A DNA stretch of 64,000 nucleotides from Candidatus Woesearchaeota archaeon (GTDB lineage Archaea; Nanobdellota; Nanobdellia; Woesearchaeales; SKGA01), in NCBI GenBank assembly GCA_016926395.1, contig JAFGOT010000010.1, positions 4,218-68,217 of the forward strand. Reading direction: 5' to 3'. The first letter of the stretch is position 1; every line of letters begins with the position of its first letter. Shown here piece after piece: positions 1 to 64,000 of this stretch. The notes under the pieces were generated by a model. That model was not told where the DNA came from. It did not search any database and worked only from the letters and a program-made list of their open reading frames with translations. The position numbers and the translations under genes were made by a program.

Positions 1-11
1 TTTTTCTGCCA

Positions 12-1733
12 TCAGTAATCATCCTCCGATTTCCGTTTACCAGAACGCGGTTCATCACTAAGCCCGTCGTCTTCTTCATCAGGATCTTCATCATCACTTT
101 CTTTTCCGATTTTTGCCCACTCAGCGTCATACTCAGTATTTTTAGTAGGATCAAATTCCATGGAATCTACTTGTCCCCTTTTGTGTTCAAGAATTTCTTC
201 CAGTTTCCTCATTATTTCTTCTTCATCGCCTTTGTTTAACTTCAAAAGTTCTGTCAACCCAATTGCGACATGAGTCATATATTTTTGAATGAAACTTCTT
301 TTTTTCAGTTCAGTTTTTACTTTTGCTTTCTTTGCAGTATACTTTGACAATTCTCGTCCTGCTTCTTGAAGAGCTTTTCTTATTTCATCAAGTATTTCTG
401 GGTAGTGAGCAATTGCTTCTTTACTTTCACTTGTGAAAGGAACCCAAACAGAAGATATGTGAACTAATATTGTTATAGGTCCAACTGGCAGAGAACCATT
501 TGATTGATTTAGTCCATAAGGTTTCCAGTTTATCGATTGAATTGCTTTTGTAACACCACAAGCACCTTGTTGGAATAATAATGGAACTCTATTTGCAAAA
601 CGCATAACATTAGCTTGTTTATCTTTTGGTTGATCTCCACCATATGCAAGAGCAACTTCTATCTGAAAAGGATTGCCTCTATAAACAGCCGGAGGACGCG
701 ATACTGTTGAATAAAATTCTGCATTGATTTCTTTTTTAATTCCTTTTTCAAGCAACGGTGCTGTGATTGGAGAAATACAGTCAGTTGATGGTGCATGTAT
801 TTTTACTTCTTTAATTGCTTTAACTAATTTTTCTGCATCATCATGTGTTAGTTTTTTAGGTTTTGCATTAGGTTGTATTCTTGCAATCTCGCAGACTTCT
901 TTTACAACTTTAGGACTCACTTTACTAAATTCAGTTGTTAAGAATTGCTGTAGTGTTTTTGAGTCTGTCATCTCAAGCATTTTCATAAAAACGCCAAGTT
1001 CAACTCCATAGGGATGTGGTTTTATTTCTTGAGCAGGTTCAGGAATCTGATCTGTTGCTCTTGGAAAAATAAGTTGTTCTGCTTTTGGATTTGTATAAAT
1101 TATTGTTACATGTGGATTAACAACTGCCGTTTCTTTTAAGTACTCGTCAACACTTTGTGCTCCTTTTTGGTAGCTTCCTTCTAAATCTATTTGAATTTTT
1201 GTTCCGTGATCTTTATTCCACTCTCGTTCTCCATCGCTAACTATTTCTGCTCTGTTTTTTGCAGTGTCTATTTTTAACTCACATTGATATGCAGGTCTAT
1301 CAGGATGAATTTTTGAAATTATTTTTGCTGCTCGACCAGTTGTTAATTGGCCATACATTACACTTGCACTAATTCCAATACCTTGCTGACCTCGAGATTG
1401 TTTTAAACTATGAAATTTACTTCCATAAAGAAGTCTTGCAAAAATATGAGGAACTTGTTCTTTTACTATTCCAGGACCATTATCTTCAATTATTACTCTA
1501 TATCGGTCATTTCCCATCTCGATTATTTCTACAGCTATTTCTGGAGAGATGTTTGCTTCCTCACACGCGTCAAGAGAGTTGTCAACTGCTTCTTTTATTG
1601 TAGTCAGTAATGATTTTCTTTTGTTATCAAAGCCAAGAAGATGACGGTTTTTTGCGAAAAACTCAGCTACCCCTATATCTCTTTGCTTAGTTGCTAATTC
1701 CTCTGCTTTTATGTTTGAAGAAATTTTATTCAA
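12..1733 (-). CDS. top6B: DNA topoisomerase VI subunit B
   Basis: 573-aa ORF with '[15 protein letters not shown]' and the Bergerat-fold ATPase motifs '[12 protein letters not shown]', 'IEDNGPGI', 'GQQGIGIS'. There is no in-frame ATG at the 5' end; candidates are TTG at 1733 (GGAGG directly upstream) or in-frame ATT at 1724. Its TGA (14..12) overlaps an ATG (12..10) of another minus-strand gene leaving the window, where top6A would be expected. Confidence 0.9.
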
Positions 1734-1909
1734 CCTCCATTTTTGCCTTTTTCACACTTTTCTTAGAAAACATTTCAAATCTAGGTACCAAAAAATTGCT
1801 TTTAAAGGTATCGATTTTAACATTTGAATATCTTCAAATAAGTCAAATTCACTTTTAAATCAGACATAATTTATTTAAAGTTAAATCAATTTGTCTATTA
1901 ATACAAAAA

Positions 1910-3013
1910 ATGGTTTTTTCAATATTTAAAACTAAAAAAGAGACCGTAACAGAGCAAACTAGACCTGTAAATATTAAAGAACTAGAAAGAAAATTAAGAA
2001 TTAAATTCCCAAAAGTCTATGATTTAACCCAAGAGGAAGTCAGTAAACTTAAAGAAGAACAAAGGATTTATGAGGAAAGTCTAAATCCAAAAACACAAGC
2101 AAATACCCCTTCTTTGAATAATTATAGTCATAAAATTCCAGAAGAAACAACAAAGCTTGCTTCTATAGAAGACTCTTCTTCAAATTATATGAACAAACCA
2201 AGCATAGAAGAATATAAAGAAATTATGAGAATTAGAAATGAAGCGAAAAACAATGGTTGGTCAAAAGAAGAACAGAAAGATTGGGAACAACTATTAGTTA
2301 AAGAAGATGAGCATAATAAAAAAACCAAAGTTGGACAAATTCTATCTGGTTTAAAGTTACACTCAGAAAATAACTCTGCAAACTTAGATCAATTATTAGA
2401 TAAAAGGTCTCAACCAATTATGGATAAACTTGAATTTTTTGGAGTTCCAAGAATAACTGTTGGTACTGAAATGTATCACAAGTTAGCTACATATCAATCA
2501 TTTACAATTAATGAAAAATCAGACAAGCCTATTGAAGAGAAAGAATCTATTTTCTATGAATTTGTTAAGCATAACGCTAACGGACAAAAATCTTTGCTAG
2601 ATATAGTATCTGATTTTGAATCAACAATAAATATTCTTACAACCAGTTTTGAAAAAATATTAGAATTAGAAGAAAGTTATGTTCCAAATAAAGTAAAGGG
2701 AAATTATAAAAAAAGACAAGAGGCATTTGAAAAGTCTAAAAAATATATTATAGATAATAATTTAGAAAATGGCTTTATTATTCTTGACGAATACAAAGCC
2801 AAAACACATCGTGTGAAAAAGGATGGCTCTCACTCTTATCGTAAAATGCCTGGCACAATAATTAAACTTAGAAAAAGAACCAATCCTGATGAAATACTTG
2901 CAAAAAAATTTAACAATGACAAAACAAACGGTAACGGTTTAGATTTATCTTTTTGTAATTCAACGCAAGATATTACTAATTTAATGCATTTAAATTATAT
3001 GTTTAAAAATTAA
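1910..3013 (+). CDS. hypothetical soluble Lys/Glu-rich protein
   Basis: 367-aa ORF with ATG start and coding-like composition. No hydrophobic segment and no motif I recognise. Divergent from top6B. Confidence 0.5.
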   Translation: MVFSIFKTKKETVTEQTRPVNIKELERKLRIKFPKVYDLTQEEVSKLKEEQRIYEESLNPKTQANTPSLNNYSHKIPEETTKLASIEDSSSNYMNKPSIEEYKEIMRIRNEAKNNGWSKEEQKDWEQLLVKEDEHNKKTKVGQILSGLKLHSENNSANLDQLLDKRSQPIMDKLEFFGVPRITVGTEMYHKLATYQSFTINEKSDKPIEEKESIFYEFVKHNANGQKSLLDIVSDFESTINILTTSFEKILELEESYVPNKVKGNYKKRQEAFEKSKKYIIDNNLENGFIILDEYKAKTHRVKKDGSHSYRKMPGTIIKLRKRTNPDEILAKKFNNDKTNGNGLDLSFCNSTQDITNLMHLNYMFKN

Positions 3014-4384
3014 TCAAATCATATCATTTATACTAAAGTCATTTAAGTTAGGATCTTTGTTTTGAACTTCTTCTTCAGTTGGTCTTTGAGCTTCATAATC
3101 TGGAACTCCAAGATAATCCTTTAGTCCTTCTTGATTGTCGTTTTCCATGTAACCTTTTATTTTTGATAATTGCGTAAATTGATTACATAATTGGACGTTT
3201 TCAGGCAAGGTAATCTCTGAACACAAATCACTATCTCCAAGCATTACAAAATTCATATAACAATCTTCTTTCCTATCTTTGGTTTCGATTAGATTACAAA
3301 TTTCTGATTCTTGATTTTGTTGTGCTACAGTGTAATAACACTCTGTTTTCAATGCATTATCACTTATTGCAGTACAATAACTCAATGCTTCATCTTTGCT
3401 GTTTTGATTTATTGCATAATCAAATAAGTCTTCATCATCTCTTCCTTTTGCATCTGCTGCTTTTGGTTTTTCAACTTGAGTATTTGGTTTATTTTCTGTC
3501 GTGTCATGATTTTTGGTGGTTGTTTCTGGTGGGTTTGTTTCTTTTGGCTCGTCAGGAACTTTTGGAACTATATCTTCAGGGTTTGCTTGATAACTAAAAC
3601 TAAAAGAAGATTCAGCATATTTTCCACCATAAGTAGCGCTTACTTCTAATCTATACAAACCTGATTCGTAACCGTCCAAGTCAATTCTCTCAATCCATTC
3701 TTTTGACGTATCAAATGATTTTGTATTTTCAATTTTATCAACTATTTTACTATCGCCATCACGTATGATATAATCTACAAATACATCAACCTCTCCATTT
3801 TCTCCTTGATTGATTAGTTCTACAGAAAAACTTAATGGCTCGCCTTCTTTGATTTGTTTTTTTATAGGGGTTGCAGTTACATCAAGAAGTTTATTTGAAC
3901 TTCCAGAACCAAACAATAAATCTTGTGCAAAATAATATCCACCGCCAACAATTAAAGCCACAATTATTAACATCATTCCAAGTTTGGCAATTGAAGAACC
4001 TGAAATGGAATGCTCATGCAAAATAGAAGATTGCATGTTGCCTTGGTAATATTGGGTGTTAATTTGAGAAAGTACTTCTTTTAACATTTTAGGGTCATAA
4101 CCTTGACCTTTAAGATATTCAAATAATTGATCCGGTTGATACCCTTGTTGTAGGTAAGTTAGAACGTAAGAAGTAAGTTGTGTTCTTATTGCATCTTGAG
4201 AAACTTGCGTTTGAGCAACGTTTTGAGCTTGTGTTTGAGGAGCTTGTTGTCCTTGATTTAATTCTGTTAAAGCGTTGTCAACATCGTTTGAATTATATCC
4301 TTGTTGAATTAAATATTGTTTAATCTGCGAACTAGTGTAACCATTTTTTAACTGTGCTTCTATATATTGTGCAAGCGGCGTCAT
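3014..4384 (-). CDS. single-pass membrane protein: two N-terminal cytoplasmic 'GY' helical repeats, TM helix, extracellular beta-rich and Cys-rich region
   Basis: 456-aa ORF. Repeats are 'YIEAQLKNGYTSSQIKQYLIQQGYNSNDVDNAL' and 'YVLTYLQQGYQPDQLFEYLKGQGYDPKMLKEVL'. TM helix is 'IAKLGMMLIIVALIVGGGYYFA'. Start overlaps the upstream gene's stop by 4 nt (4381-4384). Confidence 0.6.
   Translation of the reverse strand: MTPLAQYIEAQLKNGYTSSQIKQYLIQQGYNSNDVDNALTELNQGQQAPQTQAQNVAQTQVSQDAIRTQLTSYVLTYLQQGYQPDQLFEYLKGQGYDPKMLKEVLSQINTQYYQGNMQSSILHEHSISGSSIAKLGMMLIIVALIVGGGYYFAQDLLFGSGSSNKLLDVTATPIKKQIKEGEPLSFSVELINQGENGEVDVFVDYIIRDGDSKIVDKIENTKSFDTSKEWIERIDLDGYESGLYRLEVSATYGGKYAESSFSFSYQANPEDIVPKVPDEPKETNPPETTTKNHDTTENKPNTQVEKPKAADAKGRDDEDLFDYAINQNSKDEALSYCTAISDNALKTECYYTVAQQNQESEICNLIETKDRKEDCYMNFVMLGDSDLCSEITLPENVQLCNQFTQLSKIKGYMENDNQEGLKDYLGVPDYEAQRPTEEEVQNKDPNLNDFSINDMI
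4055..4384 (-). repeat. protein-level tandem 'GY' helical repeat (2 copies); a third copy is at 56543..56665
   Basis: By-eye alignment pattern: Y-[IV]-x3-L-[KQR]-x-G-Y-x3-Q-[IL]-x2-[YL]-L-x3-G-Y-[ND]-x3-[VLI]. Confidence 0.55.
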
Positions 4385-6798
4385 TGTTCTGTTTCATTTA
4401 ATTCCACAAATTTTGGTAGCAAATCTGCTCTATATTGTTTTGTTATTTCACCTAATTTTCCAAGGTTTTGTAATGAATCAATATTTACAGGAGGCGGGAA
4501 TTTGAACAGCGTTATAACCAATTCATTACTAGTGTTGCAAAGGTCACTTCTCGATAGCGCCCACGGCAAGTCTTCACTAAATTCTAGACCTCCCCAAGTT
4601 GCAGGTTTTATTTCAATTGGATCATCAGGAATATATTCTTCTTCTTCAGACATAAACCAACAATCAATACCATCACACACTTTTTTACTATCTTCTGGAA
4701 CTACAACACCATTCGAATCAATTAACATTCCATTAATCAAATATTTTCCAGAGACTAAATCAACATTTTGAATTGCTGTAGAATTATTTGCAAGTATAAA
4801 TTGTGAATAAGGTGACAAATCACCCTCTTTAGTGATTTTTGTGAAAAATATTACTGCTTGTTCACTTGGAGTAATGTTTCTAAGAACGGTTATTTCTACA
4901 TAATCTGTTTCAGATATATCTACACCAAACAAACCTGCAACATATTCATTCGTCATTCCTTCAATCCCGTCTTCATTATACCACCAATTATCTTCACTAT
5001 ATGCTGAACCGCCATTTTTATCAATAATTATTTTTTCTAAAACTTGAATCTTGACTTTTTTATTTACAATCTTATTCATACCATATGAACCAAAGTCTTG
5101 TTCTTGACCTTCATATGTTGATAAAGGAACATAAGTATCTTGATAACCTTCTTTTTTTAGTACTAAGTAACCATTGTTAAATACAGGCAATTGTGAGTTA
5201 AATACTGCATTTCCATAAACATCAAATTGAGTCATTCCTATTCTTTTTTGTGCATAATCTGATACTCCTGCCGAAACAAACACATCACCAAGTGGTTGAC
5301 CATTACAAGTATCGTATGCAGAAATAGTAACGTTTCCAGATGTGTAAAGTGTAGGATCGGAAAACATTTTTTTTACAGGATCATAACCTACAATCTCTCC
5401 TGGTTTTGTTGTTTGTGAAACAGAGTCTCCAGGATTAGTATATTTTATCATGTTAGGATCCCATTCAATTGGGCCTTTATTATTTTGATAATCTTGATTA
5501 TTCAAATTATTTCTAACGTTTGCTTCCATCCCAAATAAAAACGAGTAAGTGCTTCCATCAGGCAAACCATCATCCACTAATTCTACCACAACAGGATAAG
5601 TTACATCATAAAAGAAATTATAATATGTGTCTGATTCTGGAGCTCTCATAATAAAACCATCTAACTCTTCAGGTATTATTGTAATTATTTCTCCCGAACT
5701 TGTTGGTGAAGTGACTTTAGAATAAATATCCCAATCTAAAAATATGTGATTTATTGATAAATTATCTTTTGGAGCTACAATCGTCGATAAAATAAATGAA
5801 TTGTAAAATTCTTTTTCTTGTTCTGACATCTTAGGATCATCTAAATACCAAGCATTATCAGTATCTTCAAACCTAAATAAAGGAACGTAGGAATCAAGTA
5901 AACTTCTAAGTTGATTGTTTATTTGCATTTGTGTCCAAACAATAGCGCTGTTATCATTTGTATACATACTTAAAGGAGGTAAAGAACTTGAATCTATTCG
6001 TCCATAATAGCTTGCTAAGTGAACAACTAAATTTTCTAAGTATTGAGAATTGTATTCTTGGTATAAAATTAGTGACGCTTTAGTTAAGTATTCTAATAAT
6101 GGAACAGGATCTCTAACAATAAATTTTTCAAATTCTTGAGTTTGACCGTCTTTTTCCAAAACTAGTCTCATCGTTGTTTTTACTGCCACATCATCTTCAG
6201 TTAAAAGTGCTTGTGAACTTGGTTTCTCATATTCAATAACATCAAATCCTAAATTAGATAATGCTGAAAAATTATTCAAACAAGTATCTAAGTTATCATC
6301 AACATATTTTTCTATTTGCCATTGAACTTCAGATGCAGTTGGAACTGTTAACTCAACATCTAAAAAGTCTTTTTCAACACTTGATTTTGATTTTATCCAA
6401 TAAGGAACAAACGTTGAGTCATCAGATCCTAAAAGAACTCCGTCATTATTTCCTGTCTGTCCTTTATTGTAGCTAAAAAACCCTTCATACTCAGGGTTAA
6501 ATGGGTCTATATAACCCCCATGAGATCCTATTAAATTTAGTGCTTCTCTAGACACTTGTCCCATACATAATTCTACATAATCTTGAACTGGCTTAAATGA
6601 AGGTTTAGCAGAGGTCACGTCTTTTGCAAAATCATCCACGGCCACGGATTGATTATTTTGAGTGAAAAAAAAGAATCCTGCTCCAACTAATAAAACAATT
6701 CCTATGATTACAAATATAGTTACCTGTGCTTTTCTACCACGTGGAAATACACAACCAAGGGCATTATTTTTTTGTTTGCAAGCTTTCTCTTCTGTCAT
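4381..6798 (-). CDS. large N-terminally anchored extracellular protein (possible class III / pilin-like signal)
   Basis: 805-aa ORF. N-terminus is 'PRGRKAQVTIFVIIGIVLLVGAGFFFF': a basic stretch, then A-Q, then a hydrophobic helix. The rest is hydrophilic and beta-rich with no family I recognise. Start ATG shares its last base with the upstream gene's stop (6798). Confidence 0.6.
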   Translation of the reverse strand: MTEEKACKQKNNALGCVFPRGRKAQVTIFVIIGIVLLVGAGFFFFTQNNQSVAVDDFAKDVTSAKPSFKPVQDYVELCMGQVSREALNLIGSHGGYIDPFNPEYEGFFSYNKGQTGNNDGVLLGSDDSTFVPYWIKSKSSVEKDFLDVELTVPTASEVQWQIEKYVDDNLDTCLNNFSALSNLGFDVIEYEKPSSQALLTEDDVAVKTTMRLVLEKDGQTQEFEKFIVRDPVPLLEYLTKASLILYQEYNSQYLENLVVHLASYYGRIDSSSLPPLSMYTNDNSAIVWTQMQINNQLRSLLDSYVPLFRFEDTDNAWYLDDPKMSEQEKEFYNSFILSTIVAPKDNLSINHIFLDWDIYSKVTSPTSSGEIITIIPEELDGFIMRAPESDTYYNFFYDVTYPVVVELVDDGLPDGSTYSFLFGMEANVRNNLNNQDYQNNKGPIEWDPNMIKYTNPGDSVSQTTKPGEIVGYDPVKKMFSDPTLYTSGNVTISAYDTCNGQPLGDVFVSAGVSDYAQKRIGMTQFDVYGNAVFNSQLPVFNNGYLVLKKEGYQDTYVPLSTYEGQEQDFGSYGMNKIVNKKVKIQVLEKIIIDKNGGSAYSEDNWWYNEDGIEGMTNEYVAGLFGVDISETDYVEITVLRNITPSEQAVIFFTKITKEGDLSPYSQFILANNSTAIQNVDLVSGKYLINGMLIDSNGVVVPEDSKKVCDGIDCWFMSEEEEYIPDDPIEIKPATWGGLEFSEDLPWALSRSDLCNTSNELVITLFKFPPPVNIDSLQNLGKLGEITKQYRADLLPKFVELNETEQ

Positions 6799-7586
6799 TA
6801 TTTCACATCCTCAAAATGATTTATTATCAAATATAATATTGATTCTCGTTTTACGTACATTAAGAAAAATAACATCAAGAAGATTACTAAGCTTACTGTT
6901 GAACTTATTAGAGATAAAAATGCAGACAGCACAAAGATTATCAAAAGTGACACGCTAAAAATTAGCGATATAATTATGTTAAATAATAAATGTTCAAGAA
7001 ATAAAGATAGAAAATGTTTTTTCTTAAACAAAAATCTTGTTTCGTACGAATAATTAAGACTTTCAAGTATTAAAAATATTAAGAACCAAAGTAACATTAC
7101 AAACACCGGATCCGTAAATATCACCAGAGTTAGACCAATTAACAACATCAGTAAAAGCAAGAACAAAAAGTTAGATACAGTTACTCTTAACAATTGTGCT
7201 GAAGGTAGTTTTTTCTTAAAGAATATTTTTTGAAGCATCACAGTTCTGGTTCCTCTTAAGAAACCATAAAAAATTGCAAAAACGACCAATATAACTGAAG
7301 ATCCTAAAAATGCATTCTTTAGTGCATCATAAAAAGCAATTAACATCGTTCCTTGTGCAGGACTTATTTGACCATTTTGTTGATATGTTGCTTTAAACTC
7401 ATAAAGTGCAGGATTATAATCATTAAAGAAAGATAGTTTTCCAAATATTACAGATAATAAAAATAAGCCTACAAAAAAGAACAAGAATAAATAAATTAGA
7501 TTCATTCCAACTAATTTTAATCCATCATTCTTTGTATGACTAAACAAGTCTTTTTTCAGCTCACCAAAATATTTTATTAAGTTCAT
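6798..7586 (-). CDS. polytopic membrane protein (about six hydrophobic segments)
   Basis: 262-aa ORF, very Leu/Phe/Ile-rich. 4-nt start/stop overlap with the upstream gene (7583-7586). Confidence 0.55.
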   Translation of the reverse strand: MNLIKYFGELKKDLFSHTKNDGLKLVGMNLIYLFLFFFVGLFLLSVIFGKLSFFNDYNPALYEFKATYQQNGQISPAQGTMLIAFYDALKNAFLGSSVILVVFAIFYGFLRGTRTVMLQKIFFKKKLPSAQLLRVTVSNFLFLLLLMLLIGLTLVIFTDPVFVMLLWFLIFLILESLNYSYETRFLFKKKHFLSLFLEHLLFNIIISLIFSVSLLIIFVLSAFLSLISSTVSLVIFLMLFFLMYVKRESILYLIINHFEDVK

Positions 7587-8134
7587 TCTTCTTTCTTTAC
7601 AAAATTAACTTTCAAAGTTCCTTCTCCAAAGTTAAGTTCTGCTCTTTCATATTTTTTTACATCAATAAATGCGTGGTAAAATCCCCTTCCTTCAAACTGA
7701 GCCATCTCTGTTGGTTCGATTATCACTTTACCCACGTCATTTTCATCATAAACAGTTAATGAGAAAGTTATATCTTCAGTTGTTGGTTGTAAGTACCATG
7801 CAAGTTCATGATAATAATCACCATAATTATCTTTTATTGTTGCTTGAAGAGTTGCTGTAGTTCCATACGCAAAATTCTGGCTACTAAAAGAGTTGCCATT
7901 AGATATTTCTCCTGTCAGGTCAGAAGATAATTTTCTTGAACATCTTTCTATTTCCCAGTCTTCAACAGGTCGCCATCCAGTTTCTGCAAAATAACTATTA
8001 CTTACAGGATCAGCCATTCCATCAACTCTATAGCTGTAAGTTAAATCTGCACTGTCAACAGAAGAAGCTCCCATTATAATTCCAACTATTGCAACAAAAA
8101 GTAACGATCCAAATATTAGCACATCACTCTTCAT
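7583..8134 (-). CDS. small N-terminally anchored or secreted protein
   Basis: 183-aa ORF. N-terminal hydrophobic segment is 'VLIFGSLLFVAIVGIIMGASS'. 4-nt overlap with the upstream gene (8131-8134). Confidence 0.55.
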   Translation of the reverse strand: MKSDVLIFGSLLFVAIVGIIMGASSVDSADLTYSYRVDGMADPVSNSYFAETGWRPVEDWEIERCSRKLSSDLTGEISNGNSFSSQNFAYGTTATLQATIKDNYGDYYHELAWYLQPTTEDITFSLTVYDENDVGKVIIEPTEMAQFEGRGFYHAFIDVKKYERAELNFGEGTLKVNFVKKEE

Positions 8135-11100
8135 TCTTCAACCTCCAAAGGAATACCTGAACAGAAGTCTTCACCTTCAAGTTCTCGAAGTCCTGGTTGC
8201 CATGGATTTTGGAAATATGATTCATAATTTGCAGCGGTTAAGTAAGCACCTGTTAGGCTACAAGTAACAGATCTCCATCCTGAAGGAATGCTACATTTAC
8301 TCATCGAATCTAAAGCACTTCCCCAAAGATTATCTCCTAAGCCAAATGGCAAGTATTCTTCTGGACACATTATCTTTCTTGATGTAAGTACTACTTGGTT
8401 TGCAATTGCAAAACCACTTCCATAACCATCATCGCCTACTTCTCCCCAGAAATAGTTTTGCCATATTTTTGTAAAGAAACTATCCCAAAATCCTTCATTA
8501 GACATTGGTCCGTCATAATAAACACATTTTCCTTGATCGAAATCTATTTCACAACTAGTGATTGGAAGACCATTCTTTGCGTTTTCTTCAATACACTTAT
8601 ACTCCCTACAATTTAATTGTTTTAATTTTTCTTTTGCATAGACTATTCCTGGACCACACAAACATCCAGCAGCAAATTTTCTGTCTTCGAATGGATCCAT
8701 TCGCTCAACAATACCGCCTTCTTGTATGTCTTGTTGTCTTTGAGCAAATGCGGATTGTTCTGCTGTTAAAGAATCGTATTTTTTAGCTTGATCAACACGC
8801 TCCAATTGCCGATTTATTGTATCTAATTGAGATTCTGTCTTCCTCAAGGATTGTCTATTTTCTCTCATAGCAGTACGTTTAATTTTACCATCTTCAATAT
8901 TTTGAATCTCAGATACATCGTTCTTAATACTTTGTATGTCTTTTGAAATACTGGATTTTTCAGCATTTAAACTAGCAACATAAGAATTCAAGTTTTCGAC
9001 TGTAACTTGATTGCCACTTCCATCGACAATACCATAAGCATTCAATCCTTCTTGAAGAGTTTCTTGTTTTCCTTTTAGAGCTTCAACTTGTCGCTGTTTC
9101 GCAAAACTAAGTTCTTCCTTTTGAAGATCTACTGCTTGATCATAAATTTCTTTATCTGCTTGTAAAGAAGTCATTTTATCAGTTAATGTTTTAACTTTTG
9201 CAGGATCACCACCACAATTTTCAATTGGCTTTCCCCCACAAACACTTGCTAATTCCTTTTTTGTTGCTTCTATTTCTTCATTTACTTTTTTTAATCCATC
9301 CTCAGAACTAGCTAAATCTTTTTCAGCACTTGCAACATCATTTTTTGCCTCATCAATAGCGGCTTTGTCATTAAGACTTTTTGTTTGTTCAACATACGAA
9401 CCAACAATATTAACTGCTTGTAATACTCCTTCTGGAGAACATAAACCACAATTGTAAACCAAACAACCCAATTTTAAGAATGAATCTATTCCTACATTTA
9501 ATTTATCATTACTGGCAGTGCCCGAATCACCACCCAACATTTTTGTCAGAGAACCAATTGGATTAACTTTTGATCTTAAGCTATTTAACTTTTCGAACAA
9601 ATTTGAACATAAATTCGTCCACATAGTATCTACACCAGGAACCCAACTAAAACCAACTGCAACTCCATATACCACCGTCTCAATAGCAGATATAGTTGAA
9701 AAAACAGTGTTAAATGTGTTTGATATAGTGCATATCGTGTCAATAATATCTAAATAGGTATGCCAGTCATCAATGCTGTCTTGCAAATCATTTATCTCTC
9801 CAACAATATCAGTTAGTTTTTCTTGAGTTGCAATATCGATTGTTCCAAGTTCTTGATTAAATGTTGGCATACGCACTACTAACTCTTCGAGTTCTGGTTT
9901 TGTGTAACGCACAACTCCTCTTTTTTCATAAACTTTGATAGTGCAATTAATAGTAACTGAAGAATCTAATAATTGTTCTCGCCCACCTATTGGAACTACA
10001 AGTATCGGTTGTTTTGAATGTTCATTGATAAAATATGGTCTTCCTGCTAAATCTTTTGTTCCAACACAACCAGTCGTATCTAAATCTACAATTTCTGTGT
10101 TTTGATTTTTGAAATTAAAATCTAATGGAAGGTATGCTCTTATTGGCATAAATGTCATCATTCGTTTGTCAATTTTTTGTGTTGGATTAGAAGTTATAGA
10201 AGATAATGATTCTGGTGGAACTTGTGTTTCTGCTTCACATACTTGTATTGGAATTGTTAAGTCTTCAATTTGGTTTCCAGCTAAGTCTTTGACAGTTACT
10301 GCCAAGTCTTCTTTCTCTGCATAAGAAACAAAATTACTTAATTCTAATTTACAAACAAAGATATTTCCTTGTCTTTGACAATCATTTTGAAAGAAGTTAT
10401 CTGTTGTTATTTTTTCTGGACTCGCACTTATTCTTATTATTGGAGAAACTTCATCAGTTACATTTATTGTAAGATATGCCTTTTCTCCAGTTATTGGACA
10501 TAATACCGAAAAGTTAAGATCTGTTTTTGCAACAGGAGGATCTTGGTCAACAATCACTGTTGATGAAGATATTCCTTTTAACGGAGAACCAAGCGAATCT
10601 GTTGAAGGTGTTGTTAACGCCACTGTTTGTCGTGAACCCGAAGATATCGTTTTATCCACAGGTAAATAACCATAACAAGTGTAATAGTCGCCAGTATCAT
10701 TACAAGAAGCCATTTTAATATAACCAAGGGTTGATAACCCTGATGCCGAAACCGTTATTAAATAAGGTTTAATTTCAACATCTTGACTGGTTATGTGCAT
10801 AAATAATTTATTAGCACCACCTTTATAGTAACATGTTCCTTCAAAACAATTTTCTTTTGCATCTCTTCCAAAATAAGTAACTTCACTCAATTTTGTTTGA
10901 ATCGCAAAATGAGCAGAAATATTTTTTGTTGATACATGACCTTTGAAATCTGTTGCAGTTACTTTAATAGGAACTTCTGTTGCACCAGGATTTATTTGTA
11001 CGCCTTCAAACACGCACTCATACATTAATCCTTGTTTTGTACATCTTGCAGTTCTAGAACTGTCTTGGCTTTTTAATTCTGGATCTCTTGACAGCGAAGA

Positions 11101-11901
11101 TAAATCTCCAGTTACTAATGTTAAATTATCATCTTTGACCTTTACATAAATATCAGCACTTGGAACCATCGAAGGTTGTGATGAAATAGTTTCTAATTTT
11201 GTTTCTCCTGATAGAACAATTACTTCATCTTGTATTTCAGGGCCTTGAAAATCAACATTAATTGGTCCGAAATTCAACTGACCAAATTGTCCTAAATTAT
11301 CTTGTACTATAGCTGTAAAAATGAAGTCGCCACTAACCTTTGGAGGCTTAATTAAAACGGATTTTTCATAAACACATAATCCTTTTTCACCAATCGTTTC
11401 TTTGTAAAAGACATCTTCTTCTGTTGTTACTTCAATCGATTGTATTCCTGCACAATTTTCTGAACCCATAAATGCTTCATCATAAGCAGTTATAGTCAAA
11501 TTCAACTTGTCTCCAACAGGTTCGACAAGAAGTTTTGTTATTACAGGTGCTCTTCCATCAACAATAAATGGCCAAGTAAAAATTTGTGTTAATCCTTGTT
11601 TGAATGTTAAAACATATTCTCCTGCTTCAGTTGTTGTTTTTTCAAATGTGTGATCACATACAAAAAGACCTTCGTCATTTTCTACGCAACTCATTGGATA
11701 ATCTTGATCTCCACGAACAATACTCACTGCCGCATCAGAAACTACGTGAACTTTTGTAATATCCTCTAACCCTCGGATACCTTTTATTCCATTAGTACCA
11801 GTTATATCTACAGTTGTAACAGCGTTAACCATTGAAATCTGCATCAGAAAAATACTTAGAAGCAAAAAAAATAATAATTTTCTCTCTATTCGCACACCCA
11901 T
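8131..11901 (-). CDS. giant secreted surface protein (signal peptide, beta-rich region, hydrophobic patch, long coiled coil, Cys-rich C-terminus)
   Basis: 1,256-aa ORF. Signal-like N-terminus is 'RKLLFFLLLSIFLMQISMVNA'. A heptad-rich segment ('AAIDEAKNDVASAEKDLASSEDGLKKVNEEIEATKKEL ... LDTINRQLERVDQAKK') is followed by a C-terminal domain with many Cys. No family recognised. Confidence 0.65.
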   Translation of the reverse strand: MGVRIERKLLFFLLLSIFLMQISMVNAVTTVDITGTNGIKGIRGLEDITKVHVVSDAAVSIVRGDQDYPMSCVENDEGLFVCDHTFEKTTTEAGEYVLTFKQGLTQIFTWPFIVDGRAPVITKLLVEPVGDKLNLTITAYDEAFMGSENCAGIQSIEVTTEEDVFYKETIGEKGLCVYEKSVLIKPPKVSGDFIFTAIVQDNLGQFGQLNFGPINVDFQGPEIQDEVIVLSGETKLETISSQPSMVPSADIYVKVKDDNLTLVTGDLSSLSRDPELKSQDSSRTARCTKQGLMYECVFEGVQINPGATEVPIKVTATDFKGHVSTKNISAHFAIQTKLSEVTYFGRDAKENCFEGTCYYKGGANKLFMHITSQDVEIKPYLITVSASGLSTLGYIKMASCNDTGDYYTCYGYLPVDKTISSGSRQTVALTTPSTDSLGSPLKGISSSTVIVDQDPPVAKTDLNFSVLCPITGEKAYLTINVTDEVSPIIRISASPEKITTDNFFQNDCQRQGNIFVCKLELSNFVSYAEKEDLAVTVKDLAGNQIEDLTIPIQVCEAETQVPPESLSSITSNPTQKIDKRMMTFMPIRAYLPLDFNFKNQNTEIVDLDTTGCVGTKDLAGRPYFINEHSKQPILVVPIGGREQLLDSSVTINCTIKVYEKRGVVRYTKPELEELVVRMPTFNQELGTIDIATQEKLTDIVGEINDLQDSIDDWHTYLDIIDTICTISNTFNTVFSTISAIETVVYGVAVGFSWVPGVDTMWTNLCSNLFEKLNSLRSKVNPIGSLTKMLGGDSGTASNDKLNVGIDSFLKLGCLVYNCGLCSPEGVLQAVNIVGSYVEQTKSLNDKAAIDEAKNDVASAEKDLASSEDGLKKVNEEIEATKKELASVCGGKPIENCGGDPAKVKTLTDKMTSLQADKEIYDQAVDLQKEELSFAKQRQVEALKGKQETLQEGLNAYGIVDGSGNQVTVENLNSYVASLNAEKSSISKDIQSIKNDVSEIQNIEDGKIKRTAMRENRQSLRKTESQLDTINRQLERVDQAKKYDSLTAEQSAFAQRQQDIQEGGIVERMDPFEDRKFAAGCLCGPGIVYAKEKLKQLNCREYKCIEENAKNGLPITSCEIDFDQGKCVYYDGPMSNEGFWDSFFTKIWQNYFWGEVGDDGYGSGFAIANQVVLTSRKIMCPEEYLPFGLGDNLWGSALDSMSKCSIPSGWRSVTCSLTGAYLTAANYESYFQNPWQPGLRELEGEDFCSGIPLEVEE

Positions 11902-11921
11902 AGGTTAAAAATACAAGAATA

Positions 11922-11938
11922 AGAGTATTTAAAGATTA
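11922..11938 (-). promoter_or_regulatory. archaeal BRE/TATA promoter core for the 8131-11901 operon
   Basis: 'AGAGTATTTAAAGATTA' as written on the + strand; on the minus strand it reads TAATCTTTAAATACTCT. It is centred about 29 nt upstream of the ATG at 11901 and is identical to 18279-18295. Confidence 0.5.
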
Positions 11939-11965
11939 TGTTTATAAACAAAGAACGAAAATTAA

Positions 11966-12511
11966 CTAAAAATCTGCTAGTTCTGCAAATTTAGTGTGTT
12001 TTCGATGTTTTTCAAGCCACTTATACACAGATGCATGTGGACTTCCTGTCAATAAGGATTCTACAGCTTTTTTAGAAATTGCAACATCATCACAAAATCC
12101 AATTATTGTGATTGTTTTTCCATAAACACTTATTGAAGTGTTTGTGAATTCCTCAATTGTTTCTCTTGCCTTCCCGCCTTTTCCTATGACTCGGCCTCTA
12201 AGTCTTAGTTGTTGGTCTTGACTTTTTACAAAATCAGAAAGATTTAACAGTTCTAAAACATAATCTTGTTTGAAAAGTCTCATAGCAATTTCAGGGTTAA
12301 AACCTCTTCCTACAGCTTTTATAATGTCTTTTAGAACGAATAATTGGATTGAATCAGATCCTGAAATAACGATATCTCCTTCTTTTGAGTCTATATTTAT
12401 CTTAGACTTTGTTTGAGATTCAAGTTCCGTTTTGATTTCGCCGTTTTTACCAATTAAAACCGCTATTCTCTCTTTTGGAATCTTTAATTCATAGGAATAT
12501 TCGTCAGCCAT
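11966..12511 (-). CDS. KH-domain RNA-binding protein (aDim2/Pno1-like)
   Basis: 181-aa ORF with two KH GxxG motifs ('LIGKNGEIK', 'VIGKGGKARETIEEF'). It sits immediately downstream of a RIO kinase gene, a common archaeal pairing. Confidence 0.8.
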   Translation of the reverse strand: MADEYSYELKIPKERIAVLIGKNGEIKTELESQTKSKINIDSKEGDIVISGSDSIQLFVLKDIIKAVGRGFNPEIAMRLFKQDYVLELLNLSDFVKSQDQQLRLRGRVIGKGGKARETIEEFTNTSISVYGKTITIIGFCDDVAISKKAVESLLTGSPHASVYKWLEKHRKHTKFAELADF

Positions 12512-12564
12512 TAGATACCAGAAATCAAAGCTCTTTTTTAAAGCTTCCTTTATAAATCAAGATT

Positions 12565-13284
12565 TTAGTTTTCTTCTTTATCAATTATCTTAGAATAAAC
12601 TTCTTCTTGAGATAATTTTACGCCCTGTTTTCTAAAGAATCTACAAATGTTTTCTATGTCTCTTTTTAGCAATTCTTTAGCGTTTGGAGCTTCCTTAGCT
12701 GTTGCTTGGGAAAAATCAATAAAAACAGGTTTTCCGTGTTGCATAAGAATGTTGAATTCAGATAAATCACCATGTATAAGGCCTGTTTTGAATAACTGTT
12801 TCATCATTTCAACTATTTCATCAAATGTTTCTTGAGGGTTTTCAAGATGGGAGTCTTTTAGTTGTGGCGCAGCCTCACCTTCATCATCAATAAACTCTGT
12901 AACAACAATGTTATCTTTGAACGTCATCGGAGTTGGAACACGTATTAGTTCTCTTGCCTTTAGCAAGTTTCTATACTCTCTTTGTGTCCAAGCGAAAATT
13001 ATTCTTCTTTTATCTCCTTTAAGGTTTAAGTATCGAGGGTCTTGAGAGATGTATTCGTACATCTTGTTGAAGTTACAATTTTCTAATCTGTAAATTTTTA
13101 TAGCTATTTGTTCGCCTTCTTTGTTTGTAGCTACAAACACATTGGCTTCTTTTCCAAGCGCCACAGACCCTTTTAATTCTTCAAAATATCCCTGACTAGC
13201 TAAACGTTCAAGATTTCTTAACGTAAATGCATCAAAAACATTACCATATGTTTTCCATGCTTCTCTACTTCTATTTACAACCAT
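12565..13284 (-). CDS. rio1: RIO1-type serine/threonine protein kinase
   Basis: 239-aa ORF with 'VFDAFTLRNLERL', 'LGKEANVFVA', 'AIKIYR', 'IHGDLSEFNIL', 'IDFSQA'. It lacks the Rio2-type N-terminal wHTH extension. Confidence 0.85.
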   Translation of the reverse strand: MVVNRSREAWKTYGNVFDAFTLRNLERLASQGYFEELKGSVALGKEANVFVATNKEGEQIAIKIYRLENCNFNKMYEYISQDPRYLNLKGDKRRIIFAWTQREYRNLLKARELIRVPTPMTFKDNIVVTEFIDDEGEAAPQLKDSHLENPQETFDEIVEMMKQLFKTGLIHGDLSEFNILMQHGKPVFIDFSQATAKEAPNAKELLKRDIENICRFFRKQGVKLSQEEVYSKIIDKEEN

Positions 13285-13438
13285 CTACTAAAGAAAGATA
13301 TCTTTTCCTTTTTAAAACCACTCATCAAAAACAAGGAACAACAAGATTTGAAATGTCGTGGCAAAGCGAAGACACCAAAAAAGAAGTAACATGGCCTCTA
13401 AATAAGTAGCATATAGAAATTACCTTAAATAAATTGAG

Positions 13439-13444
13439 AAAAAA
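13439..13444 (-). terminator. oligo-T termination signal after tRNA-Phe
   Basis: T6 run on the minus strand, beginning 3 nt after the tRNA 3' end. Confidence 0.45.
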
Positions 13445-13446
13445 TG

Positions 13447-13520
13447 TGGGTCGGGGGGGATTTGAACCCCCGACTTCTCCCTCTTCAGGGGAGCGCTCTG
13501 CCGGTCTGAGCTACCAACCC
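13447..13520 (-). tRNA. tRNA-Phe (anticodon GAA), no encoded CCA
   Basis: The reverse complement folds by hand into a 74-nt cloverleaf: GGGTTGG TA GCTC AGACCGGCA GAGC G CTCCC CTGAAGA GGGAG AAGTC GGGGG TTCAAAT CCCCC CCGACCC A. It has a 7-bp acceptor stem (one G-U), 4-bp D stem, 5-bp anticodon stem and 5-bp T stem. Confidence 0.9.
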
Positions 13521-13636
13521 AATAAAAAAAGAGTTGCAGAGCCTAGGTTTCAAGAATCAGAAAGTAGTTTATAAAGATTATTATTATCGGGCGTATCTAA
13601 GCCCTAAAAAAAGAATTTAAAGAATTAATGGAATTT

Positions 13637-15889
13637 TTAGCTACCAATATTTATTGGTATTGCTCCTGCCACTAAGTTAAATACGAGTATTGCTCCTCCT
13701 GCAAGCATAATATATAGTATTGTTGATTTAGTCATTCCTATTCCTAATGCGTTTTCTTTTCCTATTTGATCACCGCCAGTTTCTATTCCGTTTCCTATAA
13801 CAGTTAGGATGTAAGCTAGTTCAACAACATAAAGACCCACTACAATTTGGAAATGATATGTTGGTATTCCAGTTCCAAACATAGATAATAATCCCGCTCC
13901 TCCACCTGCTGCTCCACCTGCAGATAGTTGTTTCATTCCATCACCTAGTATTCCTAAAATTTTTGTGATCATGCTTGTTATTCCAACTACAATTCCTGAA
14001 ATTACAGGTGTTAAGAATTTTACTTGACCTTTCAAACTTCCTATAACATCTCCTAATAAATCTTGTAGTCGCTCGTCAACTCTATGCATTTGTTTGATAT
14101 ATTCGGAAACATTAATTATCGCTTGGCTAGCTACCAGCGGTCCTTTTTTACTTGATTCGACAAGAACTTTCATCGAACTTTCTATTAGGTCCGATGGATA
14201 ATATTGCAAAGCTCCTTTTTCTTTGTCAAATATTGCTTTTTCGACACTCATCCCTAAACGAGTAATGTTAACGTGAACTAACATGAAAAATTTTCCTGAA
14301 ACAGTATCTTGCATCATCGAGGCTACTTTTCCAAATGATGTTTCGGCTGGTATTCCATCACCTATCCTGCTTCCTAATTGGAACAACGCACTAGAAAATT
14401 CAAGTTCTAATTTTTTTGATTGGTCTCTTATTTTCACAATTTTTTGTGATTTCATTTTAAAATAAAGACCCATAAAATAACCTATACTTAGAGGTATAAG
14501 GAGACTAAACATCATCGCTCCAAGACCAAAAGGCCCTACTAAATCTTCAGTTGCATCCCCTCCTTCAGTTCTCACTCGGTAATTTAAGAAATAATATTTT
14601 GCAGTTCCAGGATCTATAAAATCTGCATTGACTAATTTTAAATTTCCTGAAGGCCCCGGTGCTAAAGCATAATCTGGAAGACCTACAGAATACCATATTA
14701 AAGGTATCAATCCGATTAAAAAAACAATTGCTCCTAAAACAAAACAAACAACTATCGGTTTTAGATATAATTCTTGTCCGCCAAAATTTATTGTTATGTT
14801 CTTAAGTTTTTTTAGTTCGGGGTTTTTTTCTGTTATGTCTTGATCTCCACTTCCACCCGGCCTTGTAGATAATATTTTTGATCCTAAATAATAAACCGCA
14901 ATAGGTAATAGAATATTATAGAATGCGAGCAAGTGATACCATCGCATATTATCCATAAAGCTTACTACTAATGGTAATAGTACTAATGTTAATATTGGAA
15001 GAACAACTCCAAGCATGTTAAGTGTTGTTAATGGTGCTTGCAAGTTGTGTGCAAAGTGAATCATTTTTTCATACGTACCATCAAGCATAACAGCTAATGC
15101 TTTGTCAAGACTTCCAAGTCGCCTATCATTACTTGATTCATAAAGAGAAGATTGTATTAAGTGCATACACTCTACAAACTCTTCGTTATTATGACGCCAA
15201 GCATTTAAGTAATCATCAAGAGAATCTTTCACTGAATCAAATTTTTCCGTCTCAACATTCCAAACAATTTTTCTCATGTCAAGTGCTAATGGAGGCCCTA
15301 AATGTTCTGCTGCAAAGTTTATTGCAAGCTCCAAGTTTGATGTGTGTCTCATATATGTTACTACATAAAAAACAGCTAGAACCATTTGGTTTGATGCTTT
15401 CATCTTCCAAGAACCAGCTAAAGTCATTGGTAAACTTTGTAAAGGTATAAGCATTGCAAGCCCGCCAAGTAATGCAAACATTACAAAGAATAAGTTTCCT
15501 TGACCGCCCAAAGCCATAGGAATAATAAAGAAAATAATCATTGCTGCAAAGATTATTGCTAAAGGAATTACAAGTGCAGCACTATATACGCCCGTAGGAG
15601 TTGTGTTTAGATGACAAGTGTTTATAGCTTCTTGAAGTGCTTGCGCTTTTTTTTCATCTGGTCTAAAAGGAATTGTTTTTTCTGCAAAATTACAAATTTT
15701 TTCGTAAACAGTAAAATTTTTTGGCATGTATTGTTTTTTGAATTCTTCATACGCTCTTGTTTGTCCAACTTCTTCACTTGCAAATCCGCCGTTGTTTCCA
15801 GATAACTCTTGTTCTAATCTTTCTTTAAAAAGTTGAGACAATCGTTTATCCGAGATTTGTTCTTCGTCTGGCATTTTTTTATTCTGCAA
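13637..15889 (-). CDS. FlaJ/TadC-like polytopic platform protein (type II secretion system F-domain family)
   Basis: 750-aa ORF with many TM segments. It has two cytoplasmic helical blocks of T2SS-F type, e.g. 'LGSRIGDGIPAETSFGKVA ... RLGMSVEKAIF ... IESSMKVLVESSKKG'. It overlaps the upstream ATPase gene by 11 nt. Confidence 0.65.
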   Translation of the reverse strand: MQNKKMPDEEQISDKRLSQLFKERLEQELSGNNGGFASEEVGQTRAYEEFKKQYMPKNFTVYEKICNFAEKTIPFRPDEKKAQALQEAINTCHLNTTPTGVYSAALVIPLAIIFAAMIIFFIIPMALGGQGNLFFVMFALLGGLAMLIPLQSLPMTLAGSWKMKASNQMVLAVFYVVTYMRHTSNLELAINFAAEHLGPPLALDMRKIVWNVETEKFDSVKDSLDDYLNAWRHNNEEFVECMHLIQSSLYESSNDRRLGSLDKALAVMLDGTYEKMIHFAHNLQAPLTTLNMLGVVLPILTLVLLPLVVSFMDNMRWYHLLAFYNILLPIAVYYLGSKILSTRPGGSGDQDITEKNPELKKLKNITINFGGQELYLKPIVVCFVLGAIVFLIGLIPLIWYSVGLPDYALAPGPSGNLKLVNADFIDPGTAKYYFLNYRVRTEGGDATEDLVGPFGLGAMMFSLLIPLSIGYFMGLYFKMKSQKIVKIRDQSKKLELEFSSALFQLGSRIGDGIPAETSFGKVASMMQDTVSGKFFMLVHVNITRLGMSVEKAIFDKEKGALQYYPSDLIESSMKVLVESSKKGPLVASQAIINVSEYIKQMHRVDERLQDLLGDVIGSLKGQVKFLTPVISGIVVGITSMITKILGILGDGMKQLSAGGAAGGGAGLLSMFGTGIPTYHFQIVVGLYVVELAYILTVIGNGIETGGDQIGKENALGIGMTKSTILYIMLAGGAILVFNLVAGAIPINIGS

Positions 15890-18248
15890 TTTGTTGTTGT
15901 GAATTTTGTTTTAGTTTTATTCTCTTAACTTCTTTTTCAATCCAGTCATTCCATTCAAAATATATCGCTTCGTGATCTTCTTTTCCTGATCGTTTAATTA
16001 CTTTTTCAACTACTTTATGAAATGTGTCGTTTGCTAAGATTACAAATTCTGCTTCCATCAAATCAGGTAACTTTTCTTTCATTGCGATTTCGAATATTCT
16101 TTGTTTTACTTTTGCTCGAAGTTGGATATTATCCCACATCGCATCCCAGTTTCCAGTGTATTCTTTAACTTTCGATGCAATATCTTTTAGTATTTCGCTT
16201 TCTCCGTTTAATAACTCTGGTGTTGGTTCTAAAGTGTCTGTTTTTGCGTTGTATTTCATCAAGTCTACAAAGCCACCTTCTGTTCCGGGATCTTTGTCCC
16301 AGTCTTTTCTTACTTCGGTTATTTGTAGCACTCTTCTCATTTTGTGAAGCCCATCGGCTGATTTTATTGGATTAACAATTATGATTATATCTGTTGCTTT
16401 AAACGAAGTATTTGGCACTCCAATATCATTGACTAATCGGTCATAAATACCATAAGGACTATCACCGTGAATTGTTCCTGCTACAACATTTGCTGCAGCT
16501 CCAACTCTCATTGCTTCATAAAGTGCTTTTGCTTCTCCACTTCTTACTTCTCCAACAATTAAAGCACTATCTCCAAGACGCAAAGTACTTCGTATACCAT
16601 CAGCTGCAGTAAATTCCCCGCCTGATTTTCCAAGTGCACTCGCAACTTTTATTGGTTGAATGTTAAAACCTAATTTTCTCATCGCAGTTCCTGGAAGTTC
16701 AAGCGTGTCTTCAACTGTTATAATTCTATGTCGTCTCATTATCTCAATTAATAGCGATGATAGAAAACTACTTTTACCTGAACTTCTCGTACCACACACA
16801 AGAAAAGTTCTTGTTCCATCTATTAAAAAAGACAATAATCCTGCCCCTAAAGGACTAAGCATTTTGTATTTTAGAAATAAAGGTAATGTCCATGGTTTGT
16901 CTCGATGTCGTCTAAATGAGAATGCTAAACCTGAAGGATCAAGTGGTTTTGTTATCGTACTTGTCCTAATACTTGCACCAGGTAATTCAAGTTCTGTATC
17001 AAGAATTGGATTCGCTTCATCAAGTGGTCGACCAGAAATCATTCTTAATTTTGATGCCCAACTTTCTGTATCACCGATGGTTGGAAAAATATTTGTTATA
17101 CAATCATCATAATCTGCGTGTACAATAAATATAGGCACTTCTCCAGCTGGAGAGTTAACAGATATGTCCTGCATTTTTTCATCTTGAAGAAGAACTTCTA
17201 TCAGTCCAAATCCCACTGTATATCTAACAAGTATTGCTGCTAGTTCTTCTACTTGTTTATCATCTAGCGTTATATTTCTATAGTTTGCTAATTCAACAAG
17301 AAGATCTTTTCCTACATTGTGAAAAACTTCTCTCATTCTTGCAGGGTCGGTGAACTCATCGCTATCCGGTTGATGCTCACTCATTATTTTTCTTGCAGTA
17401 TCAAGTAAGTCATACAACTCTTCAGAAAGTTTAAACTCTGGTGGCATCACATGATATAAATATTGAACCGTATCTGGTCTCTCAAAAATTACAACTTCTG
17501 TATCTCCAATTGTGTAGTTGTCAAGTTCAACTCCATTTTTTGGATATGTTGCCATAAGTTTTGTAAACATAAAATCTGGTTTTATTATTGGAAAGAATAT
17601 TTTTCTGTATGCATCTCTGTTTCCAATTTCGTGTCCTTCAATATATGGTCTTGCTACTAAGAAAAACTTGGTTCCTTCTAAAAGTTCAAGTATGTGGTCG
17701 ATTAATTTTACGTAATGAAGTATTCCTTCTGCTAAGTTTAAATCTAGTTCTTTGTCTGCTGCAATTTGTTCCCTTCGTTTTATTCTTTTCAGTCTTACAA
17801 AACAAGAGATAGGATCTTTTTTTAGTTCTGTAAATAAAACACTGTGAAGTTCGTTGTATTTTGATGCCAGTGTTGATGCTGCAATTGATTGTGCTAGAGA
17901 AGAATAACTAAACAATTCTTTATTTCTAATTAATTTTACATATAATTTTGCAAGTTCTTGAAGAAGGGAAACTTGCGTATAATCATACTCATAATTGTGT
18001 TTTTGTAAGAATACTAATTTTGTGGCGTTTGGATTTTCTATTAGCATATTTATTGCTTCATCCATAGTTACTTCGTCATCTTCAATAGATGGAATTCTAC
18101 CTCTATTTGCGTAATTAACTAGTATAGAAACGTCATCGCCTTCTCGTTCAACTTCATATTGAAGTTTCTTCTTTTTTTCGTCAAACGCCATTAAACCACT
18201 CAAACCCTCTTTTTGTGACTTTCTAGTAATACTGATATAATTTAGCAT
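15879..18248 (-). CDS. FlaI/VirB11/GspE-family secretion ATPase with a long N-terminal extension
   Basis: 789-aa ORF. Walker A is 'GTRSSGKSS'. Other family motifs are 'ITVEDTLEL' and 'ALIVGEVRSGEAKALYEAMRVGAAANVVAGTIHG'. The conserved ATPase core occupies roughly the C-terminal half. Confidence 0.85.
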   Translation of the reverse strand: MLNYISITRKSQKEGLSGLMAFDEKKKKLQYEVEREGDDVSILVNYANRGRIPSIEDDEVTMDEAINMLIENPNATKLVFLQKHNYEYDYTQVSLLQELAKLYVKLIRNKELFSYSSLAQSIAASTLASKYNELHSVLFTELKKDPISCFVRLKRIKRREQIAADKELDLNLAEGILHYVKLIDHILELLEGTKFFLVARPYIEGHEIGNRDAYRKIFFPIIKPDFMFTKLMATYPKNGVELDNYTIGDTEVVIFERPDTVQYLYHVMPPEFKLSEELYDLLDTARKIMSEHQPDSDEFTDPARMREVFHNVGKDLLVELANYRNITLDDKQVEELAAILVRYTVGFGLIEVLLQDEKMQDISVNSPAGEVPIFIVHADYDDCITNIFPTIGDTESWASKLRMISGRPLDEANPILDTELELPGASIRTSTITKPLDPSGLAFSFRRHRDKPWTLPLFLKYKMLSPLGAGLLSFLIDGTRTFLVCGTRSSGKSSFLSSLLIEIMRRHRIITVEDTLELPGTAMRKLGFNIQPIKVASALGKSGGEFTAADGIRSTLRLGDSALIVGEVRSGEAKALYEAMRVGAAANVVAGTIHGDSPYGIYDRLVNDIGVPNTSFKATDIIIIVNPIKSADGLHKMRRVLQITEVRKDWDKDPGTEGGFVDLMKYNAKTDTLEPTPELLNGESEILKDIASKVKEYTGNWDAMWDNIQLRAKVKQRIFEIAMKEKLPDLMEAEFVILANDTFHKVVEKVIKRSGKEDHEAIYFEWNDWIEKEVKRIKLKQNSQQQIAE

Positions 18249-18278
18249 ACCATCTAGTTACATTATATTGATAAAATG

Positions 18279-18295
18279 AGAGTATTTAAAGATTA
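18279..18295 (-). promoter_or_regulatory. archaeal BRE/TATA promoter core for the ATPase/platform operon
   Basis: 'AGAGTATTTAAAGATTA', identical to 11922-11938. Centred about 39 nt upstream of the ATG at 18248. Confidence 0.5.
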
Positions 18296-18315
18296 CTTAA
18301 AAAAAACAAAGGACT

Positions 18316-18795
18316 CTATTTACATGATTTTATTTTTTTAACAAAATCATCAATTTTGTCTTCGTTTTCTCCTTTTCTTACTTCTTTTGTTTTCATTCCA
18401 AGAGTTGCTAGTGGCTTAGCATTTAGCACCTCTTGCATTGCTTCAAAGACTTTTTGATCATTATCCCCGCCACGAGTTTGAAAAAAAGCAACTTTTTTTA
18501 GATTTTTCTTGTTTTGCATAAGAACCGTTCGTATAGCAGGAGTTATTGTTCCTGCCCAGTTTGGAGTTCCTATGATTACAAGTTCATATTTTGAAAAGTC
18601 TTTCTTTAAAGGTTCTATTAAAGTTGTTTTTTTAAGAATTGCATCTCGACCACCAATGATGTAACCAAGAGCACCTCCTCTAGATGTCTTGTCGATTATT
18701 TCTTCAACATCAGCACCTAATTTTTCTGCTAGTTTTTTAGCTAAAAGATTTGTTGTTCCAGAACGTGAATAGTTAATTATTAGTGTTTTTTTCAT
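18316..18795 (-). CDS. flavodoxin-family protein
   Basis: 159-aa ORF. 'KTLIINYSRSGTTNLLAKKLAEKLGA' is a flavodoxin-like phosphate-binding N-terminus, followed by 'VIIGTPNWAGT'. Confidence 0.7.
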   Translation of the reverse strand: MKKTLIINYSRSGTTNLLAKKLAEKLGADVEEIIDKTSRGGALGYIIGGRDAILKKTTLIEPLKKDFSKYELVIIGTPNWAGTITPAIRTVLMQNKKNLKKVAFFQTRGGDNDQKVFEAMQEVLNAKPLATLGMKTKEVRKGENEDKIDDFVKKIKSCK

Positions 18796-18901
18796 AAGGA
18801 CGAAGCAGCAATCTTTAGTTTTTAAGTTTTTGCTTGATGTATTAGAAAAGAATAATTATAAAAAGCCTGTTTGTTTTAGTTTTAATAAGAGGTGAATAAA
18901 C

Positions 18902-19453
18902 ATTCCTAATGAGCCAGAACTTTTTCCTAATCAGCCTGATTTAAACGAGCACATTAGTAAACATCAGAAGGAAGACTCCCCTTTTGCTCCAAAAACAGTT
19001 AAAGTAACTGATGTTGCAACCAGACTTAAGATTCTTGAAGAAAGATATGTTACTTTAAGAAAAAAAGCTCAACTTTCTGAACAAAATATTATTGAAGCAG
19101 AAAAAGATCATTTTGAAGAAATGCAACTATTAAACGAAAGCCTTCTGGATTTAAAGAAATCACTGAAAAGTGTACTTGAAAAAATTAGTATGTTAAGTGA
19201 TGAGGTTGATAATTTTGCTAAGAGAACTGATATGATTACTCTACAAAGGTATATTGAGTTTTGGGAACCAATTGATTTTGTTACTCGAAAAGAAGTTAAT
19301 AATTTTCTAAGACGAAAGTTTAAAGAAGATAATATTCCTATTTCAAAAAAAACAAGTAATGATTCTAAAGTTAAAGAAGACTCTCAATCAGAAAATAAAG
19401 AAAACAAAAAACCTAAAGTTTCTATTGAAGAAGCTTATCCAGATACTGATTAG
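18902..19453 (+). CDS. coiled-coil protein, 5' end ambiguous (no canonical start codon)
   Basis: The reading frame is open from 18896, but the first ATG/GTG/TTG is at 19121. The upstream 75 codons look coding ('VATRLKILEERYVTLRKKAQLSEQNIIEAEKDHFEE'). A strong SD 'GAGGTGA' (18889-18895) is followed 6 nt later by in-frame ATT (18902). Confidence 0.45.
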   Translation: MPNEPELFPNQPDLNEHISKHQKEDSPFAPKTVKVTDVATRLKILEERYVTLRKKAQLSEQNIIEAEKDHFEEMQLLNESLLDLKKSLKSVLEKISMLSDEVDNFAKRTDMITLQRYIEFWEPIDFVTRKEVNNFLRRKFKEDNIPISKKTSNDSKVKEDSQSENKENKKPKVSIEEAYPDTD

Positions 19454-19464
19454 GATTAATAAGT

Positions 19465-19890
19465 TTAATTTTGTCTGTTACCAGTTGTTGCTTTCAAATC
19501 ATCAGTTATTCTTGCAAGATCCGAAACTTTTTCTGTGAATAAAGGCAACACTTTCGCAAAGACTTTTTCCATCGCTTGTATCTCTGCTCCAACATCAAGA
19601 ATGTGTTTATCATATTCTCCGACTTTACCAACAACTGCTTGATGTAATTTATCATACTCTGCTCTCAAGTCTTTGATTTCTTGTTCCATAGAAGATAATC
19701 TACTTTCCGCTACAGATTTCCAGTCAATTATTTTATTAATATCACGTAGAAGATCGTTCCACTTTTCATCTATTATCGCTTCTATTAATTCTTCATTTGT
19801 TGCTTCTGATTGCATTGGCGCTGACATTCCACCCATTGGTGGCATTCCGCCTGGCATTTGTGGAGGGGGCATCCCCATTGGTTGAACCAT
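19465..19890 (-). CDS. small coiled-coil protein with Pro/Met/Gly-rich N-terminus
   Basis: 141-aa ORF. 'MVQPMGMPPPQMPGGMPPMGGMSAPMQ' is followed by heptad-like helices. No family recognised. Confidence 0.55.
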   Translation of the reverse strand: MVQPMGMPPPQMPGGMPPMGGMSAPMQSEATNEELIEAIIDEKWNDLLRDINKIIDWKSVAESRLSSMEQEIKDLRAEYDKLHQAVVGKVGEYDKHILDVGAEIQAMEKVFAKVLPLFTEKVSDLARITDDLKATTGNRQN

Positions 19891-19923
19891 AATTTACTCA
19901 CCTATCGTATTAAAAGTATAAAT

Positions 19924-20541
19924 TTAACTTGGCTCGCTTGTTCGAGCAATTAATAATATTGTAAAAAAGGATATTAAAATAATTAAGAGCATCCCTAATA
20001 TTTTAGGATTAAATAATGTTTGTGTCATGTTTGTTCCAAAATCATTTGTTGCGACACTTGAACCAGTGTTAACTGATTGTGTGCCATAAGCACTTGAAGA
20101 TGCGTTTTGAGTTACAGTGGTCGATGTTTGACCAGTTCCTTGTTCTAAAACCTGTTGTCCAAAAGAGTTAGATATTGATACTAATAATATTATTACAAAA
20201 GTAATTATTAAGACCCATTTTATAGCTCCTTGTTTTATTAAATCTTCAAAAAACTTTTCATCAGTTGTGAACATTCTGGCTACGAAAAATGATAAAAAGA
20301 TAAAAACGATTATTACTGTAAACCAAGGTGCCATCGTTGACACCACAGATACAAATCCACTTGAAAAAGAAGATAAAAATGCAACGGTCAATGCTACAAT
20401 TGCATATATTCCGTTATGGCCACTTACATCCTTGAAAATTTTTGACATGTTAAGGAAGGCATACACTATCAAAAACACAAAAAGGAAAACAAATACGCTT
20501 GATACATGTTGAAAAAGCGCTAAATCAAGGAATGTTGCCAT
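19924..20541 (-). CDS. multi-pass membrane protein, divergent member of a tandem paralog trio
   Basis: 205-aa ORF. 'VFVFLFVFLIVYAFLNMSKIF' matches the first-helix motif of the two upstream paralogs. It has a Ser/Thr/Gln-rich loop before the last TM helix. Confidence 0.55.
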   Translation of the reverse strand: MATFLDLALFQHVSSVFVFLFVFLIVYAFLNMSKIFKDVSGHNGIYAIVALTVAFLSSFSSGFVSVVSTMAPWFTVIIVFIFLSFFVARMFTTDEKFFEDLIKQGAIKWVLIITFVIILLVSISNSFGQQVLEQGTGQTSTTVTQNASSSAYGTQSVNTGSSVATNDFGTNMTQTLFNPKILGMLLIILISFFTILLIARTSEPS

Positions 20542-20576
20542 TTTATTATTTTATCTCCAAAGTTTTTAACTCGAAT

Positions 20577-21200
20577 TTATTCTTTTTTACTGCCAACACC
20601 AGTTAGGAACTCTTCAATTCCTTTGTTTCTAGCAGCAATTCTTTTTTCTCTTGCAGCAATATCATCTGGTTTTTTGCCATCCCCTGTGATGAATTTAATT
20701 ATTAATCCAAACACTAAGATTGCAACAACTAATGGAATTATTTCGCTGCTTAGTAGTCTGTAAACCCAAGAAGGTACATTCCACCATCCAATCGAGCCAA
20801 TAAATATTAAGATAACAATAACTCCAGATGCCAAAGTAAACCATTTTCCTGGTCCTTTGCTTCCATCTGCTCTTTTACCAGTCCATAGACCAAGTGTTAG
20901 AAGAGTCATTAAGATTGCAACTAGTAATAAACTAACCTGAGGAAGTGCTCGGTTGATTATTTCTACTGCGTCAAAACCATAATAGTAATTTCCTGTTACG
21001 TGCGGTATTACTACTCCAAACGCCATAACCATTGCAATTACTGCAGAGTATTTTTTGTTTTTATCGTCATCATCACTTAAGATTTTTGTTTTTTCAAAAA
21101 TTGCAAAAACTAAAGTGAAAATCAGTATAAATGGTAAAATTACATCTAGTAATCCCCAGTTATCTAATGTGTAAATTAAACTTTCAAAGCCGTATGCCAT
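20577..21200 (-). CDS. multi-pass membrane protein, tandem paralog
   Basis: The ORF track starts at a GTG (21209) that lies inside the SD 'AAAGGTGA'. The ATG at 21200 is the likelier start. 'LLDVILPFILIFTLVFAIFEKTKIL' is near-identical in pattern to 21309-21887. Confidence 0.6.
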   Translation of the reverse strand: MAYGFESLIYTLDNWGLLDVILPFILIFTLVFAIFEKTKILSDDDDKNKKYSAVIAMVMAFGVVIPHVTGNYYYGFDAVEIINRALPQVSLLLVAILMTLLTLGLWTGKRADGSKGPGKWFTLASGVIVILIFIGSIGWWNVPSWVYRLLSSEIIPLVVAILVFGLIIKFITGDGKKPDDIAAREKRIAARNKGIEEFLTGVGSKKE

Positions 21201-21215
21201 TTTTTTCACCTTTGT

Positions 21216-21263
21216 AAAAAATGGTGCTCAAAAATCGTGTTGATTTTTGTTGTGCCATTTTTT
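21216..21263 (-). terminator. nested hairpin between two paralog genes (possible terminator or processing site)
   Basis: The inner stem CAAAAATC/GATTTTTG (8 bp, 5-nt loop) lies inside an outer A6TGG..CCAT6 stem. The T-run is on the 3' arm of the minus-strand transcript. Confidence 0.3.
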
Positions 21264-21308
21264 TAGCCTTACATGAATATTGAGTTTTTTATTTCTCAAT
21301 AATTATCG

Positions 21309-21887
21309 TTATTCTTCTTTTTTCTCTTTCTTGCCTTCAGATTTTTTATCAAATCCACCAGTGACCCATATCATGAATCCTACAAAGACAAGTATCATCA
21401 AGATTGTTGCAACATGAGCACTTTGCCAGTTGTTAACTAAAAAGTCATATATTGCTGCTAACCATCCTAGTGCATTAAGCGTGATCATTAATATACCGAT
21501 TGCCGCTACAATAAAAAAACCAGTTTTCCATCCTTTTTCTAGTTCAAATTCTTTTTGGCCAGTATGGGTTATTCCTACTGCCAACATAAAACTAACACCC
21601 ATAACAACAATAATCATCGTGTTAGCAATTATTTCACTAATTATTCTTACTAGTTGAGCTGATGCAATTACAAAAAAACCAATCGTAAAAGCAACCATGC
21701 TGTTTAGGTTTTTTCGAGTGTATGTGTATTCCTTTCCGTTGTGTTTTACTACTTCCAAACCTAATATTTTTGATTTTTCTAAAAATGCAAATACTAGAGT
21801 AAAAATTAATAGGAATGGCAAAACAACATCATAGATTCCAATTTTTGCCATGAAGGCAATACTTCCAGCTAACACACTCTGCGACAT
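21309..21887 (-). CDS. multi-pass membrane protein, tandem paralog
   Basis: 'IYDVVLPFLLIFTLVFAFLEKSKIL'. The ATG at 21887 lies about 25-30 nt downstream of a TATA core, which is a leaderless geometry. The ORF track's GTG at 21902 is less likely. Confidence 0.6.
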   Translation of the reverse strand: MSQSVLAGSIAFMAKIGIYDVVLPFLLIFTLVFAFLEKSKILGLEVVKHNGKEYTYTRKNLNSMVAFTIGFFVIASAQLVRIISEIIANTMIIVVMGVSFMLAVGITHTGQKEFELEKGWKTGFFIVAAIGILMITLNALGWLAAIYDFLVNNWQSAHVATILMILVFVGFMIWVTGGFDKKSEGKKEKKEE

Positions 21888-21907
21888 CTTCTTTATAACC
21901 ACGCTTT

Positions 21908-21924
21908 CGAGTATTTAAAGGTTT
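21908..21924 (-). promoter_or_regulatory. archaeal BRE/TATA promoter core
   Basis: 'CGAGTATTTAAAGGTTT', the same consensus as 11922 and 18279. Confidence 0.45.
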
Positions 21925-22021
21925 CGGCAGGTTTTTAGTTTGAGAAAAAGAAGTAAAGAGCTTTAAAATGGCAAAAATCAAGTTTTCCACGTTTTTTAAA
22001 GAATAAACTTTGACGTGAATA

Positions 22022-22036
22022 CTTTTATAAAGTAGG
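22022..22036 (+). promoter_or_regulatory. archaeal TATA promoter for the translin-like / PPIase genes
   Basis: 'CTTTTATAAAGTAGG', centred about 30 nt upstream of the ATG at 22057. Confidence 0.45.
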
Positions 22037-22056
22037 TCTTATTTATTTGCTTCAGC

Positions 22057-22659
22057 ATGGAAGATGGTGTTAAAAATAAAAAGTTATTAATAAAAGCGTT
22101 TCAAAGTATTTCCAAGACTTATGAAAATGATGACTCCTTTCGAGAGAAAATAATCAACACCTCAAGAGAGATAATTAAACCATCCAAACAAGCAATTTAT
22201 TCTATTCATAGGGATGATGTTGCTCAAGGATTAAAATTAATTAGCTTGGCTGAAAAGAATATTGAAAATGTTTTCAAAATTTACGCAAAATCAGGCCTTA
22301 AAGAAGTTGGCTCTCTAAAAGCAGCTCTTGAAGAGTATGTTGAAGCTAAAGCTTATTTTGTATTTGTTAAAGAACAAAAAGTTATTCTTCCATCAGACCT
22401 TCCAAAAGTTGTTCATTACGAAACATATCTTTGTGGTATTGCAGATTTTACTGGAGAGATGAGTAAACGAGCAGTTGTCCTAGCCACCAAAGGCAATTTT
22501 GATGAAGTCAAAATTATTAAGAATTCTATCGAAGAAATCCATGAATTATTCTTATCATTTGATTTTCGAAGTGGAGAACTTCGAAAAAAAGCTGAAAGCA
22601 TAAAATATAATCTATCTAAAGTTGAAAGCATATTATACGATATTAGTATGCGACAGTAG
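22057..22659 (+). CDS. translin-family protein
   Basis: 200-aa ORF. 'YLCGIADFTGEMSKRAVVLATKGNFDEV ... FRSGELRKKAESIKYNLSKVESILYDISMR' matches my memory of the translin/TRAX C-terminal signature. Confidence 0.6.
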   Translation: MEDGVKNKKLLIKAFQSISKTYENDDSFREKIINTSREIIKPSKQAIYSIHRDDVAQGLKLISLAEKNIENVFKIYAKSGLKEVGSLKAALEEYVEAKAYFVFVKEQKVILPSDLPKVVHYETYLCGIADFTGEMSKRAVVLATKGNFDEVKIIKNSIEEIHELFLSFDFRSGELRKKAESIKYNLSKVESILYDISMRQ

Positions 22660-22668
22660 GTGAAAAAA

Positions 22669-23277
22669 ATGGCTAAAAAAAGAAGAGTTACAAAAAAATC
22701 AAATAAAAGCATGACCATTAAAATCTTAGCAGGCGTTGCAATTCTAGCAATTGCTTTAGTATTATTTTTTATTTTAAAATCTGATGAGGCGAAACCGTTG
22801 ACAGTTACAATTGAAACTAGTATGGGAAATATTGAAGTAGAACTAAACGAAACTGCAGCACCAATCACTGTTGCAAATTTTTTATCTTATGTTGATGAAG
22901 GATTTTATGATGGTTTAATCTTCCATCGAGTTATTGATGGGTTTATGATTCAAGGTGGAGGAATTACTCCAGATGGTAAACAAAAAACAACCAAAGCACC
23001 TATCGTTTTAGAATCAGGAAATGGTTTGAAAAATGATCGGGGAACTATTGCAATGGCTCGAACAAGTGACCCTAACAGCGCTACAAGTCAATTTTTTATC
23101 AACACTGTTGATAACGACTTCTTAAATAAAGGCGCACGTGATGACGGTTACGCTGTTTTTGGTAAAGTCGTTAGGGGAATGGATGTTGTCGATAAAATCG
23201 AAAAAGTCCCAACCATGGCAAACCCTCAAGACTGGCCAGTTGATGAAGTTACCATAATTTCAATCAAAAGAAAATAA
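22669..23277 (+). CDS. cyclophilin-type peptidyl-prolyl cis-trans isomerase with N-terminal membrane anchor
   Basis: '[21 protein letters not shown]', '[21 protein letters not shown]', '[17 protein letters not shown]'. The N-terminal TM helix is '[18 protein letters not shown]'. The ATG at 22669 is preceded by SD AGGTGA; the ORF track's GTG at 22660 lies inside that SD. Confidence 0.85.
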
Positions 23278-23346
23278 AGAAATTTTTATTTTAATTACTT
23301 ATTACAATCGTGGCGTTAGCCAGATAACTTATTGGTGAATAAAAAA

Positions 23347-25053
23347 ATGTATCGAACACACACATGTGGAGAACTACGTGCTAAGCACGAGAATAGTGAA
23401 GTAACCCTTGCGGGTTGGGTTCATAAAGTTAGAACTCATGGCGCATTAACCTTCGTTGATCTTAGAGATCGATATGGTATAACACAAATTACAATTAACT
23501 CCGACGATGATTTAGATACTGATTTCACCAAAGAAAGTGTTATTCAAATTAAAGGAGTAGTTGTAAAAAAACCCGAAGCGAATAAAGCATTAGAGACTGG
23601 CGAAATAGAAGTTATTGCTAAAGAAGTTAATGTTCTTAGTAAATCCGAACCTCTTCCAATTGATAACAACGCAACTGAAGATAACAGACTAAAATACAGG
23701 TATCTTGATATTCGTAACAATGGTGTTATTGATAATTTAGCTTTTAGAAGTGAAGCTGTTCTTACAGTAAGAAACTTTTTTAGAAGTGAAAATTTTTTAG
23801 AAATTGAAACACCTCTTCTTGTTAAATCAACACCAGAAGGAGCAAGAGATTACGTTGTTCCCTCAAGAATTAATAAAGGAATGTTTTACGCGCTTCCACA
23901 ATCTCCTCAGCTTTACAAGCAAATTTTAATGATTGCAGGAGCAGACAAATATTTTCAGTTAGCAAAATGTCTTAGAGATGAAGACCTTCGAGCAGATAGA
24001 CAACCAGAACACACTCAAATTGACTTTGAAATGAGTTTTGTTCATCAAGAAGATATTCAAGCTTTTGTTGAAAGATTAATGAAAGATTTATTCAAAAGAA
24101 CATTAAACAAAGAACTTGATTCATTCCCTGTATTTTCTTATGATAATGCAATGGCTAGATTTGGTAGCGATAAACCTGATATTCGTTTTGGTCTAGAATT
24201 AACTGATGTTACAAAAATTGGCAAAGAAACTGACTTTGCAGTTTTCAAAGAAGCAGAAGTAGTCAACGCGATTTTTGTTGAAAAAGATTTTTCTAGAAAA
24301 GAAATCGACAAATATACTGATCTTGTTAAAACATACAGAGCTAAGGGTTTAGCTTATTCAAAAATTGTTGATAACAAATTCGATGGTGGTGTTAGTAAAT
24401 TTTTAGACGCATCAGTTCAAGAAAAAATTATCTCTGCAATTAACGCAACTGGAAAAACTGGAACGGTATTTTTTGTAGCAGATAGGCTTCGTATCAGTCA
24501 AACAGCTCTTGGTCACCTTCGAAACAAATTAGCACTTGATTTAGAGTTATACAATAAAGATGATTTCAAATTCTGCTGGGTTAATGATTTCCCTCTATTC
24601 TCATATAATGAAGAAGAAGATAAATGGGAACCTGAACACCACATGTTTTCTATGCCTAAACCTGAATTTGTAAATGATTTCGAATCTCGTCCGGGAGAAG
24701 TAAAAGGAGACTTATGGGATCTTGTTCTAAATGGTTGGGAAATGGCTTCTGGTTCTATTAGAGTAAGTAATCCTAAAGTTCAAGAACGAATAATGAATTT
24801 TATTGGTCTTAACAAAGAAGAAGCAAATGAAAAATTTGGTTTCCTTCTTGATGCATATAAGTACGGCGGTCCAATCCACGGCGGCATGGGTATTGGTGTT
24901 GATAGACTTGTTGCTCTTATGCTTCAATTCACTGATATCAGAGCGGTTATGGCATTTCCAAAAAACAAGAACGCGCAGTGCCCAATGGATGACTCTCCTA
25001 ACAAAATCAGCGAGATTCAACTTGACGAACTTAGCATCAGCATAAACAAATAA
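23347..25053 (+). CDS. aspS: aspartyl-tRNA synthetase, bacterial type (with insertion domain)
   Basis: 568 aa from the ATG at 23347 (SD GGTGA 8 nt upstream). 'FVDLRDRYGITQI', 'QSPQLYKQILMIAGADKYFQLAKCLRDEDLRADRQPEHTQIDFEMSF', and motif 3 'GGMGIGVDRLVALM'. The length and the insertion between motifs 2 and 3 are typical of bacterial AspRS. Confidence 0.9.
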   Translation: MYRTHTCGELRAKHENSEVTLAGWVHKVRTHGALTFVDLRDRYGITQITINSDDDLDTDFTKESVIQIKGVVVKKPEANKALETGEIEVIAKEVNVLSKSEPLPIDNNATEDNRLKYRYLDIRNNGVIDNLAFRSEAVLTVRNFFRSENFLEIETPLLVKSTPEGARDYVVPSRINKGMFYALPQSPQLYKQILMIAGADKYFQLAKCLRDEDLRADRQPEHTQIDFEMSFVHQEDIQAFVERLMKDLFKRTLNKELDSFPVFSYDNAMARFGSDKPDIRFGLELTDVTKIGKETDFAVFKEAEVVNAIFVEKDFSRKEIDKYTDLVKTYRAKGLAYSKIVDNKFDGGVSKFLDASVQEKIISAINATGKTGTVFFVADRLRISQTALGHLRNKLALDLELYNKDDFKFCWVNDFPLFSYNEEEDKWEPEHHMFSMPKPEFVNDFESRPGEVKGDLWDLVLNGWEMASGSIRVSNPKVQERIMNFIGLNKEEANEKFGFLLDAYKYGGPIHGGMGIGVDRLVALMLQFTDIRAVMAFPKNKNAQCPMDDSPNKISEIQLDELSISINK

Positions 25054-25054
25054 G

Positions 25055-25076
25055 TTTATTTTTTGTTTTTTCTTTT
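25055..25076 (+). terminator. oligo-T termination region after aspS
   Basis: Two T6 runs (25059-25064 and 25066-25071) lie directly after the stop codon. Confidence 0.4.
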
Positions 25077-25136
25077 AATTTCATTCTTCCCAAACACTTA
25101 TAAACCCTCAAAGTCACTTTTTAAGTAATCTGTGGG

Positions 25137-27152
25137 TTGATTGTTGTGAAAAAAAATATTCCTTTGCGTTCGATAAAATATCAATGGGAGTCCATGATAT
25201 ATCGTGATGATGTAAGTCGTAAAACTTCTTTCGATCGTAAGTTTGGAACTAAAGTTATTTCTAGAAATGATGACCTAACAGCTAATCTTGTTGAATTCTT
25301 TGTTTATGCTAATGACCCTTTCAAAGAAATTTTCTTGGTTGGTTCATTTAATGAATGGGGTAAAAAGAATTTGGATGATTTCAAATTAACAGTCCAAAAT
25401 GATGCTTTTCAAATTTTAAGAACTGATAAAGTTAAACATAAAGATCCATATTTATTTTTAGTAAGAAAAGACGGCCACGAGGAAGTCTTGCGTGATGTTG
25501 CTAGTTTTGCTTTTGATGATGATGGCAACTCTATCTTTTGGGATTTTGAAGATCCAACAGCTTACAAAAAAGAATATCCTGGTCCTGATACTCTTCATCG
25601 TGCTACTAAAATTATTCAAACTGATCTGCCGGGTCTTGTTTCTCGTTGGTTTGAACTTAACAAAGATACGCCTAACACTACAGAATATGAGGGTGATTTA
25701 TTTACCTACATTAAAGAATGTGGTGTTATTGAAAAAGTTAAAGATTTAGGTTTTAATACCATTCAATTTCTTCCTGTTGGTCAATCTATCGATGGTGACA
25801 ACTGGAAATTTCGTTATTTAGTTCCATATCCTTTTGCTGTTCATAAAGATTGGGGAGATCCTGATTCTTTTATGGCGATGATTGATGAATTTCACAAACA
25901 CGGTATTGCAGTTATTGTTGATTTAATATTAAGTCATTGTCCTCACGTTAATTACAAAATATTTGGTTTTAACGGTGAAGATGTTGGACCTCACAAATGG
26001 CTAACTCAATGGAACGAACCTACATTCCTGCAAGATTACACTCCATGGGGCTCTATGCGTTTTCGTTACGGTGATGAAAATGTTCGTCGATATTTAACAG
26101 AGAGTGCTCTTCATTTTTCTGCAACTTATGGTGTTGATGGTTTTCGTATAGATAATGTTGATGGTATTCTTCGTCTTGGAGATCATGGTCAAGGTGATGA
26201 GAGAGCATATGGTCGTCAGTTTATGAGAGAACTAATCGCCGATGTTTATGATATTAATCCGCTTGCTTTAATCCATTTAGAATCTCATTATTTTTATGGT
26301 GATAACGCTAAAATGCTTGTTCATCCACAGGCTCTAAGTGATAGGGCTTTGGGAGCTACAGCTTATAACAGTTCAAGAATAACTTATTATTTTCACAAAG
26401 AAGTTATGCCAAAATCTGCTGAAGAAATTTCTGTTTGGAAATTTGAAAACATCAGAGAAGAAAAAGAATGGGGTGCGTCAAATTCTACAATTGCAGATTT
26501 TCACAATCACGATGCAGCTGCTGGTTTAATGCATGGGCGAGCAACAGGAAGTTATGCATACGATGCTTTGATATTAAAGAATCCATCTCTTCATTTTCAC
26601 GCTGTTGGTAAAATTAAATTTATGGAAGCAATCATCGCTTTTGGTTGTGAAGGTAGAATACTAGATTTACTTCAATCATTTTTATTACAGATGGGAACCT
26701 TTGAACATGATAGTAGTATTCACTGGGGTCTTCTTAATGATAATCCTGAAAGTGTAAAAGTTGTTAATTACAAAAAAGCCGTTAATGAACTTCTAGAACG
26801 ACCAGCATTTTGGGTTGAAAATACTTTGTATAGACAATTTGTTAATGTTGATGAAACAAATAAAGTTCTTGTCATTCGTCGTGTTGATAAAACACAAGAT
26901 ACGAATGAAGATTATTATATTCTAATTAATCTTTCAAGTAAATCTTGTCCAAACTATGCTATCGGTGTTGAAAAAAAAGGAACTTATGAAGTTGTTCTTG
27001 ATAGTGATGCAGAATTTTTTGCAGGAACAAACACCTCAATGTTAAATAAAGAATATGAAAGTACTAAGAGTTCTAGTTTTGCTCATTTCTCTTGGGAAAT
27101 TAAATTAAATAATGTGGCTCCATACCACGTTGTTGTTTTGAAACGAAAATGA
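25137..27152 (+). CDS. GH13 alpha-amylase-family enzyme with N-terminal E-set/CBM48-like domain (branching-enzyme-like)
   Basis: 671-aa ORF (TTG or GTG start). 'IFLVGSFNEWGK', GH13 regions 'GIAVIVDLILSHCP', 'GVDGFRIDNVDGI', 'FHNHDAA'. Confidence 0.7.
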   Translation: MIVVKKNIPLRSIKYQWESMIYRDDVSRKTSFDRKFGTKVISRNDDLTANLVEFFVYANDPFKEIFLVGSFNEWGKKNLDDFKLTVQNDAFQILRTDKVKHKDPYLFLVRKDGHEEVLRDVASFAFDDDGNSIFWDFEDPTAYKKEYPGPDTLHRATKIIQTDLPGLVSRWFELNKDTPNTTEYEGDLFTYIKECGVIEKVKDLGFNTIQFLPVGQSIDGDNWKFRYLVPYPFAVHKDWGDPDSFMAMIDEFHKHGIAVIVDLILSHCPHVNYKIFGFNGEDVGPHKWLTQWNEPTFLQDYTPWGSMRFRYGDENVRRYLTESALHFSATYGVDGFRIDNVDGILRLGDHGQGDERAYGRQFMRELIADVYDINPLALIHLESHYFYGDNAKMLVHPQALSDRALGATAYNSSRITYYFHKEVMPKSAEEISVWKFENIREEKEWGASNSTIADFHNHDAAAGLMHGRATGSYAYDALILKNPSLHFHAVGKIKFMEAIIAFGCEGRILDLLQSFLLQMGTFEHDSSIHWGLLNDNPESVKVVNYKKAVNELLERPAFWVENTLYRQFVNVDETNKVLVIRRVDKTQDTNEDYYILINLSSKSCPNYAIGVEKKGTYEVVLDSDAEFFAGTNTSMLNKEYESTKSSSFAHFSWEIKLNNVAPYHVVVLKRK

Positions 27153-28318
27153 GATACCATCATCAACAAAGCAAACACATCAAGGCAATTCATTCTCTTG
27201 GCCTTAACGCTACTTTAATTGGTTTAGCTTATGCCGCCGTAGAAACAGTTTGGTCAATCTATATTTATTCTTTTTTTCCAAATGAAAGTCAAATGGGTTT
27301 TGTTTCTGCAATTTTTTCTCTGGCAACACTTGCTAGTTTATTGTTTGCATTTCCTTTGTTTAAAAAATTTAGTCCTCATAAATTATTGTTTGCTTCAGTT
27401 GGAATAAACTCAATTATCTTAGCGCTCTTCGCCCACATTCACAGTCCAATAATGCTTATAATATTTGGTACACTTAACGCAATACTAATAGGTGTAAGAG
27501 TTCAAGCATTTGGTGTTTTATTAAGACATAATAGTACTAATAAAAAAATATTTACTGACGAAAAGTATGTTTATCTTTTGATGAACATTGGTTGGATCAT
27601 TGGTCCTTTAGTTGCTGGCTATATTGCAAATACAATAGCGACCAGAGCAGTAATGGTCTTTGCTTCAATAGCATTACTTCTTTCAGTATATTCAATAACT
27701 TACAATCAAAAAACGTTCAGAAAAGAAAAACAGGAACTCAAAGAACACATAAGCATAATTCTTAATATTAAAGATTTTTTCAGAAATAAAAAAAGAATTC
27801 TTGCATATTGTTTAAGTGGTGGTCTTGAGGTTTGGTGGGCAATACCATATATTTTTCTTCCCGTAATTATGATAGAACTTTACGGATTTAACATTAAAAC
27901 TGTAGGGATGTTTTTGTTTGCAATAGAAATTCCTTTAATAATTACAGAATATATAATGCAAAAAAAAGACATAAAGAATATTCGAAAAATAATGGGGATT
28001 GGTTTTTTTATAGCCTCAGCAATGGCTCTTATCGCAGGATTAACAGGCAACATATACATTATTTTAGGTGCTTTTGTAACAGGTAGTTTTGGTATTGGTT
28101 TTGTTGAACCAAATGTTGAAAGTTTTTTCTTTAGTATAACTAAAGAAAAGGAAAGTGAAAGATTTTATGGTTCTTTTATGACTGCTAAACAAGTTGGTTC
28201 TTTTGTTGGAAAAGCAATAGTTGCTACAATTCTTCTTACCCTCCCAATACAAGTAGGTATTTTATCTGTTGGTTTAGTGGTTTTTATTTTAGGAATTTGG
28301 AGCATTAAAGGAAAATGA
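27149..28318 (+). CDS. MFS-type transporter
   Basis: 389-aa ORF with about 11-12 hydrophobic segments. Overlaps the upstream stop by 4 nt. Confidence 0.55.
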   Translation: MRYHHQQSKHIKAIHSLGLNATLIGLAYAAVETVWSIYIYSFFPNESQMGFVSAIFSLATLASLLFAFPLFKKFSPHKLLFASVGINSIILALFAHIHSPIMLIIFGTLNAILIGVRVQAFGVLLRHNSTNKKIFTDEKYVYLLMNIGWIIGPLVAGYIANTIATRAVMVFASIALLLSVYSITYNQKTFRKEKQELKEHISIILNIKDFFRNKKRILAYCLSGGLEVWWAIPYIFLPVIMIELYGFNIKTVGMFLFAIEIPLIITEYIMQKKDIKNIRKIMGIGFFIASAMALIAGLTGNIYIILGAFVTGSFGIGFVEPNVESFFFSITKEKESERFYGSFMTAKQVGSFVGKAIVATILLTLPIQVGILSVGLVVFILGIWSIKGK

Positions 28319-28797
28319 GCGAAACCACTCTTAAAAATATTATTAATCTTCTAAAGTCAAACAACATCGAGTTTGTTCATTTTAATCATGAACCTGTTCC
28401 TAAAGATTCTCTTGGTGCTTCAAAAGTTAGAGGTTTGAGTCCTGATAGTGGAGCAAAGGCTTTAATCTTACAAGGTAAAAGTGGAAAATTTTACCAAACT
28501 GTTCTTTCAGGTCATTTGCGTTTAGACATTAAAAAAGTAAAAAATTTAACAAGTGAAAAAAATATTTCTTTAGCTTCTCCAAACGACGTCCTTGAAGTTA
28601 CTGGTTGCGTTATTGGAACAGTCCCGCCAATGGGTGTTTTGTTTAATATTCCTGTTTATATTGACCATTCATTATTAGAAAAAAAAGAAGTTGTTTTTTC
28701 TGCAGGAACTAGAACCGACACAATCAGAATTAATCCACAAGAATTTGTTAAAATAAACAAAGCAATTGTTGCAGATATAAGCAAACAAGTAGAATAA
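28315..28797 (+). CDS. YbaK/ProX-family aminoacyl-tRNA deacylase domain protein
   Basis: 160-aa ORF with 'GAKALILQGKSGKFYQTVLSGHLRLDIKKV' and 'VTGCVIGTVPPMG'. Confidence 0.7.
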   Translation: MSETTLKNIINLLKSNNIEFVHFNHEPVPKDSLGASKVRGLSPDSGAKALILQGKSGKFYQTVLSGHLRLDIKKVKNLTSEKNISLASPNDVLEVTGCVIGTVPPMGVLFNIPVYIDHSLLEKKEVVFSAGTRTDTIRINPQEFVKINKAIVADISKQVE

Positions 28798-28799
28798 AA

Positions 28800-29408
28800 T
28801 TAAGATTCAGTTTTTGGTTGCATGAATGATCGACTATCTTCAGGTCTCATTCCAGTATAAACTTGTATTAATTGATAGAGGTCTTGACTTGCTTGAATTA
28901 TTTCTCCTTTTGCAGCACCAAAAACTCCTCGGTTTATTCTGTTCCAAAATCTAAAGTGAAAGAATTTTAGTATTGGGTTTGTTTGCCACTCACTATCTTT
29001 TTCTCCCCAATTTGAATGTAAGTAAAACTTAGCTCTTATTCGTATTTCTCCATTATCTAGTTTTTCTTTACTACCATTAATGATTACTTCTTTTTTTGCC
29101 ATCAAAACAGTCTTGAACTCTAGTTTAAGATAAAATTTTAAGAATTTTATACTTCGTTCTTTCTCTAGTTTTGGGTCTCTCATTGCCCTCCACCAGATGT
29201 CGTGATTTAGCATGTTTCCTGGCAAGTGCATTTCATGGTAAAACGATTCAAAATCATCTCCACCGTTTAGATCATACCATTCATTATCAACCATAAAGTC
29301 GTGCATTACTTTGTAGAGTCCTTTTAGGTCAAAGCTTTCCTTTATCGTTAATTCCCATTCACTAAAAGGCCCTCCTTTTAGGACTGAGAAAGGTATTTTT
29401 CCTGCCAT
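28800..29408 (-). CDS. hypothetical soluble protein
   Basis: 202-aa ORF. The start lies 1 nt after the upstream transporter's stop. No motif recognised. Confidence 0.45.
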   Translation of the reverse strand: MAGKIPFSVLKGGPFSEWELTIKESFDLKGLYKVMHDFMVDNEWYDLNGGDDFESFYHEMHLPGNMLNHDIWWRAMRDPKLEKERSIKFLKFYLKLEFKTVLMAKKEVIINGSKEKLDNGEIRIRAKFYLHSNWGEKDSEWQTNPILKFFHFRFWNRINRGVFGAAKGEIIQASQDLYQLIQVYTGMRPEDSRSFMQPKTES

Positions 29409-29409
29409 T

Positions 29410-30843
29410 TTAGAATTGTTGTCTTTTATTTGATTTTATTACTAGCGCAAAATATACTGGCGCCACAATTAGTATTAGTATTCCTACGATTCCCTGAAAA
29501 ACTAATTCAAAGGAGTATGCACTTGCAATCCACGCTCCAATTCCTGATATTATTAGGAAAGGTATTGCTGATATTGATCGCAGTGAATGATAAAATGCTT
29601 TTCTTTCTGATAAAGATAATAATTTTCTAGTTAAAAGTCCTTGAGCCACACCAAGTATGCTTGCTCCAATTATTGCAAGTGATGCCGCAACTAATACTGG
29701 ATAAAATGCTTTATTAAATAATAATATTAAAGGTAATAATGCTAAAAGCAAAGTTCCAAAAACAAACATAGGAGCCAATCCCGCTCTTCTTTGAACAAAT
29801 CTTGTGAATGCAGGTCCAATAAAGGATGCTAGTATTGCAACACCAAAGATTATTGCTACATTTAGAAAACCACCAAAATAGTATTCCCTAAATAATTTGT
29901 AGATAAAATATCCATAAAATGATGCACCAAGTGATTGTACTACGCTTACAAATAATGAAGCCACAAATAATAATTTCATTGTTGCGTTTTGAAGAAATAT
30001 TTTTCTATTGGATTTTAATCCGTGTCTATACTCTCTCCAAAATTCTTTGAAAGGATAATTTTGTTGTGTTATTTCTCTTGTTGGAATGTTTGATAAAATA
30101 AATCCTGATAGAATAAACATTATTGCTGCCAGTTCAAAAATTAAAAAATATCCTGTTAATGGAACTATAAATCCGCTAATATCAATGACCGTTCCTGAAG
30201 GAAACATCTGTAAAAGCCATCCCGAAACTAAAAAGGCTATTGCAGTTATTAACACACCATAATGAGCAACTTCTTTTAGAAATTTTGCTTTTCTTTCATG
30301 TTTTATTTGTTGATCCAATAATTGAGTATAAATTTGACCATATGTTACAATTCCAACACTACCTAATATTACTGATATTGCATATATTGGAATAGATTGT
30401 AGTCTTATTCCAAGCACTATTCCTAAGAAACTAAATCCAAAAAATATTCCTGCAAAAGATAACACGTTTTTACTTAAGGTCCTTACTCGTGAATATTCAT
30501 CAATAAATGCAGATATAAAATCACCTATTACATCTCTAAGTGCATTAACCATTCCAACTAGAAAAGCTCCAGCTCCACTTAAAAAGAAAAAGATTGTTAC
30601 CCATTGATGAGCTCCAAGACCATAACCTATTCTGTCAAGAAACTCTTTTAGTGAAAATGCTCTGTTTAGAAGTTTGTATCTTTTTTTGGTTGATTCAATT
30701 AATTTTTCTTGAGATGCGCCAAGTGCCAAATCGGAATCTACAAGATCATCTTTTTGAATTCTTGATTCAATGTCTTCAAAATCTCCTTGTCGTTCCAGGT
30801 CCGCTTCTAGCTTCTTCTCAACATTATTAATATTGTCGACCAT
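29410..30843 (-). CDS. MFS-like polytopic membrane transporter with hydrophilic N-terminal extension
   Basis: 477-aa ORF with about 12 hydrophobic segments after an acidic leader of roughly 80 aa. Confidence 0.5.
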   Translation of the reverse strand: MVDNINNVEKKLEADLERQGDFEDIESRIQKDDLVDSDLALGASQEKLIESTKKRYKLLNRAFSLKEFLDRIGYGLGAHQWVTIFFFLSGAGAFLVGMVNALRDVIGDFISAFIDEYSRVRTLSKNVLSFAGIFFGFSFLGIVLGIRLQSIPIYAISVILGSVGIVTYGQIYTQLLDQQIKHERKAKFLKEVAHYGVLITAIAFLVSGWLLQMFPSGTVIDISGFIVPLTGYFLIFELAAIMFILSGFILSNIPTREITQQNYPFKEFWREYRHGLKSNRKIFLQNATMKLLFVASLFVSVVQSLGASFYGYFIYKLFREYYFGGFLNVAIIFGVAILASFIGPAFTRFVQRRAGLAPMFVFGTLLLALLPLILLFNKAFYPVLVAASLAIIGASILGVAQGLLTRKLLSLSERKAFYHSLRSISAIPFLIISGIGAWIASAYSFELVFQGIVGILILIVAPVYFALVIKSNKRQQF

Positions 30844-30927
30844 AAGAATTTTGATGAATTTAGCGTATATAAAGGCTTCGCTTCAAAAAACGTTGTTCCT
30901 ATAAAGTAGTTCAATAATTTTTTTCTA

Positions 30928-30944
30928 GAAATATTTATAAAGCA
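30928..30944 (+). promoter_or_regulatory. archaeal TATA promoter
   Basis: 'GAAATATTTATAAAGCA', centred about 30 nt upstream of the ATG at 30967. Confidence 0.45.
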
Positions 30945-30966
30945 AATTTCGTAGTTAAAACTTGTA

Positions 30967-32202
30967 ATGGGAATCGCACGTAGCATTCGTCGAGCAATTG
31001 GACGAGGGGAAAAAACTATTCAACCATCTTGGGTTCTAGATTTGAAGAGTAAAGTTCTAAATGCCCCAAAAATATCATCATATCATAATGGCAAAGAGGA
31101 AGTTATTCTTGTTGGCACTCAAGAAGGAAAATTGTATCAAATGCAAAGCAATGGTCGTGTTATGTGGACATTTAATGCAGGCAATACATTAAGCGAACAA
31201 GAACTAATGTTTGTCGATTCTGAAACAGTCAATAGCATCAACACCGTCCCGTTAGTAGCAATGCTTGGAACTACTCAAGTCATTTTATTTGGAACTGAAT
31301 CAGGCTCCCTTTTTTGTATAAACACGGAAGGTAAGCAAATTTGGAAAGGAACAACACAAGGCCCTATTAGAGGTCAACCAATCCTTAGTAATTTTAAAGG
31401 AAAAGAAAGCGTTATTGTTGGTTCAAATGATGGTAATGTCTATTTATTCTCTCACAAAGGAGAAATTATAGAAGTTATAGAATTAGAATCTCCTGTCGAA
31501 ACTAGTCCCCTCCATACAAAAGAAATGCTTATTGTTGGAACTAGAGAAGGAGAAGTTATTGCAATTAACAAAGAAAGTGAAATTGCTTGGAGATTTAAAA
31601 CAGAAGATCGGATCACCGCAAATATTATTCCAGCGATTCTTAGCGAAAAAGGTGGCGAAGTTCTCCTAGTAGCCTCGCAAGACAATACACTGTATGCATT
31701 AAATTTTGAGGGAGAAGCACAATGGACTTTTCCAACTGAAGGAGCCCTTATTTCAGAAGTTGTTGCTCAAGATATAAATGGCGATAACAAAAAAGAAATT
31801 ATTTTTGGGTCATGTGACAACAAAATTTATTGTATTGATGCTAATGGCGAGCTTATCTGGTCTTATGAAACTGATTTTTGGGTTACAGCAACGCCTATTG
31901 TTGCTGATATTGACAAAGACGGAACAATAGAAGTCGTCGCAGGCAGTTATGACCACAAGGTCTATGTTCTTGATAGTCAGGGTGATTATAAATTAGATTA
32001 TATCCCTGGTCTTGGCGGAGTAGTTAACCAGTCAGGCCATTATTCAAACACGATGCACACAGAAGTTGGAAAAAATCAAGGAAAACTCTTCTGCACTTAT
32101 TCGTTAGAAGGAAATATCGTTGGTGCTGCATTAAGTGGCTCTGGAGCAATAATTGCGAACACCAAACAGGGCAAAGTTTATAATATAAGAGTTGACTATT
32201 AA
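30967..32202 (+). CDS. PQQ-like / FG-GAP beta-propeller repeat protein
   Basis: 411-aa ORF with repeated 'G.(L/V)Y.(I/L)(D/N)..G...W' blades, e.g. 'DNKIYCIDANGELIWSY' and 'DHKVYVLDSQGD'. Confidence 0.7.
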   Translation: MGIARSIRRAIGRGEKTIQPSWVLDLKSKVLNAPKISSYHNGKEEVILVGTQEGKLYQMQSNGRVMWTFNAGNTLSEQELMFVDSETVNSINTVPLVAMLGTTQVILFGTESGSLFCINTEGKQIWKGTTQGPIRGQPILSNFKGKESVIVGSNDGNVYLFSHKGEIIEVIELESPVETSPLHTKEMLIVGTREGEVIAINKESEIAWRFKTEDRITANIIPAILSEKGGEVLLVASQDNTLYALNFEGEAQWTFPTEGALISEVVAQDINGDNKKEIIFGSCDNKIYCIDANGELIWSYETDFWVTATPIVADIDKDGTIEVVAGSYDHKVYVLDSQGDYKLDYIPGLGGVVNQSGHYSNTMHTEVGKNQGKLFCTYSLEGNIVGAALSGSGAIIANTKQGKVYNIRVDY

Positions 32203-32224
32203 GAGTAAAAAGAGGTAATTGGGT

Positions 32225-33040
32225 ATGGTTGAGCCTATAGTAAGAAATAAAGACGAAATCGTTCGTATCAAAACACACATTCAAGGTTTTGACGAAAAAA
32301 TGCAGGGAGGAATCCCTAGAGGACACATTACACTTATTGCAGGTTCTGCAGGAACCATGAAATCTTCTCTATCATTTAACATATTATATCATGAAGCTCT
32401 TTTAAACAACCGTGTTGGATTATATCTATCTCTTGAACAATCATATTCTTCAATTATTAATCATGTTATCAACATGGATTATGACCTAACAAAAATTAAT
32501 TTAGTTGTTGTTAGAGAATTATCTCAACTACCACAAGAAGTTGAAAAAGTAAATGCTTCTAAAAAAGGAAGTTTAATCATTGTCGACATTGGTTGTGTTA
32601 GAAAAGAAATCAAAGATGTCCGAGTTGATGAGAACAGAAGTTGGCTTAATGTTCTTAAAAATGTAGTTAAAAAAATAAAAGAACAATCAAGACTTGACTT
32701 ATTTGTATTAGACTCAATGAGTGCTCTTCATACATTATCCAAATTTAAAAATCCTAGAATTGAAATTTTCTATGTTTTTGAGTTCTTAAGAGATTTAAAT
32801 ATAACTTCTTTCGTCCTAACTGAAACTCCTCTTGACGGTTCTAAGATTGGTGATTTCGATGAAGACTTTTTATCAGATGGTATCATATACATTAGATTAA
32901 CATCTTATCGTCGAAAACAAATTCGAGAAATCAGTGTTTTAAAAATGAGAACAACTAGCTGTGATCATGACACATATAGTCTTGAATTTAAAGGCGGAAA
33001 CTTTGTTGCAGCATATGGTGGACAAAACCCACTCATGTAA
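32225..33040 (+). CDS. KaiC/RecA-superfamily ATPase-like protein with atypical Walker A
   Basis: 'THIQGFDEKMQGGIPRGHITLIAGSAGTMKSSLS' has a Walker A with Met where the Gly preceding Lys is expected. Walker B-like 'LFVLDSMSAL'. The ATG at 32225 lies 8 nt after SD AGAGGT. Confidence 0.65.
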   Translation: MVEPIVRNKDEIVRIKTHIQGFDEKMQGGIPRGHITLIAGSAGTMKSSLSFNILYHEALLNNRVGLYLSLEQSYSSIINHVINMDYDLTKINLVVVRELSQLPQEVEKVNASKKGSLIIVDIGCVRKEIKDVRVDENRSWLNVLKNVVKKIKEQSRLDLFVLDSMSALHTLSKFKNPRIEIFYVFEFLRDLNITSFVLTETPLDGSKIGDFDEDFLSDGIIYIRLTSYRRKQIREISVLKMRTTSCDHDTYSLEFKGGNFVAAYGGQNPLM

Positions 33041-33110
33041 ATAACAACCATTCTGTAAATTTTTTATTTCTAATTTTATACTGTTTATATAATTTAAAAA
33101 AGAAATTTGC

Positions 33111-33127
33111 AAAGCTATTTATACTAA
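33111..33127 (+). promoter_or_regulatory. archaeal TATA promoter for mre11
   Basis: 'AAAGCTATTTATACTAA', centred about 26 nt upstream of the ATG at 33146. Confidence 0.45.
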
Positions 33128-33145
33128 ACAAACATCTCTAATTTT

Positions 33146-34375
33146 ATGCGTTTTATTCATGTTGCTGATTGTCACTTGGATGGTTTTCGTGAGGAGAAAT
33201 TATCAAAATTAGGATTTCAAAATTTCATTTATATAATTGATAAATGCATTGAAGAAGATATTGATTTTTTGATAATTGCGGGCGATTTATTTAACAGCGC
33301 TCTTCCAAGAATTGATGTTTTAAAACAAACTATTGCACAGCTTAGAAGATTACAACATAATGAAATTCCTGTTTATTTTATTCCCGGAAGTCATGATTTT
33401 TCCCCCCAAGGTCGAAGCATGCTCGAGATAATTGAGCTTGCAGGCCTTGGCCATAATGTTATGAAAGGCGAAGTAGATGAAGAAGGTAAACTTCATCTGA
33501 ATTTAACTATTGATAAAAAAACTTCTTGCCAGCTTGTAGGCATTCAAGGTAAAAAAGGAATGCTTGATAAGAAATACTATGAACAACTAGCTCCAATAAC
33601 AATAGATAAATCAAAACCATCCGTATTCTTATTTCATACATCCATCACTCAGCTTAAACCTAAAGAACTTGACAAAATGGAAAGTTATGATGCAACACTT
33701 CTCCCTCCTAATTTTGACTATTACGCAGGCGGTCATGTTCATATAACAGAAGAAATAACACATCCAACAAATCCTAAAGCACACATCACATATCCCGGAC
33801 CGACGTTTCCCAACAGTTTTTCCGAACTTGAAAAATTAAAAGAAGGATATTACATTCTCTATGATAACGAAAATGGAAGTGAGGTTCCATGGAAGCGTGT
33901 ATCAATTCCTTCAAAACGCGTTTTGAGCTTGAATTTTGATGCAAATAATTTGACTCCCCATCAGGTAGAAGAAAACCTTTTATCTGAAATTGAAAAATTA
34001 GAAGTATCAAACTCAATAGTTCTTTTGCGTTTTGTTGGAACTCTTATTGAAGGCAAAACCACAGATATAGATTTTAAAAATATTTTTCGTGAACTCTACG
34101 ACAATGGTGCTTACACTGTTTTGAAAAACACACATAATTTAACAAGTAAAATATTTGAAGAGAATCAAAGCGACCATTCTTTATCTGCAAAAGAGATTGA
34201 AGAGGATGCAATCAAAGAACATCTTAATCAATTCAAACTTCCTGAGAATTTAAACGAACAAGAAGTTATTAGCGAATTATTACGACAATTAGATCAAGAA
34301 CCAATCGATGGCGAGAAAAAACACACATTTAATGATAGAATAATAGAACAGTCAAAACTTATTCTTGAAAAATAA
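33146..34375 (+). CDS. mre11: Mre11/SbcD-type DNA repair metallophosphoesterase
   Basis: 409-aa ORF with phosphoesterase motifs 'FIHVADCHLDG', 'IIAGDLFN', 'IPGSHDF', 'GGHVH'. Confidence 0.8.
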   Translation: MRFIHVADCHLDGFREEKLSKLGFQNFIYIIDKCIEEDIDFLIIAGDLFNSALPRIDVLKQTIAQLRRLQHNEIPVYFIPGSHDFSPQGRSMLEIIELAGLGHNVMKGEVDEEGKLHLNLTIDKKTSCQLVGIQGKKGMLDKKYYEQLAPITIDKSKPSVFLFHTSITQLKPKELDKMESYDATLLPPNFDYYAGGHVHITEEITHPTNPKAHITYPGPTFPNSFSELEKLKEGYYILYDNENGSEVPWKRVSIPSKRVLSLNFDANNLTPHQVEENLLSEIEKLEVSNSIVLLRFVGTLIEGKTTDIDFKNIFRELYDNGAYTVLKNTHNLTSKIFEENQSDHSLSAKEIEEDAIKEHLNQFKLPENLNEQEVISELLRQLDQEPIDGEKKHTFNDRIIEQSKLILEK

Positions 34376-34376
34376 T

Positions 34377-34898
34377 TTATTGTAAAAATTCAACTAAATC
34401 AACAAATTCAATTTCTTCTCTTGTTGCTTTCAAATCTTTAAAAGTGAATTCTTGTGTTTGCTTGTCAAATGCAACGCAACAGTCTTTAACAACAGTTATT
34501 TCAAAATCTCTATCGTAAGCATCTTGAACTAAACTTCTAACACAAAGATTTGTTAGTATTCCGCAAATAACAATCTCATCAACATCTTCTAACTCTTTTT
34601 CTAAATTTGTGTTATAAAAAGAACTTATCTTATTCTTTGTAATAATAACATCTTCTTTTTGTATATCTATTTCCGACATTATTTTAATATTTTTAGAATT
34701 AGGTGCGAAAGCATCATCGGACTCTTCTTCTACGTGTTGGGTAAAAATTATTTTATATCCTTTCTCTCGACAAAAACTAATTAATTTATTGGTATTATCA
34801 AGCTCTTTAGAAATGTCTCCCACATAATAATCAGAGTTCTCATCAAGCCATTCATTTTGATAATCAACTAAAATTAACGCTTTTGTCATATTGTTCAC
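34377..34898 (-). CDS. isochorismatase-family cysteine hydrolase (nicotinamidase-like)
   Basis: 173-aa ORF with 'ALILVDYQNEW' and 'ICGILTNLCVRSLVQDAYDRDFEITVVKDC'. Confidence 0.8.
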   Translation of the reverse strand: MNNMTKALILVDYQNEWLDENSDYYVGDISKELDNTNKLISFCREKGYKIIFTQHVEEESDDAFAPNSKNIKIMSEIDIQKEDVIITKNKISSFYNTNLEKELEDVDEIVICGILTNLCVRSLVQDAYDRDFEITVVKDCCVAFDKQTQEFTFKDLKATREEIEFVDLVEFLQ

Positions 34899-34907
34899 CT
34901 ATTGAAC

Positions 34908-36023
34908 TTAAATAATCGCATCTTTTATTTTAATTTTTTGTTCTTGCAGTTGTTTATCAAAAGAATCATATGTTAACCAAGAAGCATAAGTCCTACTAAA
35001 TAAATAATAATCAGAATCAGATATAACAGAATCAATCCAAGAGAGGATAGAATCATCAGTATAAGTTTTATTTGTCAATAAAAAAACATTGCTATTAATT
35101 TGATTAATATTTCCTCGAAATGAACCATCTTGAGGTTCTATTAAAAAGGCACCATCCAAATCATCCAAATCTGAAGATGATAAAATAGGTTTTTCAGTAA
35201 AAGCAAGCATACAACGACCTGCAACATTTCCTAACACAGGGTCATAAAGGGCGCCGCAAACAATATTTGGATAAGTAAAATTCTCAATAGTGACTAAAGC
35301 CACGTCATCTAAATACCATGTACGAGCGTTATTAAGCCAATATTTTCTAGTGTCCGAATCATCATTAGGAAGAGTCCATCCTTTCAAAACAACAGATTTG
35401 CCTTCGCATTGAGACAAAACATAATTATATTCTGCCTTATAAAATAATGAATAATCTTCACAGTCACCACCATTATTATCTAAGAATTCTGTTAAAGAGC
35501 TTAGTTTATCTTCTTTACTGTATGTCTCGTTATCATAATGATAACTCAAGTCAAAGTATTCTGAGTTTAATAAATAAAAACAGCCTAATTTTATTTCACA
35601 TGTATTTTGCTTAATTTCAAAACAATAAGAATCCAATCGAGATTTTATTCGTTCTTCTGTTTTCGACTGCCCTAAAACGGAATTTTTCTTATACCAAGAT
35701 AACGCATTTTGTATTTCTGTTTGATAAGTATTTATCGCACCAATAATGTCAGCAGATTCTTTTTTTAATCCATCGTAATCATTTTTAGCATCTGCTAAAT
35801 TAGTTTCCAAATTCAATTTTTGAGAATTTAAAACAGCATAAGAATCATTCAAAGAACTAAATTTATTTTCTAAAGTAGACAGCTCATATTTATATGAGTC
35901 TATAGTTTGATTTAAAGAATTAATTTTTACCATTAAAAAAGCAAACACACAAAGAAACAATATCACAAAAACCATAAATAAATCAAAAGAGATTGTTGAT
36001 TTGGATTTTGTTTTCCTTGACAT
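34908..36023 (-). CDS. N-terminally anchored protein with coiled coil and globular ectodomain
   Basis: 371-aa ORF. TM helix 'LFMVFVILFLCVFAFLMV', then a heptad-rich stretch. It has a 'GGDCEDYSLFY' motif, but I see no matching His (see rejected list). Confidence 0.5.
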   Translation of the reverse strand: MSRKTKSKSTISFDLFMVFVILFLCVFAFLMVKINSLNQTIDSYKYELSTLENKFSSLNDSYAVLNSQKLNLETNLADAKNDYDGLKKESADIIGAINTYQTEIQNALSWYKKNSVLGQSKTEERIKSRLDSYCFEIKQNTCEIKLGCFYLLNSEYFDLSYHYDNETYSKEDKLSSLTEFLDNNGGDCEDYSLFYKAEYNYVLSQCEGKSVVLKGWTLPNDDSDTRKYWLNNARTWYLDDVALVTIENFTYPNIVCGALYDPVLGNVAGRCMLAFTEKPILSSSDLDDLDGAFLIEPQDGSFRGNINQINSNVFLLTNKTYTDDSILSWIDSVISDSDYYLFSRTYASWLTYDSFDKQLQEQKIKIKDAII

Positions 36024-36040
36024 ATATTAAAACTAATCAA

Positions 36041-36058
36041 AGAAGTATTTAAATCTTT
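36041..36058 (-). promoter_or_regulatory. archaeal BRE/TATA promoter core
   Basis: 'AGAAGTATTTAAATCTTT', centred about 27 nt upstream of the ATG at 36023. Confidence 0.45.
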
Positions 36059-36071
36059 CACACCAAATAGG

Positions 36072-36117
36072 ATAAATAAAAAAGAAAAAGAAAAAAGTTC
36101 AAACCTTAAGGTTTGAA
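36072..36117 (-). terminator. hairpin plus poly-U terminator at the asnS stop codon
   Basis: The minus strand reads UUCAAACC-UUAA-GGUUUGAA (8-bp stem including the TAA stop), followed by C-U6-C-U5-C-U6. Confidence 0.55.
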
Positions 36118-37401
36118 ACGCAACATTGTACGCGGGAATGGAATACAATCTTTAATATTCTCTGTTCCAGTTATCCATTGCAACACTCTTTCTGTTCCAA
36201 CACCATAACCTGAATGAGGAACACTTCCCATTCGTCTAAGGTCCATATACCAAGAGTATTGTGTGATATCTTCACCATCAGCTGCTAATCGTTCTTCCAT
36301 ATCTTTTACATCAAGACTCCGTTCACTACCACCAACTATTTCTATTCCTATTTGCGGAGCTAGCATGTCAAAACATAATGCTTCGTCAGGGTTTTCTGGA
36401 TCACGTGGTTTGTAAAATCCCATTGCTTCAACAGGATAATGTGTGACGCATACAGGAGTATCAAAGTGACTCATTATTGCTTTCTCTTCTTCAGTACGCA
36501 AATCTTTTCCAAATGGGACTTCAATACCATCTTTTTCTTTGATTAAAGCGAGAGCTTCTCGGTACTTTATTGTTGGCCATTCCCTTTCTGTCATTGCTAT
36601 TAGTGCATCAGGGTCTTGTTCCAAAATAATAAAGTCATCTCTACAACGTTCTGCAGTTTGTTTAATACAATACTTTAGTTCTTTCTTTGCAAATTCACTA
36701 ACGTCTTTTAGTTTAAACCATGCAGCTTCCATTTCAGCCATCCAAAACTCGCTTAAATGTCTTGAAGTTTTAGATTTTTCAGCACGAAATGTAGGACCAA
36801 AGTTGTAGATTTTTTCTAGTGCAAATATCCCTGCTTCACCATAGAATTGCCATGTTTGTGCAAGATAAGTTTTTTCTTGATAGTATTTTACTTCAAAAAT
36901 TGTACTTCCACCTTCTGATTGTGTTGGTTGAAGGATCGGTGTGTCGAATCTAAAGAATCCTTCCTCTCTAAAGAATTGTTCTCTAGCTTGAACGTATGCA
37001 CTTCTTATTCTAAGAATTGCTGCTTGCTTTCTTGTTCGAATACTTAAGTGTCTATTGTCAAGAAGAAATTCTGGTGATTGATCTTGTCCAAGTGGAAAGT
37101 CTGCACATTCTCCAACTACAGAGAATTCCTTAACAGCAACTTCATATCCTCCAGGAGCTCTATCGTCTTTTTTGATAGTTCCAGATACTTCGATACTGGC
37201 TTCTAGTCGTAGTTTATCAGCTACTAAAAATGCTTCTTCGCCAATAACTTCTTTTTCAATCACTAATTGAATAATATCAGCAGAGTCTCTAAGAACAACA
37301 AATTTTAGTTTCTTACTTCCTCTTTCTCGATATACCCAACCTCTAAGGGAGACTTCCCCAGTTCCTTGTGATTTTGCTTCTTTTATTGAAATAAATTCCA
37401 T
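36106..37401 (-). CDS. asnS: asparaginyl-tRNA synthetase
   Basis: 431-aa class IIb synthetase. 'GPTFRAEKSKTSRHLSEFWMAEMEAAW' (the EFWM.E.E pattern is AsnRS-like) and 'SGYGVGTERVLQWITGTENIKDCIPFPR'. Confidence 0.8.
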   Translation of the reverse strand: MEFISIKEAKSQGTGEVSLRGWVYRERGSKKLKFVVLRDSADIIQLVIEKEVIGEEAFLVADKLRLEASIEVSGTIKKDDRAPGGYEVAVKEFSVVGECADFPLGQDQSPEFLLDNRHLSIRTRKQAAILRIRSAYVQAREQFFREEGFFRFDTPILQPTQSEGGSTIFEVKYYQEKTYLAQTWQFYGEAGIFALEKIYNFGPTFRAEKSKTSRHLSEFWMAEMEAAWFKLKDVSEFAKKELKYCIKQTAERCRDDFIILEQDPDALIAMTEREWPTIKYREALALIKEKDGIEVPFGKDLRTEEEKAIMSHFDTPVCVTHYPVEAMGFYKPRDPENPDEALCFDMLAPQIGIEIVGGSERSLDVKDMEERLAADGEDITQYSWYMDLRRMGSVPHSGYGVGTERVLQWITGTENIKDCIPFPRTMLRFKP

Positions 37402-37749
37402 TTAATATCTTCCTCGTTATATTTTATTTTTGTATTATCAAGTAAATATAAATTCTGCTATTGTATGAACAATTGCTAATAACTCTAAGAATAAGCTTTG
37501 GCTCTCAATTAATCACACTATAAACTAGGTCAAACGTTGTTTTTCCAGCAATTCTGTCTATTTTATAGTATGCGTACATATTAATTACCTAAATGATTAC
37601 AATTGCGTGAAGTTCTTCACATACAATTGTTCATTTATGCCAAAAATTGTAGAACAATTATTGTGCATAAAACACCAAAATGAGCTTCTCATATATAAAT
37701 GTTAATGCTAAAACAGTTTTTCTGACTTTCTGAATGCTGTTCGGTGTTT

Positions 37750-38961
37750 TCATTCACCTTTCCAATCAAGAAATATCTTTGCTTGTTCTTTACGCAATTT
37801 TTCCATGTATTTTTGTTGAACATTATTTGAAAACTCTTTTGCTTCTTTTCCTGAAAAATAATCTTTTAAGAAATCTTCTGCGTATTCTTTATACCTTCCT
37901 TTCTTTATTGCATCTCGAAGTTCATGTATTAAATTGTTCATAAAATGCAGGTTATGTATTGTTGCTAGTTTGTATCCTAATAATTCGTGTGTTCTAAGCA
38001 AGTGGTGTAGATATGCTCGAGAATAATTTTTACAGGTTTCGCATTTACATCCTTCTTCTATTGGACCGTGATCGTTTTTGTATGCAACTTTTTTTATCAT
38101 AAACCGACCTTTTCTAGTTAGCATACTACCATGTCTTGCGTTACTTGTTGGGTAAATACTATCAAAACAATCAACACCTTCTCCTACTGCTCTAACAACA
38201 TCTGGTGGACTTCCAAGTCCCATTAAGTACCTGACTTTATGATCGTCAAAATGTTTTACACTTTCTGCTATTGCGCCCATTAATTCTCCTCGACTTTCAC
38301 CAATAACTAGACCACCAAGAGCAACGCCATCAAAGTCCATTTCGTTTATTTTATGTGTTGAGAAACGTCTGTATTCTTCTCTTGTTCCTCCTTGTGCTAT
38401 CCCAAACAGTAGTTGTTTAGAATCATATTCTTTTTTGAGTTCTTTGTGCGCGATTATACTTCTTCTTGCCCAGTCGTGTGTTCTTCTTATTGCATCAACG
38501 TATTCTTTTCCACTTAGACCATAATGAGCAACATCATCCAGTGTCATCGCAACGTCGCTACCTAAACGAATTTGGTTCTTCATAGCTATTTCTGGAGTAT
38601 ATATCATTTTCTTTCCAGATTGATCTTTAAACAACGCTCCTTCGTCTGTTTTTTTTATTAAGAAATCTTTACTCAATACTTGGAATCCACCACTATCTGT
38701 AAATATGTTTTTTTTAAAATGCATGAATTTGTGTATTCCACCCGCGCCTTCGACAACGTCAATTCCTGGCGATAAAGAAAGAATAAATGAATTTGAAATT
38801 ATGCTTTCAAAGCCCAATATATCTATATCAGCTCCTTCCATCGCTTTAACGCTCCCTTTTGAAGCTACAGGCATGAAAAAAGGCGTTATCACAGGCCCGT
38901 GTTCAGTGTATAATTTACCTACACGTGCTTTTCCATCTTCATAGAGTATTTCAAACGTCAT
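37750..38961 (-). CDS. tgt: tRNA-guanine transglycosylase, bacterial/eukaryotic queuine-type core, no PUA extension
   Basis: 403-aa ORF with 'TDSGGFQV', 'LFGIAQGG', 'YLMGLGSPPDVVRAVGEGVDCFDSIYPTSNARHG', the zinc site 'CKCETCKNYSRAYLHHL', and 'ATIHNLHF'. Confidence 0.85.
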   Translation of the reverse strand: MTFEILYEDGKARVGKLYTEHGPVITPFFMPVASKGSVKAMEGADIDILGFESIISNSFILSLSPGIDVVEGAGGIHKFMHFKKNIFTDSGGFQVLSKDFLIKKTDEGALFKDQSGKKMIYTPEIAMKNQIRLGSDVAMTLDDVAHYGLSGKEYVDAIRRTHDWARRSIIAHKELKKEYDSKQLLFGIAQGGTREEYRRFSTHKINEMDFDGVALGGLVIGESRGELMGAIAESVKHFDDHKVRYLMGLGSPPDVVRAVGEGVDCFDSIYPTSNARHGSMLTRKGRFMIKKVAYKNDHGPIEEGCKCETCKNYSRAYLHHLLRTHELLGYKLATIHNLHFMNNLIHELRDAIKKGRYKEYAEDFLKDYFSGKEAKEFSNNVQQKYMEKLRKEQAKIFLDWKGE

Positions 38962-39000
38962 TTAGAATAAAGAAAAAAACAAAGGAAATTAAAAAAGTAT

Positions 39001-39798
39001 CTACTTTTTCTCATTATCAAGATAAGGTAGAACTTCAGATGCTTTTTTATTTCTAAAAATGATTTCACGAAGTGCATGAGTTAATGCAAAAGGTTTTGCT
39101 GATTGCCAGATATTCCTTCCAACAGCTATTCCTGTAGCTCCAGTCTTCATTATCCCTTCTGCAGATTTGACAAAATCATGCGAATCAACTTTCGAGCCAC
39201 CTGCTGTTAAAACTCTTGCACGACCAGCATTTTTAACAACCCATTTATAGGCTTCAATATCTTGATTGTATTTTAGCTTTACAAAATCAGCACCTAATTC
39301 AAGACCTATTCTTGCGGCGTGAGATAAAACTTCTGTTGTTAAATCGTTTCTTATTGCTTGCCCTCTTGGGTATGACCAAAGTATTGCGGGGATTCCATAA
39401 TCGTGTGCTTGTTCAACAATTTTCCCAAACTCTGCAAAACCATCTGCTTCTGTTTCGCTTCCTGGATAAACTGTATAGCCTACCGCTGCTGCGCCTATTT
39501 TCATTGCTCTATCAACAGAACATATTTGTTTTGATACAGGACAACCATGCCCTAGATTTGTTTTTCCATTTAATTTTACAACTAGAGGAACATCCCTGTA
39601 TGCTTCATGATAGTATTTTTCAGAAATCCCGCTTTGAAGAATCACTGCATTATATCTTCCTTCTAAAGCAATATCTAGAATATAATTTGGATCTACGTTT
39701 TTTAGATTAAAATCAGTTGGACCGTGTTCCAGACCTTGGTCACACGCAATCATCAATGATTTGTCATTTCTCATTAAGTGATTTGTCTTAATATTCAT
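39001..39798 (-). CDS. fba: class I fructose-bisphosphate aldolase, archaeal DhnA/FbaB type
   Basis: 265-aa ORF with 'MIACDQGLEHGP', 'VVKLNG', 'GADFVKLKY', 'GIAVGRNIWQ'. Confidence 0.8.
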   Translation of the reverse strand: MNIKTNHLMRNDKSLMIACDQGLEHGPTDFNLKNVDPNYILDIALEGRYNAVILQSGISEKYYHEAYRDVPLVVKLNGKTNLGHGCPVSKQICSVDRAMKIGAAAVGYTVYPGSETEADGFAEFGKIVEQAHDYGIPAILWSYPRGQAIRNDLTTEVLSHAARIGLELGADFVKLKYNQDIEAYKWVVKNAGRARVLTAGGSKVDSHDFVKSAEGIMKTGATGIAVGRNIWQSAKPFALTHALREIIFRNKKASEVLPYLDNEKK

Positions 39799-39814
39799 TC
39801 AACTCAAACCTCAT

Positions 39815-41098
39815 TTAGTTCTTGACACTTGTCAATAAACAATCAACTATGCTTTTTTTATCTTCTTTCTCCCTTATAAGCTTTGCGAGGGATTCTTTTC
39901 CAAAAACGTGTTCTATCCAATCTGCAAAATGATTGAAATCTTTACCTATATGCTCTAAGACTAAATCTTCTGGTGCATATTTTAGGAAATATGCCAGTTC
40001 TTCTATGCTTCGTATGATTTTTCCGTTTTTTAATCGAAAACCTTTATCTTCTGGAGCTATTGAAAATGAAGGTAAGTGTTTTTCTGGATCTGTGAATTCT
40101 CTAATTTCTTTTTCAGATATTTTTTTTGTTTGTTTTCCATCAAAAACACTCATTTTTTCTTCTGCTTCTTTTAATGTTAATAATTTATTTTTTGCGCCGT
40201 GTTTTGATATGACGCTTTCTGATTGAACGCAACCTAGTTTTAATGATTCTTCAACACATCTATTTTGAATTAGACCCGCAACAAATCCTGATGCGAATGC
40301 ATCACCCGCTCCTGTTGTCTCTACAAGTTTTACAGTCGAAGAAGGACTTATGTGATAAATTATTTTGTTATGATAGCAAGTTGAGCCATTTGCACCATCA
40401 GTAATAACAACATAATCAGTATCATGCGTGCTTAATGCACTTGCTAATTCTTCTGCACTGGCATCTTTTTTATTTAGTAATAATTGTGCTTCTTCTAAAT
40501 TTAAAACAAGAACATCAAGCAACTCCAATACTTCTCTTAATGCATTATATCCTAATTTTGCTTGATATGCTGAGGGGTTAAATGCTAGTTTTATTCCTTG
40601 ACCTTTTGCATATTCAAAAATTGTTTTTAGTGTATTAAATGACTCTTCAACCATCGAAGATGAGTATATCCATTTTGTTTGTAAAAAAGATAGATTAACA
40701 TCTTTTGTTTTTAGTGTGTTGTTACAACCTTTGAATGTTAGAATTGTTCTATCGTGTTCTATTGAATCCAGTATTATTGAATATCCTGTTTGTCCTTCTT
40801 TTTTTCCCAAAAAAGTTACATCATATTCTTTTAAAACTTTAATTACTTCTTCTCCGTTTTGGTCGGTTCCTAACTTTCCTAAGAATCCTGTTTTTAATCC
40901 TAAACGAGAAAAGGATGCTGCGGTATTTGTTCCCCCTCCGCCAATTAGAAAGTTCAATTCTTTAATTAGTATTTTACTTCCTGAAGGATAGGTTATAAAG
41001 TCCTCTTCTCCGTCTTTAGTGAGTAGTTTTACAAGTTGAGAATCAGTATTAGCAAACACATCGACTGTGGCGCTCCCTATAGTAATAACATCGTACAC
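39815..41098 (-). CDS. PfkB-family carbohydrate kinase with an unassigned C-terminal extension of about 115 aa
   Basis: 427-aa ORF with 'YDVITIGSATVDVF', 'GGGGTNTAASFSRLG', 'TTGAGDAFASGFVAGL'. The extension contains 'FRLKNGKIIRSIEELAYFLKYAP ... FNHFADWIEHVF'. Confidence 0.8.
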   Translation of the reverse strand: MYDVITIGSATVDVFANTDSQLVKLLTKDGEEDFITYPSGSKILIKELNFLIGGGGTNTAASFSRLGLKTGFLGKLGTDQNGEEVIKVLKEYDVTFLGKKEGQTGYSIILDSIEHDRTILTFKGCNNTLKTKDVNLSFLQTKWIYSSSMVEESFNTLKTIFEYAKGQGIKLAFNPSAYQAKLGYNALREVLELLDVLVLNLEEAQLLLNKKDASAEELASALSTHDTDYVVITDGANGSTCYHNKIIYHISPSSTVKLVETTGAGDAFASGFVAGLIQNRCVEESLKLGCVQSESVISKHGAKNKLLTLKEAEEKMSVFDGKQTKKISEKEIREFTDPEKHLPSFSIAPEDKGFRLKNGKIIRSIEELAYFLKYAPEDLVLEHIGKDFNHFADWIEHVFGKESLAKLIREKEDKKSIVDCLLTSVKN

Positions 41099-41168
41099 CC
41101 TTCAACTCACCTAATTCAAATGACCTTTATTGATTTATAAATGTTCTGATGTACTAGTTAGTTGTAAT

Positions 41169-41184
41169 AAGTTTTATAAACCAA
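41169..41184 (+). promoter_or_regulatory. archaeal TATA promoter
   Basis: 'AAGTTTTATAAACCAA', centred about 27 nt upstream of the ATG at 41203. It shares 'TTTATAAACCAAT' with 51903-51915. Confidence 0.45.
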
Positions 41185-41202
41185 TAAAATAATGATTAAT
41201 CC

Positions 41203-42429
41203 ATGAGCATACTTATTCCTGTAAAAAAAGGTCTTGAAGAGCCTATTCAAGCAGTTGGACATAAGGGACTATTATTTTCTCATCTTGAGGAAAGCATGAA
41301 GTTGCCTTTTAGTCTTATTATCTCAGGCAAGGTTTTTGAAGAGTTTTTAGCAGAGAATGGTTTGACAACAAAATTTAGAGAAAGAGAACATAATATCAAA
41401 TTAAAAGAAGAAATGATTTCTTTGTTTAAGGACGCAACTCATGAAATTATGTCTGGACAATTTCCAACTCATACTATAGAAGATTTAAGAGAGTGTTTTG
41501 AACTTGCTTCCCTTGATACTTATAATCCTAACCAGAAAAAACTTGAAATTTTAGCGATAAGACGTAGTACTGATTACGTTGATGAGGATGATCACATCCC
41601 TTCAGCAAAATATACAAAAAATGAGTTTGATGAATTTTTACGAGCAATAAAAACTTGTTTCGCTAGTCTTTACTCACCAAGCTCTGTGTCTCAACGATTA
41701 AAACAAAATATTGACTCATTTAGTTGTGCAATTATTGTTTCTAGAATTCCTAACATGGAAACTTGTTTTGAAAGTGATTTTTCTTACCATCAAAACACCA
41801 TTAGAGTGAATAGTTATGTTGGATTTTTAGATCCTACTAAAACTGTTCCGCGTGATTCTTTTATACTAAGTTCTGAATTCCTAAAGGTGGTTCATTCAAC
41901 CATCCTTAGACAAGACATAGTTTCTGTTTTTGATGTTCTTACAAATAGCATCAAACAACAAAAATTTGTTTTTCATGGCTCTTCTCAAAGTGCTACCGAA
42001 CAACTTGTCCTTGAGATTGGTCGTTTAACAAAAAAGATTAGTAGTCAGATGAGTGTTGGCGCTAGTTTAAAGTCAGAATTCTTACTTGATAAAAATAACC
42101 AAATTATTTTTTTAGATGCTTTATTTAAACAAGCAACAGGTGAAGAAAAACCAAATCCCATTGTTTCACAACCTAAAATTCAAAAAGAGGAATTTTTTGA
42201 TGCAAAGCCCGAGACCACTCTTGATATAAGTATTAAAGATAATTTTTCTAACGATGAAACCATCACATTTGTTGATAGTCTTAAGTCTTTTCTTAAAGCA
42301 AACAAGCATAAAAGTAAATTTGGACCAAGTATTGATATTGTTCTTCGTGCTTTAGAAAACGAAGTTAATAAAGATACTTTACTTCAAGCAGTTGTTGTTG
42401 CTAGAGAAATTATTGATTGTTGGGATTAG
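41203..42429 (+). CDS. stand-alone, diverged PEP/pyruvate-dikinase N-terminal (PPDK_N, ATP-grasp-like) domain protein
   Basis: 408-aa ORF. 'AVGHKGLLFSHL', 'LAIRRSTDYVDEDD' and 'CFASLYSPSSVSQRL' parallel the GGK-nucleotide loop, the 'VRSSA.AED' block and the 'ASL...RA..YR' block of PpsA/PPDK N-domains. No phospho-His or PEP-utilising domain follows. Confidence 0.45.
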   Translation: MSILIPVKKGLEEPIQAVGHKGLLFSHLEESMKLPFSLIISGKVFEEFLAENGLTTKFREREHNIKLKEEMISLFKDATHEIMSGQFPTHTIEDLRECFELASLDTYNPNQKKLEILAIRRSTDYVDEDDHIPSAKYTKNEFDEFLRAIKTCFASLYSPSSVSQRLKQNIDSFSCAIIVSRIPNMETCFESDFSYHQNTIRVNSYVGFLDPTKTVPRDSFILSSEFLKVVHSTILRQDIVSVFDVLTNSIKQQKFVFHGSSQSATEQLVLEIGRLTKKISSQMSVGASLKSEFLLDKNNQIIFLDALFKQATGEEKPNPIVSQPKIQKEEFFDAKPETTLDISIKDNFSNDETITFVDSLKSFLKANKHKSKFGPSIDIVLRALENEVNKDTLLQAVVVAREIIDCWD

Positions 42430-42432
42430 TAA

Positions 42433-43386
42433 TCAATCCATTTTTTTAAGGATGCTTATTGTTCTTGTCATCGATTTGTGAACATATATTGGAAATTCTT
42501 TATACACTTCAAAATTAGTTTCGTCAAGATATGCATCTATGTCTGTGTCTTCATGCGAACCCACTATTATAGTGTCCGTTAATGAATCTGCAACTGCAAA
42601 AAAATCACAATACAAATTGACAAGTTCAGAACTTATTTTAGAGTTTTTTCCGTATGGCAAATCAGTTATTATACATTCAGTCTTTTTTGTTAAACGAAGA
42701 GCATCATTTACTTCTAAATCCAAATCTAAATCATAAGCTAAAGCGTTCTCTTTTGCTCGCACAACCATTGCTTTATCAATATCACTCCCTTTCACTTTCA
42801 AACCCATTAAAGCTCCCTCTATAACTATTCCTCCTGCACCACAAAAGGGATCTAAGAATTCTTTTTTAGCACCCATGTTTATCATTGCTTTTGCAATCTT
42901 CGGGTGTATACTTGTTGGATGATTGTGTTCTTTTAAATGACTTCTTCTATCATGAGGACTGTCTTTATTTTCAAAAACTAGCTTTGCAAGTCTCACTTCT
43001 GTCAGACTCCAGAAAAAGACATATTTATTGTCAGGATTTTTTATATCAACTTTTGGACTTTGTAATTTGTGATATATTTTATCAGCAAATGCTTTAACAT
43101 CTTTTGTTATTCCTTCAAAACCAATAACGTCTATTTTGTAAGAGTTTTCAAATTGGCCCGTATTTAATTTTTCTAGAACAGCACTCTCATCTCCTGTTTG
43201 GAAATAATCAAGAATTTCATATATCTCTCTTGTTAAACCAAGTCGTTTTACTAAAGAAAAATCAATTATATTTTCTGTAAAAAAATATCCATCCACATAA
43301 GGTGTTAATTTAACACTCAAAAGTCGCTCTAATTCTTCACGAGCAATATTTGGATAATCTTTACTTATTAAAACAATATAGCTCAT
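42433..43386 (-). CDS. THUMP-domain tRNA (guanine-N2)-methyltransferase (Trm11/TrmG10 family)
   Basis: 317-aa ORF with the SAM motif 'LDPFCGAGGIVIEGALMG' and the catalytic 'ITDLPYGK'. Confidence 0.8.
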   Translation of the reverse strand: MSYIVLISKDYPNIAREELERLLSVKLTPYVDGYFFTENIIDFSLVKRLGLTREIYEILDYFQTGDESAVLEKLNTGQFENSYKIDVIGFEGITKDVKAFADKIYHKLQSPKVDIKNPDNKYVFFWSLTEVRLAKLVFENKDSPHDRRSHLKEHNHPTSIHPKIAKAMINMGAKKEFLDPFCGAGGIVIEGALMGLKVKGSDIDKAMVVRAKENALAYDLDLDLEVNDALRLTKKTECIITDLPYGKNSKISSELVNLYCDFFAVADSLTDTIIVGSHEDTDIDAYLDETNFEVYKEFPIYVHKSMTRTISILKKMD

Positions 43387-43883
43387 TTTTTCTTCGAGAT
43401 TTTAGTTTCTGTTGATTCTTTTTTGGAGATGCTTTTGTTAATAAAAATAAGTGCAATTACAAACAACACTATTCCAAGACCCGCCGCAACTAAAGAGTTA
43501 GCTTCGTTAAATCCCCAAACCAATCTTATTATGTTTATTGATACACCAAAGAAAAGACCATAGCTTATTATTGGTGCAATATTTTTTGCTAATAAAAGAA
43601 CCACTAAGGTGATTATGCTAAGTATACTAACAATCACAAACACAGTTGTTTTCTCTTTTTGTATTTGAACATTATATTCTTCTTGACAAGCTAATACTTT
43701 ATCATTCTGAGCTACTTGTTCCTCTTCTGTTGCATTAACCTTTTGTATGTAAGGATAGCGTTCATAGCAAGTATTTTGCGTTCCATCAACAAAAGTGTTT
43801 GCCACTAGAAATGTTAATGGAGAAAAAACAAGGATTAAAACCAAAATATAACCGATTGATTTTATTATATCAAGAGAGCTCAT
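43383..43883 (-). CDS. small membrane protein (about three hydrophobic segments)
   Basis: 166-aa ORF. 4-nt overlap with the downstream methyltransferase gene. Confidence 0.5.
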   Translation of the reverse strand: MSSLDIIKSIGYILVLILVFSPLTFLVANTFVDGTQNTCYERYPYIQKVNATEEEQVAQNDKVLACQEEYNVQIQKEKTTVFVIVSILSIITLVVLLLAKNIAPIISYGLFFGVSINIIRLVWGFNEANSLVAAGLGIVLFVIALIFINKSISKKESTETKISKKK

Positions 43884-44003
43884 TTACAGTCACCTCATTA
43901 GAAATTAATTTTGCATATAATAAATGTTTTGAAAATAAAGTAAAAATGAAAGCTTAATTGACTCCAAGCTCTCTAAAATAACGCAATTGAATCTTTGCAA
44001 GGT

Positions 44004-44495
44004 TTAGTATTCCCAACCGTTTTCTTCTTCAAATTTTTCCTTTGCAAAGTCTCTAAGCATATTTACAACAAATCCATAAAAATTCTTTTGAAATTCGTAG
44101 TACTGAGTTATTATATCAATATTTACTATTTCTTCTCGACCATCTATTTGAGTCATTATCGCTACGTGTCGTCTGTATTCTTGCTCTTTATCATAAGGTG
44201 CTCGATGAATTTTTCTTAGTAAGAAATAAAGGTCTATATTATCTTGTACTTCTTGTTGCGGATACATTTTTTTTACAAGATTACCTTTTTCTATTGGTGT
44301 TTGAGGGTTTTCTTTTAGATTTTTTGTATCTCTTGCATAAGATAATAAAGCAGTAATTAAGTAATCATATGCATCTATCATTCTTGATAGAGTATTAAGT
44401 AGGACATCGGCAGTTCTTGTATATTTTAAACTAACATAAATTAAGTGATCTGCTCGTTTTAACTCTTCTCCTGCATCTTCTAAGTGTTCAATCAT
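44004..44495 (-). CDS. hypothetical helical protein (distant paralog of 44492-44959)
   Basis: 163-aa ORF. 'AGEELKRADHLIYVSLKYTRTADVLLNTLSRMIDAYDYLITALL'. Translationally coupled by a 4-nt overlap. Confidence 0.5.
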   Translation of the reverse strand: MIEHLEDAGEELKRADHLIYVSLKYTRTADVLLNTLSRMIDAYDYLITALLSYARDTKNLKENPQTPIEKGNLVKKMYPQQEVQDNIDLYFLLRKIHRAPYDKEQEYRRHVAIMTQIDGREEIVNIDIITQYYEFQKNFYGFVVNMLRDFAKEKFEEENGWEY

Positions 44496-44959
44496 TTTTC
44501 CACCAGGCCAAATATTTTTGTTGTTAATTTTTTAGTATTATGAATCTGTTCCCCTACAAGTAAAGGATCAATTTTTTGCATTTTGTAATCGTCTTCACAA
44601 ATAATAAATGAGTCTTTTCTACTAAATACCACTGCACTTTCTTTGTGCTGATCGACCAAATCATGCACTGTTTTTATTGTTTTTATCTCGCCCTCACTTA
44701 AAACAATTTGTGATTGTAATAAATCTTCAAAGGAATTTAGTTTTGACATAAAAGAAGTGTCCGCTTTTATTAAGTTTGAAGGGAGAACTGATTCGAGCAA
44801 ATTCTCGTGCGATTGTTCTAAATTTGATAATACGCTTAGTAGCATTTTTGGGTCTTTTATCAAGGGATAGGTTACCTCCAATAAGTGTTCTGCTAGGTGC
44901 AGCTGATATACTGCTTTTTGTAAATGAGTTATTGATATTGATAACTTATTCAACATCAT
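44492..44959 (-). CDS. hypothetical helical protein
   Basis: 155-aa ORF. 'LQKAVYQLHLAEHLLEVTYPLIKDPKMLLSVLSNLEQSHENLLESVL'. Overlaps the nac stop by 14 nt. Confidence 0.5.
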   Translation of the reverse strand: MMLNKLSISITHLQKAVYQLHLAEHLLEVTYPLIKDPKMLLSVLSNLEQSHENLLESVLPSNLIKADTSFMSKLNSFEDLLQSQIVLSEGEIKTIKTVHDLVDQHKESAVVFSRKDSFIICEDDYKMQKIDPLLVGEQIHNTKKLTTKIFGLVEK

Positions 44960-45308
44960 CTTCCTCAGCGCTAAGTTTTAATATAGCTTCTGCAAGGTCA
45001 CCGTTTGATTCTTCAATTGCTTGACGTGCATCTTCTCGAGTTACGCCAGTCTGTTCTACTACAGTATCAATATCATCTTCACTAATATCTACCATCGCGT
45101 CTCTTTCAACTATTTGAGCTTCACCCACAACTTGGTAAGTTTCTTGGCCCATCATGTTAACTTTAGAAACGTCAGGATTATTAATTATAATATCTCTGTC
45201 AGCTAATCTAATAATTACTTGTTCGGCATCAATTTGATCTTGTTGAATGCCCATTTTTTTCATAGCTTGTTTCATCTGTCTAGAATTCATGTTCATTCCT
45301 GGAATCAT
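44946..45308 (-). CDS. nac: nascent polypeptide-associated complex protein (archaeal NAC)
   Basis: 120-aa ORF. 'NSRQMKQAMKKMGIQ', NAC beta-barrel 'VIIRLADRDIIINNPDVSKVNMMGQETYQVVGEA', and a C-terminal UBA-like 'VTREDARQAIEESNGDLAEAILKL'. Confidence 0.9.
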   Translation of the reverse strand: MIPGMNMNSRQMKQAMKKMGIQQDQIDAEQVIIRLADRDIIINNPDVSKVNMMGQETYQVVGEAQIVERDAMVDISEDDIDTVVEQTGVTREDARQAIEESNGDLAEAILKLSAEEDDVE

Positions 45309-45330
45309 TTTTGACTACTCCACACTAATT

Positions 45331-45483
45331 TTAAAGATTGTTTAATAGAATCACTACAATTGCGATTAATATTGTAATACCAATTATTGCCTGTGGCGAT
45401 ATAAGTATTTTTGACTTGGATTCTTCATAAAAAGAAGTTAGACCTGCCCCGCTTGAAGGCATTCTTATTTTATCATCAGCCAT
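45331..45483 (-). CDS. secG: preprotein translocase subunit Sec61-beta (archaeal SecG)
   Basis: 50-aa ORF, below the ORF-track length cutoff and translated by hand: MADDKIRMPSSGAGLTSFYEESKSKILISPQAIIGITILIAIVVILLNNL. It has the 'PSSGAGL' motif plus a C-terminal tail-anchor helix. Confidence 0.75.
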   Translation of the reverse strand: MADDKIRMPSSGAGLTSFYEESKSKILISPQAIIGITILIAIVVILLNNL

Positions 45484-45609
45484 TTTTTACACCGTAAATT
45501 AAAAAGACCCAACAATTAAAGTTATTGCTTGTCTCTATAGGTTTAGTAGAAAAGAAAGCTACTTTATAAACCTTTTCTAGAAAAGAGCTTAAGAGGTGTT
45601 TTTAGGGCT

Positions 45610-46035
45610 TTATTCTTCTAAATAATCGCAATTTCGGTCGCAAGTAGCAAATCCTGTCAGACCATCAACTTTAACAACGGTTTCAAAAGAAGGATTATCA
45701 TATTTTGATACTACCACTTGAGCTAACCAGTTACCATCAACAACATTAACATTTACCAATGTTGCTTGCCAACCATTTGCTCTTAAATGACCATTTACAA
45801 AATTTAGCGCTTTTGTCTCTGCATCTTTTTGTAGAATTACTATTTGTTTTTCGAACGTACAAGAGTTATAATTTGTAGTTTGTCGTCCATCAGGACAGAA
45901 ATATACTAAATTATCTGAAGTCGCGACCTGTCCTCCTCCAAAACTACCATCTGAGCAAAGGTATATTTCTTGGGTTCCACATGCAGTTAAAATTAGTGTT
46001 AAAGTCACCAATATCAGCAAAATCACTCTTTTCAT
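45610..46035 (-). CDS. small secreted lipoprotein-like protein
   Basis: 141-aa ORF. Signal plus lipobox-like 'LILVTLTLILTAC', four further Cys, and a PepSY-like beta-rich C-terminus. Confidence 0.5.
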   Translation of the reverse strand: MKRVILLILVTLTLILTACGTQEIYLCSDGSFGGGQVATSDNLVYFCPDGRQTTNYNSCTFEKQIVILQKDAETKALNFVNGHLRANGWQATLVNVNVVDGNWLAQVVVSKYDNPSFETVVKVDGLTGFATCDRNCDYLEE

Positions 46036-46087
46036 ACAATAAACTTAGAACTTATTCTTTTTAAATATGTTGTTTAATTTTCAAAGC

Positions 46088-46102
46088 AACGTTTATAAGT
46101 TG
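46088..46102 (+). promoter_or_regulatory. TATA promoter for RNase P RNA
   Basis: 'AACGTTTATAAGTTG', centred about 24 nt upstream of the predicted 5' end at 46120. Confidence 0.45.
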
Positions 46103-46119
46103 ATTTTAATTCTTAATTT

Positions 46120-46554
46120 TGTAGGGGTTGTATGTCAGTTCAGGACATATGTCTTAGGAAAGTCCGCCCACCAAGTCATAGGAATTTCAATCTCTGATTG
46201 CTAAAACCAATGACGAGTTGGCTCAATTTACTTGAGAATCATAATATGGTTGGCAACCGTACAGAAAAACACTCCTTTTGGATTATTAGTTTTTGGTATT
46301 GATAAAGAACATTTATCATAACAGAAACCAATGCACAACACAAAAGTAATTTTGTCGTTGATGTATGGAATGATGAGCGCGAAGCACTTGGCGACAAGTT
46401 GTGAGTTAACCCTCGGACGTCTCCAAAAGTGAAGATGAAAAGTGCGTCCCCAATTGGTGCAAGTCTGTATAGGCGCTTAGTAGAATCTGGCAATTTGATA
46501 TCGCACGTGCTTGAAAAGTGGCATTTGTTTGATCATCACAGAAGGCGGCTTATT
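46120..46554 (+). ncRNA. rnpB: RNase P RNA
   Basis: Conserved 'GGAAAGUCCGCCCACC' at the 5' side and 'ACAGAAGGCGGCUUA' at the 3' side form P4 (AAG-U-CCGCC / GGCGG-CUU) with the bulged U. The 11-bp terminal P1 is UGUAGGGGUUG (46120-46130) paired with CAAUCUCUACA (46544-46554). An oligo-T run follows directly. Confidence 0.85.
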
Positions 46555-46567
46555 CAATCTCTACAAT

Positions 46568-48664
46568 TTATTTTTTAATAACTTCTAAGTCTTCAGAACC
46601 TTTTTTTCTAGATTCTTCAAATTTCGAAAATCCAACCACTAATCCACCAATTAAAGGAATGAACAATAAAGGCAAAAGCGTTCTCCAGTCAAAATCAGGT
46701 TTTACATCATCTGATAAAAGAATGGTGTTCCCTGTTAGACTAACATTTTTCTCAACTCTATAAGAAAGTTCCACAGGTTCGTCAACGTTTTCTAAATGCC
46801 ACATTATAACAGGATCGTCTTCCAATATTATAGGTTGTATGCTATAAATTAAATCTTGAGCACTCAAAGCTACTTCTTTTGGAATTACTTCAACAACATC
46901 TATACTGGTTTGATTTTGAATTGGCTCTACACGTATAACCACTTTTGTTGAGATATCTTCTTGAGTTTTTTCTGATTTTTTTTCTTCTTGTTCATAAACT
47001 ACTTTTTTCTGAATACGGACTTTTTCATTTGCTTTCTCTTGCTGTTGGTTTATGTTTGTTTTTAGAACTTTTTCTCTTTGGAGTATTTTTGTTAAGTCAT
47101 CTCTTGATTGGTTTGTTAAATTTACACTTGGTGTTTCTATTTTTGATTCTGTTATTTGCGTAAAATTTCGTGGTTCATTTGTTTCAATTCGTATGATTTT
47201 TTCTGGTTGTTTAGCTACTAGCTGTGTTGCTTTTTCAGGAATTTTAACTTTTTCTTTCAAGGTATCACCAAATCGTTCAACAGAATACTTTGAAAGGTTT
47301 GTTTTGTTAGCTAACGTTTTTTCTTGAGTAGGTAATTGTTTTATTAAATATAACGTGCTATTATCGTCAGTTATTTTAACAGGAGTTGAAATAATTGTAG
47401 AATTTTGAGTTGTGTTATTGGTTATGTTTTCAAAAGTTAAATCATCGTTTGTTGTATTAATTGTAGAGTCATCGTCTTGTGTCTCGTTCGTTATATTAGT
47501 AGTTGAATTAATTTCAGTTGGATTTATTGTTGTGTTAACAACGCAAACACCATTACAAATAAAATCTTCTTTACAATAATACATTTGATTATCGCAAAAT
47601 TCTCCAGCACCAACAATCACCGGTTGAGAGTTGGTAAGGCTTAACTCGCAAACACCATTTAAGCATGCTAAGTTATCACCATCACATTTATAATTCTGGT
47701 TATTACAATATTCTCCAAGACCCACATAAAAAATATTATCAACTAAATTTTTACAAATATAATCAGCGCCACATTCCAAACCAATCGCACAAACTTCATA
47801 TTCTTCGTAACAAGATTCTCCATCGTTTTTTGTTATTAGTATATGTTTACAGATATTATCCCTACAAATATACCCTGATTCACAAGGCAGACTTGTTGAT
47901 GAGCATGCCAAACCTGCAAGAATGTATTTTGTTTTACAAACATTATTCATACACACTTGATTAATAGCACACGAGGGACTGCAATAATCTAAAGGATAAA
48001 CTTTCACTCCAAAAGTATTTATTTTTTCTCCTGAGAGGTACAAATTAAACAAAGTATCCTTTTGTATTGAACAATGAAAAATTTGCTCTTGAGTAATTTC
48101 ATCAATATTATTTGTTTCAAAAGAACAAGCAGGATCTAAAGATAGTTCTCGTAACTCATCAGATACTTGTCTTGTTTGAATGTTAAACTCTTTCCCTATA
48201 AAAACATATTCAGGGCTGTTTGTATCAACGGTTGTTTTTAGTGTCGTTTCAACAATTTGAACAGTAAAATGTATTATTTCTCCATTTATATTTCGAAGAC
48301 CTATCTGCGAGTCTTCATTCAGATTTATTGCCCACCTAGCAACCACTCCATCCGCAGAGACGGCCATGGATTCAGGAGAATATGTCTTTCCATCTAAAGA
48401 TGCAAGTTCAAAGTTATTTTTTGCACTTGCTCTTGGAGCAGATAAAGAAACTGTCAAAACATCCCCTTCGTTAAGAACTGTTAAATAAGTTAGAGTTAAT
48501 TCGTTTTGACCAATAACCGGATCAATATATTTTACTACACTTTGCGTATAACCTTCAGTCTTTGTCGGGTTAGAATTAACAGTTATCAGTGCATTGACTA
48601 AAAACAATGTAAGTAGAAAAAAAAGTATAAAAAATAAAAATATAAAACTTTTTTTACGATTCAT
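46568..48664 (-). CDS. C-terminally anchored surface protein with Cys-rich modules and an N-glycosylation-sequon-rich linker
   Basis: 698-aa ORF. It has an N-terminal signal/TM, five Cys-rich modules, and an Asn/Thr-rich tract ('NTTINPTEINSTTNITNETQ...NITNNTTQNSTI'). The C-terminal module 'IQPIILEDDPVIMWHLE...LTGNTILL' is followed by a TM helix and a basic tail. Confidence 0.65.
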   Translation of the reverse strand: MNRKKSFIFLFFILFFLLTLFLVNALITVNSNPTKTEGYTQSVVKYIDPVIGQNELTLTYLTVLNEGDVLTVSLSAPRASAKNNFELASLDGKTYSPESMAVSADGVVARWAINLNEDSQIGLRNINGEIIHFTVQIVETTLKTTVDTNSPEYVFIGKEFNIQTRQVSDELRELSLDPACSFETNNIDEITQEQIFHCSIQKDTLFNLYLSGEKINTFGVKVYPLDYCSPSCAINQVCMNNVCKTKYILAGLACSSTSLPCESGYICRDNICKHILITKNDGESCYEEYEVCAIGLECGADYICKNLVDNIFYVGLGEYCNNQNYKCDGDNLACLNGVCELSLTNSQPVIVGAGEFCDNQMYYCKEDFICNGVCVVNTTINPTEINSTTNITNETQDDDSTINTTNDDLTFENITNNTTQNSTIISTPVKITDDNSTLYLIKQLPTQEKTLANKTNLSKYSVERFGDTLKEKVKIPEKATQLVAKQPEKIIRIETNEPRNFTQITESKIETPSVNLTNQSRDDLTKILQREKVLKTNINQQQEKANEKVRIQKKVVYEQEEKKSEKTQEDISTKVVIRVEPIQNQTSIDVVEVIPKEVALSAQDLIYSIQPIILEDDPVIMWHLENVDEPVELSYRVEKNVSLTGNTILLSDDVKPDFDWRTLLPLLFIPLIGGLVVGFSKFEESRKKGSEDLEVIKK
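47543..47983 (-). repeat. five tandem protein-level Cys-rich modules (4 Cys each; C-x3-8-C-x5-7-C-x3-4-C)
   Basis: 'CSPSCAINQVCMNNVC', 'CSSTSLPCESGYICRDNIC', 'CYEEYEVCAIGLECGADYIC', 'CNNQNYKCDGDNLACLNGVC', 'CDNQMYYCKEDFICNGVC' (residues 228-374). Confidence 0.6.
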
Positions 48665-49644
48665 TTTTTCTTCCTAGTATTAATAGTGCCAAAGTAAATT
48701 ATAATCAAAACAACCAAAGGAATTAAGATTAAAGGCATCAATATTTTTTTTAAATCTGTTTTGTCTTGTTCATTAATTGCACCAACTAACAAAATGGTAT
48801 TCCCTGTCAAATCTTCATCTACCAAACCTTCTTTTTCAATTTCATAAGATAATTCATCCGTGTTTGAATCTTCAATGTGCCACATTATTAATGGATCATT
48901 TTCAAGAATGGTTGGTTCAACTGAAAAATGAATTAAAGAAGCGTCTTGTGCAACAGATTTATCAATATTTTCTATAATATATATTTCGTTGTTCTTGGCA
49001 TTATCTAACTTGAAAGTGGTTTTAGATTTTGTTATAATTAAATTTCCTTCATAAGTTAATACTTCTTTCTCGGTCTCTTTTGTTATTTTTGTCGTTTTAG
49101 CATTTTCTATCATTAAAGCAAATTCATCCTCAGATATATCAATTCCTTGTTCTGATAATTTTTCTCGTATTTCAAAAGAGTTTTCTGGTATTTCAATCGT
49201 TAAAGGAATTGTTTTTTCAACAACATTTCTATCCAATAAATCTCTTGCTTTTACATTTAAGGAAAAATTATTTTCGTATTCAATTTGATTATCTGATTTT
49301 ATCGCAAAATCAAGATCTAAACTTTGCGTAGCATATATTGGCCATTCAAATATTAAATAAGATTCATTTCCAGGAGCGTCATCTAAAGCATAAAAGTCTT
49401 TGTCAAGCTCAACACCATCCACGCTTAAAGTCAAATCACCATTAAAACCTGTTTTTGGGAAAAACATCGCGCCAGCCACTATATTGCTCTTTTCTAATGT
49501 GGAATTTGGTATGCTCAAATATAATAAACCTGAATTAACAGATAATAAATCTCCATTTTCTAGGAAAAAATTGTAATCTAACGTTTGAGCCATAACTGCT
49601 GGCGCCAATAGAATAATCATCAATAATACAACTAACCGTCTCAT
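48661..49644 (-). CDS. C-terminally anchored surface protein, paralogous C-terminal module to 46568-48664
   Basis: 327-aa ORF. Signal peptide 'LVVLLMIILLAPAVMA'. 'VEPTILENDPLIMWHIED...LTGNTILL', then a TM helix and 'RKKK'. 4-nt overlap with the downstream gene. Confidence 0.6.
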   Translation of the reverse strand: MRRLVVLLMIILLAPAVMAQTLDYNFFLENGDLLSVNSGLLYLSIPNSTLEKSNIVAGAMFFPKTGFNGDLTLSVDGVELDKDFYALDDAPGNESYLIFEWPIYATQSLDLDFAIKSDNQIEYENNFSLNVKARDLLDRNVVEKTIPLTIEIPENSFEIREKLSEQGIDISEDEFALMIENAKTTKITKETEKEVLTYEGNLIITKSKTTFKLDNAKNNEIYIIENIDKSVAQDASLIHFSVEPTILENDPLIMWHIEDSNTDELSYEIEKEGLVDEDLTGNTILLVGAINEQDKTDLKKILMPLILIPLVVLIIIYFGTINTRKKK

Positions 49645-49728
49645 TGTTATCTATTTGACAAAAAACGATTTATATAGTTTTCGTGTTTGTGAAAGTTTTT
49701 AAATGATAATATACAATATAAGGATATT

Positions 49729-51219
49729 ATGCTAAAAAAGAGGTTTGGTGATTGGAAAGTTGGCATTGAAGAAATTATTCTCTTTTTAATCATCATTCTT
49801 AACGTTTTTGATGCAATAGAACACCTTCCAAGCACATTAGATTACATTAAAAAAATAATTTCTTGGGCTGCTTTAGGATTTATTTTTTACAGAGCCAAAC
49901 CTACGAAAATAATTTTTGGCACATATCAAAAAGGAATAGAAGATATCATGTTAATTTCAGGATATTTTCTAATTTTAATTAAAGATCTTGTTTCGTATGC
50001 AATGAGTTCTGTCAATGATGCTTCAAGCTTTCTTGTGCCTTTTTTTAATGCTTTAATTAAGAACCAAAGCAGTATTGAGATTTTTGGTATTTACGCCGGA
50101 ATGTTGCTTATTTTGGCCGTTAGTATCAACATGATTCTTAAACACCCTATAAGAGGCCCTAGCGTCATGCACATAATTCATGAAGACGGTCCTATTCCAA
50201 ATAACTTCAAAGATTTTTTTCATAGATTATTAACTAGTTTTGCAGTCCTTGTTGCTTTTTATTTGATTGTGTTTAATTTAGTTATGGAGTGGCTCGCTAT
50301 TGCAATTGATGCTCCATTACTTATGATTGCTCTTGGAACATACATTTTTTTTATTATCAAACATCGAGAAAAATTCAATTCTCGTTCTTTTTTATCCAAA
50401 TTTGGTGATTTTGGAAGTTCGTTCTATGAGGATGTAATAAAGCATTTTACGTATAAAAAAACAATTTTAAGGGCTTTATTTGCGATGTTAGTTTTGCATA
50501 TTGCTACTGAATCACTTCATTTTATTTGGCCTTACGTTTTTGGCGTTGCAGATTCTCTTTATTTTGGCCTTTTAAGTTCTCCTCATCTTTCAATGTTTCA
50601 AGTTTTTGCCTTAGACTCCATTGCAACAGATTTCCTTGGAAATGCACTTTTGTTTGTCACAATAGCTGGCAACATAATAGCCATCTTATTCTTGCTTTTA
50701 GCTCCTGGCTATTTGTGGTATTTAATTTACAAAAATAAGAAATTTACTCTTAGTAAAATGCAGATAGGTATTTTAATTTCATCTTTATTAATGTTTATCC
50801 TTTCTCCCGCATTTAAGATTCGACCTTTAACTAACGAAGCGCTTATTGGGGTTAATATTTCAGGTCATTCAATTGTTCAAAACTCAATTATCGGCATTCC
50901 AGCCACTGTTTTAATTGCTTTATCAGTGGGCCTAATTTGTGCACTATTGTCAACAGATATCTCCAAAGAAAAAAAGATTATGAGGCTAATAACGATTGTT
51001 ACTCAGATTTTTTTCACAATATACATTGCTTTGTTTACATATTCAATAAGCAATTATTATATTCAATCGATTATTTATTTAAGTACAATCAAAAAATATG
51101 TTCTTTTGATAATATTTGCATTATTTTTTATTATCACAGTCTTATTTTATTTGTTTGGAACGATTGGATTTATCAAAGATACATCCGCTCACGCTAAAGA
51201 GCATTTGACAGCCAAATAA
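49729..51219 (+). CDS. polytopic membrane protein of unknown function
   Basis: 496-aa ORF with more than 10 hydrophobic segments. No motif recognised. Confidence 0.5.
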   Translation: MLKKRFGDWKVGIEEIILFLIIILNVFDAIEHLPSTLDYIKKIISWAALGFIFYRAKPTKIIFGTYQKGIEDIMLISGYFLILIKDLVSYAMSSVNDASSFLVPFFNALIKNQSSIEIFGIYAGMLLILAVSINMILKHPIRGPSVMHIIHEDGPIPNNFKDFFHRLLTSFAVLVAFYLIVFNLVMEWLAIAIDAPLLMIALGTYIFFIIKHREKFNSRSFLSKFGDFGSSFYEDVIKHFTYKKTILRALFAMLVLHIATESLHFIWPYVFGVADSLYFGLLSSPHLSMFQVFALDSIATDFLGNALLFVTIAGNIIAILFLLLAPGYLWYLIYKNKKFTLSKMQIGILISSLLMFILSPAFKIRPLTNEALIGVNISGHSIVQNSIIGIPATVLIALSVGLICALLSTDISKEKKIMRLITIVTQIFFTIYIALFTYSISNYYIQSIIYLSTIKKYVLLIIFALFFIITVLFYLFGTIGFIKDTSAHAKEHLTAK

Positions 51220-51257
51220 ATAGTTTTTTTAATAAGTAAGTAGTTTTAATAAACAAA

Positions 51258-51890
51258 ATGAACGACCAAGTTAATATAATTGAGCTTAACGATGCTAGTT
51301 CTCTTGCTAAGATTATTTCCAGTAAAACCGCTCAAGAAATCATAAAATTCATTGGAGATAATGAAAAATGCACCGCTACAGATATTAAAGAAAAATTGAA
51401 TCTCCCAGCATCCACCGTCCATTACAACCTTAAAGCATTAATTGATAGCAAAATTATTGATGACTCAGAATTCTCCTACAGTTCTAAAGGAAAACAAGTT
51501 ATTCATTATTCTTTAACAAATAAAATATTGATTATTGTTCCGCAAAAACAAAATATTTCTGCTCAACTAAAAGCATTCATCCCCGGTCTTCTTACAGTAG
51601 GAGGGATTATTGGATTATCATTAATCATAAAACTTTTCAAAAATGGAAGTAGTAAACTAGTTCTTAGCGAATCAAGCAGCGATTTAATGGTTGCAACAAT
51701 GAATGAAGCAGGATTAGCTAAGGCTGCTCCAATGATGGCTGACATGTCCGTCCAGAGTATTACCACTAATTCTGTTCCGTGGTATTTTAGTAGCGAATTT
51801 CTAATTGGACTTATTGTTGCTAGTGCTTGTTTAGTTGGAACATACATGTTGTTTAAGTTCATCCAGAAAAAAAGAAGAACTCATCAATAA
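51258..51890 (+). CDS. ArsR-like winged-helix regulator fused to C-terminal transmembrane segments
   Basis: 210-aa ORF. wHTH region 'TAQEIIKFIGDNEKCTATDIKEKLNLPASTVHYNLKALIDSKII', then TM helices 'FIPGLLTVGGIIGLSLIIKLF' and 'FLIGLIVASACLVGTYMLFKFI'. Confidence 0.6.
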   Translation: MNDQVNIIELNDASSLAKIISSKTAQEIIKFIGDNEKCTATDIKEKLNLPASTVHYNLKALIDSKIIDDSEFSYSSKGKQVIHYSLTNKILIIVPQKQNISAQLKAFIPGLLTVGGIIGLSLIIKLFKNGSSKLVLSESSSDLMVATMNEAGLAKAAPMMADMSVQSITTNSVPWYFSSEFLIGLIVASACLVGTYMLFKFIQKKRRTHQ

Positions 51891-51900
51891 GTGGGAACAT

Positions 51901-51916
51901 CAAATTTATAAACCAA
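51901..51916 (+). promoter_or_regulatory. archaeal TATA promoter for the ABC transporter genes
   Basis: 'CAAATTTATAAACCAA', centred about 28 nt upstream of the ATG at 51936. Confidence 0.45.
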
Positions 51917-51935
51917 TTATTCTCCTTTTACATGT

Positions 51936-52910
51936 ATGCAAGAGCCAGTATTCAAAGTCAGAGGAGTCAGTAAAGCGTTTAATGAACACGTGGTTCTTGA
52001 CAACATTGACTTAGATATTTATTCTGGCGAAATTATTGGCATAATTGGTGCTAGTGGCGCAGGTAAAACCACTTTTCTTAACACCCTAATCGGTTTCTTA
52101 AGACCTGATAAAGGCGACATTCAATTCCGTTTAAATCATCTTCTAGCATATAAAAATTCATATATTTACAGATCCGTTTTCAAAAAGCAATCTCTTGTTA
52201 AACAAGTTTATGGCTTTGCATCACAAGTTCCATCGTTTTATGATGATTTAACTACAAAGGAAAATCTTGAGTATTTTGGTCTTTTATACAATCTTTCAAG
52301 AGACGCGATTAAATCAAATGCAGAAACACTCCTAAACTTAATGGACTTAAAAGATGCATCTAATACTCTTGCAAAAAATCTTTCGGGTGGAATGGAGCGA
52401 CGTCTTGACATCGCCTGTGCTTTAATGCACGACCCAGATGTTCTGATTCTTGACGAACCAACAGCCGATCTTGATCCTATGCTTAGAAATCACATCTGGC
52501 AGCTAGTTAGAAAAATCAATCAAAAAGGAACCACAATAATTTTATCAAGCCACCATTTAAGTGAACTTGAAGCTTTATGTAATAGAGTCGCAATAATAAA
52601 AGACAGTAAAATTCTTGCTGTTGGCAAACCAGAAGAGATAAAAAAACAATTCATGGTTGAAAAGGAAATTATCTTACAAACCAACCCCGGAGATTACAAA
52701 AAAATTGTTAAAGAACTTTCTAAAAAAGATATTTCTAGAATACGAATTTCAAATCACACCCTTCATATTCATTCAAGCAAACCGGAACACGTAATGCTTG
52801 ATGTAATGACTACTCTTAAAAAAAGTAAAGAAGATCTCACATTCATTAATGTTACTAGCGCATCTCTAGATGATGTCTTCATATCTATCTGGGAGGATAA
52901 AGAAGAATGA
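51936..52910 (+). CDS. ABC transporter ATP-binding protein
   Basis: 324-aa ORF. Walker A 'GASGAGKTT', signature 'LSGGMERR', Walker B 'VLILDEPTADLD', H-loop 'SSHH'. Confidence 0.9.
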   Translation: MQEPVFKVRGVSKAFNEHVVLDNIDLDIYSGEIIGIIGASGAGKTTFLNTLIGFLRPDKGDIQFRLNHLLAYKNSYIYRSVFKKQSLVKQVYGFASQVPSFYDDLTTKENLEYFGLLYNLSRDAIKSNAETLLNLMDLKDASNTLAKNLSGGMERRLDIACALMHDPDVLILDEPTADLDPMLRNHIWQLVRKINQKGTTIILSSHHLSELEALCNRVAIIKDSKILAVGKPEEIKKQFMVEKEIILQTNPGDYKKIVKELSKKDISRIRISNHTLHIHSSKPEHVMLDVMTTLKKSKEDLTFINVTSASLDDVFISIWEDKEE

Positions 52911-54910
52911 AATTTTTTAGGACCATAGCAAAAAATTTCAGAGTTTTATTCAGACTCAAAACCGCTTTAGTTGCAATAGTTTTTGGTCCTTTATTTGTTA
53001 TATTCTTAATTGGATTTGCATTTAACTCATCTAACGCAATTCAGTTAACAGTTGGTTATCATGCTCCAGATAACAGTCAATTAACAACCGATTTTATCTC
53101 CTCTTTAGATAATAAATACACAACCAAGAGTTTTGAAATTGAACGTGATTGTCTTAAAGAACTAGAACATGGTTTAGTTCACACATGTATATTCTTTCCA
53201 CCTAATTTCGAAATCACACAAGGAAAAGAAAACAATGTAACCTTCGTTGTCGATAAGTCAAGAGTTAATCTTGCATATACAGTTATTGAAGGTGTTTCAG
53301 AACAAATCGGCATTAAAACGGATGAATTAAGTAAAAGCCTTACTGAAACCCTTACATCAACTTTGACAAAAACTGGCACTGTTGTTGATAGCACCATTGG
53401 TTCTCTTATTAAAATTAAAAAGGATATGAATGATAATGTCAATGATGCTAAAGTTATTAGTGATGATTTAAATGAAATAAAACTTGAAGTTAAAGATTTC
53501 TCATTTACAGGAACTTCAGAAATAGCCTCCATAGATAATAGTTTAGACGATATTCAAGATGAAGTCGAAACAGTTCTTAAAGAAATAAACACCACCATAA
53601 ATTCATTAAACACGACAGATTCAAAATCAGGAATAATTTCTGCAATAAATGATCTAAATGAATTTGTGTTTACAGAATATAATGATTCCACAACACGTCT
53701 TTCTAATTTAACAACCAAAATATCTGCTGTTCAAACAGAGTTAAATACTGTTGAAGACCAAATTAAAACAGCTAAAGAAAACACAGACAATAGTCGTGAG
53801 AAAATAGATGCTCTTAGAACACGCCTTAATAGTATTAATTCAGAAGTTGATGGAGTAAAGTCAAACCTTGAATCTCTTTCAAGAGATGTTAGTTCTATTG
53901 AAATAACTTCAAGTGATCAAATTGTTAATCCTATCAACACAAAAATTGAAACTATAAGTTCAGATAATAACCAACTTATTTCTCTTCTTCCATATCTTTT
54001 AATGTTGATAATTATGTTTGTTGGTTTAATGCTTGCTAGCACATTGGTTGTTGTTGAAAAGTCAAGTAGGGCTTCATTTAGAGTATTTACGACTCCTACA
54101 AAAGATGAATTTTTTATCCTTACAACTTTTGTTACTGCATTTATCATAGTTATTGCGCAGTTAGCAATTATTCTTCTAGCAGTTTCTTATTTCTTAATTG
54201 ATGTTTTCACTGCAAACATTGGACTTAACATATTGATTCTTGTTCTTGCAACAAGTATATTCATCATGCTTGGTATGGCTATTGGTTATCTAATAAAATC
54301 ACAACAAGGAGCAAATATGACAAGCATAAGCATAGGTGCTCTTCTTTTGATGCTTTCCAACTTTGTCCTTCCTGTAGAAAGTATTGTTCCTGGACTTAGG
54401 TTTATTGCAGAATATAATCCGTATGTTCTTGCTTCAGAAACATTTAGACGAGCAACAATATTTTCTATGCCTCTTAATGAAATGCTTTTTGAAATAGGCG
54501 TTCTGTTTGCTTTCACAGTAGTTATTTTCATACTAATAGTTATATTCCAAAAACTTGCTAAAGCACGTTATTTCAACAAAAATCAACATGCAAAAGCTAA
54601 AAAAATAGAAGAGAAAAAAGGTCTTTGGATAAAAAACGTTCTTGTAAATAATGAACTTGAATTTATAGAAGAAGTTAATAAATTAAGTAAAGAGGGGTAT
54701 CATCAATTTATTAGAAAGAATAGTATTAAAGTAGGAAAATTCATTAAAAAAGAACTTAACAAACCTCAGATTGCAAAGAGAGTTCGAAAGTTAAGTCAGA
54801 AAGAATTGTTAAATGTTATTGTAAAAGATAAACAAGATATTCTAGCAGAAATTAAAAAGAAACACGAACAACGTATGAAAGAACAAAAATCAAATTATCA
54901 TAAAGATTAA
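52907..54910 (+). CDS. ABC-2-type transporter permease with large coiled-coil ectodomain and basic C-terminal tail
   Basis: 667-aa ORF. An N-terminal TM is followed by about 330 aa of hydrophilic, heptad-rich sequence, then 5-6 TM segments, then a Lys-rich tail. 4-nt overlap with the ATPase gene. Confidence 0.7.
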   Translation: MKFFRTIAKNFRVLFRLKTALVAIVFGPLFVIFLIGFAFNSSNAIQLTVGYHAPDNSQLTTDFISSLDNKYTTKSFEIERDCLKELEHGLVHTCIFFPPNFEITQGKENNVTFVVDKSRVNLAYTVIEGVSEQIGIKTDELSKSLTETLTSTLTKTGTVVDSTIGSLIKIKKDMNDNVNDAKVISDDLNEIKLEVKDFSFTGTSEIASIDNSLDDIQDEVETVLKEINTTINSLNTTDSKSGIISAINDLNEFVFTEYNDSTTRLSNLTTKISAVQTELNTVEDQIKTAKENTDNSREKIDALRTRLNSINSEVDGVKSNLESLSRDVSSIEITSSDQIVNPINTKIETISSDNNQLISLLPYLLMLIIMFVGLMLASTLVVVEKSSRASFRVFTTPTKDEFFILTTFVTAFIIVIAQLAIILLAVSYFLIDVFTANIGLNILILVLATSIFIMLGMAIGYLIKSQQGANMTSISIGALLLMLSNFVLPVESIVPGLRFIAEYNPYVLASETFRRATIFSMPLNEMLFEIGVLFAFTVVIFILIVIFQKLAKARYFNKNQHAKAKKIEEKKGLWIKNVLVNNELEFIEEVNKLSKEGYHQFIRKNSIKVGKFIKKELNKPQIAKRVRKLSQKELLNVIVKDKQDILAEIKKKHEQRMKEQKSNYHKD

Positions 54911-55330
54911 ACTTGCAACTAACAATACTAAATAAAAAACGTGTTCTGTAATGCTCCCAACTTTTATAGGTCCTTGTATTTTAAATCCAAGAATATGAAT
55001 TCCTTCTTTAGTTATTGCATCCATAACTATGTGAAGGGTAAATCCAGATGCAAAAACAATCCCTGCTATTGGTTTAAATAATAATCCTAAGAGTAAAGAA
55101 AATAAAACTAAAGCAAATATGGAGTGAAAGAAACCTCTGTGTTTAAAGATAAAGGAAATTATTTTTATTTTTCGTCCTAAAATTGATCTGGCACTATCTA
55201 CATCAGGAAATAAAGAACCTATTACAAAAAGAAATAACAAGAATACATTTGTAATACTATCATAAGAATAAATTGAAAAAAATAAAACAGCCAAAAATAC
55301 CGCTGCGGCTAAATGTGTTCTTCCAAGCAT
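54890..55330 (-). CDS. membrane-bound metal-dependent hydrolase (YdjM/DUF457 family)
   Basis: 146-aa ORF with 'GRTHLAAAVF', 'LFPDVDS', 'HRGFFHS', 'HIVMDAITKEG'. Its 3' end overlaps the convergent permease gene by 21 nt. Confidence 0.65.
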   Translation of the reverse strand: MLGRTHLAAAVFLAVLFFSIYSYDSITNVFLLFLFVIGSLFPDVDSARSILGRKIKIISFIFKHRGFFHSIFALVLFSLLLGLLFKPIAGIVFASGFTLHIVMDAITKEGIHILGFKIQGPIKVGSITEHVFYLVLLVASLIFMII

Positions 55331-56451
55331 TATAAATCGCCATCAATATCATCGATTGAAAGTAATTCTTCATCATCTTCAGATATTAATTCTTCAGTCA
55401 CATTGGTTGCAGATAAATCTTCTTTTTTACTTGATTCTTCCACAGGCCTTTTATTATCTTCTCGCGGAGAAGATTTTATTTCTGGTTGAGGATTTCTATT
55501 AACATTATACAATACTAGTTCGTTGTTGTTATATGTCTCGTTGTGTTTTACTCTTGCTCTCGCAGTAATTATTCTTCCTAAAAGGTCGGTTTTTACCTCT
55601 TCCAACAATGAAGAATCATCTTTTAGTTTTAGAACTTCTTCTTCAGATTTTTCTAATAGTTGATTTATTTGCTCTTTCCAAAGAGATGCTCGTAAGTTAT
55701 CAGTCCCATCATCTAGAAAAAGATTCATAACATAATTGTAAGCCACAGTTTGTTGTTCCCCATGTTCTGCGCAAGTAAATACGTCTAATTCTTGTCGCAT
55801 TCGTTTATTACATGTAGGACACACTTCAAAGAAACGAGGATCATAAACTTGAACTATTGTGGCCGTAATACTAACAAATGCATCATCGGAAGTTATTTCA
55901 TTTAATTTTTTAGCAGGAGTTTCAGGAACTTGATTTTCTGTTCTTTCCATCACGTCAACGGTTCTTCCCGGAGGATTTATCACGCAATGAGATGAGTTGC
56001 CCATATGTAATTCAATATATCCTTGTTGGTTTTCTTTTGAGTATGCTGATTGGACTTCAACAACATCTCCTTCATTTAGTTTTTCAAAGTATGCTGTTTT
56101 TTCATTCCAAAATGTTAATCTCATGTTTTTTGTTTCATCACCAATTAGAACGTTTGCAACTTTTCCAGATTTATCTTCACCAAATGTTCTAAGTTCATAC
56201 TTTTTTACAACTTTACCAAGAACAGTAACATTTTTCATTCCAGCTAAGACATCCTTTAGTTTCATGTCTGTGCTTGGAGCAGAACCAAGCTGCAATCCTA
56301 GTTCATTAGCAATTATGTGTAAAGCGCCATCTTCAGATATTAATCCGCCAAGGGAAGAAAGTTTTGCGCTAACCTTTTTATCTAGGTCTTCTTTTGTGAT
56401 TTTTCCAGTTTGAAGAATTTTATCTACAAGTACTTGTGTATCAGTCATCAT
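55330..56451 (-). CDS. rpa: replication protein A (ssDNA-binding, OB folds plus zinc ribbon)
   Basis: 373-aa ORF. N-terminal 'LISEDGALHIIANELGL', OB-fold regions, zinc motif 'CPTCNKRM...CAEHG', acidic C-terminal tail. Confidence 0.8.
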   Translation of the reverse strand: MMTDTQVLVDKILQTGKITKEDLDKKVSAKLSSLGGLISEDGALHIIANELGLQLGSAPSTDMKLKDVLAGMKNVTVLGKVVKKYELRTFGEDKSGKVANVLIGDETKNMRLTFWNEKTAYFEKLNEGDVVEVQSAYSKENQQGYIELHMGNSSHCVINPPGRTVDVMERTENQVPETPAKKLNEITSDDAFVSITATIVQVYDPRFFEVCPTCNKRMRQELDVFTCAEHGEQQTVAYNYVMNLFLDDGTDNLRASLWKEQINQLLEKSEEEVLKLKDDSSLLEEVKTDLLGRIITARARVKHNETYNNNELVLYNVNRNPQPEIKSSPREDNKRPVEESSKKEDLSATNVTEELISEDDEELLSIDDIDGDL

Positions 56452-56539
56452 AATTACCCCAATACCTCTATAAGGTTTAATATTGTTAAGCTTATGTAAT
56501 TATGGGTTGTTTTTAAGTCTTGTGCCTTGGTGAACAGTG

Positions 56540-57139
56540 CTATTTTTTATTTAAAAGCTTATTTATAAAGGCCGAGTCGTACCCTCGCTTGATTAAAAGG
56601 TCTTCCAACTGGTTCTCAGTGTATCCTCGTTTTCTTAAATTATTAATATAAGGACTTAAGCTGATTATTTGTTTTTTTTCATCACGCAAAATAGCTAGTT
56701 TGTGAGCTATAACCAAAACAACAACAATCAAAATCAAAATAATTCCAAAGATACTAGCAAAGAGAATCCAATTATTGCTAGGAATATTTCTTTCCTCATT
56801 TCGGGGCTCATCAGATATAACGACAATTTCTGTTTGAAAATCAAGATTCGTGTTGTTTTTTTCTTCTAAAGAAATGTTGTTTTTATTTGAAGCAGATTCG
56901 TTAACAACTAAAACAGCAGTATCAACTGCATTATATTCATCTCCAAAATCGCCCTCACAATAAAGATAATAGTCATCGCCCACCAAATCATAGTAATTTT
57001 CTGGATCATCTAAACAAAATGATTGGTTCCATTCCATCAGCTCCCCATTTAATGTTTGAACTTCAAAGGAATTAACAGAGTGAAAAGACAAAATTAACAT
57101 AATAAAATAGACTAATCCGAAAAAATATTTTGTTTTCAT
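56540..57139 (-). CDS. bitopic membrane protein with cytoplasmic C-terminal 'GY' helical repeat
   Basis: 199-aa ORF. Signal 'FFGLVYFIMLILSFHSVNS', acidic ectodomain, TM 'WILFASIFGIILILIVVVLVIA', then 'YINNLRKRGYTENQLEDLLIKRGYDSAFINKLL'. The start lies 1 nt after the stop of the 1,369-aa gene. Confidence 0.55.
   Translation of the reverse strand: MKTKYFFGLVYFIMLILSFHSVNSFEVQTLNGELMEWNQSFCLDDPENYYDLVGDDYYLYCEGDFGDEYNAVDTAVLVVNESASNKNNISLEEKNNTNLDFQTEIVVISDEPRNEERNIPSNNWILFASIFGIILILIVVVLVIAHKLAILRDEKKQIISLSPYINNLRKRGYTENQLEDLLIKRGYDSAFINKLLNKK
56543..56665 (-). repeat. third copy of the protein-level 'GY' helical repeat (see 4055..4384)
   Basis: 'SPYINNLRKRGYTENQLEDLLIKRGYDSAFINKLLNK' aligns position-by-position with both repeats of the 456-aa protein. 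Confidence 0.55.
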
Positions 57140-57140
57140 T

Positions 57141-60100
57141 TTATACTAAAAAGGTTTCATACCCATATTTTGAACTTATTTGATCTACTCCTTGAGCAAC
57201 TAGCCCTTCTTGGTTTAAATCAATTTGTTGATATACTAAAATCGCTGGTTTGTAGTATTTTCCCATCACATTGTATTTACTAACGACATAAGAAGTATCT
57301 CCATCAACAAGCATTATTTTTGAGTTAGCATTTACACTTGTAGAAGATCTAACTGCATCATTAAATGCAGATATTAACTCTTGATCTTGTTCTATCAAAG
57401 CTCGCGTATCTTCTAGGTTGGTAATGTCATATCTATAAGTATCACGAAGTTTTGCTAACACATCATAACCTGAATATTTACAAAAACGATCAGTTTCAGT
57501 TCTTTTGCTTTCGGCAATATTGAATTGGTTGGTCCCATACTCGAAATGCCAATCTTCATTTCCATACCTTACAAATCCCAAAGAACACATTATATCTTCC
57601 ATCAAAAGGGGATTTACTCCTTTTTTAGTAACCGCATCTTTCATTTCAATATCAATAGCGCCTGAAACCATGTGAGGACATAATTTTTGACCTTTAGGAT
57701 TCGGATCACATGCTAAACTAGTATCGTAACCATTGGCAACAAATAACTTTTGTTGAATATCATAAGTCCTATATGCTTGAGTTATAGATATTTCTAAATT
57801 TAATGGTTCTAAATAAAGTTGAGAAAGTTCATGTAATTTTAAGACCAATTCCTTATTTCCCGCACATATTTTTCCAACACGCGTATTTTTTTCATCACAA
57901 GTTACTCGAGGTATATTTGCTATTCTATACAAATTTTCTCCTGTCGTTGGATGTTTTATTCCGGGATAGACTTCAAGTTCAATATCAGTATCATCAAACT
58001 TTGCAATTTCTGGTTTTGCAGCTTTTCCGTATAATTCTTCTAGCGTAATTTTTGGCTGATAAAAATTTTTACATACTAAACCTGAAATATATGATGATTC
58101 AGGAATTACTTTTGAAACTAAGCTTCCTGCCGTCATATCAGGCATTGGAAGGCCCTCCCAGTCAAAAGATTTGTTGTTTTCGTAAGCATCGAAGGAAGTT
58201 ATTTTATAATAATAAGACATTCCTGGTTCGAATGGAAAATCTCCCCCATAAAATCTTAGTCTTGCATAATAAGTTATTTTAGAGTTTGTCGTTGTCTTGT
58301 AAAGAACACCAATCGTGTCTGCTTTTGATGGGTCTTCTATTTCTATTGCATCTATTGAATAAAATTCATAATCAAAATAATTATTTGTTGAGTCTTTGTT
58401 TGTAGATATTTCTAGAGCAAATTTGTCTACAAAATGATCATCAATCGGAACATCCCAAGAGAGCATTGGAACGATGTCCTCAAGACAAGACGAGTAAGAT
58501 GTTTTTCCATACGTTAGTTCTGGCGCTTTAGTATCATTTAGATAAACTGAGAAATCAATCGTCTCATCAGAAAAGGTTGTATGTGCTTGTAACCTAAAGT
58601 TGTGTTTGTTATCTTTACAAGATAATTGACCATAACCTTTTTTGTAAGGAACCCATTTCATATCATTTTTTCCTTTAACAACAGCTAAAGAATCAAAGTC
58701 AACACCAACTTCCATAGATTTATCTTTAACAGGTCTTTCTATATCAAAATAAGTTTTATTTTTTTGATTATCATAAGTAATTTCTAAGTATTCTACATCG
58801 GAGAAGTCAAAAACAGCATCCGCAAGGTTCGCTATTGCTTTTAATGGTGCAAAGGCGATTTCTGATAAAACACTTATTGTTCCATCTTCTTTTTCTTCAG
58901 TTGTTTCGACAATATAAAATTTTACTGGATTAAAAGGAAGAGACAGTAAATATTTTTGAGTATCTGAGTCAAGACCATAACTATCTCTATCACCTACATA
59001 AACCACGCCTGATTTTTCAAGGCGTATTGCAAAATCTTTCGTTGGTTTTTTCAATTGCGTGTTCAACTTTAATTCACAAGTGCAGCTTTCCTGACCATTT
59101 TCATAACAATCATATATTTGATCTATAAAATCATATCCAACAGCATTTTCTTCATCATCTATTGTTATTTTAATTTGATGTTTAGAATTAAAATTACTTA
59201 TTTCATTTTTTATACATACATCTAATTTATCAGTACATTTTTCAGTCACATAATTTACAAAAGAATTTATTTCATCTAATTCTTCAAAGTTAATCTTGTC
59301 TTCTGTTATGAATTTTGGATTTATTGTAAAATAACTATTAGATTTTACTCTAGACCCACTAACTCCCGCCATTAAAGATCCTGAGCACTGTTCTTGCAAA
59401 GCTTTTGCAACCAAATTAGGATATAAAAATATTTCATCATGTTTTGCTTTTTTCTCAAACGCGCCGCCCAATCTTGAAGCTCCCGTTTGTACATCTTCGT
59501 AAGTTATATCACTCCATTGCAAAGTAGAAGGTGGACGACCTAATCTTGCACTAGCGGCTTCTTTAATATATTTAGTGGTTGTTCCTCCTGAATTGTATGC
59601 CATTGCAACAAAGTAAAAGTTAGGATTTTGAGGATCAACTATTCTCGTGTCTGTCATCAAAGAATTAAGCAAAGCAGCACCAGTCATTATTCCTTGTCTT
59701 GTATCTCCTGCTTTTAATTCCTCATACGAACAATATTCATTTGGTTGTCGATTTATTGACTCACAAGTTATTGGTGCAATTTGCATCACTGTGCACATTC
59801 CAACCTCATTACAATTACCTTTACCAGGAGATCCTCCTCCTGACAAATATAAGTCTGCAGCAGACCCTCCATTTACTTCTGTATTCATTATTGCTAAAAT
59901 TAGTTCTGCAGGAACTTTAGGATATTTTTCGTGTGCTTCTAGAACATATTTTAATGAATCATGAGAATTTAAACTTCCTATTAATTCACTAACTGATTTT
60001 CTTGAGCCACTAAGTTGATTATTTATTTGTGTGAAGTCAACAGGAACAACACAATCACCACCTGATGACTCTTCAAAACCAGGTAGATTTTCTAACCCAG

Positions 60101-61250
60101 AATTAGAATATTCTAATCTTAAAACCAAATTAATTTCTGTTTCTTCATTCTTGAAAAAGGAACTTGATAACGTTTCTCTTACAAGTCCTGACTGTGGACT
60201 AGAATGAACAATTTCATCATTCCCAACATAAACCATCATGTGCGTTGGTATTCCATCTTCAGGATAAGTGAATAATATGTCTCCTGGAAGTGCGTTTTGT
60301 ATTATGTTCTCTTTCGTACAAGAATCCCCTTCACAAACTATGTTTCCTTTTTTTGCGTCTTCAAAATATTCTTGGGTTGTTTTTCTCGTTTCAAAGAAAT
60401 TTACTGTTGTGTGTTTTCCAAGCCACCACAAAAAACCCGCACCATCAAATCCTGGCTTTGTAAATTCGCCAGTTTCTTCATTGACACTTTGTAATTCTAC
60501 ACCATAAAAAATATCTGCTAATAATGAATCCGCGTAGCTATAAGGTGATGATCCTCCTTTAACATATTGCATTGAAGTTCCTGATGATTTGTAAAATTGC
60601 TCAAAGTATGTTGCTCCTTGTGAAAAACAATCTCCTGAAGAGCAAACAAAAGTTCTTTCGTCTTTGTATGTTCCAAACAAACCTACAGGGTACTTAACTG
60701 CTTTAGATTCATCAAATGTTGCTTTTGAAGTTATAGGTATGTTTAGATTTTGGACCGAACCTTCAATTCGGATTTTATCTTTTTGAAGATTAGAATCTCT
60801 TTTTGATGTAATTATATCAATATAAGTGTTTCCTGCCAGAGAATAGTCTTTGTAACCAGATAAATAATTGACTATTGTTCGTCTATAATAGTTTGTATAG
60901 CTCTCTAAAAAATCAGGTTGACAATTATCATTTTCAGAATTGTAATTTGGATAAAGATGAATACCGCATTTTTTGAATTGTGGTTTTCCTGTTGTTTGAA
61001 ATTCATATATACCGCTATTTTTGAAGAGCAAATCTTTTGCTAAGTTTTTAGAGTATTCTCCGCTTAATTCAACATAATTAGTTACTGCTTCTGATTGTTC
61101 ATTAGCAAACAAGATATCATATTGTTTTAGACCAATAGGAGTCTCTAAAGGACTTCCACCAAATACATCAAACACTCCTCCAAATATCATCAAGAGTAAA
61201 AAGACAACCCCAAATATGGGCCATGGATTAAATGCTTTTTTGTATTTCAT
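57141..61250 (-). CDS. N-terminally anchored giant murein-hydrolase-like protein (NlpC/P60-like + lytic transglycosylase + VanY/M15 peptidase modules)
   Basis: 1,369-aa ORF. TM helix 'WPIFGVVFLLLMIFGGVF'. The three modules are listed as separate features. A beta-rich middle region of about 490 aa and a tail of about 130 aa have no assignment. Confidence 0.8.
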   Translation of the reverse strand: MKYKKAFNPWPIFGVVFLLLMIFGGVFDVFGGSPLETPIGLKQYDILFANEQSEAVTNYVELSGEYSKNLAKDLLFKNSGIYEFQTTGKPQFKKCGIHLYPNYNSENDNCQPDFLESYTNYYRRTIVNYLSGYKDYSLAGNTYIDIITSKRDSNLQKDKIRIEGSVQNLNIPITSKATFDESKAVKYPVGLFGTYKDERTFVCSSGDCFSQGATYFEQFYKSSGTSMQYVKGGSSPYSYADSLLADIFYGVELQSVNEETGEFTKPGFDGAGFLWWLGKHTTVNFFETRKTTQEYFEDAKKGNIVCEGDSCTKENIIQNALPGDILFTYPEDGIPTHMMVYVGNDEIVHSSPQSGLVRETLSSSFFKNEETEINLVLRLEYSNSGLENLPGFEESSGGDCVVPVDFTQINNQLSGSRKSVSELIGSLNSHDSLKYVLEAHEKYPKVPAELILAIMNTEVNGGSAADLYLSGGGSPGKGNCNEVGMCTVMQIAPITCESINRQPNEYCSYEELKAGDTRQGIMTGAALLNSLMTDTRIVDPQNPNFYFVAMAYNSGGTTTKYIKEAASARLGRPPSTLQWSDITYEDVQTGASRLGGAFEKKAKHDEIFLYPNLVAKALQEQCSGSLMAGVSGSRVKSNSYFTINPKFITEDKINFEELDEINSFVNYVTEKCTDKLDVCIKNEISNFNSKHQIKITIDDEENAVGYDFIDQIYDCYENGQESCTCELKLNTQLKKPTKDFAIRLEKSGVVYVGDRDSYGLDSDTQKYLLSLPFNPVKFYIVETTEEKEDGTISVLSEIAFAPLKAIANLADAVFDFSDVEYLEITYDNQKNKTYFDIERPVKDKSMEVGVDFDSLAVVKGKNDMKWVPYKKGYGQLSCKDNKHNFRLQAHTTFSDETIDFSVYLNDTKAPELTYGKTSYSSCLEDIVPMLSWDVPIDDHFVDKFALEISTNKDSTNNYFDYEFYSIDAIEIEDPSKADTIGVLYKTTTNSKITYYARLRFYGGDFPFEPGMSYYYKITSFDAYENNKSFDWEGLPMPDMTAGSLVSKVIPESSYISGLVCKNFYQPKITLEELYGKAAKPEIAKFDDTDIELEVYPGIKHPTTGENLYRIANIPRVTCDEKNTRVGKICAGNKELVLKLHELSQLYLEPLNLEISITQAYRTYDIQQKLFVANGYDTSLACDPNPKGQKLCPHMVSGAIDIEMKDAVTKKGVNPLLMEDIMCSLGFVRYGNEDWHFEYGTNQFNIAESKRTETDRFCKYSGYDVLAKLRDTYRYDITNLEDTRALIEQDQELISAFNDAVRSSTSVNANSKIMLVDGDTSYVVSKYNVMGKYYKPAILVYQQIDLNQEGLVAQGVDQISSKYGYETFLV
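57534..57872 (-). other. VanY / peptidase M15 (D-Ala-D-Ala carboxypeptidase-like) module
   Basis: Residues about 1127-1239: 'ITQAYRTYDIQQKLF', 'CPHMVSGAIDIEM' (the S/C-x-H-x2-G-x-A-x-D zinc motif), 'NEDWHFEYG'. Confidence 0.65.
59556..59963 (-). other. lytic transglycosylase (SLT/GH23-like) module
   Basis: Residues about 430-565: 'PAELILAIMNTEVNGG' (catalytic Glu position), 'GMCTVMQIAP', 'GIMTGAALLNSLM', 'FVAMAYNSGG'. Confidence 0.65.
60183..60578 (-). other. NlpC/P60-like module, nucleophile Cys apparently replaced
   Basis: Residues about 225-356: 'YVKGGSSP', 'PGFDGAGFLWWL' (Gly where D-C-S-G is expected), 'LPGDILF', 'THMMVYVGNDEIVHSS'. Confidence 0.5.
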
Positions 61251-61253
61251 TTT

Positions 61254-61871
61254 TTATCGACGTATGTTTGTTGAAAACGTATTTGAATCTCTTTTTTCAT
61301 CAGTAGTTTTTATTTTGAACAAAATATATTTGTCAGTAGGATTAAATTGATCTCCTTTTTCGTAAAAAGGAATTTGTAATTCGACATCTACCTGTGCTTC
61401 ATCAGAATAAACTATTCCCTTGTCTTGTAGGGATTCTGAGCTTGTTGCCCACGTACTTGCAACTATAACCTTGTCTTGTTCTTGACCTAAAAAATAATAG
61501 GTAAAAGACGCCTCGGATTCAAACACCCCAGTTCTTAGGTGTGGTTTTATTGAGACTTCAGCCAAATCATACAACGCACGTCTTAATTCATTTTTTTCAG
61601 TGTAGTTGTTTAGATTAAAGTAATAATTAGCCCAATTTGCAACCTCTCTTGTTTCACCCTTGAATTCCATTGGTGTTTGCAAATAAGTTCTTGCTAATTG
61701 TATTGTCTGGTATCCTTCTTTTAGACTAGCTACTTGTTGATAATTATCTTGTTTTTCTCTATCAGACATATTCATCATCAAAAAAAGACCAATAATAACT
61801 AAGGCTCCGCCTACTAAAAAGTAAAACCATTCTGAAGTATAGTCTCCTTTCTTGTTATTTTTTATTCTCAT
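61254..61871 (-). CDS. small N-terminally anchored (pilin-like) orphan protein
   Basis: 205-aa ORF. 'NNKKGDYTSEWFYFLVGGALVIIGLFLMM' has a basic stretch, a Gly, a Glu at +5 after the Gly, then a hydrophobic helix. 4-nt ATGA overlap upstream. Confidence 0.5.
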   Translation of the reverse strand: MRIKNNKKGDYTSEWFYFLVGGALVIIGLFLMMNMSDREKQDNYQQVASLKEGYQTIQLARTYLQTPMEFKGETREVANWANYYFNLNNYTEKNELRRALYDLAEVSIKPHLRTGVFESEASFTYYFLGQEQDKVIVASTWATSSESLQDKGIVYSDEAQVDVELQIPFYEKGDQFNPTDKYILFKIKTTDEKRDSNTFSTNIRR

Positions 61872-62347
61872 GGTGTAAAGTATATCATTCCAGGTTTCAT
61901 TGTTCCGTCATCTTTTGCCACGATTACATATCTTGCATAAGCAATTTTAGAAACAAAGGGATTTCCTATCAGAGCCGTTGTTTTAGGAAAATCTCCCTCA
62001 ATTACGGGTTTTACAGTTATCGTAAATGCTTGTGGATAATTAGACTTAAAACAGGCATCAAGATTTTCATTAGTTACTTTTCTTAAATCAATTACGTTTT
62101 GTTTAATCATATTTGTTTGTGGATCTTCATAAGCAAAGCAAATGTTTGTTGCTCTTGCTAACTTAAAATCTGCATCGATAGAATCATGAACTTCCGTTTT
62201 TGAATCCATATTTCTAACTACAAGGATGACAAATGCTGTGATTAAAGCCCCAACAAATAACACCCATATGACATAGAAGAAAAACTTGTTTGTAGAAAGA
62301 AATCCTTCATGGTCATCTCCTCGTTTATTTTTTAGTAGCTTTTTCAT
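61868..62347 (-). CDS. small N-terminally anchored orphan protein
   Basis: 159-aa ORF. 'KNKRGDDHEGFLSTNKFFFYVIWVLFVGALITAFVILVV'. 4-nt overlaps on both sides. Confidence 0.5.
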   Translation of the reverse strand: MKKLLKNKRGDDHEGFLSTNKFFFYVIWVLFVGALITAFVILVVRNMDSKTEVHDSIDADFKLARATNICFAYEDPQTNMIKQNVIDLRKVTNENLDACFKSNYPQAFTITVKPVIEGDFPKTTALIGNPFVSKIAYARYVIVAKDDGTMKPGMIYFTP

Positions 62348-63222
62348 CGACCAACACCGTAATATTTTGAAAGTGAATAAGATATTAAATAACCCATTTT
62401 TCTTCTAATCGTATCTTCGCCAAATATTTTTTTGTTTTCAATGCTGTTTGCTAAACTAAACTCAATAACTTCCTTTTGACCATAATTTTTTGATATTGGA
62501 ACAGTTAAAAGATTAAGTTCATTTTCTAGTAGTTTTTGCATGTTCTCTGCGATTGCTTTTGTATCTTCCTCACCATCAGTCGAATAATAAATAATATTTT
62601 TGTCATTAACCAAACCGTCATGAGAACTTATTTTAACAGTTAAGGAGTTCGTATCGCCTGTTTCGAAATTTCGTTTTATTTCCTCTTTAACAATAATTGA
62701 TAATTTTTCTAATGTTAAATCAAAACTGTTTACTCCCGTTGTATCAAATTCAACAGTTACATTTGGTTTTTCTTTTGATGTAACTTCAAGGACGTCAACC
62801 GCTTGAGTTGATTTAAAGTCCCCTAGTTTTATCTCATCTCCGGATTTAATTATATAAAAATCAGAAACATCTACATCTTGTTCTTTTGGAATACTCACTC
62901 CCTCTCGCAGAGTAAAATATCTTTTGTTAAACGAAAAATCGGTTTCTGGAGGTATCTCTCCATCTTGAACTAAACTTATAGAATCTCCGTTTAATTTAAC
63001 AGTATAACCATCTAATGTTTCAGGGTACTCATATCTAAAATCATAAGCTGTTGCTTGTGCAATTTCCATCGTTCTTGCAACGTCTTCTGCAGTTACTGCT
63101 TTTTCAACAAGTAAAGGGTTTGAAGATTGACCCATAACGGTTCCAAACATAAGGATTAAAACACCAATTAGTACAAACTCTCCAACTAAATATACTTGTG
63201 TTGATTTTGCACTTTTGTTCAT
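62344..63222 (-). CDS. N-terminally anchored (pilin-like) orphan protein
   Basis: 292-aa ORF. 'MNKSAKSTQVYLVGEFVLIGVLILMFGTVMG'. SD AGAGGGGT lies 6 nt upstream of the ATG. Confidence 0.5.
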   Translation of the reverse strand: MNKSAKSTQVYLVGEFVLIGVLILMFGTVMGQSSNPLLVEKAVTAEDVARTMEIAQATAYDFRYEYPETLDGYTVKLNGDSISLVQDGEIPPETDFSFNKRYFTLREGVSIPKEQDVDVSDFYIIKSGDEIKLGDFKSTQAVDVLEVTSKEKPNVTVEFDTTGVNSFDLTLEKLSIIVKEEIKRNFETGDTNSLTVKISSHDGLVNDKNIIYYSTDGEEDTKAIAENMQKLLENELNLLTVPISKNYGQKEVIEFSLANSIENKKIFGEDTIRRKMGYLISYSLSKYYGVGR

Positions 63223-63236
63223 AAAAACCCCTCTTT

Positions 63237-63998
63237 TTAAGAAACAAAATTAATTAAACTATTTCCTTCGTTATCTATCTCAGATTTCAGTTTATAATTT
63301 GCAGATTCAATAACTAAATTTCCTGCACTTGTTCCTGTGATTGTAATACTATCTTTTTGCACTCCTTTAACACGAGGCATTGGATAAGGAAAAGATGTTG
63401 ATGCTAAAACATCTTGTTCTTTTCTTAACTCTATTGTTGTTATTCCTGTTTTGTTATGAAAGTAGATATTGTATTCTTTTGATGTAGGAACTGATAAAAA
63501 TACATTTACAAAATTTGTCTGTAATTGATATATACAAATATTAATATCAGGATTGTTCTTTCTACAAAGAAGAAAATTTGTTTGAAGTTCCTTATCTAAA
63601 TAGTTAAAACTTTGAATAACTTTATTTGTTTTCTCTAACTCTATTTTTTGTTTTTTAGCATTCTCAATTCCGTTTGTGTAAAGACATTTTGGTTGTATGC
63701 AAACACCTGTTATGTTTGTGTTAGGTATTTTCTCAAAAGTTATATTATAAAGAGGCACGCTAAGAATTTTTTCGTCTCTCTCTTTATTTGTTTGAGGTAT
63801 TCCCATCCCGCCTATAACAACTCCGCCTTCCCAGAAATAATTATTTTTTATTACAAGTCTTCTTTTAGTCATTCCATCTCTATAGAAATTTCCTAAGTCA
63901 ACTAGCACAGGAGCAGCACCTCCTGAGGAAACATATTTATGTTCATCAGGTTCAAAAATACTTGCCATCGTATCTCTAGCAGTTGTTTGTAATCCCAT
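63237..63998 (-). CDS. orphan protein, probably 5'-truncated by the window edge
   Basis: The frame stays open to the last complete codon of the window. The ATG at 63998 may be internal. No hydrophobic N-terminus is visible, consistent with truncation. Confidence 0.45.
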   Translation of the reverse strand: MGLQTTARDTMASIFEPDEHKYVSSGGAAPVLVDLGNFYRDGMTKRRLVIKNNYFWEGGVVIGGMGIPQTNKERDEKILSVPLYNITFEKIPNTNITGVCIQPKCLYTNGIENAKKQKIELEKTNKVIQSFNYLDKELQTNFLLCRKNNPDINICIYQLQTNFVNVFLSVPTSKEYNIYFHNKTGITTIELRKEQDVLASTSFPYPMPRVKGVQKDSITITGTSAGNLVIESANYKLKSEIDNEGNSLINFVS

Positions 63999-64000
63999 TG

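Follow-up and report, generated by a model that had tools for sequence, protein, structure and literature searches.

The five envelope-protein genes described here, all on the minus strand of a stretch from a Candidatus Woesearchaeota MAG, are members of very large lineage-wide families that lie outside every curated protein family, and we propose, at a probability of roughly 0.45, that their locus encodes a prepilin-peptidase-dependent, pilin-anchored complex displaying an Ig-like/coiled-coil adhesin throughout the Woesearchaeota. These are tiny symbiotic archaea, among the most abundant and diverse of the uncultured archaea, which are believed to live attached to other cells, and to our knowledge no attachment machinery of theirs has been assigned to genes. 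Judged by its sequence, the module is a concrete candidate for the attachment of Woesearchaeota cells to partner cells; our search of the literature found no description of it. The first-pass annotation had recognised no family for any of the products and had called them orphans. The curated libraries are indeed silent, with zero matches in Pfam, NCBIfam and PHROGs scans of all five proteins, but the term orphan does not fit families of this extent.

Gene order, distribution and divergence of the module

In the window, by which we mean the whole 64-kb stretch of DNA analysed, the module comprises the following features:

8131..11901, minus strand: g1256, ORF of 1256 aa, giant secreted protein
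7583..8134, minus strand: g183, ORF of 183 aa, small secreted or N-terminally anchored beta-rich protein
6798..7586, minus strand: g262, ORF of 262 aa, polytopic membrane protein
4381..6798, minus strand: g805, ORF of 805 aa, large prepilin-like (class III signal-type) protein
3014..4384, minus strand: g456, ORF of 456 aa, bitopic protein
11926-11933 and 11941-11948, minus strand: two TATA-box-like elements, TTTAAATA and TTTATAAA, read from the sequence

The ORFs fall exactly where the five chained genes of 1,256, 183, 262, 805 and 456 aa had been placed, with junction overlaps of 4, 4, 1 and 4 nt (8131-8134, 7583-7586, 6798 and 4381-4384), and hydropathy agrees with the earlier assignment of a signal peptide or TM segments to all five products. 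The start codon is ATG in 5/5 module genes, and GGAGG- or GAGG-like motifs are located upstream of the g183 and g805 starts. Because 4-nt overlaps are frequent elsewhere in the 64-kb window, the overlaps by themselves are unremarkable. Conservation of gene order had been put forward as a check, and the four-gene core g1256-g183-g262-g805 is kept in 18 independent loci which have differing genomic neighbours (RIO1/KH, MCM, Topo VI); the identical order with mostly overlapping junctions (median gaps of -5.5, -4 and -4 nt) demonstrates therefore that the operon is real. The fixed stoichiometry claimed for all five genes applies at most to this core: g456 is a constant neighbour of it, but usually on the opposite strand (convergent) and not co-transcribed, being co-oriented only in close relatives. 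The idea of a single co-assembling unit fared better, the synteny being conserved and two MAGs having the g183 domain and the giant protein joined in one chain, a fusion which supports co-assembly.

An absence of any common function, with five unrelated envelope-protein genes simply packed together in a compact genome, would be in keeping with the frequency of 4-nt overlaps throughout the window and with the switching of g456 between strands among lineages. The recurrence of the order next to different neighbours, the retention of the internal order in a paralogous module and the domain fusions (g183-g1256 and g262-g805) speak against it, and given this conserved synteny and these fusions such an explanation is very unlikely, close to negligible.

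The two TATA-box-like elements sit in the 64-nt gap separating the KH gene from g1256 and may represent a candidate promoter of the module's own, from which the predicted mRNA would be leaderless or carry a very short leader; sigma-70 promoter scanning is not applicable to archaea.

The g805 family has between 1,552 and 8,592 representative clusters and, across the species genomes of GTDB, occupies 323 loci or more. Within the Woesearchaeota lineage the module is near-universal, with two paralogous modules per genome; the paralogous "type B" pair was found in 53 loci with the same internal order as the main module. Identity is 46-55% for the module proteins, compared with 82-91% for the KH, RIO1 and Topo VI-B proteins that flank them, showing a rate of evolution in the module far above that of the housekeeping genes beside it. 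A fast-evolving, lineage-wide module of this kind would offer defined proteins to address by proteomics, antibody labelling and in-situ structural work, and a basis for predicting host range; the five large protein families, of which one has thousands of representative clusters, merit family definitions at the least. A viral origin was discarded, no relative being found in IMG/VR, and so were targets of a diversity-generating retroelement: the 64-kb window contains no template/variable repeat pair, and none of its repeats is longer than 47 nt.

The prepilin-type N-terminus of g805 and the pilus ATPase neighbourhood

The main reading depends on g805, the last gene of the four-gene core, whose family members are 700-850 aa long. 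Its N-terminus consists of a basic leader, the sequence RKA/QVTIFVIIGIVLLVGAGFFFF (slash, putative cleavage position, directly before Q25), and a hydrophobic helix, motif and helix being encoded at about nt 6658-6735. Q25, F29, I31 and G33 are invariant in the alignment, and the family consensus is a short basic leader followed by [KR][GAS]/Q-[IV]-T-x-F-I-I-x-G (in summary form, with I after Q), where Q lies at a median position of 8 after the K/R-rich leader. A strict pattern, with G/A/S at -1, T at +3, F/Y at +5 and G at +9, is present in 121/157 representatives, and of these 121, 110 have F and 10 have Y at +5. In a set of 3,609 ORFs the motif occurs in 116/124 family ORFs versus 4/3,268 others, and all four of the latter are small pilins, KKA/QAAMEF and RKA/QASIEV, adjoining an ATPase and two T2SSF genes. 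These pilins carry Glu at +5, in contrast to the Phe/Tyr of the g805 family. The class III-like signal suggested previously for the 805-aa protein is strongly reinforced by these family-wide statistics and by the specificity of the motif: as predicted from sequence, the N-terminus conforms to the archaeal class III signal peptide pattern, a short basic leader ending in [KR][GA] and a hydrophobic helix of ~20 residues.

The same protein also carries the GspK-type signature, being larger than the other pilins, having a hydrophobic residue at +5 in place of Glu and lying at the 3' position of its cluster. Large size, a hydrophobic +5 residue and a 3' cluster position are proposed marks of the first subunit of a filament (PMC5207764). 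The module also suggests that archaea may share the Glu5-less 'first subunit' logic seen in the type IV filaments of bacteria. Compared with the cap minor pilins GspK/PilX and the tip adhesin PilY1/PilC, the likeness comprises a g805 far larger than the local pilins, its prepilin-type N-terminus, hydrophobic +5 and 3' position, together with a large Sec-exported non-pilin protein (g1256) encoded alongside it. The module differs from those systems in that neither sequence nor fold searches linked it to GspK, PilX or PilY1: homology of g805 to GspK was not found in Pfam, NCBIfam or PDB sequence searches, and Pfam did not find the C-terminal beta-propeller domain of PilY1/PilC in g1256 or in 42 family members. 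It differs further in having one pilin-like protein without GspI/J-type partners, in including polytopic and bitopic membrane proteins, and in an archaeal host without outer membrane or secretin.

Beyond the helix, g805 comprises a novel helical/alpha-beta domain (aa 66-430), with the strongly conserved motifs GGY, YD[VLI][TS][YF]PV and EAN.RNN, and C-terminal CnaB/transthyretin-like beta-sandwiches (aa 485-800). Foldseek searches of PDB and BFVD with its AF2 model (pLDDT 68) gave generic CnaB/transthyretin-like beta-sandwiches at the domain level only, among the 50 matches listed per library, with whole-chain TM-scores of at most 0.25 among these. Sequence searches of the PDB with the 1256- and 805-aa proteins gave zero matches, and PDB profile searches with the module families were limited to Ig-domain, coiled-coil and miniprotein matches.

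The conserved motifs of the N-domain could line a binding site, and g805 might then be a pilin-anchored binding protein or enzyme, comparable to the class III sugar-binding proteins of Sulfolobus, which the other proteins would arrange near the membrane in a complex for capture or degradation and nutrient scavenging. The Sulfolobus bindosome is an established case of large class III proteins that carry non-pilin functional domains, and such proteins have been discussed as 'functionalised' filament machineries (preprint 10.64898/2026.04.22.720090). In that Bas system large functional proteins with a prepilin-type N-terminus are displayed near the membrane with no long filament (same preprint), a point of likeness. 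In contrast, the module has no substrate-binding fold and lacks small pilins of the BasABC kind; none of its genes gave a match to a substrate-binding-protein, hydrolase or transporter family, no ABC transporter is linked to it in the loci examined, and the g805 structure matches listed include no binding proteins. Fast divergence and adhesin-type Ig repeats fit better with the recognition of variable surfaces, and we regard a scavenging role as improbable.

Several observations count against the pilin-anchored reading. Pfam Class_IIIsignal (PF04021) was silent on four g805-family N-termini at E-values up to 10, whereas two control pilins from locus L051 gave weak matches that fell short of the curated cut-off (E=0.0096 and 0.59). 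No prepilin peptidase was found in the window ORFs scanned, including a Pfam scan of 20 further ORFs, and a search of the window for small pilins found none. The pilin fold was not recovered among the Foldseek matches listed for g805, and each module has one pilin-like protein; known priming complexes contain several minor pilins. The conserved residues of the g805 membrane helix could instead pack against g262. The distance to a pilus ATPase is also counted here, for which the relevant neighbours are:

13446-13520: tRNA-Phe
13637..15889, minus strand: 750-aa polytopic platform-like protein, with a weak colinear alignment to a T2SSF protein
15879..18248, minus strand: T2SSE/FlaI-type ATPase (Pfam T2SSE, NCBIfam FlaI model), with an N-terminal extension of about 280 aa

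The ATPase and platform-like genes share the strand of the module and start some 1.7 kb upstream of it; the 750-aa protein has no Pfam T2SSF match. As had been described, tRNA-Phe, RIO1 and a KH protein (arCOG04150) separate the module from this FlaI/FlaJ-like pair. The link that had been drawn between them stands as regards the strand in the window, but the adjacency is not conserved: in a comparison of 90 loci an ATPase lies within 10 kb in the window and only four others (L045, L046, L051 and L052), all with one arrangement, which by a rough estimate is about chance level, and a conserved linkage of module and pilus ATPase was rejected on this comparison. The ATPase and the platform-like protein may be partner machinery of the module. 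Their layout resembles 'system 2' of the archaeal type IV filaments (preprint 10.64898/2026.04.22.720090). As in that system and in subsystems 4A/4G of the same preprint, one strand of the window encodes an N-extended ATPase, just one platform-like protein, membrane proteins, a protein of class III type and a giant one rich in Ig domains. The window differs from them in the tRNA-Phe, RIO1 and KH genes that intervene, in the lack of an ATPase within 10 kb in most relatives, and in module families without Pfam assignment.

The giant protein and its membrane partners

The giant protein g1256 begins with a Sec-type N-terminal signal (aa 1-27, from hydropathy and homologue alignment), which is lost in the NCBI annotation, whose start is 23 codons too short. 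Predicted bacterial-Ig-like domains, Cys-paired and arranged in tandem, come next, together with another beta region that extends to about aa 690. They are followed by a helical hairpin stapled by a disulfide, one helix of which is moderately hydrophobic (about 690-835), by a coiled coil that evolves fast and is rich in indels (about 836-1060) and by a conserved Cys-rich domain at the C-terminus (1061-1256). The secondary structure was taken from a low-confidence AF2 model (residues 58-1256, 4 sequences, pLDDT 42), which was too poor to serve as a structure-search query and was dropped as such. Pfam detected Big_3_3 in 9/42 family members and Big_13 in 5/42, with no Ig-like repeat match in g1256 of the window itself, and the family profile matched Rib/R28, IgA-Fc receptor and SiiE Ig domains in the PDB (E=3.6e-5 to 3e-3). 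A word-indexed homologue search with the g1256 alignment gave nothing beyond the four sequences already known. The coiled coil is the most variable part, with 24% identity to the closest full-length homologue versus 56-72% in the other regions; the position of the hydrophobic helix is kept in about 24/42 family members. Archaeal filament loci often hold large Ig-rich adhesin-like proteins together with large class III proteins (preprint 10.64898/2026.04.22.720090), in support of an adhesin complex.

This architecture of beta-domain head, long coiled coil and basal domain for attachment also recalls the stalked S-layers, SlaA/SlaB and tetrabrachion. The module could then be an S-layer-like envelope scaffold in which g1256, its Ig-like domains spread as a canopy above a coiled-coil stalk, is docked on g262, g805, g183 and g456, while the g805 N-terminus is a mere membrane anchor and never enters a filament. 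The near-universal presence of the module is what would be expected for an envelope component, SlaB is among the beta-sandwich matches listed by Foldseek for g805, and some Ig proteins of filament loci resemble S-layer proteins (preprint 10.64898/2026.04.22.720090). The g1256 profile weakly matches the SlaB coiled coil (8qox_B, E=3.4e-4, residues 342-447 of 8qox_B); this match is confined to a Ser/Leu-rich heptad region and was judged to be compositional. Unlike the S-layer proteins, g1256 and its homologues have no hydrophobic C-terminal anchor by hydropathy, and the 1256 aa of g1256 contain just 7 N-glycosylation sequons. The two paralogous modules per genome, the presence of a pilin-type protein and the separately annotated S-layer genes among the top expressed genes of Woesearchaeota (PMC11606122) also weigh against a scaffold, and a plain anchor leaves the pilin-shared leader and the cleavage-site-like motif unexplained. 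Taken together, we consider an S-layer role possible and rather doubtful.

The small protein g183 has a single N-terminal hydrophobic segment, which in homologues resembles a cleavable Sec signal, and was without match in Pfam and PDB searches; W60, E61, C65, T95, Q97, A98, E110, W113 and G149 are invariant in its alignment. Its domain is fused to g1256 homologues at L059 and L034 (residues 1118-1270 and 1130-1281, E about 1e-45), and weak g183-like copies are located at the C-termini of the type B secreted proteins. It seems to be an adaptor domain, which some lineages have at the C-terminus of the giant protein itself.

The polytopic protein g262, whose family occurs in both module types, has about 6 membrane segments, most of the family having 6-7 hydrophobic segments by hydropathy. 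Its N-terminus, C-terminus and alternate loops are basic, which suggests an N-in/C-in topology. The alignment is poorly conserved, with only M1, K19, K24, K125 and Y252 invariant and no catalytic-looking invariant residues, and Pfam gave zero matches on 42 family members. One representative protein (P0023) has g262 fused ahead of g805, an arrangement topologically compatible with a cytoplasmic cleavage site. We infer that g262 is the membrane dock of the complex.

The bitopic protein g456 begins with two cytoplasmic three-helix 'GY...L...GY' repeats, followed by one membrane segment at about residues 126-158 and, beyond the membrane, by a beta-sandwich resembling CARDB, a linker rich in Pro/Thr and an extracellular domain that is conserved and contains six invariant Cys. 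The protein has sub-threshold RecX_HTH1-like matches in Pfam, and its repeats match a designed three-helix miniprotein in PDB profile searches; CARDB, MG2 or TRAP_beta matches were found by Pfam in a few family members.

Proposed assembly at the cell surface

For the pilin-anchored adhesin complex we propose the following mechanism. The protein g805 would enter the membrane beside the polytopic g262 with its short basic leader in the cytoplasm, where a class III signal (prepilin) peptidase would cut it after [KR][GA]. It would then either cap, as first subunit, a short stalk resembling a type IV filament or serve as a stand-alone pilin-type anchor, and only in these two roles, because it is very large and lacks Glu5. 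The g805 ectodomain together with g183 would grip the Sec-exported g1256 by its Cys-rich C-terminal domain, and the g1256 coiled coil may be the spacer pushing the Ig-like domains outward to bind the surface of a partner or host. The helical repeats of g456 would couple the assembly to the cytoplasm.

The operon had been taken to encode a dedicated cell-surface structure such as a fibre or an attachment organelle; a surface complex is a reasonable reading of it, a fibre or an organelle an unsupported one. An attachment organelle with cone, portal and filament has been seen by cryo-ET in Nanobdellota, its proteins being stated as unknown (PMC11420986). The Nanobdellota belong to the related DPANN radiation, and their organelle is likewise a dedicated envelope structure touching the host (PMC11420986); a link between it and the Woesearchaeota module is purely conjectural. 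It would be a long shot to go further and consider the four-gene core and g456 as the protein parts of a DPANN host-contact apparatus, in which a Glu5-less cap pilin, powered by the type IV filament motor, would bear g1256, the Ig-like head would bind the host envelope, and the hydrophobic helix, disulfide-stapled loop and coiled coil would act on the host membrane like a viral class I fusion protein, helping to open cytoplasmic bridges. Such bridges have been seen by cryo-ET in other DPANN.

The window contains one further relative of the module proteins, recovered by tblastn (E=0.007) and also by an iterated g456 profile:

56540..57139, minus strand: 199-aa paralogue of the membrane segment and cytoplasmic 'GY' repeat of g456

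This paralogue is the end of a second surface-protein cluster within the same window.

Layout of the gene cluster

The five minus-strand genes, named here by product length in aa, lie exactly where the first-pass annotation had placed them, with the claimed end overlaps of 4, 4, 1 and 4 nt, and a simple hydropathy scan agrees with the topologies proposed for their products:

8131-11901, minus strand: g1256, signal-like segment at the N-terminus
7583-8134, minus strand: g183, one N-terminal hydrophobic segment
6798-7586, minus strand: g262, several hydrophobic segments
4381-6798, minus strand: g805, one N-terminal hydrophobic segment
3014-4384, minus strand: g456, two N-terminal repeats, then one internal hydrophobic segment

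Searches of Pfam, NCBIfam and PHROGs gave no match above threshold for any of the five products, nor did PDB sequence searches give a significant one for the 1256- and 805-aa proteins; within these collections the statement that no family is recognisable holds. The g1256 product is identical to a hypothetical protein deposited from a Candidatus Woesearchaeota MAG, save for the start site. The deposited annotation (JXA48_01260, 1233 aa) begins 23 codons after the ATG taken here (window 11833-11901), which would cut off a signal peptide retained by all homologues. On the plus strand, a 367-aa Lys/Glu-rich protein without family match (1910-3013) has its stop abutting that of g456 (3013/3014). 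In L091, the closest relative, its identity is only 56%, against 93.5% for Topo VI-B, and it is absent from loci L001 and L006; it is thus a fast-evolving, recently gained or lost neighbour.

Distribution, gene order and fusions

The products had been regarded as orphans, as the 3 and 10 homologues returned by word-indexed searches would suggest, but two exhaustive searches overturn this status. A HMMER profile of the g805 family retrieved thousands of sequences from 1.84 billion cluster representatives (8,592 at E<=1e-3, 5,774 at <=1e-10 and 1,552 at <=1e-30), the weakest of which may be beta-sandwich-only matches, and when GTDB species genomes were scanned, at least 323 loci were confirmed. 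Labels among the best 80 GTDB records of these loci include, by our own count, Woesearchaeota (38), Nanoarchaeota or Nanoarchaeia (12) and 'uncultured Methanosarcinales archaeon' (25). The last label, borne among others by L014, L016, L023-L026, L028, L029, L031, L035, L036, L039 and L040, is almost certainly wrong on records with a DPANN module; it is implausible because one such record (OZ246410.1) is a complete 774-kb chromosome. No relative was found in the viral collection.

Iterated profiles of the five families were run against ORFs called in 90 loci. Eighteen independent loci have the full run g1256-g183-g262-g805 (type A); the median gaps at its junctions are -5.5, -4 and -4 nt, and the flanking genes vary (RIO1/KH, MCM, Topo VI). 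Of the proposed five-gene operon, this is the four-gene core; the fifth gene, g456, neighbours it in most loci, but lies on the opposite strand in 13 and has the same orientation only in close relatives of the window. A paralogous arrangement (type B), usually following the MetRS gene, was found in 53 loci in the order g805', g1256', a secreted protein of 600-1360 aa, g262', g805'' and a further secreted Ig-like protein. In seven loci the secreted protein following g1256' ends in a weak g183-like domain, so type B includes the same core of four genes with an extra g805 in front. Both types are adjacent in six loci and occupy separate contigs in at least four MAGs. In L002 (KatS3mg002 Woesearchaeota MAG; 14547-16827 and 16992-18269) the g805 homologue falls into two pieces of 437 and 338 aa, and the N-terminal reading frame of the g456 homologue is lost, either as pseudogenes or through assembly errors; fragments of a degraded type B module lie upstream.

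Overlaps of 4 nt are frequent elsewhere in the window too, so those of the five genes are unremarkable taken alone and would be compatible with genes of no joint function. This alternative is nevertheless very improbable, as three sequence-level observations point the same way, towards one complex: the conserved order with overlapping junctions, and two kinds of fusion. In two unrelated MAGs (L034 and L059; E about 1e-45) the g1256 homologue continues in frame, at its C-terminal end, into a g183 domain, and a 1060-aa representative protein (P0023) carries g262 (residues 15-259) in front of g805 (279-1042), with the motif NKKGQVTIF internal. This second kind of fusion was seen only once and may be erroneous, yet it is topologically consistent; if genuine, a prepilin-type site would part the two halves on the cytoplasmic face. 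The module diverges quickly, its proteins being 46-55% identical to those of L001 whereas the flanking KH, RIO1 and Topo VI-B proteins reach 82-91%. The locus is very probably a conserved, co-functioning envelope module of Woesearchaeota.

The g805 N-terminus and the pilus machinery

Overall identity in the g805 family is only 20-30%, yet the N-termini hardly vary: they begin with a K/R-rich leader, Q falls at a median position of 8, and the motif [KR][GAS]|Q-[IV]-T-x-F-I-I-x-G leads into a hydrophobic helix. Among 3,609 ORFs this motif occurs in 116 of the 124 family members, in none of the other four families and in 4 of the 3,268 remaining ORFs, all four being small pilins (KKA|QAAMEF, RKA|QASIEV) beside an ATPase and two T2SSF platform genes in L046, L051 and L052. 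Residue +5 is Glu in these pilins and Phe (110/121) or Tyr (10/121) in the g805 family. For bacterial systems, the GspK-type first, tip-located subunit is proposed to be marked by large size, a hydrophobic +5 residue and a gene that comes last in its cluster (PMC5207764); the g805 family shares the size, the +5 signature and, as the last gene of the four-gene core, the position. The class III-like signal claimed for the 805-aa protein is supported by this motif, but the Pfam Class_IIIsignal model does not score on the four family N-termini scanned, which counts against the prepilin reading. In the AF2 model (pLDDT 68) a long helix at the N-terminus precedes a helical/alpha-beta domain without detected structural relative and C-terminal CnaB/transthyretin-like sandwiches, with no recognisable pilin fold.

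As claimed, nothing but tRNA-Phe, RIO1 kinase and the KH protein universal among archaea lies between the cluster and the pair formed by a T2SSE/FlaI-type ATPase and a 750-aa polytopic protein. The ATPase is extended at its N-terminus by about 280 residues, and one gene alone encodes the platform-like protein, a combination described for archaeal 'system 2' filament loci, often with large adhesin-like proteins (2026 preprint 10.64898/2026.04.22.720090). This adjacency is not conserved in relatives: among the 90 loci an ATPase lies within 10 kb of the module in only four others, all of one arrangement, on a rough estimate about the chance expectation in genomes of roughly 1 Mb. The tie to type IV filament biology thus lies in the N-terminal motif and not in the neighbourhood.

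Upstream of the ATPase, three consecutive polytopic membrane proteins (19924-21902, minus strand; 205, 210 and 197 aa) have no convincing family beyond one borderline TMEM127 match; the 205- and 197-aa proteins are detectably related (tblastn E=8e-5). Together with an adjacent Pro/Met/Gly-rich coiled-coil protein (19465-19890), they may belong to the filament machinery as accessory parts. The first 7 kb of both L045 and L051 make up a compact Woesearchaeota filament locus: besides small pilins it encodes a pair of T2SSF half-platform proteins, an ATPase of 485 aa and a cytoplasmic protein of 652-655 aa. In both L045 and L083 this cytoplasmic protein is encoded divergently from a neighbouring g456-family gene, after which come a 235-aa protein, MetRS and a type B module; L051 has the same layout, with no g456-family gene detected.

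The other products and a proposed assembly

After its Sec signal, g1256 carries repeated Cys-paired domains bounded by 'D..GN' and 'D...P.I', with Big_3_3 matches in 9 of 42 relatives and Big_13 in 5; the family profile of the repeats matches Rib/R28, IgA-Fc receptor and SiiE Ig domains. A conserved 'YN.PLG' motif, a long helix, a moderately hydrophobic helix and a C-x4-C loop follow, then an indel-rich coiled coil, the most variable region (24% identity vs 56-72% elsewhere), and a conserved Cys-rich C-terminal domain. A SlaB coiled-coil profile match (E=3.4e-4) covers heptads only and was regarded as compositional. With some six membrane segments and hardly any invariant residues, the g262 product looks structural and not catalytic. 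In the g456 product, a pair of cytoplasmic three-helix repeats is combined with a single membrane segment, a CARDB-like sandwich and a domain with six Cys.

On the basis of these features we propose as the likeliest mechanism, with a probability of roughly 0.45, that the module is a prepilin-peptidase-dependent, pilin-anchored complex, whose processing, assembly and binding we infer. In this mechanism g805 would act as a Glu5-less cap or anchor kept beside g262; its ectodomain would be bound by g183 and the basal domain of g1256; and the coiled coil would project the Ig-like adhesive head towards a partner cell. Among rival readings, an S-layer-like scaffold is rather unlikely and a bindosome-like capture complex improbable. 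On a bolder, less probable reading, the module might supply parts of the DPANN host-contact or bridge apparatus, the proteins of which are unknown in cultured systems (PMC11420986). That archaeal filament genes can be flanked by large class III proteins and by Ig-rich adhesin-like proteins is already known (preprint 10.64898/2026.04.22.720090); our literature search found no description of these families, the four-gene architecture, the polytopic partner or the Glu5-less giant pilin-like protein, and the module should be of real interest to specialists in DPANN and archaeal cell surfaces.

A second surface-protein cluster occupies 56540-63998 (minus strand; six ORFs of 253, 292, 159, 205, 1369 and 199 aa, with several 4-nt overlaps). 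Its giant, of 1369 aa, has NlpC/P60 and SLT (peptidoglycan hydrolase) domains, odd for an archaeon and suggestive of a bacterial target. Three small products begin with a basic stretch that leads into a hydrophobic helix, and the closing 199-aa protein shares the membrane-plus-repeat module of g456, including its cytoplasmic 'GY' repeat.

Follow-up and report, generated by a model that had tools for sequence, protein, structure and literature searches.

Minor-pilin operons with a large tip protein are exemplified by fimU-pilVWXY1E of Pseudomonas and by GspH-K of the T2SS. Among archaea, the Bas bindosome of Sulfolobus consists of sugar-binding proteins which carry class III signals; a machine resembling that of type IV filaments assembles them at the surface. 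Bacterial modular pilins have enzymes or binding modules grafted on the pilin (PMC8179133), and in Omnitrophota giant proteins are encoded beside T2SS/T4P-like loci (bioRxiv 10.1101/2023.11.21.568195). Large 'murein-like lytic transglycosylase' proteins are known from Woesearchaeota and Pacearchaeota (fam00969 of Castelle et al. 2021, PMC8204110; covered also by Vigneron et al. 2022, PMC9723730, and in PMC10936187), and their action on bacterial walls has already been proposed in these papers. Text searches of the three papers found neither 'pili' nor 'pilin', and the literature searched gave no earlier account of a pilin-like operon context for these hydrolases.

The window analysed here is a stretch of 64,000 nucleotides from a Candidatus Woesearchaeota archaeon. 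Six packed minus-strand genes (56540-63998; Table 1) form the 3' end of an operon that comprises 11 genes or more. From g199 upward the first two spacers are 1 nt and 3 nt, the next two junctions are 4-nt overlaps (ATGA in the first of these) and the last spacer is 14 nt, matching the sizes given in an earlier note on this DNA (1-14 nt, ATGA). That note had also taken the genes for a single operon running past the window edge, and extension of the contig bore this out: Logan contig L001, which matches the window letter for letter over 16,860 nt, completes g458 and adds to the operon five upstream genes on the same strand and a sixth cut by the contig end. The surroundings are archaeal as described (Topo VI-B, RIO1, KH/aDim2-like, NAC and RPA), and GC content is uniform at 0.29-0.36, with no sign of chimerism. 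With a probability of about 55%, given jointly for this reading and the mechanism proposed below, the region represents the distal half of a 'pilin-only' operon conserved in Woesearchaeota/Nanobdellota (DPANN).

Table 1. Features of the operon, of the hydrolase and of the distant filament genes, in window coordinates
Feature	Position	Strand	Length	Remarks
g199	56540-57139	minus	199 aa	
Hydrolase	57141-61250	minus	1369 aa	
Hydrolase residues 1-31	61158..61250	minus		Class III-like signal, MKYKKA/FNPWPIFGVVFLLLMIFGGVF
Hydrolase residues 32-263	60462..61157	minus		Family-specific N-domain
Hydrolase residues 264-369	60144..60461	minus		NlpC/P60 (C40); PF00877 E 4.3e-8, above Pfam cut-off
Hydrolase residues 440-564	59559..59933	minus		SLT/GH23 lytic transglycosylase; PF01464 E 3.5e-5, above cut-off
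Hydrolase residues 565-1089	57984..59558	minus		Conserved middle region
Hydrolase residues 1090-1265	57456..57983	minus		M15/LAS zinc peptidase, VanY/VanX/LdcB-like
Hydrolase residues 1266-1369	57141..57455	minus		C-terminal tail; conserved in close orthologue only
g205	61254-61871	minus	205 aa	
g159	61868-62347	minus	159 aa	
g292	62344-63222	minus	292 aa	
g458, window part	63237-63998 (feature to 64000)	minus	C-terminal 253 of 458 aa	Pilin-like; cut by window end; full ORF L001:3778-5154
Type IV filament (secretion-superfamily) ATPase	15879..18248	minus	789 aa	Pfam T2SSE E 7e-15
Candidate platform protein	13637..15889	minus	750 aa	~9 TM helices; overlaps ATPase gene end

The three murein hydrolase modules read earlier in the 1369-aa product are all present, but one of them lacks its nucleophile. 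In profile searches the NlpC/P60 and SLT modules exceed the Pfam cut-offs. The M15 module falls below the Pfam cut-off from the single sequence (E 0.02; PHROG endolysin 1.7e-3) and was confirmed by a family profile (A3, built from the domain of 15 relatives), which matched the PDB structures 4mur (best, 1.7e-5), 2vo9, 4ox3, 4ox5 and 1r44, that is, structures of VanXYc, Ply500, LdcB and VanX. Its key residues are R1161, Q1166, H1193, D1200, E1232 and H1235, the zinc ligands being invariant in the family. The SLT catalytic Glu458 motif 'NTEVNGG', together with 'VMQI' and 'AYNSGG', is conserved across the family segments. Judged by these residues, the SLT and M15 (D,D- or L,D-peptidase) modules appear intact in this genome. 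In the NlpC/P60 module, alignment with LytE and MepS places Gly270 where the nucleophile Cys is expected (GFDGAGF vs GFDCSGF), while His337 and His349 are kept. Because the nucleophile is Gly, as it is in both orthologues, the module is probably inactive, and it probably acts in binding; across the family this position is C in 13, S in 7, G in 3 and A in 1. The N-domain shares IG.KQY..L, two Cys pairs and GGxSPY, and its low-confidence AF2 model (pLDDT 64) has no fold match in the PDB. The middle region, which has no Pfam domain, is Cys-rich in the family alignment (C..DNL..C, DC..N.Q..C.C) and contains a block 'CRDNK..FRFQA ... SW ... YYY'. Among 23 members of the family, NLPC_P60 was found in 20, SLT in 9, M15 in 3, VanY and Muramidase in 2 each, and Amidase_2, YkuD, CHAP and Glucosaminidase in 1 each; 3 members have a GDSL/SGNH esterase, a module that is not specific to murein.

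Pilin-like N-termini had been noticed in three of the products. The resemblance is real, but three is too few, as nearly all products of the operon share it, the hydrolase included. The class III-like form, [KR][KR][GA] followed by about 20 hydrophobic residues, is present in 8/10 cluster genes of this genome. Over 19 DPANN loci, 142 of the 173 genes within the clusters have it, compared with 35 of the 202 genes outside them (Fisher p 2e-38), and when only proteins with an N-terminal TM helix are counted the figures are 142/161 and 35/102 (p 9e-20). In the hydrolase family, [KR][KRT][GA] stands in register immediately before the hydrophobic stretch in 17/17 aligned members, which are 22-36% identical to the query except for an 81% orthologue, and many shorter relatives also carry it. 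An uncleaved signal anchor would also show a basic stretch and a TM helix. Since about ten operon proteins including the hydrolase begin like pilus subunits, our data suggest that a pilus-like filament could display the hydrolase and serve to grip bacteria or to breach them, a link for which the motif and synteny speak.

The small proteins, described earlier as orphans, are in fact collinear members of a cluster conserved across Woesearchaeota/Nanobdellota. The N-terminus of g458, located beyond the window, reads MTFVNYQKG/SGIPMGILLSLVMIALL (the slash marks the putative cleavage site), and its homologues hold the same position in L003, L004, L005, L007, L008, L009 and L010. A basic N-terminus with one hydrophobic helix is also found in g292, with the variant motif SAKS/TQVYLVGEF; the residue at position -1 is Ser, not Gly/Ala. 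This protein has no Pfam, NCBIfam or PHROG match, and collinear homologues occur in L003, L004, L005, L007, L010, L013, L018 and L020. The most conserved of the larger pilin-like proteins is g159 (NKRG/DDHEGFLSTNKFFFYVIWVLF), with homologues in 14 loci and, among close orthologues, invariant residues immediately past the putative cleavage site. In its AF2 model (pLDDT 72.7) positions 12-70 form a helix of about 59 residues, after which comes a 5-stranded sheet, so far as modelled the 'lollipop' topology of a pilin; the structure comparison advised in the earlier note, run by Foldseek with this model, returned no pilin (best E 0.02, TM 0.26). In L002-L007 and L010 the gene immediately upstream of the hydrolase gene is a collinear homologue of g205 (NNKKG/DYTSEWFYFLVGGALVIIGLFL). 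In g159 and g205 the G does not adjoin the helix but stands 5-12 polar residues before it. The cluster closes with g199, a type I membrane protein whose Sec-type signal is followed by an acidic ectodomain, a TM helix (about 119-145) and the cytoplasmic tail RGYTENQLEDLLIKRGYDSAF; homologues follow the hydrolase directly in L002, L007, L008 and L010 and one gene later in L005. Related loci also encode 1-3 tiny, highly conserved pilin-like proteins each (NKKG/SELSMNVIIIAAIALLVLVIL), with a near-invariant hydrophobic N-terminus and a C-terminal small Cys knot. They head the cluster in L010, L013, L015 and L016 and lie near its start in other loci; in this genome the tail of one is seen at L001:2-184. 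These are candidate major pilin subunits, and the approximately nine larger, fast-evolving pilin-like proteins are candidate minor or tip subunits.

An assembly motor may be encoded on the same contig, 40 kb from the operon and not adjacent to it. The candidate is the 789-aa ATPase, which matched A. fulgidus GspE2 (2oap, 3e-27), CpaF and FlaI in the PDB; in NCBIfam it is FlaI/TadA-like, under the equivalog cut-offs, with BasE among the weak matches. The adjoining 750-aa protein, which has no Pfam or NCBIfam match, is a candidate platform (PilC/FlaJ-like) named by its position and topology. According to the mechanism we propose, the class III-type signal and helix of the hydrolase would serve as its anchor, either in the membrane or within a type IV filament, with the ectodomain forming a string of murein-specific modules. 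A prepilin peptidase would trim the leaders, and the small pilin would be polymerised by the ATPase and platform, whose genes lie elsewhere in the genome. The minor pilin-like proteins would then form a priming or tip complex bearing the hydrolase, and the filament, or a short pseudopilus, would bring a glycan-cutting and a peptide-cutting activity to bear on a bacterial partner's sacculus. In this manner the archaeon, as an episymbiont or a predator, could attach itself to the wall, thin it or perforate it.

It could also be that no filament is involved, and that uncleaved signal anchors hold a murein depolymerase in a membrane-tethered surface scaffold which scavenges amino sugars and peptides from necromass rather than contacting a live host. 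We regard this as unlikely, with evidence on both sides. No cluster protein matches a pilin or class III signal family in Pfam or NCBIfam, and the g159 model matches no pilin fold. A prepilin peptidase (A24) was found neither in the scanned parts of the window nor within 10 kb on either side of any related locus, and no ATPase lies in or beside the cluster at any locus, the flanks of all other related loci included. Glycosidase, amidase and peptidase modules would suit complete depolymerisation, and DPANN archaea have been described as fermenters of cell-derived compounds (PMC9723730). However, Gly/Ala is strictly kept after the basic residues in proteins that are about 25% identical or not identical at all, for which the positive-inside rule is insufficient. 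The tiny, extremely conserved hydrophobic protein at or near the cluster start resembles a polymerising subunit and not a scaffold, and at least 10 co-linear, paralogue-like single-helix proteins are typical of a minor-pilin operon.

About 19 divergent DPANN loci keep the entire cluster collinear, in the order small Cys-knob pilin, approximately nine larger pilin-like proteins, hydrolase and type I membrane protein. The order of every operon gene is kept in loci whose hydrolases share only 25-33% identity. On its right the cluster is always bounded by RPA, in most cases with YdjM close by, and on its left, in L015/L016, by NAC/Sec61-beta. Because housekeeping genes flank it, the cluster is neither mobile nor misassembled. 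This bears on the likeness to Gram-positive conjugation hydrolases that had been drawn earlier, by which the hydrolase would play the role of VirB1, PrgK, TraG or CwlT in a conjugation or type IV secretion-like machine transferring DNA or protein. PrgK, TraG of pIP501 and CwlT do combine an N-terminal membrane anchor with an SLT/muramidase and a CHAP- or NlpC/P60-type endopeptidase, as is generally known of conjugative elements. The likeness is nevertheless unsupported and such a machine very improbable, as searches of the cluster and of its orthologues recognised no VirB4, VirD4/T4CP or relaxase, nor, besides the hydrolase, any other gene known to Pfam, and no T4SS genes lie nearby. The locus is chromosomal and vertically conserved; across deep lineages it stays syntenic with RPA, YdjM and NAC, which argues against a mobile element. 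Moreover, VirB1-like hydrolases cut the wall of the producing donor, and the archaeon has none.

Housekeeping-like conservation and core-genome synteny would also suit a hydrolase that remodels a murein-like wall of the archaeon itself. There is little to commend this, since the module repertoire varies wildly among relatives, which better fits an offensive or adaptive role, no murein synthesis gene was found among the window genes scanned (part of all genes), and the literature treats these lineages as being without murein (PMC8204110). The bacterial sacculus would be the only sensible substrate, because SLT, NlpC/P60, M15/VanY, Amidase_2, Muramidase, Glucosaminidase, YkuD and CHAP are all murein-specific; the earlier note's choice of substrate is upheld, GDSL/SGNH in 3/23 being the exception. 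A prophage or viral lysis or tail module, or a misassembled bacterial fragment, is hardly credible even though the hydrolase has domain-level PHROG matches (a minor tail protein and an endolysin), as no other cluster protein has a PHROG match, no relative occurs among IMG/VR contigs, composition is uniform, and identical archaeal-gene junctions (RPA/YdjM) recur in the orthologous locus L002 (independent sequencing run, 78% identity) and in about 19 other, distant DPANN loci.

Among known systems, the bindosome is an archaeal precedent for functional non-filament proteins carrying prepilin-type signals, but its cargo is solute-binding proteins for uptake and not lytic enzymes, and lineage and gene set differ. 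The minor-pilin operons likewise combine several small pilin-like genes with one large gene for an effector or adhesin, apart from the ATPase and platform genes; no sequence or fold similarity to them was detected, and PilY1, which is not a pilin, lacks hydrolase modules. The Omnitrophota, ultra-small putative predators, likewise have large wall-degrading proteins beside secretion/pilus genes and small class III signal genes, but they are bacterial, their proteins are far larger and not reported as pilin-like themselves, and the proposed prey is archaeal. Modular type IV pilins such as S. sanguinis PilB/PilC (Raynaud et al. 2021, PMC8179133) begin with a short leader whose last residue is Gly, continue with a hydrophobic helix and carry grafted functional modules; they are co-encoded with other minor pilins and are expected at the filament tip. 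The known cases, however, are bacterial and defined by IPR012902, which no cluster protein matches, and their modules are adhesins or lectins, rarely peptidases, and not murein hydrolases; the Woesearchaeota protein is archaeal, far larger and multi-enzymatic. The published transglycosylases come from the same lineage, measure 1,000-1,850 aa, are extracellular, carry SLT and would target bacterial murein. The operon, the pilin-like N-termini and the modules read in the earlier note are borne out, and its interpretation is supported in part; the function as an attack or attachment apparatus is our inference, and the idea of wall attack had already been published (PMC8204110, PMC9723730, PMC10936187). 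These papers consider the protein alone; new here are the class III-type N-terminus on the hydrolase itself and on nearly all other operon products, the conserved operon of 10-14 pilin-like genes, and the complete set of modules (M15, NlpC/P60, amidase, YkuD and more) with its probably dead NlpC/P60 site.

Our analysis indicates that the minus-strand operon at the end of the window could encode a filament of pilin-like proteins which presents a large hydrolase to the bacterial wall, a reading to which we give a probability of about 0.55. The earlier note on the bare sequence had described six minus-strand ORFs with short spacers and overlaps, and ORF calling returned exactly this arrangement, with gene junctions of 1 nt, 3 nt, two 4-nt overlaps and 14 nt. 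It had also supposed that the operon runs on beyond the window edge, and this was borne out by L001, a Logan contig which is identical to the window across 16,860 nt and prolongs the operon upstream. On L001 the 253-aa ORF at the window edge is part of a 458-aa protein (g458; operon products are named here by their length), and upstream of it, in the same orientation, lie genes for products of 221, 307, 68/39, 264 and 254 aa. At the edge of L001 lies the C-terminal fragment of one further small gene, the tail of the small pilin of the window genome. In the orthologous locus L002 (78% identical, from another run) the genes follow in the same order, and the cluster joins RPA, YdjM and an ABC transporter in the same way. 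With these shared junctions, a flat GC content across the window and archaeal neighbours (Topo VI-B, RIO1, a KH/aDim2-like protein, NAC and RPA), there is no sign of chimerism. On a 77-kb contig in public databases the hydrolase is annotated as 'C40 family peptidase [Candidatus Woesearchaeota archaeon]'. An Rfam scan returned one tRNA and nothing else, and the promoter and terminator scan used bacterial-type models, which are uninformative for an archaeon.

Features of the operon and of other surface-related genes in the window (arrows mark putative cleavage sites)
Feature	Position	Strand	Remarks
g199 ORF	56540-57139	minus	199 aa, ORF call
Hydrolase ORF	57141-61250	minus	1,369 aa, ORF call
g205 ORF	61254-61871	minus	205 aa, ORF call; N-terminal motif KKG↓DYTSEW
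g159 ORF	61868-62347	minus	159 aa, ORF call; N-terminal motif KRG↓DDHEG
g292 ORF	62344-63222	minus	292 aa, ORF call
g458, 3' part	63237-63998	minus	253 aa, cut by window end; the full 458-aa protein has the N-terminal motif QKG↓SGIPMG
221-aa operon protein			N-terminal motif NKG↓AMEQLVI
307-aa operon protein			N-terminal motif KRA↓ISNLLI
264-aa operon protein			N-terminal motif KKA↓TNYLIV
254-aa operon protein			N-terminal motif RRG↓ATSE
Surface-protein gene run	3014-11901	minus	No family assignments
tRNA gene	13447-13520		After the ATPase/750-aa pair
750-aa, ~9-TM protein	within 13637-18248	minus	Its end overlapped by the ATPase gene; no Pfam/NCBIfam match
Type IV filament ATPase	15879-18248	minus	789 aa, ~300-aa N-terminal extension; Pfam T2SSE
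Three tandem paralogous 5-6-TM proteins (205, 210, 197 aa)	19924-21902	minus	No convincing family match
Two paralogous Sec-signal proteins with C-terminal TM helix (698, 327 aa) and an 11-TM 496-aa protein	46568-51219		Without Pfam matches

The hydrolase had been read as a chain of NlpC/P60-like, SLT and VanY/M15 modules, and all three were recovered by profile searches, the last of them only with a family profile. The NlpC/P60 module lies at residues 264-369 (PF00877, 33.5 bits against a cut-off of 23) and the SLT module at residues 440-564 (PF01464, 23.8 bits against 21.3). With the hydrolase sequence alone the M15 module stays below threshold (15 bits against the Pfam cut-off of 27), whereas a profile of 15 domain homologues matched 4mur (VanXYc, 1.7e-5), 2vo9 (3.4e-5), 4ox3, 4ox5 and 1r44 in the PDB, the matched structures being VanXYc, Ply500 L-Ala-D-Glu peptidase, LdcB and VanX. 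Catalytic residues are intact in two of the modules. The SLT module has E458 in 'NTEVNGG' together with 'VMQI' and 'AYNSGG', all conserved in the family segments. In the alignment of the M15 domain from 15 relatives (A3), H1193, D1200 and H1235 do not vary and E1232 hardly does, and the zinc ligands and catalytic Glu align to the SEH...AID...EPWH motifs of VanXYc. The third module does not share this feature, as the nucleophile Cys of NlpC/P60 is replaced by Gly270 (GFDGAGF against GFDCSGF in LytE) in both orthologous hydrolases (P0001 and P0002), which keep the His residues. Across the hydrolase family this position is occupied by Cys in 13 sequences, Ser in 7, Gly in 3 and Ala in one. From these residues the module is predicted to be a non-catalytic member of the C40 family by descent and is probably a binding module. 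It is thus plausible that the hydrolase has two activities in all, glycan cleavage and stem-peptide cleavage.

Word-index homology searches with the full hydrolase found no match beyond itself and one 78% orthologue, and none with an alignment of its N-domain. An exhaustive HMMER search with residues 170-1369 returned 146 proteins, of which 24 had E<1e-30. Members of this family are 1,000-1,850 aa long; they combine a common N-domain with NlpC/P60, usually with SLT too, and have a Cys-rich middle that is conserved, besides variable extra modules. A Pfam scan over 23 members detected NLPC_P60 in 20, SLT in 9, GDSL/SGNH in 3, Peptidase_M15 in 3, VanY in 2 and Muramidase in 2, besides Amidase_2, YkuD, CHAP and Glucosaminidase; VanY or Peptidase_M15 was directly detected in 5 members. 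Every one of these activities except that of the GDSL/SGNH esterases is murein-specific, and therefore bacterial peptidoglycan is the only sensible substrate. SLT, M15, Amidase_2 and YkuD enzymes act on MurNAc-beta-1,4 linkages or on peptides with D-amino acids or mDAP, which pseudomurein does not contain; pseudomurein as a target was rejected on chemistry. Many relatives of 300-430 aa (among P0026-P0034, P0040, P0042, P0062, P0065, P0070 and others) carry the same M15 domain behind a KKG↓TM N-terminus, and others of 300-800 aa join such an N-terminus to the N-domain and NlpC/P60. It seems that in the same lineages pilin-like murein hydrolases of smaller size are common.

Pilin-like N-termini, which the note had seen in a few of the products, were found in nearly all operon proteins including the hydrolase. 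The hydrolase itself begins with 'MKYKKA↓FNPWPIFGVVFLLLMIFGGVF', arranged like a class III (prepilin) signal. Every full-length family member has a short basic leader ending in [KR][KRT][GA] and directly followed by ~20 hydrophobic residues, and this leader is present in 17/17 aligned sequences, which are 22-36% identical to the query except for one orthologue at 81%. A class III-like N-terminus occurs in 8/10 cluster genes of the window genome, while g292 has a Ser variant of the leader motif. Across 19 loci the motif was counted in 142/173 cluster genes against 35/202 other genes (p 2e-38), and when only proteins with an N-terminal TM helix were considered, in 142/161 against 35/102. Searches against the pilin and class III signal families of Pfam and NCBIfam (E<=0.1-1) gave no match for cluster proteins or small pilins, nor did the hydrolase match an N_methyl or pilin profile of the IPR012902 type. 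An AF2 model of g159 (4-sequence alignment, pLDDT 72.7) has a helix at 12-70 (59 residues) followed by a five-stranded sheet, a topology which in this moderate model resembles the pilin 'lollipop'. Foldseek of the model against the PDB found no pilin (best E 0.02), and a word-index search with g159 found 4 close sequences and no more. The model of the N-terminal 255 residues of the hydrolase reached a pLDDT of 64 and had no meaningful Foldseek match. The pilin reading is therefore based on the motif and how well it is conserved, on the logic of the operon and on a single moderate model, and not on family membership.

A scan of GTDB genomes gave ~20 DPANN loci, from records titled Woesearchaeota, Nanobdellota or Nanoarchaeia with a few probably mislabelled, and phmmer comparison of the operon proteins with the ORFs of these loci showed the entire operon to be conserved and collinear. 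The cluster starts with one to three tiny pilins of 82-108 aa, which have a 4-6-Cys knob and the near-invariant N-terminus 'NKKG↓SELSMNVIIIAAIALLVLVIL'. A large g254-like protein comes next, then homologues of g264, a ~66-aa protein, g307, g221, g458, g292, g159 and g205, and at the end the hydrolase, often followed by a g199-like type I membrane protein. The cluster is bordered on one side by RPA, usually with YdjM near, and on the other side by NAC/Sec61-beta in L015/L016. Because of these housekeeping borders we regard it as a core locus that is inherited vertically, not as a mobile element. For seven of the records (L004, L007, L010, L015, L017, L019, L020) the title is 'uncultured Methanosarcinales archaeon', for L016 it is 'Euryarchaeota archaeon SM23-78' and for L018 'Methanobacteriota archaeon'; all are probably mislabelled Woesearchaeota-like MAGs, the locus and its flanks being DPANN-type. 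L004-L009, L014 and L069-L071 also have an extra conserved sub-cluster of up to four pilin-like genes (~166, 350-400, 165 and 170 aa; 'K(G/A)Q(I/L)Q.GE(T/S)IF'), two to four of which lie upstream of the small pilins in L004-L009 and L014, and which in L069 and L071 is downstream of very large Sec-signal proteins. The two paralogous Sec-signal proteins and the 11-TM protein at 46568-51219 of the window recur near the cluster in the flanks of L003, L004, L007 and L010.

The window ATPase, of the secretion superfamily, is closest to A. fulgidus GspE2, CpaF and FlaI and is probably the assembly motor; the 750-aa protein is, by topology only, a candidate for a divergent single-gene platform. Both are encoded in the same window at 40 kb from the operon. 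The analysis covered 64-77 kb of the MAG, and the polytopic proteins of the window that were scanned included no A24 prepilin peptidase. Nor did any of 19 genome loci and 3 metagenome loci, the latter fetched via the upstream 165-aa pilin-like protein, show an ATPase, a platform or an A24 peptidase at up to 10 kb from the cluster. The surface-protein gene run may be a second pilin/adhesin set close to the ATPase. It includes an 805-aa protein that starts in class III-like fashion ('RGRKA↓QVTIFVIIGIVLLVG'), a 7-TM protein of 262 aa, a signal-anchored protein of 183 aa and a protein of 1,256 aa that has a Sec signal and matches an SMC-like coiled coil weakly. A helical motif of ~28 residues, 'GYT..Q(I/L)...L...GY....(I/V)', is shared by the cytoplasmic tail of g199 (56540-56700) and the N-terminus of a 456-aa protein (3014-4384), which phmmer links to g199 homologues at E 1e-4. 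The motif gives weak RecX_HTH1 matches, faces the cytoplasm in both of these single-pass membrane proteins, which are otherwise unrelated, and may serve for docking. Two of the three tandem 5-6-TM paralogues share 'ILPF.LIFTLVFA..EK(T/S)KIL'.

In the proposed filament the leaders would be trimmed by a prepilin peptidase and the small Cys-knob pilin polymerised by a filament ATPase and platform. The ~nine larger pilin-like proteins could form a priming or tip complex, like the minor pilins in bacterial T4P and T2SS. The hydrolase would be a modular pilin (in the sense of PMC8179133), held by its N-terminal helix and displayed on the filament or on a short pseudopilus. Its dead NlpC/P60 module would bind murein, SLT would cut glycan strands and M15 would trim or cleave stem peptides, so that the archaeon anchors to or breaches the bacterial wall. 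A further step, at somewhat less than even odds, is that Woesearchaeota and their relatives make a dedicated type IV filament with a tip complex in which one member, the giant pilin, is a multi-enzyme murein cutter, an archaeal 'wall drill' for interdomain attachment to bacteria or predation on them, whose variable enzyme modules would be tuned to the peptidoglycan chemistry of the host.

The same proteins could instead make up a signal-anchored surface enzyme complex that scavenges wall debris without any filament. Missing pilin matches and missing assembly machinery nearby speak for such a complex, the conserved Gly/Ala of the leader and a tiny, invariant hydrophobic subunit in the cluster speak against it, and we consider it unlikely. 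A conjugation-like machine is very improbable, since no T4SS ATPase or coupling-protein Pfam match was found in L001, L002 or the cluster proteins and synteny between the locus and housekeeping genes is kept from lineage to lineage; the likeness to VirB1-like hydrolases of Gram-positive conjugation, which the note had drawn, finds no support. There is hardly more to be said for remodelling of the archaeon's own wall, for which supporting genes are lacking among the window genes scanned. A prophage or misassembly is contradicted by synteny and has a negligible probability, and viral origin finds no support in PHROGs, with domain-level matches for the hydrolase only, or in IMG/VR, with no relatives.

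To our knowledge no Woesearchaeota or Pacearchaeota have been cultivated and their hosts are not known, and large murein-degrading proteins are among the few clues to them. Large proteins resembling murein lytic transglycosylases have been described in both groups (Castelle et al., PMC8204110), and the hydrolase family of the window is evidently the same. A 'vampiristic' lifestyle was proposed from such proteins (Vigneron et al., PMC9723730; see also PMC10936187, PMC12352652). Attack on the bacterial wall, as hypothesized in the earlier note, is thus not new (PMC8204110, PMC9723730), and the function is inferred. In the searchable literature no description was found of a class III-type N-terminus on these hydrolases or of the conserved pilin-like operon, and a 2026 survey of archaeal type IV filament systems makes no mention of peptidoglycan or hydrolases. 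These two features appear to be what is new here. A hydrolase that is a subunit of a conserved, vertically inherited operon and has its own prepilin-type N-terminus turns a single-gene hint into a testable apparatus with 12-14 named parts. The operon suggests that, as a parallel to Saccharibacteria, the partners in an archaeon-bacterium symbiosis make contact through type IV filaments, and it predicts that archaea have a new class of modular pilins which carry enzymes as cargo. Markers for finding and imaging the interaction could be the small pilin, which is near-invariant, and the ectodomain of the hydrolase, and the murein-specific modules are a possible source of antibacterial enzymes (compare PMC12352652).

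It should be noted here that the cluster proteins stand apart from known pilin families, in which profiles do not place them. The hydrolase, on the other hand, falls within a DPANN protein family that is already known, and known enzyme families also cover its modules, of which one lacks the catalytic Cys. In its organisation the operon is like a minor-pilin operon with a tip effector. The hydrolase combines a class III signal (KKA↓hydrophobic) with non-pilus modules (NlpC/P60, SLT and M15), as modular pilins do, in which a recognisable pilin module is also expected between the two. The operon resembles modular pilins (PMC8179133) and the archaeal bindosome.
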